Shown piece by piece: positions 1 through 32,000 of a stretch of 32,000 bases of DNA. The DNA is from Geobacter sulfurreducens PCA (GTDB lineage: Bacteria > Desulfobacterota > Desulfuromonadia > Geobacterales > Geobacteraceae). The stretch spans positions 2,310,001 through 2,342,000 of the forward strand of contig NC_002939.5 of NCBI RefSeq assembly GCF_000007985.2, written 5' to 3'. Below the pieces are notes generated by a model that had not been told where the DNA came from, searched no databases, and worked only from the letters and a program-made list of their open reading frames with translations. The translations under genes and the position numbers were made by a program. Positions within the stretch are counted from its first letter, which is position 1. Each line of letters opens with the position of its first letter.

Positions 1-1
1 G

Positions 2-823
<822 letters not shown>

Positions 824-838
824 CCCTGACAACGCAAA

Positions 839-880
839 GGGGACGCAGTTGATCGGCGCATCAACTGCGTCCCCTTGAAT
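839..880 (+). terminator. probable rho-independent terminator of katG
   Basis: Perfect 15-bp stem GGGGACGCAGTTGAT (839-853) / ATCAACTGCGTCCCC (860-874) with a 6-nt loop, 16 nt after the katG stop. It is followed by TTGAAT, a weak U-tract. Confidence 0.6.
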
Positions 881-1075
881 CAATGTAGTCAACCCATTCG
901 GCATCGGCCGACGGCCGTGTCACCCCGGTAAGTAGAGAAGTTTTAGGCCAACAGGACTACCGTCCCAGAACAACCAAAGGAAATTAAAGGCAAATAAATT
1001 TATCACTGTCTTTCCCGGCTTTCTCACAGGGCGAAAAACCGCTCAGACCATTCAATTAAGACGTTAGGCGTCAAA

Positions 1076-1744
1076 TTGCGAGGTAGTGCATTGCGAGAGT
1101 TCCGCTTTGCGGTCGGTTCAAAGGACGGTCTGCGTTCAACCGTGTGGAAGTGCTGGGTCCAGGGGGCCGAGGCCTACATTACTGGACGGCTGTTCGGCAA
1201 CGAGATGAAGATCTCGCTGCATTCTTCTGGGGAGTGTCAATGGTCCTGCACGGACATATGGGTCCGACGAGACCCAAGCCGCAGAAACGCCGATCGGCAT
1301 ATCGCCAAGTGGCATGTGACCTACCCACAAGACAACAACGCGATATTAGCCTTTCGCGTCGCAGTTCCTGTATCAGAGCTTCGTTCGGAGCCTATTACAT
1401 CGAGCCAGAAAAAGGCATTCTGGATAGGGAACGCACCGGTCGGATCGACTGTTGAATTTTGCTTCTATTTCACTCGACAACTTGATTACCCGCCACCCAC
1501 TGATGGCAACCCTGCGCTTCGGCACATTGCATCCCTCAAGTTGCGCGACGGGCGCTGGTTAGTCGTCTTTGTTTGGTTGCGGTCTCTTTCAGCTAGTGAC
1601 ATTGCCGCCGCTCGAGATGCGGCGGTAGCGCAAGCACGCGCAGATGGAATACAAGTTTGTGCAGAACACCGCCTAGCACTGTTTGCCTTGCCGACTGCCG
1701 AAACATCGGCGGCAGTGCTCGAAGTCTGTGCGACTGCTACCTAA
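1076..1744 (+). CDS. hypothetical protein (no recognisable family)
   Basis: 222-codon ORF with a TTG start and no internal ATG near the 5' end. An alternative TTG at 1091 is preceded by GAGGT. It is convergent with the GRE gene and looks less GC-rich than its neighbours. I recognise no motif. Confidence 0.4.
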   Translation: MRGSALREFRFAVGSKDGLRSTVWKCWVQGAEAYITGRLFGNEMKISLHSSGECQWSCTDIWVRRDPSRRNADRHIAKWHVTYPQDNNAILAFRVAVPVSELRSEPITSSQKKAFWIGNAPVGSTVEFCFYFTRQLDYPPPTDGNPALRHIASLKLRDGRWLVVFVWLRSLSASDIAAARDAAVAQARADGIQVCAEHRLALFALPTAETSAAVLEVCATAT

Positions 1745-1840
1745 CCTTTCGGTTGACTCCATCCCCACCCTATCCTCTCAACCGCCACAACTCCTACCCA
1801 TCAGAAACCACGGCACGCCAGAACCAACAAACAGCCGACA

Positions 1841-4201
1841 TCAGAGACTATCATGCTCGGTACGCGTGATGATCTCGTCCTGCAGTTCCCGCGACAGGTC
1901 GCAGAAGTAGTCGCTGTAGCCCGCCACGCGCACGATCAGGTCGCGGTGGGCATCGGGGTCGGCCTGGGCGGCGCGGAGCGTGTCGGCGCGCACGACGTTG
2001 AACTGGACGTGGTGCCCGTCCATGCGGAAATAGCTCCGCACGAGGCTGGCCATTGTGCTGATCCCCTGCTCCCCTTCCACGAGGGAGGGGGCAAACTTCA
2101 TGTTGAGCAGGGTGCCGCCGGTTCTGATGTGGTCCATCTTGCCGGCCGATTTGATGACCGCGGTCGGCCCGGAGCGATCCGCCCCCTGGACCGGGGAGAT
2201 ACCCTCCGAGAGCGGGGTGCCGGCCCGGCGCCCGTCCGGGGTTGCGCCGGTGACCGAGCCGAAGTAGACGTGACAGGTGGTGGGGAGCATCTCGATCCGG
2301 TACTGCCCACCCTTGCTGTTGGGCCGGCCATCGACGGTCCTGAAGAAGCTCTCGAAGACCCGGCGCATAAGGTCGTCGGCGTAGTCGTCGTCGTTGCCGT
2401 ATTTGCTGGTCCTGTTGAGCAGGCGCTGGCGTAGCGGCTCCTGCCCCGCAAAATCGGCGTCAAGTGCGGCCACCAGGTCCGGCAGCGCAATGTGGCCGGA
2501 GTCGTAGACCAGCGCCTTGATGGCGGACAGTGAGTCGGTGATGCTGCCGATCCCCACGCCCTGGATGAAGGTGTTGTTGTAGCGCGCCCCGCCGGCGTTG
2601 TAGTCCCTGCCGGTTGCGATGCAGTCGTCGATCAGCACCGACAGGAACGGCGCCGGCATGAGGCGGCAGTAGATTTGTTCGATCAGCTGGTTGCCCGCCA
2701 TCTTGATCTCGATGAAATGCCGCAGCTGCGCCTCGAAGGCGGCGTAGAGGTCGTCGAAGGAGGCAAAACCGGAGGGATCGCCGCTGGCCGGGCCCAGCTG
2801 CCTGCCGGTGCGAGGGTCGACGCCGTTGTGCAGGGCCAGTTCCAGGAGCTTCACCAGGTTGAAGTAGCCGGTCAGGATGTAGGCCTCTTTGCCGAACGCC
2901 CCCACCTCGACGCAGCCGCTGCAGCCGCCGGCCCGGGCGTCCACCAGGCTCTTGCCCTGGCGCAACTGCTCCTCCACCACGCTGTCGGCGTTGAAGATGG
3001 AAGGAAAGCCGTACCCGTTCCTGATGACACGCAGGGCATGGCTCAGGAAGGCGTCGGGAGACTTGCGGGAGAGCTGGATGTTGCTGCTGGGCTGGAGCAG
3101 GTGCATCTCGTCGATGATGTCGAGCAGGAGGTGGGACACCTCGTTGGAGCCGTCGGAACCGTCGGGCAGCAGACCGCCCAGGTTGATGTTGGCGAAATCG
3201 GTGTAGGTGCCGCTCTCGGCGGCGGTGACTCCCACCTTGGGGGGGGCCGGGTGGTTGTTGAACTTGACGAAGAAGCATTCCAGCAGCTCCCGCGCCGCAT
3301 CCCGCGACAGGGAGCCGTGGGCCAGACCCTGCTCGTAGAACGGCAGCAGGTGCTGGTCCAGGTGGCCGGGGCTCATGGCGTCCCACCCGTTCAGCTCGGT
3401 GATGATTGCCAGGTGGCAGAACCAGTAGGCCTGGAGCGCTTCGTGGAAGTCGCGCGGCGCATGGGCCGGCACATGGCGGCAGACCTCGGCGATGCGCTCA
3501 AGTTCCCGCTTCCGGTGCGGATCCGTCTCCCGCGCCGCCATCTCGTCGGCCAGGCCGGCATGCCGCTCGGCAAAGAGGATGGCCGCGTCGCAGGAAATGG
3601 CCATGGCCCTGAGCTGCTCGCGCTTCTCCCAGGCCGCGCCGTCCTGCACGAAGTCGAGCCGCCCGATCTCCCGGGCAATGTCGGCCTTGAAATCCAGCAG
3701 GCCGCGCCGGAAGGGCTTCTCGTCCAGGACCGTGTGACCCGGGGCGCGCTGTTCCATGAATTCGGTGAAGATGCCTGCGGCGTACGCCTCGTGCCATTCC
3801 GGGGCCAGTTCGCCGAACATCTTGTCCCGCAGGGAGCGCCCCCGCCAGTAGGGGATCACCGTTTCCTCGTAGGCGGCGAGGCACTCGGCGGAAACGGCAT
3901 AGCTCGTCAGGGGACGCGAATCGAGAATACGCAGGTCTTCCAGGCTGTGACAGGTCAGTTCGGGATAGGTGGGGACCGCCTTGGGTTCAGGACCCCGCTC
4001 GCCCACGACCAGTTCGCCCTCCCCGATCCAGATGGTCTTATGACGGCAGATATGGAGGAACGACAGGGCGCGCATCACCGGCACCGAGTATTTCCCCTCG
4101 TTTTCCCGGTAAAATTCGGTCAGCAGCAGCGCCCGTTCGGCGGAAATGGCGGGGCGTGCCTCCAGGCTCCTGCGGCGCAGTTCCCGTGTGCGCTCGGTCA
4201 T
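1841..4201 (-). CDS. glycyl-radical enzyme, PFL2/dehydratase class (closest by eye to HypD-type trans-4-hydroxy-L-proline dehydratase; substrate unproven)
   Basis: 786 aa. C-terminal glycyl radical motif DLIVRVAGYSDYF, and catalytic Cys loop GGCSGCVEVG. FTEFMEQRAPGHTV, YGNDDDYAD and MLPTTCHVYFG blocks are typical of the dehydratase/lyase GRE clade. The start lies 4 nt after the activase stop. Confidence 0.93.
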   Translation of the reverse strand: MTERTRELRRRSLEARPAISAERALLLTEFYRENEGKYSVPVMRALSFLHICRHKTIWIGEGELVVGERGPEPKAVPTYPELTCHSLEDLRILDSRPLTSYAVSAECLAAYEETVIPYWRGRSLRDKMFGELAPEWHEAYAAGIFTEFMEQRAPGHTVLDEKPFRRGLLDFKADIAREIGRLDFVQDGAAWEKREQLRAMAISCDAAILFAERHAGLADEMAARETDPHRKRELERIAEVCRHVPAHAPRDFHEALQAYWFCHLAIITELNGWDAMSPGHLDQHLLPFYEQGLAHGSLSRDAARELLECFFVKFNNHPAPPKVGVTAAESGTYTDFANINLGGLLPDGSDGSNEVSHLLLDIIDEMHLLQPSSNIQLSRKSPDAFLSHALRVIRNGYGFPSIFNADSVVEEQLRQGKSLVDARAGGCSGCVEVGAFGKEAYILTGYFNLVKLLELALHNGVDPRTGRQLGPASGDPSGFASFDDLYAAFEAQLRHFIEIKMAGNQLIEQIYCRLMPAPFLSVLIDDCIATGRDYNAGGARYNNTFIQGVGIGSITDSLSAIKALVYDSGHIALPDLVAALDADFAGQEPLRQRLLNRTSKYGNDDDYADDLMRRVFESFFRTVDGRPNSKGGQYRIEMLPTTCHVYFGSVTGATPDGRRAGTPLSEGISPVQGADRSGPTAVIKSAGKMDHIRTGGTLLNMKFAPSLVEGEQGISTMASLVRSYFRMDGHHVQFNVVRADTLRAAQADPDAHRDLIVRVAGYSDYFCDLSRELQDEIITRTEHDSL

Positions 4202-4205
4202 ATCT

Positions 4206-5102
4206 CTATCCTCCTATGATGGTGGTCAGTCCTGCGGCGCGGAATATCCGCACCAGTTCTTCCATCCGCTCCCTGCTGGGGGTAGCGATTGCGTCATCAG
4301 CCCCTGCCCTGCCCAGCTGGCGGAGTTTGCCGTGCCAGGTGCGGTGATAGGGGAGCAGGTTCACCTGGCGCACCCCCGGCGTTCGTGCCGCCAGGGCGGC
4401 GGTGGCTTCCAGGTTGGCGCGGTCGTCGTTGACGCCGGGAATGATCGGGATGCGGATCCAGATGGTATCGTGCACCGCGCCGAGCGCCGCCAGGTTGTCC
4501 AGTACCATCCGGTTGTCCAGCCCAACCACGGCCCGGTGCCGTTCGGCATCCATCAGCTTCAGGTCGTAGAGGATCAGGTCGGCGGCAGTGGCGACCTCCA
4601 GGAACTGATCCCGCGGGGCAAATCCGCCGGTATCAACCGCCGTCCGGATGCCCCGCTCCCGGCAGCCGGCCAGGAGCGCCTTGAGGAAACCGGGCTGGCA
4701 CAGGGGCTCGCCGCCGGAAAAGGTTGCGCCGCCGCCCGACTCCTCGTAGAAGATCCGGTCCTTCAGCAGCGCGGCAAGCACGTCGGCCACGGTCATCTCG
4801 GTGCCGGCCAGGCGACGCGCGCCGGTGGGACAGGCATCCGCGCACCGGCCGCAGATCAGGCAGGCCGCCTCGCGCCCCTGCCCGCGGCCCGCGGTCCCGT
4901 GCGGGCAGGCCCGGGCACATTCGCCGCAGGAGAGGCAGCGCCCTTCCACCAGGGTCATCTCCGGGGCCGGCGCCTGGCTTTCCGGGTTGTGGCACCACCA
5001 GCAACTGGCCGGGCACCCCTTCAGAAACACGGTCGTGCGGATACCGGGGCCATCGGAGATGGAATATTTCTGGATATTGAAGACAATGCCCCGATCGATC
5101 AT
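4206..5102 (-). CDS. glycyl-radical enzyme activating protein (radical SAM, with 2x[4Fe-4S] ferredoxin-like insert)
   Basis: 298 aa. CxxxCxxC radical SAM motif in GCPASCWWCHNPES. Two extra Cys clusters (CLSCGECARACPHG, CLICGRCADACPTG) as in dehydratase-class GRE activases. SGGEPL SAM-binding motif. Sits directly upstream of the GRE gene. Confidence 0.93.
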   Translation of the reverse strand: MIDRGIVFNIQKYSISDGPGIRTTVFLKGCPASCWWCHNPESQAPAPEMTLVEGRCLSCGECARACPHGTAGRGQGREAACLICGRCADACPTGARRLAGTEMTVADVLAALLKDRIFYEESGGGATFSGGEPLCQPGFLKALLAGCRERGIRTAVDTGGFAPRDQFLEVATAADLILYDLKLMDAERHRAVVGLDNRMVLDNLAALGAVHDTIWIRIPIIPGVNDDRANLEATAALAARTPGVRQVNLLPYHRTWHGKLRQLGRAGADDAIATPSRERMEELVRIFRAAGLTTIIGG

Positions 5103-5244
5103 CGAGTATCCTTGGCCGGACAGATGCGGCTACGCTCCCCGGTTCGGGGCGAACTTGAAGGATTACACGGCCGGGAGAGACGCAGAAAGCTGAATGATAG
5201 CCGAATTATCATTTTATTTCAGCAGGTAACCGTGCCATACGCAC

Positions 5245-5277
5245 AAAGGGTTATGACATCAAGCCATAACCCTTTGG
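5245..5277. promoter_or_regulatory. 12-bp perfect inverted repeat (possible operator, or terminator of the upstream gene) in the 5' region of the GRE operon
   Basis: CAAAGGGTTATG (5245-5256), 9-nt spacer, CATAACCCTTTG (5266-5277). Lies between the SnoaL-like gene stop (5398) and the activase start (5102). No U-tract on either strand. Confidence 0.35.
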
Positions 5278-5397
5278 ATTCATGGATACTCTTAAGAGGA
5301 GAAGTGCTGCGGTGCTCCCCTTTGACCGGCCCCCCTGCCCGCTCATCGCGGATGCCCCTGCACTCCCGTCATTGGCACTGTCCGCCGATGAACCGCC

Positions 5398-5946
5398 CTA
5401 GTGCGAAGAGGGAAACGACCAGTGAAGATGCGCCAGTTCCCACCGCCCATCTCGAAGCTGCCATCCTTGCGTTTCGGTTCCCCGGATACCGAAAAACCGC
5501 CCCTGCCTCTTGCCTTTGATAGAGAAGTTCCGGGTAATGATGGCCATCCGTTCTGACTCCATAACCCGAATATCACTGTACGTGGCGGCCAGCTCCTGAA
5601 ACGACGACAACTCCGGCCCCAGGTGGTTTGTCAGCACATCATCCCTGCCGCGGTTCTGCGTGCCTTGTTCATACATCACGATATCGGGAGCAAACAATTG
5701 CTTCAGGGCATCGACATTTCTCGACTGGAAGGCGTGATCGAACTCGCCAAGCGCTTTACGCAACGCCTCTGAGAGGCGTTCTATAGAATTTGAGGCGACT
5801 CCTTCTTTTGACGAATCGTTAGCACTTGCTTGCTTATCATAACCATACACGGTGCCGTTCAACGAGATTTCGGCCACAATACACCCGAGCAGCATCATAG
5901 TTGTCAGTGATACTATTGACTTAGCCCTGATACTCATAACATTCAT
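5398..5946 (-). CDS. secreted SnoaL-like / NTF2-fold (DUF4440-like) protein
   Basis: The ORF extends to 6039, but the ATG at 5946 is preceded by GGGGAGG at 7 nt and begins a signal-peptide-like N-terminus (MNVMSIRAKSIVSLTTMMLLGC). The C-terminal two thirds resemble SnoaL/DUF4440 proteins (LFAPDIVMYEQG...WQLRDGRWELAHLHWS). Confidence 0.65.
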   Translation of the reverse strand: MNVMSIRAKSIVSLTTMMLLGCIVAEISLNGTVYGYDKQASANDSSKEGVASNSIERLSEALRKALGEFDHAFQSRNVDALKQLFAPDIVMYEQGTQNRGRDDVLTNHLGPELSSFQELAATYSDIRVMESERMAIITRNFSIKGKRQGRFFGIRGTETQGWQLRDGRWELAHLHWSFPSSH

Positions 5947-6307
5947 ACACGCACCTCCCCTAATGTGTTTACCAGCTCTGAATTGACAATTTATACCATG
6001 GAGCACATCCGCACGGTGAAATAACCGATAACCCCCCACATTACGTGCAGTTGTATGCGCTCAACCGCAGCTTGCCCCCACTGCCGTTACGGAACAACTC
6101 CTGCACCAGCGGCAACAGAGACAGATATCCAATTTTCAGCGCTTAAGATGCGGGATTGACGGAACGAGGACGCGGAACACATCTTCCGGTGTTTCGGTAG
6201 GGATTTCGTTTTCCCCCGGAAAAGCAAATCCCCGATACCGTATGGATACAGTACCGGGGACAGTTTCGCGAACAACCTCGTAACCATCTGAGATCGTTAG
6301 ATCTTTT

Positions 6308-6330
6308 TGGAGCGGGAAACGGGATTCGAA
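6308..6330. repeat. distal att-type direct repeat (copy of tRNA-Gly 3' end)
   Basis: 23/23 identity with 27346-27368. The flanks diverge immediately on the outer side, and on the inner side after one mismatch (GCCACA vs CCCGCG). Confidence 0.8.
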
Positions 6331-6458
6331 GCCACAGAAAACAGAAGCTGATCAACACAGGGTATTTATAATATTTATACAATATTAGCTACTTGCAACT
6401 CACTTTTCGGTTGATTTTCGTTTGCAAACATTCAACTGAAGACACTATCTCACAAACA

Positions 6459-6480
6459 TTTGGTCAAAGTTTGGTCAAAG
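6459..6480. repeat. tandem 2 x 11-bp TTTGGTCAAAG (candidate arm-type integrase binding sites)
   Basis: TTTGGTCAAAGTTTGGTCAAAG read directly. The same dimer occurs in the same orientation at 27276-27299 at the other island end. Confidence 0.55.
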
Positions 6481-6568
6481 GTTTTAACACAACCTATTCT
6501 CCGCTCTAACTGGCCATAGCGCATGTGGCTTCGTATCGCGCAATTATCCTGACAAGCAAAGCCGCCTC

Positions 6569-8599
6569 TCAAGATAAGTTCAACGCCTTCGCAGCAGCAG
6601 TCTGGGGGTCAGAGAAAAACACAGGGTCAACCTTTTCCACGATCTCCCCGGATACTTCTAGGAAGTTGCGCTTGTTCTCAAGAGGAATGAGTGCCCGCTT
6701 TGCGCCGTTTTCCATTGCGATCTGAAGCGGTTCCGACAGAGAAGAGACCCCCTTTATGTTCCCTTGGATACTCAGGTCACCAAGGATCACCATTCCCGGG
6801 GCAACCTGGGTTTTCTTTATGGCCGATATGATGGCTATGATGAAGGCAATACCGGCTTCGCAACCTACCCGGTTGGTAAGAAGATCGATGGCTTCGACAT
6901 GGAAGTCCGTTGTATCGAAAATACTCGCTATCCCCATCGGAACCTTGTGTCCCTGAAGGAATCCGAAAGCGCGAGTAATGGATTCCTTCATCGTTGACTC
7001 CACGCCACCGGCAAGCTTCAATTTGCCGGTGCCGGCTGAGACACCCACTTCGATCCGATAGAGACCTACCTTGCCATCAGCATTGACGGATGCCGCATAA
7101 ACGGAGCCGGGTGCCAGCGGGTCAGTGGATATCAGGGCACGGCCACCTTCCTCGGGGACGCCGATGTAGCGTTCCTCCGTGCTCTCGTTGTCACGGTATG
7201 AGAAGGATGTCTGGTGGTACTCGAAGGAGCCCATCTTCTTGAGTTGTTCCTTCACCCGCCGCCGGCCCTCCATGGCGATGTCGACGGTCTCGGCCAGTTC
7301 GTCTTTAGTGAACTCACCATGAGGATAGAGCAGCTTGACGAGGCCAGACACCGTCTTGCGTACGGCCTTCACATCCCGGGCGTTCAGGTGGGCGCCGAAC
7401 GAGAAATATCGGTCGCTGACTTCAGTAAAGTTATGCCGGCGCAGTTCCCGCAGGGCCTCGGCAAGGTAGTCCACGACGAAGCCGTAATGCTGGGTGAAAT
7501 ACTCGATCCGCATCTTGGGGATTTCCCAGCCGGGGATGTAATAGTGAATCCGGTCCAGGAACGCCATGTCTTCCCTGACAATCTCCGGCAAAGGGATGAA
7601 GAGGTGTGAGGACTTCACCATCGTCTCCACAGGCTGGTTGGTGTTCCCGAACAGCGCAATGGATGCCATGCCGGAGAGCGACTCCTTGCCACGGGCGAAC
7701 GACCCGGACTCGCAGTACGTCTTCATCGTGGTTACGACTTCCTTGGGCATCTTCTCCAGATCGGCCACCTCATCAAAAGCCACCGCATCCCACAATCCCA
7801 CAAGCCCCATCTTATTGGTGGATATGTTGAAGAACAGGTTTGCCACGGTCGTCGGGCCGGTCATCAGAATGGCGTAGGGGCTCAACTCCTGATAAGCGTA
7901 GGACTTGCCGGTGCCGCGCGGTCCAAGCTCGACAAGGTTGTAGTTGGCCTCGCACAGCGGAATGAGCCGTATCAGAAACAGCAGCTTCAGCCGCCGCGTG
8001 AAATGCTCCGGCTCCATGCCGACGCTGCGGATCAGCATATCCACCCACTCTTCGGACGTGAACTGCCGACGTCCTTCTTGGTAAGCGTTTAAGTCGAAGG
8101 TGGCCAACTGAATAGGGGTGATGCTTTCAATCCAGAAGGGACTCCGGCGCCCCTTGGCCTCCTCGTCGTACTGGTGCCGGATCTCCATCTGCGCCCAGAC
8201 ACCGCCCATGAGCAGCCGATCGTACTCCCGTATGTAGCGTTCCGGAATATGCAGGTACTTGTGGCCGAAGTTGACGCATTCCGCCCAGTATTTGTCATCC
8301 TCTGCAAGGTAGCGGACCTTCACCTTGTCGATAAAGGTATGGCGCCCCTTCTCTCGGACCAGTGCTTGAGCCTTGTTCGCCTCCTCGGGGCGGACAAAAT
8401 TTTCGGCGAGGGTGTTGTTCACCACCCGAAGTCCCGCTTCCATTGCCGCCTCGTCGTCCGTGGCGCAGTATTTTCCCAGAAGGTATTCGAGGACAAATAC
8501 CGGCACGTTGGCCCCGACCTTGACCTTGCGCACCAGGTCCTTGCGCACCACCTTGCCGGAGAATACATCGACCAGCTTCTGGTCTAGAACATCGTTCAT
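6569..8599 (-). CDS. brxL: BREX Lon-like AAA+ protein BrxL
   Basis: 676 aa. The N-terminus MNDVLDQKLVDVFSGKVVRKDLV...VPVFVLEYLLGKYC is typical of BrxL. Walker A is LGPRGTGKSYAY. The C-terminal Lon-protease-like domain (ILGDLSIQGNIKGV...GAKRALIPLENKRNF) is present. Last gene of the operon. Confidence 0.92.
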   Translation of the reverse strand: MNDVLDQKLVDVFSGKVVRKDLVRKVKVGANVPVFVLEYLLGKYCATDDEAAMEAGLRVVNNTLAENFVRPEEANKAQALVREKGRHTFIDKVKVRYLAEDDKYWAECVNFGHKYLHIPERYIREYDRLLMGGVWAQMEIRHQYDEEAKGRRSPFWIESITPIQLATFDLNAYQEGRRQFTSEEWVDMLIRSVGMEPEHFTRRLKLLFLIRLIPLCEANYNLVELGPRGTGKSYAYQELSPYAILMTGPTTVANLFFNISTNKMGLVGLWDAVAFDEVADLEKMPKEVVTTMKTYCESGSFARGKESLSGMASIALFGNTNQPVETMVKSSHLFIPLPEIVREDMAFLDRIHYYIPGWEIPKMRIEYFTQHYGFVVDYLAEALRELRRHNFTEVSDRYFSFGAHLNARDVKAVRKTVSGLVKLLYPHGEFTKDELAETVDIAMEGRRRVKEQLKKMGSFEYHQTSFSYRDNESTEERYIGVPEEGGRALISTDPLAPGSVYAASVNADGKVGLYRIEVGVSAGTGKLKLAGGVESTMKESITRAFGFLQGHKVPMGIASIFDTTDFHVEAIDLLTNRVGCEAGIAFIIAIISAIKKTQVAPGMVILGDLSIQGNIKGVSSLSEPLQIAMENGAKRALIPLENKRNFLEVSGEIVEKVDPVFFSDPQTAAAKALNLS

Positions 8600-8607
8600 G
8601 GTAACTC

Positions 8608-11205
8608 CTATATTGCCAGTTCGACCGGCACTCCAGTCAATGAGGCAAGCAGCAGCTGGGACTCACAATCAACGGCACGGATTTCGATATGCTCAAGCTT
8701 TTTGGTTTCTGAGATCATAATCGTGACGGAATTGGGCTTCCCATAGTCCACAACTATCTCCCGCGAGCCTTCCTCAAATCCATAGGCAGCCATAGCCGTA
8801 TGACCAACCTCATCCTTGCCGGAAAGAATTTCCAGACGGACCCGTTTCGCCACGTCCGTGAAAAGCCCTTCCGCCTCCAGACTCACTGTGACTGAGAAGA
8901 AGCGATTCGTGATCTTGGGTTTGGCCAGTTGAAGTTTCAGATTAACCGTGATAACAGCAGATCGTTTTGGAGCCTTCGCCGTCAGCCGGCACACCGGGAT
9001 GATCTGCTCCTGCAAGGACGCGCCGCCGTGGAAATACGAGCAACCGCCACCCGGGACCTTGAAGATTCCCAGGCCCTTGGGAAATGCCAGCTCAAGGGGA
9101 CCGCCCAGCTCAAGGTCGCTTGCATTGACCCGGAAGAAGCCATCCGCAGCAACGCCACCCTGTCCGATCCAGACCCGGTCATGAAGAGCTATCGTTTTGC
9201 CGCCCGGCGGATCCATCTTCAGCCCAGATTCAAGCGCTTCGGCAAAGATGAAGCCATGGTCTGCGGCAATGACAAGTTCCATTATCCCCGCCTGGACAAG
9301 GTTACGCAGTCCCCGGCGCAACTTTTCGAGCACCTCGTCCATGTAGAGACGGGTTTCCTCATCTTCCCCCCCCTCTTCACCATGCCGGTCGATCTCCTGA
9401 GAGGTCACGATGACCAGTTGTGCCTCTGCCAGCTCCCTTTTCCGTTTCGGCGTCAAGCGCACAATATCGCCGAGCTTGAATACCTTGGTCGGTGAATCAC
9501 TTTTCTCCTGAAACCAGGTCACGCGGGCCGAACGATCATTCACCGTCTCTCCCTGTACACAGACGCGCATCCGCCCCCCGACAGCTTCGAGCGCGAGCCC
9601 GTTCTCAGCTGCGGGAAGAAGGGCTGCCATTCCCACGGAAGTTATGCCGGGCAACTGCCCCAGTGCCGGTTCGAGATGTACCGTAAAATCCGCACTCAGG
9701 CCCTCGCAGAGTTCATCGGCCATTTCGTACCGTAGGGCGTCAACCAGAAAATAGGCCACTTTGCCACCATCTTTGAGGAGCGGCGCCACGGCATTCCTGA
9801 ATGTTTGTGACTGTTGGTCGAATCCCGCAGGGGTAAATCCTTCCCTCTCCAATGCCCCGCTGTACGCTTCCGCCAGCACCGCCAGGGTGTTCGCATACTC
9901 GACCCGGCATTGGTGCATCAATTCATCCATGCCAGCATCATCAGTAGAACCGAAGGTTTCGCAGCGGACATAGCGGCTTTCCAGGTGACGCGCATAACGA
10001 TCCAAGAGCATCCACGGCTCACCATGACGCGTATAAGCCGTTATCAGTTCTTCGGCAGTAAATTTGCGCCGTTTCAGAGCATCGCAAATCAAGCCTGATA
10101 CTTGGAGCAGCCTGGCCGCCACCTCAACGAGGGACCAACGCAGACTGATTTCGGGATAGACACGGCTCCAGAAAGAGGCTCTGCGCTCCTTGGCCAGAGC
10201 CAGCGGCGAGTCTGTGTCCCTCTGGGCCAAGTTGTTTCTTGCGGACAGCAACAGACGGTATTCGATGAAGGGAAATGTTTCGAGACCACGAAGCGCTTCT
10301 GTTGGAAAAACCGCCTTATCCAGCTGCGTCATTGCCTGGACGTTTTCGGCAGTCTCGCGGTAGGCTTCTTGGAGATCCAGGCGCTGCCGCCAGACATTCA
10401 GAACATGACGGATCGTGTCGAACTGGACTGGTTTCCGGGGGAGAGCAATGGTAGATAACGAGGGAGGAAAACCCTCTTCCGGTAGTCCCTGGATCAACTC
10501 GCACAGGAGCAGATGCCGGCGGATGGCCGTTCGCAGTTCCGTCGCCGTTGGTATCAGCTCGACATCCAGCCCAAGCTCTTCGCGGGCCACGACAGCCAGC
10601 TCGCTTAGGCTGTGCTTTTTCTCAAGCTTCACATCGAACTCATTCCCGGCCAAGAAGGAAAGGATCACATCCACCGGCGATGCTGCGCCGAATATGAGTT
10701 TGAGTGCCCCGGTGGTTACTGTACCCGCCTCCTCGGCCATCTGGTCGAGTTCCGCAAGTGTCAGCAAACCTTCTTCGGTCTGGCGTGCCACATGGGCCGC
10801 CTTTTCCGGGGCTACTCCGTTGAAGACCTGTTCAACCAGGCTAGAAAGCCGCGAATTACGATCCGCTGTCGGCGCGCCAGGCTCAACCACCGCTCCGACC
10901 GATTCAGCCTCGATGAGGGCAAAACCTGTTTCACTCCGTGACTTCGGGACATAGACAATCAGCTTGGGTGGCACGCCGCAATCGTCCTGGGGGCGGCCGT
11001 CTTCGGTGACGAACTCCAGGAACTGCTCCATCCGCTCCCGTAAGGGGAAGAAGCCATTTTCATAACACAGTACGGTCGTCTCCGGAATTTGCAGGCGTTT
11101 TGCCAAGCCGTCATAGACCTTCTCCGAGTCGTACCAGACGACGATCCCCCGCTCTTTGACTTGGCGGTTCAGCAATTCACAAACCTTGTCGGAAACCTTA
11201 CCCAT
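8608..11205 (-). CDS. pglZ: BREX alkaline-phosphatase-superfamily protein PglZ
   Basis: 865 aa. PglZ-domain block VAYFLVDALRYEMADEL...ITSVGMAALLP...IAADHGF. Position between pglX and brxL; 8-nt gap to brxL. Confidence 0.9.
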   Translation of the reverse strand: MGKVSDKVCELLNRQVKERGIVVWYDSEKVYDGLAKRLQIPETTVLCYENGFFPLRERMEQFLEFVTEDGRPQDDCGVPPKLIVYVPKSRSETGFALIEAESVGAVVEPGAPTADRNSRLSSLVEQVFNGVAPEKAAHVARQTEEGLLTLAELDQMAEEAGTVTTGALKLIFGAASPVDVILSFLAGNEFDVKLEKKHSLSELAVVAREELGLDVELIPTATELRTAIRRHLLLCELIQGLPEEGFPPSLSTIALPRKPVQFDTIRHVLNVWRQRLDLQEAYRETAENVQAMTQLDKAVFPTEALRGLETFPFIEYRLLLSARNNLAQRDTDSPLALAKERRASFWSRVYPEISLRWSLVEVAARLLQVSGLICDALKRRKFTAEELITAYTRHGEPWMLLDRYARHLESRYVRCETFGSTDDAGMDELMHQCRVEYANTLAVLAEAYSGALEREGFTPAGFDQQSQTFRNAVAPLLKDGGKVAYFLVDALRYEMADELCEGLSADFTVHLEPALGQLPGITSVGMAALLPAAENGLALEAVGGRMRVCVQGETVNDRSARVTWFQEKSDSPTKVFKLGDIVRLTPKRKRELAEAQLVIVTSQEIDRHGEEGGEDEETRLYMDEVLEKLRRGLRNLVQAGIMELVIAADHGFIFAEALESGLKMDPPGGKTIALHDRVWIGQGGVAADGFFRVNASDLELGGPLELAFPKGLGIFKVPGGGCSYFHGGASLQEQIIPVCRLTAKAPKRSAVITVNLKLQLAKPKITNRFFSVTVSLEAEGLFTDVAKRVRLEILSGKDEVGHTAMAAYGFEEGSREIVVDYGKPNSVTIMISETKKLEHIEIRAVDCESQLLLASLTGVPVELAI

Positions 11206-11220
11206 GCTCTCTGCCTCGGC

Positions 11221-14200
11221 TTACGCCAGCCCGTGGGCGATGGCGAATGACTTGTTCGTCTTGCACTTTTCCCGTACCCGTTCGGGCCAATGGTCCATGG
11301 CCTGTTGCGCCCAATCGTATTTCCCTTCGGCAAGCTCCTGCCAAGCCTTCTGAGTCTCCGGCCAGCTCGGCAGAAGAGTATGCAGTGGAGCTGCGTTGAG
11401 GAGCACCCCATCGTCGATATGTGGGGTGTATCCGGCCTGAAGGATGTCTTGAAGGTTTTTCGAAAAATCTCGCAGATCGTCGGAGAGCTCGAGGAGCTTG
11501 TCGAGTTCTTTCGCCACACTGCGATTGCTGGCTGCCACGATTCGTTTGTCGGCGATCTCCCGCTCCAGCATGCGCAGGCGCTCCTCTACCATTCTACGTA
11601 CTTCGAAGAGGGAGTTGGTGGTGAAGCGTTCCTGGAAAATCCAGACGGTGAATTTTCTTTTTGGCGACTGCAACGGCCAATAGATGGGGCGTTTGCGGTA
11701 GAGCTGGTAATGATAGCGCCAGTACGAAACCTCTGGCTGACCAGTGAAGCGATCCAGGAAGCCGCGCAGAAGGTTCTCCGGCACGCCGTCGCCGCCGGTG
11801 GCTGCACGGACGAGCCTCCGCGCAGTATCCTCCCCACGCATGAGTTCCAGAATTCGCAGAGTCCGAGACACGATGTCCTGGGGATGGCCGGCGTCCGAAG
11901 GCATGATCCCGTCAGAGTCGATGAGGGCGCTGATGGCGGCAATGGTCGCAGCATCAAAGTTTCCTCGCCCCAAGCCCTCGGGCTCGCCAATCCGGTATCT
12001 GCCAAGGGCCATGCCGAAAGCATAACTCACCCAGGCGCGGGCAAGCGATAAGTCGGTCCACGCCCCTGCGACGGTTTCCTCTTCTTCCTCTGTATCACCT
12101 TCTTCTTCATTATTATCTTCAGCTACAGCCTTTATTCCCTCCAGTTCGGTTTTGAGGGCAAGACGGTCCGCTTCATCCAGACCGTAGAGGCGAGTGACCT
12201 CCTGGTCAATCTCCTCCTCGATTCGTCGCAAGCGGGCATGTCTCTCGTCTACTTCCGTTACACAAAGCGGCGGGTGAATAAAGTCGTAGGTCCGTTCGCT
12301 GTCGGAGCTGTCCTTTTGAGCCAATGATACTGATTCTTCAACTTTAGCTTCTAGGTCCTTGGAAGACTTGCTGGGGATTGGCAGGCGTTCGATATCACCT
12401 ACTTGAAAGGAAATGGTGGGATTCAAGGCGCTCAGGATAAACTTCGCTGTGGTCGAGTTAAAAATGCCAAGGACTTCATTGAGCGATTCGTCACTCGGAT
12501 AGCACGTCATGCCTTTTACATCATGAATAAACCCACCTGGGGATAACCGCCCTGCAAAACCTTTGGGGCTTACATCGCTCCACGTCACGCCTTTTCGGAA
12601 ATAGAAGGTGGGGTTTCTAACAACTGCCCTGGGACAGAAGGCCCGTATTTCAACACCATCCATCTTCCAGTTAACAACATGTTCATGATTCCCATTCCAA
12701 GGGATGGGTGCTCCGCCTTTCATATAAGGAATCCATTTAACTCCAGAACGCTTGGTGTCTGAGCATGAAGTCGCATTTCTGGCAATATGATTCACCCCAA
12801 TTTCCCACCATTTGCGGAGGAAACGCGTATTATCCCCTGTCTGAAGACCAACCTTGGGTGGGGCAACAACGGAAAGGAGGCGACCTTGGCGGAAAAGCTC
12901 CTGAATCTTTTCAGGCATCCAATAAACCCAGGGCTTTTCTGGTATGGTGTCGTAGTCAATTTGGCGGTAGGTGAAGACAATTGGAGTGGTCATGCCTGAA
13001 CGCATAGCGGAGACTGCACCCTCAAAAGCTATTTGCTTGGCTACAGCATCCCTCTCGCGCACTAGGCGGAAGTACACCCCACAGTGCTCCTCCAGCGACT
13101 TTCCATCCGGCTCACGCCGAATAACGAAGGCAGTTGTATTGACTTTCTCTCCAGTAATATTGGGAAAGGCTTTAGGCCCCAGATGCGCCATCGTCTCAAC
13201 AGTCACTCTAGAAAGTAGGTTGCTTCGGAATTTCTCATAAGTCCCGATGAACATGAACGATTGCTGCGTTACCATGGCCACCTTTCCCTGTGGTGCAACC
13301 AATTCCAAACATCGGGCAATGAAGGCGGCGTATAGGTCACCCTTCGTTTCAGGGTAATGTTTATCAAGATGCTTAGCGATGACATCGGACATGTTCCGGC
13401 GGCTCATATAGGGCGGATTGGTCGCTACAACATCATAATGGTGAGAGACCAACTGCATGTATCGCAATCCTTTGGCAGCTTCGTTTACAATATGGCCAGG
13501 GTCGCCTCCCATCTCTCGTGACGCACGAACAAAAAAGTCAAGATGCCGCAGCAACTGATCAGAGAGGAGATCAAAAAACTCCTCAATGCCTGCTTGGGTA
13601 TCAAATTGCTCTGGCGATATCCCGGGAAATGAGAGAAGAAACTGCTTATTTTCTTCCGCCTTACGGCGTTCTTCGATCACCAGTCTCTCCAGACTCCTCT
13701 CCAAACGGAGGAGACTACCAAGCTGGTCCGAATCCTTCATCTCAGCGGCAAGGGTCCGGAGAACACGTTCATAGATGGGGTGACTGAATTTAGCAGCAGC
13801 AATGAGAGTCTCAAGCTTGCCGCCGCTGGTTTGTTCGACGTTCGCACAGGCAAGATTACGGTCAGTAAAGGCACATTTGGGGCTTAAAGTTCGCGCACGC
13901 AATAAGAGTGTAAGAGCGGAAATCTGGACGGAACGAAGGTCGATATCAATCCCATGCAGATTATGAGCAATGATACTGCTCGCAATTTCATCTTCAGCAT
14001 TAACGGAAGGGTTCTCCGGCCAGCCGGGCTGTCCCGCCTTTTCAAATTCCTCACGATACATCTCAGCGAAGAGGTCGAATGCTACCAGACCGAAATGCAT
14101 TGACCCGCATGAGGGGTCAAGGAATGTAATATCACGTACCAGCTTCAGCGGATGGGCTTGAGAGTTCTCTATTGGCACGAGGTAAGAGAGCGAATCCTTG

Positions 14201-15033
14201 AGCCTACTGTCAGGATGCATCTCAGCCCATAATCGTCCCAGCGAGTTTTCCACCAGAAACCGAACGATCCAGCGAGGGGTGAACCGCTGAGTCGCCGCGC
14301 CGATTTCCTCGGCAATGACCTTTTTCCCTTTGCTGAATTTCTTAAAGACAGCCTCGTTTTCATCTTCAATAAAGCCTTCATAAACCCACCCGAGGGTTTC
14401 CTCATTACCCGGTTTCCAAGCTTCTATACGGGCTTCGGTGTTCATGGATTCAGCGAGTTGCTTGACAATCGCTGGCCGGGGGAAGAGGCGGGTAGGAAGT
14501 GTGGATGGGTCAAAGAGCACGGACACATCGCGGGCAAGCTCGCCGCACTGCCAGAGGATGAATCGGCGATACGCCACGTTGCTGGGGCCTTCACCCATTG
14601 GGTTAAGCGGCAGGTCGCCTTGCTGATGCAGCTTGTAAACCTCTTCATTTCCTTCAGCAGTGAGCCAGAAGATGAATCCATTGGACTTGTCTATTTTGGC
14701 AACAATTTGCTTCAAGAGCTTGCGCTCTTCAAGGAGGCGGAAGGCAACGAGGCGGTTTAGCCAGGTGAAGGCAGTCTCGCGGACGATCTTGCGACGGGAA
14801 TCAACAGAAGAAAAACCGGCAGCTTTTTCTTCCTCTGCATAGTGTTCCAGTTGGAGGCGCGTTTCTCGGGCCTCGTCAAGCTGATGAATAGCCGGATAAC
14901 GGGATGCATCGGCAAAGGAACCGTCGGGCAACCAGCCGTAGATACCTTGAAGTTGCTCATCGGTCTCCCGCTCAAGAAGAGCACGATTTGCAAGGGTGAA
15001 TTTCTGTATGTCGGCAACGAAAGTATCGTTCAT
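11221..15033 (-). CDS. pglX: BREX adenine-specific DNA methyltransferase PglX
   Basis: 1270 aa. SAM-binding motif I-like FLDPSCGSMHFG and catalytic motif IV VATNPPYM. Size and position are typical of type 1 BREX PglX. Confidence 0.93.
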   Translation of the reverse strand: MNDTFVADIQKFTLANRALLERETDEQLQGIYGWLPDGSFADASRYPAIHQLDEARETRLQLEHYAEEEKAAGFSSVDSRRKIVRETAFTWLNRLVAFRLLEERKLLKQIVAKIDKSNGFIFWLTAEGNEEVYKLHQQGDLPLNPMGEGPSNVAYRRFILWQCGELARDVSVLFDPSTLPTRLFPRPAIVKQLAESMNTEARIEAWKPGNEETLGWVYEGFIEDENEAVFKKFSKGKKVIAEEIGAATQRFTPRWIVRFLVENSLGRLWAEMHPDSRLKDSLSYLVPIENSQAHPLKLVRDITFLDPSCGSMHFGLVAFDLFAEMYREEFEKAGQPGWPENPSVNAEDEIASSIIAHNLHGIDIDLRSVQISALTLLLRARTLSPKCAFTDRNLACANVEQTSGGKLETLIAAAKFSHPIYERVLRTLAAEMKDSDQLGSLLRLERSLERLVIEERRKAEENKQFLLSFPGISPEQFDTQAGIEEFFDLLSDQLLRHLDFFVRASREMGGDPGHIVNEAAKGLRYMQLVSHHYDVVATNPPYMSRRNMSDVIAKHLDKHYPETKGDLYAAFIARCLELVAPQGKVAMVTQQSFMFIGTYEKFRSNLLSRVTVETMAHLGPKAFPNITGEKVNTTAFVIRREPDGKSLEEHCGVYFRLVRERDAVAKQIAFEGAVSAMRSGMTTPIVFTYRQIDYDTIPEKPWVYWMPEKIQELFRQGRLLSVVAPPKVGLQTGDNTRFLRKWWEIGVNHIARNATSCSDTKRSGVKWIPYMKGGAPIPWNGNHEHVVNWKMDGVEIRAFCPRAVVRNPTFYFRKGVTWSDVSPKGFAGRLSPGGFIHDVKGMTCYPSDESLNEVLGIFNSTTAKFILSALNPTISFQVGDIERLPIPSKSSKDLEAKVEESVSLAQKDSSDSERTYDFIHPPLCVTEVDERHARLRRIEEEIDQEVTRLYGLDEADRLALKTELEGIKAVAEDNNEEEGDTEEEEETVAGAWTDLSLARAWVSYAFGMALGRYRIGEPEGLGRGNFDAATIAAISALIDSDGIMPSDAGHPQDIVSRTLRILELMRGEDTARRLVRAATGGDGVPENLLRGFLDRFTGQPEVSYWRYHYQLYRKRPIYWPLQSPKRKFTVWIFQERFTTNSLFEVRRMVEERLRMLEREIADKRIVAASNRSVAKELDKLLELSDDLRDFSKNLQDILQAGYTPHIDDGVLLNAAPLHTLLPSWPETQKAWQELAEGKYDWAQQAMDHWPERVREKCKTNKSFAIAHGLA

Positions 15034-15044
15034 GGCGGTCCCAT

Positions 15045-15884
15045 TCAGGTTGATGATAGCGTTGCCTGTGCAAGCTTTTGTTCTTCACGTTGTGAAATTA
15101 TCAGTTCCAGCTGTTCGATGGCCTTTTTGAAGACATCTGAACTGGCTGAAACAAAAGATTGAGCAGTAGTTACATGGGTATTCGCCCACGCGTAGGACAT
15201 TATTCTAAGCCCGTGAGCATCAATATCCTCTGGAGGAGTTGAATCATCAGGACGGTCAGCACGATGGACAATCAGATTGCGACGTAGAACGAGACCATTG
15301 AGTCTACCCCTAAGCTCAGTGGCTTGGACGCCAGTCAGCTTAGTAATTTCACCCCAGAAATCGCGAACAACAAAAATTTTGGCAATCTCATCTATCTTGC
15401 TAGTGTCATACAACGTTCCTCTTTCAAAGCGGTTCAGGATTATCTGCTGCAACCTAACATCTGGATCTCCATATCCTTCTAAAGACAAATAATCATCCAG
15501 AGTCAGGGTAATATTTCGAAGTGATTCATCTGCTTTGCGACCCTTTGCACGAATAATGGTCAATACGTTTTCCCGCAAGACATCCCAAAAGAAGGATTCC
15601 AGAGCAGCACTTGCGACGAGAACAGCCTGACGAAGAAGAAAATTCAGCCCTTCATTGGCGGTAAGGCATGATGGTAGAGGTACAGTTGCCTTTACACTGC
15701 AAAGTAAATTGTCATTTTTCGCATGGTGCAAGGCTGAACCTGATGCCAGCTCCAAACGCTCACAAACTGCCAACTCAAAAGGCTTACCAGGATCATATGG
15801 ACGAAGGTCCCTGAAAAGCTGGTAGAGTTGGAGTAGATGTTCTGCTATCGCAAAATTCTGAATAGCCAGATCATAGGCGCGCAT
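15045..15884 (-). CDS. extra BREX-embedded protein with R-x4-H (HEPN-like) motif; function unknown
   Basis: 279 aa, ATG start, same strand. Gaps are 7 nt from the brxC stop and 11 nt to the pglX start. RRNLIVHRAD at aa 201-210 (nt 15255-15284) fits the HEPN Rx4-6H signature. Visibly more AT-rich than brxC. Confidence 0.8.
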   Translation of the reverse strand: MRAYDLAIQNFAIAEHLLQLYQLFRDLRPYDPGKPFELAVCERLELASGSALHHAKNDNLLCSVKATVPLPSCLTANEGLNFLLRQAVLVASAALESFFWDVLRENVLTIIRAKGRKADESLRNITLTLDDYLSLEGYGDPDVRLQQIILNRFERGTLYDTSKIDEIAKIFVVRDFWGEITKLTGVQATELRGRLNGLVLRRNLIVHRADRPDDSTPPEDIDAHGLRIMSYAWANTHVTTAQSFVSASSDVFKKAIEQLELIISQREEQKLAQATLSST

Positions 15885-15891
15885 ACCGTCC

Positions 15892-18800
15892 TCACTCCAG
15901 GATTATGGTTCCGCCCTGGGCGAGGACTTTGGAAAGGCGCTCCCGCAGGTTAGTGATGAAATCCTCCAACTCATCCTTGCTGGTGATGCGACCGGGATAA
16001 AGCCTGGCCACCGCGACCCGCTCAATCTTTTCTTCCGGAGCAGCCAGTTCCAGGATGCGACGAAGCACGTCTCTGCCGACTGCCTCCACCGCAGCCAGGT
16101 CGCTCTCCAGCTGGGCCAGGGTGGCGCCGGTCCGTTGACATACCGTAGCCCCATGGGGAAGGTCGAGAACAGCCTCAGCCTTCAGGGTCAGCGGCTGGAG
16201 AATAAGGTCCAGCTGTTCCTGTGCGATATCGGGGTCTTCGGCAACGGCGAGCCATTCGGGACGCCCCTTGATCTGGTCAAGAGCTGCTGTGTAGGCAGCT
16301 TTGCGCTTTTCAAACAGGTTCTCGTACAACGTTCGGTAGGCATTGCTGAGAGATTCACTGTAAAAGCGGAGGTTATCGATCCGGGCAAGGGCATCTTCCG
16401 ACTGTAACGTCTCACCCAGTTTTTCGGCCGCATCCTTCAGCTCTGGATCGTCATTATTCAGGACGAGAACAGGCCATTGTTCCATCAAAACCCGTCGGGC
16501 TCGTGCTATGGCCTGGATATTTTCATCGGTGGCCGCTTTATCCAATGCAAAAGACTGCCGACGCCCCTCAAGATAAGCCTTGCCATCGCCTGCCAGGGTT
16601 TTCACGCAGTCATCGGCGGGCATCTCCAGAATACCCTCGACCCAATTAAGCTGTTCCTGCACAATCTTGGCACCGGGCAAACTGAGAGCGCCCAGGCGGG
16701 CGGCCAGAGGGAGGAGCTTTTCGCGGTCGGAAACTACAATCTGCTTGAATGCCTGGGCAATCGCCCCCTCCTCGATATCCACATCCCTACCGGAGATTTC
16801 TTCATACATCCGCGCTGCATTGGCTAGGACTTTGAGATCGAGCGCCTCACGCGGTGAAAAAGAAGCAGACCGAAACGCAGGATTGTTCACGAACGGGACT
16901 CGCGAGGTCGGCTCGGTATAGTTACGGTATTTGCGTCCCTGATGGGTAACCTCTATGGCGCCGCCGCGGAAAAGGATGGCAAGTCCCAGGCGGATGGACT
17001 CCCGCTCCCAGGCGTAGCCGAGGCCGCTGAAGTGGGACTCCAGCATTTTTCCGGTTATCCGGTTGCCGTATGCATGTTCACGCTTCAGGTAGTCGAGAAG
17101 TTCCCGACAGAGCTCGCAGCCAAGGTTAGGCACAAAGCGGTCGGCCTGCTTTATGACGAGGCTCCGCTCGGCCTTGTCGTGGTAGAAGATCTGAGGAAGG
17201 CCGTTGAGGTTAGCTGAAGTGAGAAACTTCACCGGCTCATCGCCGTTGAGCCTGAGCACCCCGACCTCCAGTTTCGGGTAGAGGACCGGTACCGCCCTCT
17301 CAAGCAGCGTACCAAGGGACTCGGAAAGGGACGAACCGAGTACCGGGGCGTCGTAGCTGACTCCGCTGAAGAAGGCGTTCCCCCCCTCGATGCAGGCGAG
17401 AAGCTTGGAGCGAAGATTTCTTTGGGTACGATCGCGCCGGCTTTTTTCATCAGCGAGACAGCCGGTCTCCTCAACCGTCAGACGCTGCTGTGCTGCGAGC
17501 CGGTCATATTCCCCGATCATCTCTCGCGAACGGAAGAGCTCAGTTACGAGGGAGTTGATTTCGTCGGTGAGCGTTGCCACCCAGAACAGCTCAGTTGTTT
17601 TGGAGACGCTCGCCTCGCGGGCGTCGACCAGGGTATCCTGATGCTCCTCCCTGGCCGTAAGGAGGATGTTGAGCGGAATTTCCCCCTCTGACTCCACCCA
17701 CTCGCCATTGACAAGTAAGCTGGTGCGGAAGCCACGGAGGTCCTTGTAGCGGTAGGTACGCAGTTTCGGCTCAGAAAAAATCTCGCGAATCAACTCTCGA
17801 TGAATTCGGTTGCGATCGGCCTCACGAGGGTCGCGCCCGTTGCGTTGCGTTTCCCAGTTCTTCTCCTGAACGGTGAGAAGTTTGTACCCTTCCTCGGATT
17901 GGCGGATAAACTGCGCTTCTTCAAGCTCCTTGAGGGCAGCCACCACGTCTTTGGTCAGTGGGTTTGCTTCTATGGACGGATGGAGCACAACCGCGATGTT
18001 ATGGGGAGTCCTTGGCAGGTCCTTGACGGACTCAAGGAGTGCGATCGCCTTCACGACCTTATGGGCAAGCGGGTTACCCGGCAATCGCTGGGCAACGTTG
18101 GCCACCTCGCGGGAGACCTCGGTGGGGAGCAGATTGCCGACCTCCAGCAGTTCATAGACCTTGTCCAGCGTGACGAGCGTACCGATGGGCTGCTCGGCCA
18201 GGCGCGTGCGGTCATTGATCATCATCTGCTGGGCCTGCTTGATGATCGTCCGGTTGCTGCCGCCGACGTGCCGATGGGCGCCCCGCTTGAGGCGCAACCC
18301 GGCAACGATGTCGATACATAGATCGATCTGGTAGGGCAGATAAGGATAGAGCCTGACAAAGGATGATCGATTGATTTCCAGGTTCCGATGGGTGCGTTCC
18401 AGAGTGCAGCACTGCTTGATTCTGGGTTCATCGGCATCGAAACGTTTACCGATGAGGTCCACCGCTCCGGCCTTTTTCTTCAAGACACGTTCGCTGGTGA
18501 CTTCGGTTATGTCGGATTGCTTGAGATCCACCGTGATACGGAAACGGTCCTGGAGACGCGCCAACTCGATTTTTTTGGAGTCGAGGGCCGTGACCACTTC
18601 GTTCAGCTTTTCCTGCGAAGTGACGACGATCCAGAATGGCGAAACAGCCTCCTGGCGTTCGGTCCGGTTTTTCCCTTCGACGCCAAATGCCTGGATAATT
18701 GCCTGAAGATCGAGCATCTTGTCCACACTGCGAGAAACATACTGTCCCACCTCGTCGATTATGAAGATAAGGGCCTTGCCAGGATGGCGGCGCGCACACA

Positions 18801-19536
18801 ATTCAAAGGCTCGACGGGCCAGCTTGTTCGGGTCGACATCGGCCCGGCCGGCTCCGATTCCCTGGGCATACGAGTCGGCAGTAGGGTAGGTTCTCGGGTC
18901 GAGATCGTGTAGCGCGGCACCGGCCTCATTGATTGCCAGCCCCAGCTGGCGGCGTTTCTTCCACTCCGATCCGTGCAATTCCAAGAACTTCCGTTCGAAA
19001 GCTTCGAGACGACCGTCTCCCTCCAAAGTTATCTCCAGTTCGGCCAGATCGAAGTCTTCCGCATAACCCAACTCCCGGAGCAGCGCGCGATACATGATTT
19101 CTGTGAGACGGTCATTGGTGGCGCGCACACCGCGATCCATGGAAACGTCAAAAATGACCGCATGGAAAGGGATTCGCATGGTAACGAGATCGAGCAGGTC
19201 TACGACGCGGGCATCTCGCAGCCTTTTCTTGAAGAGCTCGGTAGCAGTTGTTGCGCCTACCTTCTGCTGGGCGACAGTGTAGCCAAGGATCTTGGCGAAA
19301 GATGATTTACCTGAACCGAAGAAACCTGAAACCCATACGCCAATCCCCTCTCGAGGTGTAGACGGACCGGCAGCTATCTCGCGGTAAACCTCGGCAAATT
19401 GGTCCTTAATTGAATCCGTCGCGATATACTCTTCGAGCTCATTTTGGACAGTAGCCTCGTTCGCCTGGTCAACTTTGATGACCTCTTCGATGGTACGATC
19501 GATGGGTCTTTCAAAGACATCAGCAATCCTGTTCAT
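15892..19536 (-). CDS. brxC: BREX P-loop ATPase BrxC/PglY
   Basis: 1214 aa. Walker A in VWVSGFFGSGKSSFAKILGY and Walker B-like LIFIIDEVGQY. ATGA start/stop overlap with brxB. Confidence 0.93.
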   Translation of the reverse strand: MNRIADVFERPIDRTIEEVIKVDQANEATVQNELEEYIATDSIKDQFAEVYREIAAGPSTPREGIGVWVSGFFGSGKSSFAKILGYTVAQQKVGATTATELFKKRLRDARVVDLLDLVTMRIPFHAVIFDVSMDRGVRATNDRLTEIMYRALLRELGYAEDFDLAELEITLEGDGRLEAFERKFLELHGSEWKKRRQLGLAINEAGAALHDLDPRTYPTADSYAQGIGAGRADVDPNKLARRAFELCARRHPGKALIFIIDEVGQYVSRSVDKMLDLQAIIQAFGVEGKNRTERQEAVSPFWIVVTSQEKLNEVVTALDSKKIELARLQDRFRITVDLKQSDITEVTSERVLKKKAGAVDLIGKRFDADEPRIKQCCTLERTHRNLEINRSSFVRLYPYLPYQIDLCIDIVAGLRLKRGAHRHVGGSNRTIIKQAQQMMINDRTRLAEQPIGTLVTLDKVYELLEVGNLLPTEVSREVANVAQRLPGNPLAHKVVKAIALLESVKDLPRTPHNIAVVLHPSIEANPLTKDVVAALKELEEAQFIRQSEEGYKLLTVQEKNWETQRNGRDPREADRNRIHRELIREIFSEPKLRTYRYKDLRGFRTSLLVNGEWVESEGEIPLNILLTAREEHQDTLVDAREASVSKTTELFWVATLTDEINSLVTELFRSREMIGEYDRLAAQQRLTVEETGCLADEKSRRDRTQRNLRSKLLACIEGGNAFFSGVSYDAPVLGSSLSESLGTLLERAVPVLYPKLEVGVLRLNGDEPVKFLTSANLNGLPQIFYHDKAERSLVIKQADRFVPNLGCELCRELLDYLKREHAYGNRITGKMLESHFSGLGYAWERESIRLGLAILFRGGAIEVTHQGRKYRNYTEPTSRVPFVNNPAFRSASFSPREALDLKVLANAARMYEEISGRDVDIEEGAIAQAFKQIVVSDREKLLPLAARLGALSLPGAKIVQEQLNWVEGILEMPADDCVKTLAGDGKAYLEGRRQSFALDKAATDENIQAIARARRVLMEQWPVLVLNNDDPELKDAAEKLGETLQSEDALARIDNLRFYSESLSNAYRTLYENLFEKRKAAYTAALDQIKGRPEWLAVAEDPDIAQEQLDLILQPLTLKAEAVLDLPHGATVCQRTGATLAQLESDLAAVEAVGRDVLRRILELAAPEEKIERVAVARLYPGRITSKDELEDFITNLRERLSKVLAQGGTIILE

Positions 19537-20132
19537 TTATCCACTCCGTATATTTTGACCCGATAGTTGTACACGCCGAGATTAGCCTCCGAAGGGAGGT
19601 CAAAAAATTTCAGATCCGTCCCAGCCTCAGCGCTCCCCGGATAAAAAAGAATGACCGGCACTTTTGTCCTGCGATGCAGCCCATCGAGAAGACTAGAGCA
19701 GCGATAGATAAATGGAGCGAAGCCGCCGGCACGGACCAGGAAAACGATATCACGGTCGTGATCGAACCCTTTGATACGTTCCAGTACTTCATCGGCTATA
19801 GGACGGTAGTCTTCGGAACTGAGAAGACGATTTATATGTTCCTCAGCAGCTTGGAATCCCCTGATGGACTCAGTTTTGAAGAGATAGTCCGTACCCTCGA
19901 ACCGGCGCACGATACCCCACACAAGTCGTGAGATTGAGAGGAACGCTACTTTGCGGCCATGATTCTCAGAAAGGGAATAGGCCAGCAAACGGAGACGCTT
20001 GCGCAGCTGGAACTCTTCTTCCGGAGAGTAGCGGAAAATCGCGAAGGGCATATCGCTGTGGGCCGCAATCCGCATTGGCTCAGCGACCAGATCCTGGCGT
20101 AATAGATCAAGATTCTGTTCCAAAGATGACAC
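19533..20132 (-). CDS. brxB: BREX protein BrxB (DUF1788 family)
   Basis: 199 aa, GTG start preceded by AGGA. Size, position between brxA and brxC, and N-terminal pattern (LDLLRQDL...MPFAIFRYSPEEE) are typical of DUF1788/BrxB. Confidence 0.85.
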   Translation of the reverse strand: MSSLEQNLDLLRQDLVAEPMRIAAHSDMPFAIFRYSPEEEFQLRKRLRLLAYSLSENHGRKVAFLSISRLVWGIVRRFEGTDYLFKTESIRGFQAAEEHINRLLSSEDYRPIADEVLERIKGFDHDRDIVFLVRAGGFAPFIYRCSSLLDGLHRRTKVPVILFYPGSAEAGTDLKFFDLPSEANLGVYNYRVKIYGVDK

Positions 20133-20925
20133 GTATGTAGTCCTTGAAGTCGTTTGTCGGAAACTCTATCCGGTGGACACGACCAGCCGCCTGATAGTGC
20201 AACCAGCCATGCTGGTGTGCCTCGAAAAAAAGCCGCTCCACTTCCGGGCCAGCCAACAAGAACAATTTCCAGTCCGAATGTTCCACCAGCTCGCGCGCCC
20301 CGATCCCCATCAGGTTAAGGAGAAAGGCAATCAAACAGAAGGTCTCGATTGGCAGATGGCCGTGCACAAGCCTCTTGTTCACGGCACCTTCGAGAATCGC
20401 AAAGTCGCGGAGTGCGGCCAGGATTCCCCTTGCTACTTTTAGTTGCACCGTGGGAGACCAGACTCTACCGCATGAACGGAGCGTGTTATTGATCCAGGAT
20501 GCTGTTTCTTCCGTTCGTACTGCCCGGTCGGAAGTTTTCGCCTTTTCTACAAGCTCTTCCGTCACATATGCATAGAGGATAGGTTCTGCCCGCGCGGTTA
20601 TCCAGTAATAGAATGGTCGAATTATCTCGATGCTTGGGTGTGCTTCCTCAAGTGCTCTGGCGAGTTTCCACGCATCCTGCGGCGAACCTTTCAGGAATCT
20701 CGGTAAGAATGCACGTCTATAGGTGTCTGCGACTCGCGAACGAGTGGCCTTGTGCAAAATCTCGCCAGCCTGACTTTCCGGTTTAGCAACAGCCTCTGTC
20801 CACTGACAAACCAACTGCCGCATGTCGTCCAGCAATGCTCCTCCTTTTTGGAGGCGAGTTGTAAATATTGCATCATTGGTCAGCATCAAACTTATCCTCA
20901 TATACCGAATCGTTTTTTTTACCAT
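20107..20925 (-). CDS. brxA: BREX protein BrxA (DUF1819 family); start uncertain
   Basis: The ORF is open to 20991, but its first ~13 codons lie inside the palindromic repeat 20953-21125. Candidate starts are ATG 20925, 20901 and 20886 (the last has AGGA 8 nt upstream). First gene of the BREX operon; overlaps brxB by 26 nt. Confidence 0.75.
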   Translation of the reverse strand: MVKKTIRYMRISLMLTNDAIFTTRLQKGGALLDDMRQLVCQWTEAVAKPESQAGEILHKATRSRVADTYRRAFLPRFLKGSPQDAWKLARALEEAHPSIEIIRPFYYWITARAEPILYAYVTEELVEKAKTSDRAVRTEETASWINNTLRSCGRVWSPTVQLKVARGILAALRDFAILEGAVNKRLVHGHLPIETFCLIAFLLNLMGIGARELVEHSDWKLFLLAGPEVERLFFEAHQHGWLHYQAAGRVHRIEFPTNDFKDYIRVIFGTES

Positions 20926-20952
20926 GAATACTTTTACCAGGCCATAAATTTT

Positions 20953-21125
20953 CCTGATTAGCACCAATCTTCCGCAAGCCTCCACAAACATTCCCTCCCC
21001 CTTGACGGGTTAGGGTGGGGGTGACAGTGCCACGATCACAGCCAGTTGCAACTTCACCCACCCCCTGCCCCCTCCCGTCAAGGGAGGGGGAGATTCCTGG
21101 TGGCTGAAGCTTAGTGCTAATCAGG
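20953..21125. repeat. ~173-bp palindromic MITE/REP-like element
   Basis: Perfect 12-bp terminal inverted repeat CCTGATTAGCAC (20953-64) / GTGCTAATCAGG (21114-25). Inner arms are CCCTCCCCCTTGACGGG (20993-21009) vs CCCGTCAAGGGAGGGGG (21074-90), and GGGTGGGGGTGA vs TCACCCACCCCC. The whole unit can fold as one long imperfect hairpin. Confidence 0.7.
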
Positions 21126-21148
21126 TAATTTTTAAACCGCATGTGGGG

Positions 21149-21538
21149 TCATTGAAGGAACTGCTCACGGAATGCATTCTCGATGGCGGCGAAAAATGCA
21201 TCATTAGTGGCGTTCCTGCCACCGTCAAGGACGCTTCCATTGTAGATATTGCCAGTCTCTTCTCCACTTGCCACATGGGTAAACGTTACTGCTGCCGCGA
21301 CTACCATCATCGAATGGGATTCATCCGGGCCCTTAATGTGAAGGTGCTCCCTTGAACCCAAACACGTACTGATTCCAACACCATGCTTCGCTAGTACCGG
21401 CAGAACCAGCCGCACGATGTCAACCTGTTGTCCCATCCTCGGATCTCTGAGCTGCTCCCGTACCCAGCCAAGCTCATTCCTGATCTTGTCCATTGCCTTA
21501 TCAATCTCCTGTTTCCCGCCTTTAGCTGCTTCATTCAT
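21149..21538 (-). CDS. hypothetical protein (129 aa), second gene of a coupled pair upstream of BREX
   Basis: ATG preceded by GGGAGGTG. ATGA overlap with the upstream gene's stop. No recognisable domain. Confidence 0.65.
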   Translation of the reverse strand: MNEAAKGGKQEIDKAMDKIRNELGWVREQLRDPRMGQQVDIVRLVLPVLAKHGVGISTCLGSREHLHIKGPDESHSMMVVAAAVTFTHVASGEETGNIYNGSVLDGGRNATNDAFFAAIENAFREQFLQ

Positions 21539-21900
21539 TTGACACCTCCCGTAATCCCCGCTGCAACCTGAGCACGTTTGATTGACTGCAATCCGACACG
21601 CTTGAACATAGGCAACACTACCACTGCCCCCCTACCATTTAGAATTTGCTGAATCTTGACCCGGAACTCGCCGAGAAAATGCGCAAACTCCGCGTCGGGA
21701 AACGCCCCACTGTCACCCGTATCCCGTTGACGACGACTGACAAATCCGAATAGCGCCAGACGGTGGAATGAAAACTCATCATCCATCAACAGCCGTTGCC
21801 ACTGCCGAGCCACCATTTTCGGCATTGTTGCAGTGGTTACATCCAGGTGCCCTTCGATCCACGCCGTCATTCCCAATTCCCTGTTCCTGCTGATTGCCAT
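21535..21900 (-). CDS. hypothetical protein (121 aa), first gene of a coupled pair upstream of BREX
   Basis: ATG preceded by GGGGAGG at 6 nt. Divergent from the XRE regulator gene. No recognisable domain. Confidence 0.65.
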   Translation of the reverse strand: MAISRNRELGMTAWIEGHLDVTTATMPKMVARQWQRLLMDDEFSFHRLALFGFVSRRQRDTGDSGAFPDAEFAHFLGEFRVKIQQILNGRGAVVVLPMFKRVGLQSIKRAQVAAGITGGVK

Positions 21901-21946
21901 ACATAACCTCCCCAGGCCTTTCTTGAGGCCTCAGCCTGATTCATTT

Positions 21947-22005
21947 AAGTGAATTATACCATTCACTTTTATAAAAGTAAACAACAAAATTCACAGTTAT
22001 GAATT
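21947..22005. promoter_or_regulatory. candidate operator sites in the divergent promoter region
   Basis: AAGTGAAT-N6-ATTCACTT (21947-21968) and AATTCA-N6-TGAATT (21988-22005) share the half-site ATTCAC. They lie in an AT-rich 110-bp gap between the 121-aa gene and the XRE gene. Confidence 0.4.
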
Positions 22006-22046
22006 AAAACTTGAACCTCAGCGTGGTTCTTGCTATACAACAGGGC

Positions 22047-22442
22047 ATGAACGAAACAGCACAGCCGGAAAAACGCAAACGGGGAGAAGTCGTCGACGCT
22101 GCCGTCTTTGTCGAAAGGCTCAAGAGCTTGATGGCTGACAAAGGACTCTCGTCGGCAGAACTCGCCGACCGCGCCGATCTAGCCAGGTCGGCCCTAACTC
22201 AGTTTTTCGGAGGTGAGCGAAAGCCGAGTGCCGACGCCCTCGTAAAGTTGGCGAACGTCTTGGACTCTTCGACCGACTATCTCTTGGGTCGTCGAGACAG
22301 CACTGATGTCGCGGCTCTCCTCCAAAACGACAAGATCATGGAGCTTATAAGCCTCTTCAGCGAGCTTTCAGTAGCCGACCAGGAGCGCGTTCTCGAGATG
22401 ATCCGCCTGATGAAGGGAACCGCCGGGGCATCTCAAGAGTAG
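22047..22442 (+). CDS. XRE-family helix-turn-helix transcriptional regulator
   Basis: LKSLMADKGLSSAELADRADLARSALTQFFGGERKPSADALVKLANVLDSSTDYLLGR is a classic HTH_3/Cro-CI domain. The ORF opens at TTG 22011; the ATG at 22047 is the more likely start. Confidence 0.82.
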   Translation: MNETAQPEKRKRGEVVDAAVFVERLKSLMADKGLSSAELADRADLARSALTQFFGGERKPSADALVKLANVLDSSTDYLLGRRDSTDVAALLQNDKIMELISLFSELSVADQERVLEMIRLMKGTAGASQE

Positions 22443-22487
22443 ACCTGTCAGGAACCGTTACTCGGCGAGCGCTTCTGCTGCGCTTGC

Positions 22488-22871
22488 CTACCGCTCCCTC
22501 GTTTCAATACCCTGGAAGTGTTTCATCTGGTTGCCCGACAATACCCGTGTACTAACAACGCCTCCTTTCTCCAGAAGGTGCTGGAGGTACTTGGGGTACC
22601 CCATTCCTTTGGTGCAGCAGTCGCACTGAACCCTGTCGAAAAATGCCATGGCTTGCGGATCATGGTTGATCGCCGAGTGCACTCCGAAAAGAGCCATCAG
22701 TGCCTCGCGTTCACTGACGTTATCCTGATCCTCCAAGATATCCAGGACATACTCATAGAGGGTTCCCGACCCGTTCTTGAAGCCATTGAAGTACCTCTCG
22801 ATACTCCCGTCCCCAACCTCCATCGCCACTTTTTCCAACAACTGTAATGCCTTGATCACTTCTTTTTTCAT
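22488..22871 (-). CDS. hypothetical protein (127 aa)
   Basis: The internal ATG at 22871 is preceded by AAGGAGAAGG (the ORF is open to 22898). Convergent with the XRE gene. No recognisable domain; contains a CDCC cysteine patch. Confidence 0.55.
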   Translation of the reverse strand: MKKEVIKALQLLEKVAMEVGDGSIERYFNGFKNGSGTLYEYVLDILEDQDNVSEREALMALFGVHSAINHDPQAMAFFDRVQCDCCTKGMGYPKYLQHLLEKGGVVSTRVLSGNQMKHFQGIETRER

Positions 22872-23086
22872 CGCCTTCTCCTTTCGTGTTCCTGCCACCG
22901 GAGCCTCCTCCAGTGCGTCTGCAATGATCTACATCTATGCTATTCCTGCCAGCAACGCAGATCCCATACATGATGTCCTAAGCATCCAATCTTATCCCCT
23001 AGCTCCATTCCGTACTCTCTGCCCCCGGGAAGAAGCTGAAAGGAGCGCCCATCCAGGCTCATCCGCAATGCCCACCGCTTTAGCCG

Positions 23087-23608
23087 TTACCCCGCTCCCG
23101 AGAGCGAGCGCTTCTTCTCCTCGCAGACCTTCTTCAGGTAGACGTGGCTGATCTCCTCGTGGTGGTGCTTCTTGATGTACCGCGCGATTTCCCGCCAGCT
23201 CATCTTCTCTTCCTCACGCAGACGACAGATAAGCTTGAAGTACCGCAGCAGAATCCGCTCCTTTGTGGGACTCGGCTTCTGCACACGTCTGCTTGCCTTG
23301 ATCCGCGCAGCCCGGAGTTTTGCCGCCTTGTCGGCATGCTCCGATGTGACGTTCCGCTGCCGCTCGAACTCTTCGATGGACAGCATTTTATCGAGCGCAA
23401 GCAGCAGCATCGCGTACGAGAATTCTTCCTGTGTCACGGTGCCCCGGTACGCTTCACGGTACTGCCGCATGCAATCTCTTTGCAGCCGATGCGCCTCAAT
23501 GCGTACCGGCTCCGCGAGGCTGGAGTAGTAGCGGATAAGTTTCTTTCTCCGCTTTGCCGTGAGGCCGAGAATGTTTTCGATGTTCCTTGGGTCGTAGTCG
23601 ATTGTCAT
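23087..23608 (-). CDS. hypothetical protein with putative C-terminal HTH (173 aa)
   Basis: ATG preceded by GGGAGGGA at 6 nt. The basic, helical protein has a C-terminal segment KMSWREIARYIKKHHHEEISHVYLKK resembling resolvase/Hin-type HTH. Confidence 0.6.
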   Translation of the reverse strand: MTIDYDPRNIENILGLTAKRRKKLIRYYSSLAEPVRIEAHRLQRDCMRQYREAYRGTVTQEEFSYAMLLLALDKMLSIEEFERQRNVTSEHADKAAKLRAARIKASRRVQKPSPTKERILLRYFKLICRLREEEKMSWREIARYIKKHHHEEISHVYLKKVCEEKKRSLSGAG

Positions 23609-23719
23609 CTGATATCCCTCCCTAAAGTAGTGGTGTTTACCACTACTGTGCAGGCATGCACCCCCCCCTCCCCTCTCGGTTCTCCCTGTCCATTTTGCAT
23701 GTAAACTGAGCTGTTAATT

Positions 23720-23881
23720 GAGGCTGTTAACTCAGTTAACAGCCTCTGGCGGACGCAGTCCGCCCAAGCCCAGGATTTTCCTGGGCTTGTTGCCTTTCGC
23801 CTGTCGGTTTAGTGGGGCGATTTCGGCCACACTAAACCGACAGGCCGACAGGGCTGTCGCGGTTTTCCGCCAGGAAAACCG
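23720..23881. repeat. array of six abutting perfect hairpins (candidate oriT/ssDNA-active site, recombination site or structured RNA)
   Basis: The first five stems are 23720-31/35-46 (12 bp), 23748-54/58-64 (7 bp), 23765-75/79-89 (11 bp), 23799-814/830-845 (16 bp) and 23846-51/54-59 (6 bp). The sixth is 23860-68/73-81 (9 bp). Most are separated by 0-1 nt, and no ORF covers them. Confidence 0.6.
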
Positions 23882-24412
23882 TAAAAAATGACCCAAACCA
23901 CCCCCAAAAGCCCCTCTTTTACCCCCAATTCCCCCCTCCAGTTGTTTCGCAATCGCACATTACTAGACATCTAACCCGTTCAGGGATTCCGCCAACTACG
24001 GTTGGTGGACAAGGTAGCCGGGTCATTACCCCCGCCGGCGAACCAAACGTGAGTGGTAACCGAGATATCGTTCCTCGGGCCACGAAAGGGGGCACGCTTC
24101 AGAACGAAACGGGACCCTGCTGGTATCGTCAGTTTCCGGCCCTTATGGGTGTCGGACCGACAGACAGCAGGATTGAGCCGATGTTTTTTCGCGACCGCCG
24201 CAGGCGGCGGTCGCGACGCGGCTCAGATGGCACGAGCAGCCATTCCCATTCCGGTCCAATCGTCTTTCTGCCCTTTTGTGTGAGGTCAGCAGCCTCGGTT
24301 CCTTCGGATACCGACCGCGACTGAGACGACGAGACAAGCAGGCTCATGGGTTACCGCTTCCCTAAAAAGCGTGGAGTTCAACCAAGGTTCGTCCCTGCCG
24401 GGGGGTAGACAA

Positions 24413-25411
24413 ATGCCGGCATCGATCAAGGAAGGGGCAGTCATGAGAGGTTCACCTACCTATCAGGTACAGCAAATCTTTGACAGATCAGGCATCAACC
24501 AGATCGGTCAGTCAAAACACGACGCGAAGCAATCCATAAGAGCAGAGCTCAACGAGCAGGGTAAACCCTGCGGTTGCCACGAACTCGGGCAAAACATGGG
24601 CATCCATTCCTATGCCACCGCCGACGCCTACCGGGACGTCTGGCGACAGATTCTGGAGTATGCACGCGCAGAGTACGGCGTCCGGGACGTCGAAAAACTT
24701 ACCGACCAACACGTATCCGGCTTTCTTGAACAGAAGGTCTCCGAATCCTTGGCCTACGCCACATTTCAGCAGTATGCGGCGGCAACAGAGAAGCTCGCCG
24801 TAGCGCTCAATGGGTACGCGGAGCGCCACGGAACCGGACAGCACTATGATTTTCATGGCGCGTTGAAAGATGTGCGCGAGACCGCCAGGGAGCTGCTCGT
24901 CCGTTTCGATGGTTCTCGTGCCTATGACCGGCCGACGGACCTCGTGGCGGCAGTGGGTAAGGAAAGTCACAACTTAGCTGCGTGCATCCAGCACGAGTCA
25001 GGGACGCGGGTTCACGAACACTCGCAGATCAAGGCAGAGGCCCTGCGGGGCACTCGCGTCGACCGTTTCACGGGCGAAGAGCGGGGATATTTCGCAATGG
25101 AAGGGAAAGGTGGAAAGGAAGGGCTCAAAGCTGTCTCAGTCGAGACCTACCAGCGTCTGGAGCAGCACATCGCAGTGCACGGCGTGTTCACGATCAATGA
25201 GGGCAGCTATCGGGAGAGCCTGCGCAGAGCGGCTGAGATCTCGGGGCAACGATACGAGGGGAGCCATGGCCTGCGCTGGAATTGGGCACAGGAGCGCTAT
25301 GCAACTCTCCAGAATCATGGGCAGAACGAGCTCCAGGCCATGTGCGAGGTCTCAAGGGAAATGGGGCACGAACGGGCTGACATCACGATGCACTACCTTC
25401 GGGGCAAGTGA
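24413..25411 (+). CDS. tyrosine recombinase (second, non-canonical integrase-family protein); start uncertain
   Basis: A catalytic set can be read: ESGTRVHE (Arg I), EGKGGKEG (beta-hairpin Lys), HGLRWNW (HxxR), MGHERADITMHYL (His and Tyr). The ORF opens at GTG 24371. ATG 24413 and ATG 24443 are alternatives; the latter has AAGGAAGGGG upstream. Confidence 0.75.
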   Translation: MPASIKEGAVMRGSPTYQVQQIFDRSGINQIGQSKHDAKQSIRAELNEQGKPCGCHELGQNMGIHSYATADAYRDVWRQILEYARAEYGVRDVEKLTDQHVSGFLEQKVSESLAYATFQQYAAATEKLAVALNGYAERHGTGQHYDFHGALKDVRETARELLVRFDGSRAYDRPTDLVAAVGKESHNLAACIQHESGTRVHEHSQIKAEALRGTRVDRFTGEERGYFAMEGKGGKEGLKAVSVETYQRLEQHIAVHGVFTINEGSYRESLRRAAEISGQRYEGSHGLRWNWAQERYATLQNHGQNELQAMCEVSREMGHERADITMHYLRGK

Positions 25412-25438
25412 CACAGGTAAGCGGGTAAGTATTTTTGT

Positions 25439-25723
25439 ATGAGCGAGTTGGGGCCACTCTATTTTGATGCCGAGCAGATGATCGGACTCGACGAGTTCGC
25501 AAGGCGTATGAACGCCTGCGCGAACACGGTCAGATACTGGATCAGGACCGGCAAGCTCGTGGAGGGTCGGCACTTCATCCGACAGGGGCGGAAGTACCTG
25601 TTTCCTTGGTCCCCCCAACTACTTGCACTGATTTTTGACGACTGGAGGCCAGTGGTGCCCCCAAAACGGCCGTTGCTCGACAGCCGCCGGCCAAACCGGC
25701 AGCCGCTCAAACTGCGCTGTTGA
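25439..25723 (+). CDS. excisionase / AlpA-like MerR-superfamily HTH protein
   Basis: 94 aa. IGLDEFARRMNACANTVRYWIRTGKLVEGRHFIRQGRKYLFPW matches the excisionase-family DNA-binding domain pattern. Located immediately upstream of the integrase. Confidence 0.75.
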   Translation: MSELGPLYFDAEQMIGLDEFARRMNACANTVRYWIRTGKLVEGRHFIRQGRKYLFPWSPQLLALIFDDWRPVVPPKRPLLDSRRPNRQPLKLRC

Positions 25724-25803
25724 TATCAATTGTGATGTGCGCTACCCTTTTCTGGCAAACGAAAATCAGCCGAAAGGAGGTAGCGCGATGAAAGGATCAT
25801 GAC

Positions 25804-27330
25804 ATGAAGAAGAAAGACTCGGGCGAGACCCCGGAAAAGCCGTGGCACGTGAAGCCCTCGTTCGGAAGCCTCTACACCATGAAGGGCTCGAAGTACATCT
25901 ACATCTCCATGAACTACTACAAGCAGCGGCTGCGCTTTCCCACAGACCGGGTGGATACCCCGGAGAACTGGGAGGAGCTGCGGGAGTTCATGGAAAAAGT
26001 GGGTGAAAAGATCAAGCGTCGGACGTTCTGCTTCGCCAAGACCTTCTACTGGCTGGACGAGAAGACGAAGGCCCACTTCACGGCGCTGGAGGGAAGCGAC
26101 TACAAGCCGGAACCGGAGCACGTCTACTTCGGTGAGTATTGCGAACAGTGGATGGAGCGGAAGATTCCGACCTTTTCGTCGGTGACGAAGCAAAGGGATT
26201 ACCGGGAAGCGCTCACCTCCCGCATCCTGCCCTACTTCGGGGAGATGACCTTCTCCCAGGTTACCGCCACGGCGGTAGAGACGTTCATTGACAATCTAAA
26301 GAGAGTAAACCGTGCCAAAAATCCCAAGAAGACCAAGGGGGCAAAGCCCCTGTCGGTGAAACGGGTCAAAAACATCATCGGTCCAATGTCAAAGGTCTGG
26401 GAATCGTCCTGCAACGACTACAACTGGAATCTCCGCGATCCGTTTTCCGCAGTAACCCAGAAGTACACGGAGTTGACTGACAGGGCGCTTCAGGAAAAAG
26501 AGCGGCAGGCCGCTCTGAGGAGTGATGAGGAGGAAGATGTCTCGACGAGGGAGATCTTCCTGCTTGAAGAGTGGCAGATACTCTGTTCCTACATCGATCC
26601 CCACTATTACCCCGTGCTGGAACTGCTGATGCTGGGGATGATCGGCTCGGAGTTGGAGGCACTGCAAAAGCGGCACATAAAGGGTGGCGTGCTGACAGTC
26701 CGCTGTGCGGTAGCGAGGGACCGGAAGGGGATGCGGCACCTGAAGTTCAAGCCGAAGAACTGGTATCGCAAGCGGGACGTCCCCCTGACCGGCAGAGTAC
26801 AAAGCCTTCTGGAACAGGCGATGGCTACGGCGACGAGGGACGGGGTTGTTACCTTCGCCAACGACATCGCCATCCCGGCCAACCAGTTCGTCCTCACCAT
26901 GAAGGACGGCAGCCCCTTCAACTACAACTCATTCCGCAAGACGGTGTGGAACAAGGCCTTGAAGGCGGCAGGCATGGAGCCTCGGGTTCCTTATGCGGCC
27001 CGGCACACTCTGGTGCAGTGGTCGCTTCTGATCGGAATGACCAAGACCCGGCTCGTGGACCTGATGGGTCATTCGACCAAGAAGATGATCGACGAGGTGT
27101 ACGGGAGCTATCGGCAGGGACTGGTGGAGGAGAGGGAGCGGATTCTGGATTACCTGGGGGAAGACTTCCTCGCCCTGGAAGAGATGAAGCTTGCGTTCCC
27201 CGAGCGCTACCGGCGGCGGATGGCAACGACGGAGCCGGCCCATGAAACGGCGAAAGCCCCGGGCCTTCCCGCCACTTTTGGTCAAAGTTTTGGTCAAAGC
27301 CAGGGGCTCTATCCGGATAACTACCCGTAA
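25804..27330 (+). CDS. int: tyrosine integrase of island 1
   Basis: 508 aa. N-terminal arm-binding-like region (GSLYTMKGSKYIYISMNYYKQRLRFPT) and C-terminal catalytic AARHTLVQW (HxxR) ... LMGHSTKKMIDEVYGSY (His/Tyr). Ends 15 nt before the tRNA-derived repeat. Confidence 0.92.
   Translation: MKKKDSGETPEKPWHVKPSFGSLYTMKGSKYIYISMNYYKQRLRFPTDRVDTPENWEELREFMEKVGEKIKRRTFCFAKTFYWLDEKTKAHFTALEGSDYKPEPEHVYFGEYCEQWMERKIPTFSSVTKQRDYREALTSRILPYFGEMTFSQVTATAVETFIDNLKRVNRAKNPKKTKGAKPLSVKRVKNIIGPMSKVWESSCNDYNWNLRDPFSAVTQKYTELTDRALQEKERQAALRSDEEEDVSTREIFLLEEWQILCSYIDPHYYPVLELLMLGMIGSELEALQKRHIKGGVLTVRCAVARDRKGMRHLKFKPKNWYRKRDVPLTGRVQSLLEQAMATATRDGVVTFANDIAIPANQFVLTMKDGSPFNYNSFRKTVWNKALKAAGMEPRVPYAARHTLVQWSLLIGMTKTRLVDLMGHSTKKMIDEVYGSYRQGLVEERERILDYLGEDFLALEEMKLAFPERYRRRMATTEPAHETAKAPGLPATFGQSFGQSQGLYPDNYP
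27276..27299. repeat. tandem 2 x 12-bp TTTTGGTCAAAG (second copy pair of the island-end repeat)
   Basis: Read directly. Embedded in the last codons of int (encodes FGQSFGQS). Same core and orientation as 6459-6480. Confidence 0.55.
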
Positions 27331-27345
27331 ACACGGGGGAAAGAC

Positions 27346-27395
27346 TGGAGCGGGAAACGGGATTCGAACCCGCGACCTTCAGCTTGGGAAGCTGA
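27346..27395 (-). tRNA. truncated tRNA-Gly(CCC), 3' ~50 nt only (att-site remnant, not a functional tRNA)
   Basis: The reverse complement reads TCAGC-TTCCCAA-GCTGA (anticodon arm, CCC), AGGTC, GCGGG-TTCGAAT-CCCGT (T arm), TTCCCGC-T-CCA. The 25 nt 5' of this (TGAAAGACGCTGAAACATCAAATTG) cannot pair with the acceptor 3' strand and have no D-arm. Confidence 0.75.
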
Positions 27396-27530
27396 CAATT
27401 TGATGTTTCAGCGTCTTTCAAAAAGTTCCTGCCTTTATCATCACCCAACTCTATACCATTGACATATTTCATGTTTTACCTTATTTTCTGTATCCAGATG
27501 TTTCAGTCTGCCTCCCCGCTTGCCAACCAT

Positions 27531-27594
27531 AAAACGGATGCAAAACGGATGCAAAGGGGTCAAGCGACACTCAAAACGGATGCAAAACGGATGC
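27531..27594. repeat. 4 x 11-bp AAAACGGATGC as two tandem dimers (candidate integrase arm sites or int operator)
   Basis: Dimers at 27531-27552 and 27573-27594, separated by 20 bp and ending 8-20 nt before the integrase start codons. Confidence 0.55.
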
Positions 27595-27613
27595 AAAGAA
27601 AATGGGGAGAACG

Positions 27614-28975
27614 ATGAAACAATTTACCGACCGTTACCTCACCTCTCTCAAACCTCAAGATAAAAAATATGTCGTAAGAGAGGGCCGAGGATTCGCGATC
27701 CAGGTGCTGCCTTCAGGAACAAAGACATTTATGTATATCTTTGAACTGAACAAGCAGAAGGGGTACCTACTGCTCGGCAATTATCCCGCCATGTCCTTGG
27801 GTGATGCCCGGATAGCTTACAACGACGCATATAAACTCGTCAAGAACGGCATCGATCCACGCGAGGAAAAAAGAACAGCTATCGAGGAACAATCTCGATT
27901 GGCAAATGAGGCTAGACTTCAAGCTGAAGCTGCAGCCCTTGCTGCTGAGAAATTGGAAAAAGATTCCTTTGATTCCCTGATAGAGGATGAACTCCCCGAA
28001 GGATACACCCCGATAACCGTAGAACAGCTCGCTGCGATATGGTACGTCAAATACTCTAAGGAGAATCATTCAGTTCGATGGCGAGAAACTATCCTTAGCG
28101 CTATCAAGACCCACATCATTCCCGGTATCGGCAAAATGGAAATTTCCTCTGTCAGACACAAGCATGCTGTTTCTCTCATCGAGCAAATTGCATCCAAGGT
28201 CCCGGGATCGGCTCGTAACGTGATGAAATTTGGCAGACAAATGTTCAAATATGCCTGTCGGCAAGAGTGGGCGGAGATTCAGCCGTTCCAGGAGATCACA
28301 GCATCTGTCCCCAAGATTGCCCCCAAAACTGACGACCGGCATCTTGATGACGACGAAATCGTGAAGGCGTGGAAAGAAATCAGCAAGGGACCAAGCTCTA
28401 CCGAGGTCAAGCGTGCGCTTAAATTGATTCTGGTAACCGCTCAGCGCCCCGGAGAAGTTGCACAAATTCACCGTGATCAGATCAAGGACAGATGGTGGAC
28501 TATCCCTGCAGAGGTTGCTGGCAAAAATGAACGTGAGCACAGAGTCTACTTGACTGACACTGCTCTGGAGCTGATCGGACAAGGTAAAGGGTACATCTTC
28601 TCATCTGGCCGAGGGAAAAGAGGCCATATTTCCGAGAACACTCTTTCACAAGCCATAAATCGAGGTTATTTGGACGAAGATGTTGTGAAAGTTGTTGGGA
28701 ACAGAAAAATCAAAGCGCGCAAAGAACCTTACTTCGGGATGAAGCCATGGTCGCCGCATGATCTTCGCCGAACCGCACGCACAAATATGGCACGAGTTGG
28801 CATTACAGACGAAGTTGGCGAAGAAGTCATAAATCACATCAAGCCAGGCATAGTCGGCGTTTACAATAAATATCGTTATGACAATGAGAAAAAGGACGCC
28901 CTTTTGAAGTGGGAAGCCTTGTTACTGAACATTCTGTCACCCAAACCGCAGGATAGTAATGCAGATGGAGAATAG
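27614..28975 (+). CDS. int: P4-like tyrosine integrase (DUF4102-type arm-binding N-terminus)
   Basis: MKQFTDRYLTSLKPQDKKYVVREGRGFAIQVLPSGTKTFMYIF is the typical P4-integrase N-terminus. Catalytic LVTAQRPGE (Arg), HDLRRTART (HxxR) and VINHIKPGIVGVYNKY (His/Tyr). The ORF also has an ATG at 27602. Confidence 0.9.
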   Translation: MKQFTDRYLTSLKPQDKKYVVREGRGFAIQVLPSGTKTFMYIFELNKQKGYLLLGNYPAMSLGDARIAYNDAYKLVKNGIDPREEKRTAIEEQSRLANEARLQAEAAALAAEKLEKDSFDSLIEDELPEGYTPITVEQLAAIWYVKYSKENHSVRWRETILSAIKTHIIPGIGKMEISSVRHKHAVSLIEQIASKVPGSARNVMKFGRQMFKYACRQEWAEIQPFQEITASVPKIAPKTDDRHLDDDEIVKAWKEISKGPSSTEVKRALKLILVTAQRPGEVAQIHRDQIKDRWWTIPAEVAGKNEREHRVYLTDTALELIGQGKGYIFSSGRGKRGHISENTLSQAINRGYLDEDVVKVVGNRKIKARKEPYFGMKPWSPHDLRRTARTNMARVGITDEVGEEVINHIKPGIVGVYNKYRYDNEKKDALLKWEALLLNILSPKPQDSNADGE

Positions 28976-29065
28976 TTCCATCGTGCATTTGCTTGATCAT
29001 TCGAAGCAGATCTGAATATTTCACCTTGAGAATCTCTATCAACATAGAGTAACTTTGTCCCCTCT

Positions 29066-29093
29066 CCCCTCCCCCGAACCGGGGGAGGGGTTT
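29066..29093 (+). terminator. GC-rich hairpin, possible terminator / REP-like unit
   Basis: CCCCTCCCCCG (29066-76), AAC loop, CGGGGGAGGGG (29080-90), followed by TTTCAAT. About 90 nt after the integrase stop. Shares the GGGGGAGGG core with the 20953-21125 element. Confidence 0.45.
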
Positions 29094-29121
29094 CAATCAT
29101 CTTCTGGTAAACGGAGCAATA

Positions 29122-29397
29122 ATGACTAAGGCAGATATTGTTGAAAGAGTTTCCGACCGGTGTGGAATTTCGAAGAAAGATTCCATTGAAATGGTCGAGT
29201 TGGTTTTCAGCATTCTGAAGAACACCCTTGAGATTGGAGAGGATATAAAGATATCCGGCTTCGGGAAATTTGAAATTAAAAACAAGCACGCCCGCAAAGG
29301 CAGGAACCCTCAAACAGGTGATGCCATTACCATTGAGGCCAGAAGAATTCTAACGTTCAAACCGAGCACCATTCTGAAAAACAACATAAACTCTTAA
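29122..29397 (+). CDS. HU/IHF-family DNA-binding protein
   Basis: 91 aa. MTKADIVERVSDRCGISKKDSIEMVELVF...ISGFGKFEIKNKHARKGRNPQTGDAITIEARRILTFKPS is the canonical bacterial histone-like fold signature. Confidence 0.9.
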   Translation: MTKADIVERVSDRCGISKKDSIEMVELVFSILKNTLEIGEDIKISGFGKFEIKNKHARKGRNPQTGDAITIEARRILTFKPSTILKNNINS

Positions 29398-29485
29398 TAG
29401 CACCATCACGCCCCAAGTCGTCCAAAACTTACAACTGCCCCGCTCACACCTGCCCCCCCTATAGATTATAGTCGTAGGGGGAATC

Positions 29486-29992
29486 ATGCGCTTCGCCACT
29501 CTAGTTTTCCTACTTTGCATATCTGTCGGTTCATCAAATCCGGCATCCGCCTTCTGTTTTGAAGAAGCCGGTAACAGGTACGGAATCTCGCCTCAACTCC
29601 TCTATGCAATCTCCAAGGGGGAAAGCAGCTTCAATCCCCTGGCAATCAATTACAACTCAAACGGCACGTACGATTACGGCCTCATGCAGATCAATTCCTC
29701 ATGGGAACCGGCTCTACGCAAACTCGGCATCTCGTGGAACAACCTTGCTGACCCATGCACCAATGTCATGGTTGGCGCCTGGGTTCTTTCCCAATGCATT
29801 CAGGACTACGGATACACCTGGCAGGCTGTCGGCTGCTACAACTCCCGCACACCATCAAAACGTAATCGGTACGCCGCCAGAGTAGCTCGCATCATCAAAC
29901 ACGAACTATACCGTCCGCAACCTGTTCAGGTGGCTTCAGCAATCAACTTTGCCACTCCTTGGGAAGAAGCTTTTGGCCGTGAACACCGCTGA
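29486..29992 (+). CDS. secreted lytic transglycosylase (SLT domain, VirB1-like)
   Basis: Signal peptide MRFATLVFLLCISVGSSNPASA. The catalytic region ISKGESSFNPLAINYNSNGTYDYGLMQINS has the SLT ES...GLMQI motif. Confidence 0.88.
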   Translation: MRFATLVFLLCISVGSSNPASAFCFEEAGNRYGISPQLLYAISKGESSFNPLAINYNSNGTYDYGLMQINSSWEPALRKLGISWNNLADPCTNVMVGAWVLSQCIQDYGYTWQAVGCYNSRTPSKRNRYAARVARIIKHELYRPQPVQVASAINFATPWEEAFGREHR

Positions 29993-30698
29993 GATTATCT
30001 CTGAAAGTGGTTTGACCGAAGCTGACGCGTTGGATGCGATTGAGGTAGCCATTGCCAGAACACTGACTCATGCACTCAAGATAAATGTCACTGTCAGGAT
30101 CAAGGATCAAATGCAAATTCTCGTTTATGCGCCTAGCGGTGCGCCGACAGCACTTTCTTTCACCGACATAGATAGAAAATTGAGACGGCATGTGCAACAT
30201 CAGGTCGAACTGGAACTGCAAATGAGGAAAACCTTGAATGAAGCAGGAAAGTTGAAGGAGCTGAGAGGCTATACGGCTCCGGGCGAGATTACACGCATTT
30301 CCGGCAATGGCTCACTGATCGTTACCCTGGAAATTGCAGACCACTATCGGCGGCTGATTCTTTCCGGAATTTGCCCGTTACGTTTTCAGCCCATACACGA
30401 GCGCAGCAGCTATCTCTTAGGAACCGTAAAGGAGTTTCATGTAACCAGCGTTGTTCCGGTAATGATTGACCATAGGTCGTCCAGGGTACGGGTGCAGCTA
30501 AGCCGCAGCTCGAAGCAATTGCCGCAATTGCTCCTGATGGAGCGCAGCCGCATTTACGGGATTGTATGCCTGAAACGTATCCCCGGGGCCTTCAGTTCAA
30601 TCGTGACACCTACAAGAATACCAAAGGACATCATCAACTCAGTAGGGAAGGAACTGCAAGAGCACCTATATGTCTCTGTTCAAGAAGCGCATCATTAA
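29949..30698 (+). CDS. NusA-like protein (N-terminal domain + S1-like barrel, truncated after the start of KH1); start uncertain
   Basis: By-eye collinearity with E. coli NusA as I remember it. LLAVNTAEIISESGLTEADALDAIEVAIARTL...INVTVRI parallels [30 protein letters not shown]...IDVRVQI. GEITRISGNGSLIVTLE...RFQP...VRVQLSRSSKQLPQLL parallels GEIITGVVKKVNRDNISLDL...NFRPGDRVRG...LFVTRSKPEMLIEL. TTG/GTG starts lie at 29949/29973/29979. Confidence 0.6.
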   Translation: MPLLGKKLLAVNTAEIISESGLTEADALDAIEVAIARTLTHALKINVTVRIKDQMQILVYAPSGAPTALSFTDIDRKLRRHVQHQVELELQMRKTLNEAGKLKELRGYTAPGEITRISGNGSLIVTLEIADHYRRLILSGICPLRFQPIHERSSYLLGTVKEFHVTSVVPVMIDHRSSRVRVQLSRSSKQLPQLLLMERSRIYGIVCLKRIPGAFSSIVTPTRIPKDIINSVGKELQEHLYVSVQEAHH

Positions 30699-32000
30699 TC
30701 CGGCCGGTGGCATGACAGACATCGGCAACGGTGTGAATCTGGACCGCCGTACAAAGATCGTTCCTATTGCCATCCCCGATGCAGACAGGAAACGGCACAC
30801 TTTTGTCTTCGGAACCACAGGGGTCGGCAAAACCCGTCTGTGTGAAAATCTGATCGAACAGGACATCCGCAAGGGGTATTCGGTGGTCTATTTTGATCCC
30901 AAGGGTGACCAGCAGATCTTCACCAAGATTTACGAAGTGGCCAGAGATAGTGATCGCCTTGAAGAATTGATGCTCGTCACTCCCATTTTCCCGGAATACT
31001 CAGCTGTGGTTGATCCCATGGCCTTCTATTTCATGCCGGATGAACTGGTTGGACATATTGTTTCGGGCATCATGGGCGGACGCGAGCCGTTTTACCGGAA
31101 CATCGCCAAGGAGATCACCACTGCCGTAATCTCCGCCTACATTATTCAGTCGAAACGACACGGCAACCTGCCCATCCTGAATATTGATGAAATACGGAAG
31201 CGCATACGCCGGGAGTCACTCGACTCAACCATGAAATCTCTCCGTAGCATCGGTAATGCTGAAGCTGACCTGACAGCTGGCATGATCGAGGACATCCTGA
31301 AATCCCCTATGGAATATTATGCCAAGGTCTCGTCAACGCTACGCACCGCCCTGATGGAACTCTCGTCGGGCAATATTGGCAAGATCATCGGTCAGGCCGA
31401 CTCCAACCGTTTCATAAAGAATCTTGAGTCCGGCAAACCGGTCATCCTGGTAGTCCATACCGGCGCCATGATCACCCGCGAGGCCTCTGCTACCCTCGGC
31501 AAAGTCCTTCTCTCCATGATTCAATCCTTTGTGGGACGGGTGTACCTCTCCAACCGCCAGAAGGTCAATCCTCCGCTCTCCATCTTCATCGATGAGGCGC
31601 AGAGCCTGCTTTACCAAGGCGTGGAGGAGCTGTTCGCCAAAGCTGGATCAGCCGATGTCATGGTAACCGCTTTCGCTCAATCGGTGAACCAGGTCTATGC
31701 CGTCATCGGTGAAGAGTTCGGCAAGAGTATCCTCGACAACACCAACACCAAAATTTTCATGCGCTGCTCCGATGCTGAGACAAGCGATTACGTGGTCAAG
31801 CATTTCGGCGTACAGAATGTGCTGACCGGGATATTCGGCTCGAATCAGGTTACGACCCGTGAGGTCGAACAGGACATTCTGCGGGTTCAGGATGTCTTGA
31901 GCCTGAAGCCGCGGGAATTTTACATGATGACCTACTCGGGACGCTTCAAGGGGACCACTAATGACGCCCATGAACCCAAGATGAAGATCATCTTTCCGGA
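30670..32000 (+). CDS. type IV coupling-protein-like ATPase (VirD4/TraD/TrwB family), 3' end beyond window
   Basis: Not in the ORF track because no stop is reached. I translated frame 1 from ATG 30670 to the window end without stops. Walker A is FVFGTTGVGKTRL and Walker B is LSIFIDEAQ. The downstream block VMVTAFAQSVNQVYAVIGEEFGKSILDNTNTKIFMRCSDAETSDY resembles the TraG/TraD C-terminal (TraM-recognition) region. Alternative start at ATG 30712. Confidence 0.8.
   Translation, partial: MSLFKKRIINPAGGMTDIGNGVNLDRRTKIVPIAIPDADRKRHTFVFGTTGVGKTRLCENLIEQDIRKGYSVVYFDPKGDQQIFTKIYEVARDSDRLEELMLVTPIFPEYSAVVDPMAFYFMPDELVGHIVSGIMGGREPFYRNIAKEITTAVISAYIIQSKRHGNLPILNIDEIRKRIRRESLDSTMKSLRSIGNAEADLTAGMIEDILKSPMEYYAKVSSTLRTALMELSSGNIGKIIGQADSNRFIKNLESGKPVILVVHTGAMITREASATLGKVLLSMIQSFVGRVYLSNRQKVNPPLSIFIDEAQSLLYQGVEELFAKAGSADVMVTAFAQSVNQVYAVIGEEFGKSILDNTNTKIFMRCSDAETSDYVVKHFGVQNVLTGIFGSNQVTTREVEQDILRVQDVLSLKPREFYMMTYSGRFKGTTNDAHEPKMKIIFP

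Follow-up and report, generated by a model that had tools for sequence, protein, structure and literature searches.

The locus described here raises the question of why a complete BREX operon should carry an additional gene between brxC and pglX, and what the product of this gene might contribute to a defense system whose anti-phage mechanism is still unsettled and whose effector step is debated. The window analyzed, a stretch of 32,000 nt to which all positions below refer, originates from Geobacter sulfurreducens PCA (NC_002939.5, assembly GCF_000007985.2, positions 2,310,001-2,342,000). Searches with PADLOC and Pfam models identified a complete type 1 BREX system at positions 6569-20991, encoded on one strand (minus, as is every feature located below) and consisting of brxA (20107..20991), brxB (19533..20132), brxC (15892..19536; the BREX P-loop ATPase, PADLOC BrxC model, 842 bits), pglX (11221..15033; the BREX methyltransferase, PADLOC PglX model, 677 bits, with Pfam matches to Eco57I and N6_Mtase), pglZ (8608..11205), and brxL (6569..8599). 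All six core genes were matched, in agreement with the original prediction of a canonical type 1 operon, and the BrxC protein of the window is 100% identical to the database entry "BREX system P-loop protein BrxC [Geobacter sulfurreducens]". The additional gene occupies positions 15045..15884, begins with an ATG start codon, and encodes a protein of 279 aa (WP_010942752.1) that is assigned to the RiboL-PSP-HEPN family (PF18735) and is referred to below as the HEPN protein.

The HEPN gene is tightly embedded between its two neighbors. The stop codon of brxC, the gene upstream, ends at 15892, leaving a 7-nt gap to the HEPN ATG, and the ATG of pglX, the gene downstream, lies at 15033, 11 nt past the HEPN stop codon; these coordinates agree with the same-strand arrangement that had been reported for the extra gene. 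The junction with brxC (15885..15900) comprises the brxC stop codon, a Shine-Dalgarno-like sequence (GGAGTGAGGA), and the 7-nt spacer, with the GAGGA of the Shine-Dalgarno-like sequence overlapping the stop codon, and the HEPN gene is probably translationally coupled to the operon. A consensus scan revealed no promoter-like or terminator-like sites within or adjoining the HEPN gene. The sites that it did reveal, both defined by consensus match only, are a promoter-like site upstream of brxA at the 5' end of the operon (21953..21981; TTTACT and TATAAT separated by 17 nt, with an upstream TG) and a terminator-like hairpin 3' of brxL (6228..6261). Because these signals flank the operon and the scan placed none inside it next to the HEPN gene, the sequence is consistent with co-transcription of the HEPN gene with the whole BREX operon.

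The nature of the encoded protein was addressed by profile searches, which provide good support, at the level of sequence, for a stand-alone member of the HEPN superfamily belonging to the RiboL-PSP-HEPN family. PF18735 is the only Pfam match of this single-domain protein, scoring 39.4 bits against a gathering score of 28.4 (E = 7.6e-10) and spanning residues 77-216, which correspond to profile positions 23-167 of 191. The same profile was matched by 30 of 32 divergent relatives with identities down to 18%. Weak secondary Pfam matches among these relatives, scattered amid unrelated chance matches, involved four HEPN families, namely Apea, Cthe2314, MAE_28990, and HepT. Existing database names point in the same direction, with the exactly matching entries (WP_010942752.1 / AFP20453.1) designated "HEPN domain-containing protein" by NCBI and the UniRef entry "RiboL-PSP-HEPN domain-containing protein". 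The original prediction had regarded the gene product as a HEPN-family protein distinct from the named BREX components, and both parts of this proposal stand: PADLOC and NCBIfam models of named BREX and defense proteins (in PADLOC covering BrxA-L, PglX/Z/W, BrxHI/HII, BrxU, BrxR, and others) gave no match to the HEPN protein at E values up to 10.

Structure prediction yielded AlphaFold models of the full-length protein (pLDDT 85.5, pTM 0.80) and of a trimmed core comprising residues 77-279 (pLDDT 88.3). Both models are nearly all helical, as had been anticipated from the sequence. In these models, the RRNLIVH motif forms the C-terminal end of a helix (residues 188-208), which is followed by a loop and then by a long helix (residues 231-278); this position agrees with the placement of the Rx4-6H motif described for HEPN domains (PMC3710099). 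Foldseek searches with the full-length model against PDB and BFVD, and with the core model against PDB, returned only noise (TM-scores <0.36), matching neither a HEPN fold nor any alternative fold. It is therefore the profile match, the motif, and the arrangement of helices that support the HEPN assignment; of the combined structure and profile check that had been suggested, the profile part gave a positive answer and the fold search was silent on any fold.

The outcome of the three Foldseek searches, obtained with two confident models, favors to some extent a reading in which the protein is a helical protein of another fold, with a coincidental RxxxxH motif and a mis-assigned Pfam family. PF18735 is itself sequence-defined, and profile sequence searches of PDB with two alignments returned nothing significant and no sequence-related solved structure. 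The one PDB match of interest, the HEPN defense protein ApeA (E = 0.2, non-significant), nevertheless aligned at the RN.IVH motif. Given this alignment, the weak cross-matches to other HEPN families, the large majority of members scoring above the curated PF18735 cut-off, and a motif that is conserved more strongly than any other part of the family and occupies the position typical of HEPN motifs, a fold other than HEPN appears highly improbable.

The weight that can be placed on the motif depends on its conservation. An R-x4-H pattern occurs in 37% of shuffled versions of the HEPN protein and is thus not beyond chance, so that its significance comes from the profile match and from conservation rather than from the motif itself. 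The predicted RNase active-site motif (15255..15284) reads R201-R202-N203-L-I-V-H207-R-A-D210; RRNLIVH covers residues 201-207, and R202 to H207 correspond to nt 15281..15264, the very position originally proposed. Its core, R202-N203-x3-H207, has the form of a HEPN Rx4-6H motif with a polar residue directly after the arginine. Across 76 close homologs, R201, R202, N203, H207, R208, A209, D210, R211, and P212 are invariant. In the wide alignment of 32 relatives (down to 18% identity), H207, D210, and L84 remain invariant, and R201, R202, and R85 are at least 90% conserved. Among 103 BREX-linked genes recovered from contigs, two are truncations that do not cover the motif site, and in all of the others (101/101) R201, R202, N203, H207, and D210 are intact, which bears out the expectation that R202 and H207 would be conserved among homologs.

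HEPN superfamily proteins have a second conserved acidic residue upstream of this motif, typically in an Ex3[KR] arrangement in helix 2. A second conserved block of the HEPN protein (15567..15638) reads L83-L84-R85-Q-A-V...A-L-E96-S-F-F-W100-D-x-L-R-E-N106 and falls in a long helix. R85 is present in 103/103 BREX-linked homologs and an acidic residue (E/D) occupies position 96 in 102/103; in the AlphaFold model and the alignment, residue 96 lies within the long helix 81-126 and the Ex3[KR] spacing is absent. This block may supply the upstream acidic or basic residue of the active site, with R85 and E96 as candidates. In addition, an EEQ.LA motif in the long C-terminal helix is invariant within the close clade.

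The genomic context of homologs was then used to define which operon gene the HEPN gene is associated with. In a set of loci that were all found via the HEPN protein alone and that reach approximately 25% identity and many phyla, brxC lies directly upstream on the same strand in 80 of the 80 loci for which 400 nt or more of preceding sequence were available. A genome scan, based on one genome per species and on patterns derived from the HEPN alignment, provided 17 loci from Verrucomicrobiota, Victivallales, several Desulfobacterota, Armatimonadota, Acidobacteria, Planctomycetaceae, and Hyphomicrobiales; in all 17 the HEPN gene begins a few nucleotides after brxC, and pglX follows wherever the contig continues. 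A metagenome scan seeded with a distant branch (25-30% identical to the protein in the window) added 80 more loci, and every one with a usable flank has the HEPN gene right after brxC. Seven loci were missed by the ORF-start rule, an artefact, and inspection of their neighborhoods showed brxC upstream there too. The median gap between brxC and the HEPN gene is approximately 3 nt in 73 related loci when the farthest possible start codon is used. The association of homologs with defense loci that had been anticipated was thus found in a strict form, with brxC immediately upstream in the BREX-clade loci.

The other side of the HEPN gene is more variable. Among relatives, the downstream gene is pglX in 59 loci and pglZ in 7, with no downstream gene in 2; some loci have pglX ahead of brxC or contain two pglX genes, and in many relatives the HEPN stop codon overlaps the pglX start. 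Since both the identity of the downstream gene and the placement of pglX vary, the conserved link is to brxC and not to pglX. These surveys show that, in one BREX lineage, the HEPN gene obligately follows brxC. The predicted RNase, whose active-site motif is perfectly conserved, has kept its place behind brxC over deep divergence as the rest of the operon was reshuffled, and this persistence suggests that BrxC is the partner controlling an effector.

The extent of this lineage was examined using a neighbor-joining tree of BrxC, in which the BrxC proteins of all HEPN-bearing loci group together in a single clade. Nested in this clade are four loci that lack the HEPN gene (L102 and L103-L105), the outgroups are also without it, and this pattern suggests one gain of the HEPN gene followed by some losses. 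Among close BrxC homologs (60-71% identity) that were chosen blind to the presence of the HEPN gene, 5 of 7 carry it. In locus L177, pglX follows brxC directly without a HEPN gene; in L172, which carries a Schlafen-like gene, no HEPN remnant was found in the 290-nt non-coding spacer between brxC and pglX; and in L016 the HEPN copy is truncated at residue 155. The HEPN gene is accordingly dispensable for keeping the BREX operon, being absent from L102-L105, L172, and L177 and truncated in L016.

A HEPN HMM that detected 97/97 known cases as a positive control found the HEPN gene in none of 69 IMG/VR loci identified via BrxC alone, where most of the BrxC proteins share only 20-30% identity with the BrxC of the window. 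A plasmid collection contained no detectable HEPN homolog, and the 295 plasmid BrxC proteins found there are all <27% identical to the BrxC of the window. Viral contigs yielded 12 weak distant relatives of the HEPN protein, none of which falls in the BREX clade. In the samples taken, the BREX-type HEPN clade was never met away from BREX. The most distant branch, which has the motif RRNQIVHEAD and approximately 20% identity, lies outside BREX. One of these distant relatives (L099) lies within a type I restriction-modification (R-M) operon, where it overlaps hsdS on one side and hsdM on the other by 4 nt each; another (L098) lies beside a helicase and an nSTAND3 NTPase; and a third (L100) is without a directly adjoining defense gene, with a type II R-M pair situated approximately 5 kb upstream.

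Base composition had originally been taken to suggest that the HEPN gene was acquired separately. The gene is indeed richer in AT than brxC, as had been noted, with a GC content of 0.451 and a GC3 of 0.375 compared with 0.568 and 0.660 for brxC, and no tRNA gene that could mark an island boundary was found within the 32,000-nt window. Across 56 relatives, however, the GC content of the HEPN gene averages only 0.024 below that of brxC. The nearest relative has a BrxC that is 87% identical and a HEPN protein that is at least 90% identical (same 90% cluster), and a JGI contig of 10,034 bp is among the matches for both proteins. The similar distances of BrxC and the HEPN protein in the nearest relative, together with the small GC bias among the relatives and the ancient pairing with brxC, leave a recent independent insertion unsupported.

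Distances among HEPN proteins also follow those of the other operon proteins, with r = 0.91 for BrxA, 0.76 for BrxC, 0.73 for PglZ, 0.61 for PglX, and 0.31 for BrxL. The HEPN protein has thus diverged in step with the operon as a whole, with no signal that singles out one partner; a mirror-tree argument for contact with BrxC was rejected for this reason. The claim of separate acquisition was rejected in its original form, and the data support instead an old, vertically kept partnership between brxC and the HEPN gene.

These distributional data bear directly on a reading in which the HEPN gene is an autonomous toxin or defense gene that hitch-hikes in an insertion hot-spot of BREX and acts independently of it. 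In BREX loci, the junctions between brxC and pglX and between pglX and pglZ accumulate unrelated modules, among them an ATPase + DUF4276 pair, Schlafen-like genes, and helicase blocks, as is also documented in PMC12839542, and such a passenger would also fit the loss of the HEPN gene without loss of the operon, the deviant GC3 of the copy in the window, and the existence of distant relatives outside BREX, including L098 and the apparently solitary L100. Against this stand the invariable position of brxC a few nucleotides ahead of the HEPN gene, in many phyla and at identities as low as 25%, while the downstream gene changes, and the restriction of the BREX clade to BREX loci in the samples taken; neither the single clade in the BrxC tree nor the co-divergence with the operon fits a mobile cassette. 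Moreover, the HEPN gene appears to be without control of its own, as Pfam and PADLOC indicated no antitoxin or sensor domain and no neighboring MNT gene or ATPase gene other than brxC. Hitch-hiking is hence regarded as unlikely.

The reading preferred here, to which a probability of roughly 0.6 is assigned, is that the HEPN gene is a long-standing accessory component of one type 1 BREX lineage and encodes an RNase effector controlled by BREX or BrxC, which would provide a back-up or abortive-infection layer similar to that of PrrC in EcoprrI. According to this model, the HEPN protein would act as a metal-independent endoribonuclease that the BREX complex, most plausibly through BrxC, normally restrains. 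When a phage triggers, overwhelms, or inhibits BREX, the RNase would be unleashed on host or phage RNA, and the expected outcome would be translation arrest and abortive infection or a smaller burst. Published observations relevant to the proposed role of BrxC include a phage inhibitor that acts on BrxC (PMC11580459) and the finding that HEPN domains linked to R-M systems associate with the ATPase, helicase, or nuclease subunits instead of the methylases (PMC3710099).

A stronger version of this model, which is possible but tentative, treats the HEPN protein as an integral effector gated by BrxC instead of an add-on. BrxC, either on sensing unmethylated invader DNA or when hit by an inhibitor, would release or activate the RNase. 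If this were true, this BREX variant would work at least partly by RNA cleavage and growth arrest, and a BrxC-gated RNase would represent a concrete output step for BREX and a natural "guard" of BrxC.

Not every role at this position requires nuclease activity. The HEPN protein might be a non-catalytic subunit that binds RNA or other nucleic acid or acts as a scaffold, helping to assemble or regulate a BrxC-PglX complex. Some HEPN domains, such as that of MtlR, are non-catalytic binders (PMC3710099); the tight coupling on both sides, with the HEPN stop codon often overlapping the pglX start, would suit a stoichiometric subunit; and the long C-terminal helix, with its EEQ.LA motif invariant in the close clade, resembles an interaction surface. 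Yet non-catalytic HEPN domains typically lose the motif (PMC3710099), whereas R-N-x3-H and D210 are strictly kept here, and the same BrxC clade includes BREX loci that are without the HEPN gene. A purely structural role is for these reasons judged improbable.

Nuclease activity could alternatively be directed at the operon itself, with the HEPN protein serving as an RNA processor that cleaves the BREX transcript or a specific host RNA and thereby tunes subunit ratios or expression without causing suicide. The HEPN gene does lie where the brxABC half of the operon meets the pglXZ-brxL half and is without an antitoxin, and its very low GC3 could limit its own expression. Such a role is absent, however, from the descriptions of HEPN genes in R-M and BREX systems in PMC3710099 and in the available part of PMC12839542, and the variants that have lost the gene keep the same operon order, which makes an RNA-processing function very unlikely.

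Several elements of this interpretation are already known. The protein is annotated as HEPN, and the embedding of HEPN genes in Pgl/BREX loci, together with the idea of an abortive or back-up function, has been published (PMC3710099 and PMC12839542). The new observations are the strict adjacency to brxC in all of the 80 HEPN-found loci and the confinement to a single BrxC clade with few losses. Since the idea has been published and the gene already carries a HEPN annotation, the value of the present analysis lies in a sharper and testable hypothesis about the output of BREX, provided by the brxC linkage, and not in a new kind of system.

Comparison with known systems helps to place this clade. 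The RiboL-PSP-HEPN family (PF18735; Anantharaman et al. 2013, PMC3710099) shares the Rx4-6H motif with a polar residue, an all-helical architecture, a bacterial distribution, and defense or R-M contexts. As described in PMC3710099, its members are fused to endoRNase L-PSP or located in an operon with ParB, whereas the clade represented in the window consists of stand-alone proteins of approximately 280 aa that are dedicated to the position just 3' of brxC and have an extra N-terminal region, comprising a helix and a beta-hairpin, and a long C-terminal helix. No fused forms were found among the 150 family representatives listed, out of 499 (72-396 aa).

Of the same kind are the HEPN genes of BREX and Pgl loci that have been proposed to act as abortive or back-up RNases and are likewise flanked by core genes. 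In 2013, HEPN genes were described inside Pgl operons together with the same suicide or burst-limiting idea; those genes belong to other families, pEK499_p136 and RloC (PMC3710099). In 2026, a survey presented stand-alone HEPN modules in BREX loci as "backup suicidal effectors" (PMC12839542). Neither the strict linkage to brxC nor the confinement to one clade nor this HEPN family is mentioned in the available part of its main text. In BREX-related (Hma) systems, HEPN domains are fused to a BrxC-like DUF499 ATPase (PMC3710099; PMC12839542). A HEPN RNase is thereby coupled to a BrxC-like AAA+ ATPase within a defense system that contains a methyltransferase, as it is in the present locus through gene adjacency, but the Hma proteins carry an Abi2/Swt1-family HEPN domain as an N-terminal fusion. 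The HEPN protein of the window is not of this HEPN-DUF499 type, because it is encoded by a separate gene and belongs to a different HEPN family (PF18735, RiboL-PSP). HEPN-MNT type II toxin-antitoxin modules resemble it in that their HEPN component is likewise small, separately encoded, and intact in its Rx4H motif; this type was ruled out because no nucleotidyltransferase (MNT) match was found in the neighboring genes, the flanking genes being brxC and pglX.

A further parallel is provided by PrrC, which is kept inactive by its host type Ic R-M system EcoprrI and is freed when the T4 Stp peptide disables EcoprrI (PMC3710099). In both cases a HEPN RNase gene lies in the middle of the operon of a methylation-based defense system, and the distant relative between hsdS and hsdM (L099) has exactly that layout. 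PrrC differs in possessing its own N-terminal ABC-type NTPase regulator and in its type I R-M host, whereas the HEPN protein of the window has no ATPase domain, belongs to a different HEPN family, and resides in BREX. With 279 aa, no ABC or Rad50-like NTPase domain, and HEPN as its only Pfam match, it is not a member of the PrrC/RloC group of anticodon nucleases. If the proposed control by BREX or BrxC is correct, the principle exemplified by PrrC, in which a methylation-based defense system is guarded by a HEPN RNase, would be extended from R-M systems to BREX, for a defined protein family and a defined BrxC clade.

The type 1 BREX operon of Geobacter sulfurreducens PCA is probably located on a genomic island, because two tyrosine-recombinase genes of the phage integrase family (25804-27330 and 27602-28975, both on the plus strand) lie a short way past its 5' end. 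No tRNA gene was found within the 32,000-nt window. Next to the putative island, on the minus strand (1841-5102), are two ordinary genes of anaerobe metabolism, one for a 786-aa glycyl radical enzyme resembling pyruvate-formate-lyase and the other for the radical-SAM activase of this enzyme. Between the promoter-like site upstream of the operon (21981..21953) and brxA lie two small minus-strand ORFs of 129 aa (21149-21538) and 121 aa (21535-21900), which overlap each other. Neither had a match in Pfam or PADLOC, or in tblastn searches of 97 related BREX loci, and they may represent lineage-specific regulators or else be spurious.

Base composition varies within the operon itself. In the window copies, GC3 is 0.375 for the RiboL-PSP-HEPN family gene located between brxC and pglX, versus 0.66 for brxC. 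Within pglX, the GC content of a stretch of approximately 1.5 kb (12200-13700) falls to about 0.49, compared with 0.55-0.58 in the rest of the operon, and this stretch may be an exchanged specificity region.

Some related BREX loci from other genomes and metagenomes (L-numbers, with coordinates specific to each locus) carry additional genes at two positions. In L043 (6394-15230) and L049 (5994-14757), an insert of about 9 kb lies between the HEPN gene and pglX. The genes of the L043 insert specify a DEAD/Helicase_C/MZB protein of 1466 aa, a UvrD-like helicase and a protein with an RNase H domain, and one further ORF is present; the ORFs of the L049 insert are equal to these in size and alike in sequence. 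This block is probably another defence system lodged in BREX. A second slot for insertions lies at the junction of pglX and pglZ; it is occupied by a pair consisting of an ABC-type ATPase (AAA_21/AAA_15) and a DUF4276 protein in L007 (14695-16505) and L173 (14370-15648), a putative DUF4276-type ORF resembling that of L007 in L016 (15442-16167), a DUF4062 + HATPase_c_4 protein in L002 (14866-16290), and a Schlafen/AlbA_2 + HATPase_c_4 protein in L172 (13737-15413). The last of these loci lacks the HEPN gene.

Gene order is also unusual in a subset of HEPN-bearing BREX loci (L021, L026, L081, L084 and L096; L059, L064, L068 and L074). One group carries two pglX genes in the arrangement brxA-brxB-pglX-brxC-HEPN-pglX'-pglZ-brxL, while in the other pglX is shifted ahead of brxC, leaving pglZ directly after the HEPN gene.

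The HEPN gene itself is subject to apparent decay or deletion in L016, from the delta proteobacterium NaphS2, where it is cut off after residue 155 (10001-10465), ahead of the predicted catalytic motif, with the pglX start immediately 3' of the truncated gene and the BREX operon otherwise intact. Beyond BREX, a distant member of the HEPN family (approximately 20% identity) is found in a type I restriction-modification operon, L099 (5742-12522), where it lies between hsdS and hsdM and overlaps the neighbouring gene on each side by 4 nt, with hsdR and a Fic gene upstream. This placement of a HEPN relative between hsdS and hsdM is a PrrC-like layout.

Follow-up and report, generated by a model that had tools for sequence, protein, structure and literature searches.

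A CapH/ImmR-like repressor and two small genes upstream of BREX in Geobacter sulfurreducens: a probable regulatory switch of a mobile integrative island

Introduction

In Geobacter sulfurreducens PCA, three small genes stand directly upstream of a BREX operon: a gene for an XRE-family regulator and, diverging from it, two genes coding for proteins of 121 and 129 amino acids. Their position raises the question of whether they serve BREX or the DNA that carries it. The initial annotation of the 32,000-nucleotide window analysed here (contig NC_002939.5, positions 2,310,001 to 2,342,000) presented the triad as a BREX-associated unit and considered that it could be a regulatory switch, a toxin-antitoxin or abortive-infection pair, or an independent small defence system. 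From a comparison with related loci, we consider it probable that the triad serves a mobile integrative island as its regulatory switch and is not a BREX accessory.

Results

The three genes

The module consists of the following genes (window coordinates):

21149-21538, minus strand: 129-aa gene (ORF), second gene of the putatively repressed operon
21535-21900, minus strand: 121-aa gene (ORF), first gene of the putatively repressed operon
22047-22442, plus strand: XRE repressor gene, 131 aa (HTH_3, capH profile; longest ORF 22011-22442)

The ORF listing confirmed the three ORFs at the coordinates first given. The ATGA stop/start overlap of the 121-aa and 129-aa genes could be read from the sequence at 21535-21538, and the strong Shine-Dalgarno sequences attributed to them are present, GGGGAGG before the 121-aa ATG and GGGAGG before the 129-aa ATG. 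For the XRE gene, the likelier start is the ATG at 22047, which gives 131 aa and matches the gene call of the orthologue in L001, a Geobacter-like metagenome contig. The divergent region that faces this gene is real; if XRE starts at 22047 it measures 146 bp, as against the 110 bp first announced. Both small genes have dN/dS values of 0.07-0.34 in comparison to their orthologues (0.07-0.17 for the 129-aa gene), indicating purifying selection. Their products are indeed uncharacterised, belonging to no Pfam, NCBIfam, PHROG or PADLOC family. Identity with CapK/CapS, a two-gene regulator found upstream of immune operons, was rejected, since the HTH-STAS-GHKL and STAS-wHTH domains are absent here.

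The XRE protein resembles CapH and ImmR

The assignment of the divergent gene to the XRE family was borne out by a match to HTH_3 (1.5e-10). The PADLOC capH profile was matched with 9.3e-15, protein residues 33-136 aligning on positions 7-100 of the 103 of the profile, and the RstR subfamily with 1.4e-12, which is below the cut-off of that model. The top PDB sequence match was the Xre-family regulator of ICEBs1, 7t8i. The protein is laid out as an HTH followed by a two-helix C-terminal domain (helical tail of 45 aa), and its C-terminal motif is common to the partner XREs of other loci (alignment A9). Pfam gave HTH families only, and the self-cleavage domain Peptidase_S24 is absent. On these sequence matches, the XRE protein is assigned to the CapH/ImmR type of repressor. 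CapH is made of an HTH and a C-terminal dimer or tetramer domain, and its oligomerisation is required for DNA binding (bioRxiv 10.1101/2022.04.27.489752).

We also searched for a peptidase partner. In Pfam, PADLOC and NCBIfam, the 121-, 129-, 136- and 173-aa proteins have no family match to a CapP/ImmA/IrrE-type peptidase, and the 121-aa and 129-aa sequences contain no HEXXH motif. In the 12 distinct contexts, mostly metagenomic, over which all our context counts were made, the neighbours of the XRE gene include no zinc metallopeptidase, nor is one encoded in the island.

Promoters and putative operators in the divergent region

The region between the XRE gene and the 121-aa gene holds these elements:

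21914-21931, minus strand: palindrome/hairpin AGGCCT-N6-AGGCCT in the 5'-UTR, between operator O2 and the 121-aa Shine-Dalgarno sequence
21938-21955: putative operator O2, AATTCACTTAAATGAATC on the minus strand, its final 3 nt being the final 3 nt of the -10 hexamer
21953-21981, minus strand: sigma-70-type promoter of the 121/129 operon, TTTACT, 17 nt, TG-TATAAT
21988-22005: putative operator O1, AATTCACAGTTATGAATT, shortly before the -35 of the 121 promoter
22011-22039, plus strand: predicted XRE promoter, TTGAAC, 17 nt, TATACA, read from the sequence

The ATTCAC/GTGAAT inverted repeats described at first are real, since an exact GTGAAT-N6-ATTCAC occurs once in the window, where 0.04 is expected by chance. 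O1 and O2 are the only sites of this type in the window intergenic region; they lie 50 bp apart, start to start, and a gap of 5 nt separates O1 from the predicted XRE -35. O2 is kept in position and sequence in L001 and L004, as is the 121/129 promoter, for which the promoter scan gave 10 of 12 consensus matches and an extended -10. The layout of this promoter recurs in L007, L008, L010, L014, L018 and L024. Counting the window, L001 and L004, the two-operator design is thus found in at least nine contexts, with one site just upstream of the -35 and the second beginning in or right after the -10. The half-sites vary between subgroups of loci, and in L025 sites of the TTGCAA type are repeated and similarly arranged. 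In the 5'-UTR hairpin, the stem is GGGCT/AGCCC in L001, the pairing being preserved through changes on both sides.

The predicted XRE promoter is kept in L001 and was missed by a stricter promoter scan; its geometry, a -10 and then the ATG, is also found in L018, L024 and L025. Since it ends 7 nt before the ATG, a leaderless mRNA is implied. Of the divergent switch under XRE control that had been suggested, the promoter with its palindromic operators was found; that XRE is the binder we infer from the palindromes and their position only. In L010, both operators are kept with no XRE gene nearby; another binder could act there, perhaps the 121-family protein itself, or a repressor encoded elsewhere. 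A regulon of XRE elsewhere in the island was considered and rejected, the only extra site (at most two mismatches) being at 11637.

The module belongs to the backbone of a presumably mobile island

The surroundings of the module comprise the following features:

6308-6330: left 23-bp direct repeat, TGGAGCGGGAAACGGGATTCGAA, distal island boundary
22488-22898, minus strand: 136-aa backbone gene, conserved in L001
23087-23608, minus strand: 173-aa backbone gene, conserved in L001, weak HTH_32 match only
24371/24443-25411, plus strand: second tyrosine-recombinase-like gene (Pfam), same order in L001
25439-25723, plus strand: excisionase-like gene, 94 aa (Pfam), same order in L001
25804-27330, plus strand: integrase, 508 aa (Pfam), same order in L001
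27346-27412, minus strand: truncated tRNA-Gly-like fragment (Rfam tRNA, 31.7 bits), which holds the right 23-bp repeat at 27346-27368

The island spans 21 kb (window 6308-27368) and is flanked by 23-bp direct repeats matching the 3' end of tRNA-Gly. ARAGORN found no intact tRNA at 27346-27412; at the equivalent place, L001 has an intact tRNA-Gly adjoining the integrase. A 6.2-kb backbone is composed of the integrase, excisionase-like, second tyrosine recombinase, 173-aa, 136-aa, XRE, 121-aa and 129-aa genes. Over 21153-27391, the window and L001 share 81% DNA identity, and this match ends 4 nt inside the 3' end of the 129-aa gene, that is, at its stop codon. Beyond this point the window, L001 and L004/L005 continue with three different, mutually unrelated sequences; in L001, Rhs toxin genes take the place of BREX. 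We conclude that this is a tRNA-Gly-integrated, presumably mobile island with a conserved backbone and a sharply bounded variable cargo, and that the Geobacter-group island family to which it belongs has a cargo hotspot directly after the 129-aa stop codon.

Homologues of the 173-aa protein adjoin the second recombinase in L010 and on plasmid pGLOV01. Among 185,579 GTDB species genomes, the second recombinase has no relative. In the 21-kb island, we saw no primase, capsid-redirection, transfer, phage structural or replication genes.

These data do not uphold the triad as a BREX-associated unit, since the same module is followed by Rhs genes in L001 and by yet another unrelated sequence in L004/L005. 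The adjacency of BREX comes from the island architecture and should not be read as a sign that the two are functionally linked.

A rare family around the 121-aa protein

The family founded by the 121-aa protein is rare, with 23 clusters among 1.84 billion representatives. A word-indexed homology search yielded two relatives for each of the two small proteins, and a profile of 25 sequences gave nine. The invariant positions of the family are W14, L19, W34, G52, F79, K82 and F99 (alignment A4), a set without catalytic-type conserved residues. The members are helical proteins of 100-130 aa encoded within the putatively repressed operon; their pI ranges from 5.0 to 11.1 and they have no membrane segment (gravy -0.06 to -0.7). 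The AF2 model of the 121-aa protein is all-helical, with five helices (pLDDT 86, pTM 0.78). With this model, Foldseek gave no match in PDB and BFVD (E > 2, TM <= 0.32), suggesting that the protein is apparently of a new fold. No HTH was detected, either as a family match or as a Foldseek match to any HTH protein. A PDB sequence-profile search with the family returned noise only, and tblastn found no match for the 121-aa protein in plasmids or for P0029 in phages.

Members of the family were then placed in their genomic contexts. A homologous XRE gene (alignment A9) diverges from the 121-family operon in 11 of the 12 contexts, in ten of them as an immediate neighbour. The operon of L021-L023 has the 121-family gene in third place, behind an 81-aa gene and an integrase. 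Neighbours in other loci code for integrase, AlpA, primase-helicase, ParM/ParA-like and HNH proteins; that distant members adjoin HNH, ParA-like, integrase or primase-helicase genes speaks against a BREX-specific triad. Defence cargo lies downstream in two contexts, BREX in the window and Zorya I with PDC-S09/S10 in L010, a distant backbone with the second recombinase, a 173-aa homologue and a 121 member. The cargo of L010 indicates that the site following the module is one where defence and competition genes accumulate. One could have supposed that the homologues are ordinary CI/Cro-region genes of mobile elements with no defence linkage; they are largely in such a position, yet defence cargo is present in two of the 12 contexts. 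We conclude that the first product of this putatively repressed promoter, the 121-aa protein, is conserved across many mobile elements.

BREX and its junction with the module

The cargo of the island begins with these features:

6569-20991, minus strand: type 1 BREX operon, brxA-brxB-brxC-(HEPN RiboL-PSP)-pglX-pglZ-brxL (Pfam)
20992-21091: imperfect palindrome, GC-rich, which separates the 129-aa gene from brxA and belongs to the cargo side of the junction

Pfam confirmed the downstream operon as BREX, of type 1 and complete; it is codirectional with the 121-aa and 129-aa genes. BrxA (8e-26), BrxB (1e-21), PglZ (2e-20) and BrxL (1.6e-134) were matched; BrxL was called by BrxL_N, BrxL_ATPase and Lon_C, PglX by Eco57I/N6_Mtase, and BrxC by DUF6079 and a weak BrxC wHTH. 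The brxA start at 20991 is that of the longest ORF only, the Pfam match beginning at residue 43. The palindromic repeat reported before brxA is present as the GC-rich imperfect palindrome listed above; as RNA, it would form a strong hairpin without U-tract (-90 kcal/mol, z = -5.2). This sequence is unique in the window. An integron-like attC reading of it was rejected, since the element is missing at the equivalent junctions of L001, L004 and L005. From the 129-aa stop to brxA, the promoter scan detected no promoter-like site. The reported lack of a WYL/BrxR regulator was confirmed, every island ORF of about 90 aa or more having been scanned without finding a WYL domain.

The module could in principle be a dedicated BREX regulator, in which a CapH-like repressor, assisted by the small proteins as a sensor or as co-regulators, replaces BrxR and lets infection or DNA damage switch BREX on. 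The capH match, the island without a WYL gene and the 121/129 operon codirectional with brxA with no recognisable promoter between them are in line with this proposal, and CapH+CapP-type regulators have been reported beside various immune operons (bioRxiv 10.1101/2022.04.27.489752; PMC13373217). However, the identical module precedes Rhs and other sequences with a homology break at the 129-aa stop, most 121-family members adjoin non-defence genes, there is no CapP/M78 peptidase, and the palindrome and roughly 150 nt of cargo-specific DNA come before brxA. We thus find a dedicated BREX regulator unlikely.

The small proteins as a possible toxin cassette

Another explanation is a toxin-antitoxin or abortive-infection cassette, made of the 121/129 pair or of a 121-aa toxin silenced by XRE, that would act by stabilising the island or by killing cells once infected. 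The two genes are small and translationally coupled, the location in the window and in L010 is a defence island, and a tight two-operator repression would suit a harmful product. In addition, the XRE-121 pair of L007 and L011 stands alone in a chromosomal neighbourhood where no mobile-element gene could be recognised within reach, a setting as compatible with an autonomous cassette of two genes as with a switch. The idea was weakened by the distribution of the 129-aa partner, found in four of the 12 contexts and missing in eight, and by the absence of any match for either protein in toxin, antitoxin or PADLOC models. Moreover, the repressor is divergent, unlike in co-transcribed type II systems, and the 121 family shows neither conserved catalytic-type residues nor a membrane segment. 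Such a cassette appears to us quite unlikely.

The 129-aa protein

The four contexts with a 129-family gene come from a local HMM search of all loci, and outside the window the family has been seen only in the L001 group, L004/L005 and L021-L023. In L022, a distant 129-aa orthologue follows the 121-family gene (38% identity, E = 2e-28). The two small genes are co-conserved in this one distant lineage. No relative was found in the 185,579 GTDB species genomes scanned or in IMG/VR, and the sole match in JGI metagenomes is an L001-equivalent contig. The 129-aa protein is probably a lineage-specific accessory. Its AF2 model is unusable (pLDDT 51) and too poor for a structure search. A borderline PDB-profile match of the family to the N-terminal domain of TP901-1 CI (E = 0.017-0.07) was not relied on.

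An early recombination function was also considered, in which the 129-aa protein would carry out single-strand annealing as a minimal member of the ERF type, with the 121-aa protein as its cofactor. ERF-type annealing proteins occur in early operons of temperate phages, and in L021-L023 the 121/129 pair is behind an integrase in one operon. Weak matches to the Erf-like PHROG 155 (E = 0.065 and 0.12, two of four members) and to Pfam ERF (E = 0.15, one of four members), a low-confidence secondary structure prediction of helix-helix-three strands-helix and a motif resembling by eye the P22 Erf core point in the same direction. However, hhalign against seven phage Erf N-terminal domains gave a probability of 0.9% (E = 0.063, 43 columns), tblastn of the 129-aa protein against 50,697 phage genomes found nothing, and the PDB profile prefers the unrelated weak match to TP901-1 CI (E = 0.017). 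The ERF identity was consequently rejected, and we judge a role in recombination very unlikely.

Most improbable is an independent small anti-phage system merely co-located with BREX on the island: its protein families are uncharacterised, unrelated systems gather in defence islands and two of the 12 contexts have defence cargo downstream, but the module travels with the integrase backbone and not with the cargo, also occurs where replication and partition genes give a plasmid-like or phage-like setting, and its small proteins have no PADLOC match.

Discussion

The proposed switch of the mobile island would work as follows. A dimer or tetramer of XRE most likely binds the two 18-bp palindromes (ATTCA-N6-TGAAT), 50 bp apart. 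O2 overlaps the -10 and the presumed start site of the near-consensus promoter, and O1 lies just upstream of the -35, abutting the predicted XRE promoter. Binding would keep the 121-129 operon silent and make XRE autoregulated, as in the immunity region of lambda or ICEBs1. The 121-aa protein may be a second component of the switch, an antirepressor or a Cro-like commitment factor, which would act through protein contacts and not through a classical HTH; this regulatory role is our guess from its position.

The repressed promoter points into the cargo and there is no good promoter before brxA, so that read-through from the 121-129 promoter into BREX is possible. BREX may in this way be partly expressed from that promoter, as a by-product of its cargo position. 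If the promoter does read into the cargo, the mobile element, and not the defence system, would time the expression of BREX, Zorya or Rhs.

A bolder version of this switch, doubtful in our view, is that XRE and the 121-aa protein form a previously undescribed two-component switch, in which the 121-aa protein replaces CapP/ImmA, inactivating the repressor or sensing for it, and which makes the island cargo inducible, BREX here and Zorya or Rhs toxins elsewhere. If true, the mobile element would itself bring along a portable 'controller of adjacent pathways'. Even without read-through, the analysis defines a protein family that is new and rare, brings out a conserved design of the operators and pinpoints the cargo hotspot in an island family of the Geobacter group.

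Among known systems, CapH+CapP, which regulates CBASS and other immune operons (Lau et al. 2022, bioRxiv 10.1101/2022.04.27.489752), and its relatives ImmR/ImmA of ICEBs1 and DdrO/IrrE are comparable in several respects. XRE shares their HTH and two-helix C-terminal design, matches the capH profile end to end and is likewise divergent from its presumed target operon, with palindromic sites in the promoter. The window module differs in having no metallopeptidase, its conserved partner being a helical protein inside the putatively repressed operon. In ICEBs1, an ImmR-type repressor controls the excision operon of a mobile element.

With lambda CI/Cro and TP901-1 CI/MOR, the module has in common a repressor and an early operon that diverge, multiple operators (here putative) overlapping the promoters and a first early gene that is small and conserved in position, as the 121-aa gene is here. 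The lambda promoter PRM is leaderless, and the XRE promoter here is probably leaderless too. In contrast, XRE is without an S24 domain, and the 121-aa protein, in the Cro/MOR position, has no detectable HTH or structural relative. BrxR/CapW are alike in their position upstream of brxA and in a possible repression of a defence operon; the module here has no WYL or WCX domain, is in the island backbone and is not BREX-specific. As for type II toxin-antitoxin systems, the translationally coupled small genes match, whereas obligate co-occurrence of the partners and homology to a known toxin or antitoxin do not.

Integrative islands and satellites with a hotspot for defence cargo, such as P4-like elements, resemble this island in their integrase at a tRNA site, end repeats, conserved backbone and bounded cargo (BREX, Zorya or Rhs), but the backbone here is distinguished by the second tyrosine recombinase and the 173-, 136-, 121- and 129-aa proteins. 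What the locus adds to these systems is a predicted CapH-type repressor without peptidase, paired with a conserved small protein at the cargo-exchange boundary of a presumably mobile island.

Three genes upstream of the BREX operon

The initial annotation described an XRE gene encoding a helix-turn-helix (HTH) protein, divergent from two small genes with Shine-Dalgarno sites and an ATGA overlap. ORF calls and reading of the sequence bore this out, with the overlap at 21535-21538 and GGAGG-type ribosome-binding sites ahead of both small genes:

21149-21538, minus strand, ORF of the 129-aa protein
21535-21900, minus strand, ORF of the 121-aa protein
22011-22442, plus strand, XRE ORF (HTH_3, 1.5e-10)

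The two small genes are under purifying selection (dN/dS 0.07-0.34) and are therefore genuine. In L001, a 28-kb metagenome contig labelled Geobacter metallireducens, the XRE orthologue is called from the ATG equivalent to window position 22047 (131 aa); we take ATG 22047 as the probable true start, giving 131 aa in the window as well. We also observed, comparing the window with the related locus L004 over 21149-21900, a mosaic divergence (dS of 0.14 for the 121-aa gene against 0.88 for the 129-aa gene), which suggests that recombination may have occurred near the cargo junction.

The 121-aa protein has extremely few close relatives, one of them on L001. We scanned 1.84 billion representative proteins exhaustively with HMMER and obtained 23 clusters, 12 of them under 1e-10. 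Members have 100-138 aa and share invariant W14, L19, W34, G52, F79, K82 and F99; no catalytic-looking motif was seen in the alignment. Their pI ranges from 5.0 to 11.1, and a conserved nucleic-acid-binding surface is therefore not obvious. The AlphaFold2 model (10 sequences) is confident, with five helices (pLDDT 86, pTM 0.78), and Foldseek found no structural relative in PDB or BFVD (best E > 2, TM <= 0.32).

Family and profile searches with the 129-aa protein gave no significant match, and AlphaFold, run on two sequences, gave a model too poor to use (pLDDT 51). We placed no weight on a marginal hit of the PDB profile search, to the N-terminal domain of TP901-1 CI (E = 0.017). Weak matches to Erf-like PHROG 155 (0.065 and 0.12) and Pfam ERF (0.15) would favour a recombination function for the module, with the 129-aa protein as an Erf-like annealing protein. 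However, hhalign against seven phage Erf proteins returned a probability of 0.9%; the Erf lead is therefore unsupported and this explanation is weakened.

The module is carried by the backbone of a tRNA-Gly island

L001 has the same gene order as the window: tRNA-Gly, 510-aa integrase, 94-aa excisionase-like protein, 323-aa tyrosine-recombinase-like protein, 173-aa and 136-aa proteins, XRE, 120-aa and 129-aa proteins. By blastn, the two are 81% identical across 21153-27391, a match that starts in the final codons of the 129-aa gene and extends into the tRNA. At the cargo position, L001 has Rhs toxin genes instead of BREX. When we aligned the window with L001 and L004/L005 at their junctions, the sequences matched up to the 129-aa stop codon, with unrelated DNA beyond. 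Judged from these alignments, the module is part of the island backbone, without specificity for BREX. The proposal that the triad is a BREX-linked unit is thus not supported, as the same backbone precedes Rhs genes and the DNA past the 129-aa stop is unrelated.

The 3' end of tRNA-Gly occurs as a 23-bp direct repeat with copies at 6308-6330 and 27346-27368; from these positions, the island is therefore about 21 kb long, of which the backbone takes up 6.2 kb and the BREX cargo about 15 kb. The right-hand copy lies within a truncated tRNA-like fragment (Rfam 31.7 bits), and ARAGORN finds no intact tRNA at this end. Host genes on the left side encode a SnoaL-like protein, a glycyl-radical enzyme and the activase of this enzyme.

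In the segment 27346-27620, the tRNA fragment by the island integrase retains tRNA-Gly(CCC)-like anticodon and T arms, without the 5' acceptor and D arm; behind it come AAACGGATGCA, directly repeated four times, and a second P4-type integrase (27602-28975), which suggests that tandem or nested islands may occupy this site. In addition, a non-coding 760 bp (23609-24370), conserved in L001, separates the 173-aa gene from the second recombinase and contains several perfect or near-perfect palindromes with arms of 11-20 nt; it could be the site of this recombinase or an origin. Plasmid pGLOV01 of Trichlorobacter lovleyi also has the pair of second recombinase and 173-aa gene, and many small plasmids have the recombinase without this partner.

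BREX cargo and its junction with the module

The downstream BREX operon, on the minus strand, is a complete type 1 system:

BrxA and BrxB, BREX operon, minus strand, family matches
BrxC, BREX operon, minus strand, DUF6079 and weak BrxC wHTH
PglX, PglZ and BrxL, BREX operon, minus strand, family matches

Between brxC and pglX, the operon also contains a 279-aa HEPN (RiboL-PSP) gene (15045-15884, minus strand; Pfam 7.6e-10), for which PADLOC gives no match; its product could be an accessory effector of the present BREX variant.

There is no WYL regulator among the island genes, in agreement with the initial annotation, so that the module might be thought a dedicated BREX regulator. This explanation is weakened, however, since the L001 backbone, module included, precedes Rhs genes rather than BREX, and it is the only one of the rival explanations that a direct test argues against. 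A promoter scan found nothing promoter-like from the 129-aa stop to brxA; inside the 129-aa gene it found two weak sites. Read-through from the 121 promoter into the cargo is possible. The palindromic repeat reported ahead of brxA was found at 20992-21091, between the 129-aa gene and brxA and on the cargo side: it is an imperfect, GC-rich palindrome of about 100 nt, present once in the window and missing from related loci. Its RNA would fold into a large hairpin (-90 kcal/mol, z = -5.2) without a U-tract, which read-through would have to cross. The palindrome is a candidate REP- or MITE-like element, insulator or processing site.

Two putative operators bracket the 121 promoter

The ATTCAC-type inverted repeats claimed for the divergent region are indeed present, as two 18-bp palindromes ATTCA-N6-TGAAT, 50 bp apart:

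21981-21953, minus strand, 121 promoter (TTTACT, 17 nt, TG-TATAAT)
21988-22005, putative operator O1, just upstream of the -35 of this promoter
21938-21955, putative operator O2, starting inside its -10

The same geometry is found in L001, L004, L018 and L024 with TTCAC/GTGAA half-sites, and in L007, L008, L010 and L014 with ATTCCA/TGGAAT half-sites; in each such locus the start of the second putative operator lies at, or within, the final bases of the -10 hexamer. In L025, TTGCAA-type sites are repeated in a comparable layout. A promoter bracketed by sites five helical turns apart would fit a CapH-type dimer-of-dimers repressor.

On the opposite strand, the XRE promoter candidate (TTGAAC, 17 nt, TATACA) ends 7 nt ahead of the XRE ATG, which no Shine-Dalgarno sequence precedes; the -10-to-ATG geometry recurs in L001, L018, L024 and L025. 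This suggests that the XRE mRNA may be leaderless, with O1 placed for autoregulation. The lambda cI mRNA is likewise leaderless.

The 5' UTR of the 121-aa gene contains a small palindrome or hairpin, AGGCCT-N6-AGGCCT (21914-21931); in L001 the stem is GGGCT/AGCCC, both sides being changed and pairing preserved.

The 121-aa family is paired with XRE in 11 of 12 contexts

The loci carrying 121-aa family members fall into 12 distinct contexts (window, L001, L004/5, L007, L008/9, L010, L011-13, L014-16, L018-20, L021-23, L024 and L025). A homologous XRE is divergent from the operon holding the 121-family gene in 11 of the 12, and this gene comes first in its operon in 10; in L021-23 it is third, behind an 81-aa gene and an integrase. 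Which gene comes next differs between contexts:

129-aa family: window, L001, L004/5, L021-23 (38% identity, E = 2e-28 in L021-23)
HNH endonuclease: L008, L014
ParA-like ATPase: L024
unknown 584-aa or 149-aa protein: L018, L025
nothing: L007, L011

Across contexts, neighbours are of mobile-element type (integrases, AlpA, primase-helicase, ParM-like partition protein, resolvase). L025 occupies the same chromosomal site as L001, adjoining HMA/FtrD/MacB genes, and has an integrase of its own as well as a second recombinase. L010 (3525-13308) is a distant version of the backbone, in which the second recombinase is split and is accompanied by a 173-aa homologue and a member of the 121 family; among its cargo are PDC-S10, PDC-S09 and a Zorya system of type I. 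Both putative operators are kept upstream of the L010 121-family gene, and no XRE gene is nearby.

In the closest outgroup loci, L018-L020, the genes behind the 121-family gene encode first the unknown 584-aa protein and then a 137-aa protein that carries the antitoxin domain Xre_MbcA_ParS_C (10705-11118 in L018, with equivalents in L019 and L020); the latter two genes may be toxin-antitoxin-like cargo.

A probable immunity-type switch

The best-supported interpretation is that XRE, the putative operators and the 121(-129) operon would together make up a mobile element's immunity-type switch, BREX being probably just cargo inserted downstream in this island copy. Because the 121-aa protein keeps an invariant position, co-varies with the repressor family and occurs where the usual peptidase is missing, we infer that it would be the second component of the switch, either an antirepressor or a commitment factor. 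The alternatives that the module is a toxin-antitoxin or abortive-infection cassette, or an independent defence system sharing the island, are both weakened. That it is a portable, peptidase-free controller rendering island cargo inducible seems unlikely.

XRE matches the PADLOC capH model over nearly the full profile (9.3e-15) and the RstR subfamily model under its cut-off; among solved structures, the HTH of the ICEBs1 Xre-family regulator is closest by sequence. The HTH, a DYLLG motif and C-terminal 'LS..d.ERVL' helices are common to the partner XREs. CapH consists of an HTH followed by a two-helix domain, dimerises and tetramerises, and needs oligomerisation for DNA binding; the peptidase CapP inactivates it, just as ImmA inactivates ImmR (bioRxiv 10.1101/2022.04.27.489752). 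XRE is thus of the same repressor type as CapH and ImmR, but the peptidase partner is missing: Pfam, PADLOC and NCBIfam searches revealed no CapP/ImmA-type peptidase in the island, nor is one encoded beside XRE in related loci. The repressor family of XRE and the type of island, a tRNA-integrated cargo hotspot, are already known. New are the 121-aa family, with a confident model yet no structural relative and strictly paired with CapH-like repressors without CapP, the conserved, putative two-operator design around the 121 promoter, and the place of the module at the cargo junction.
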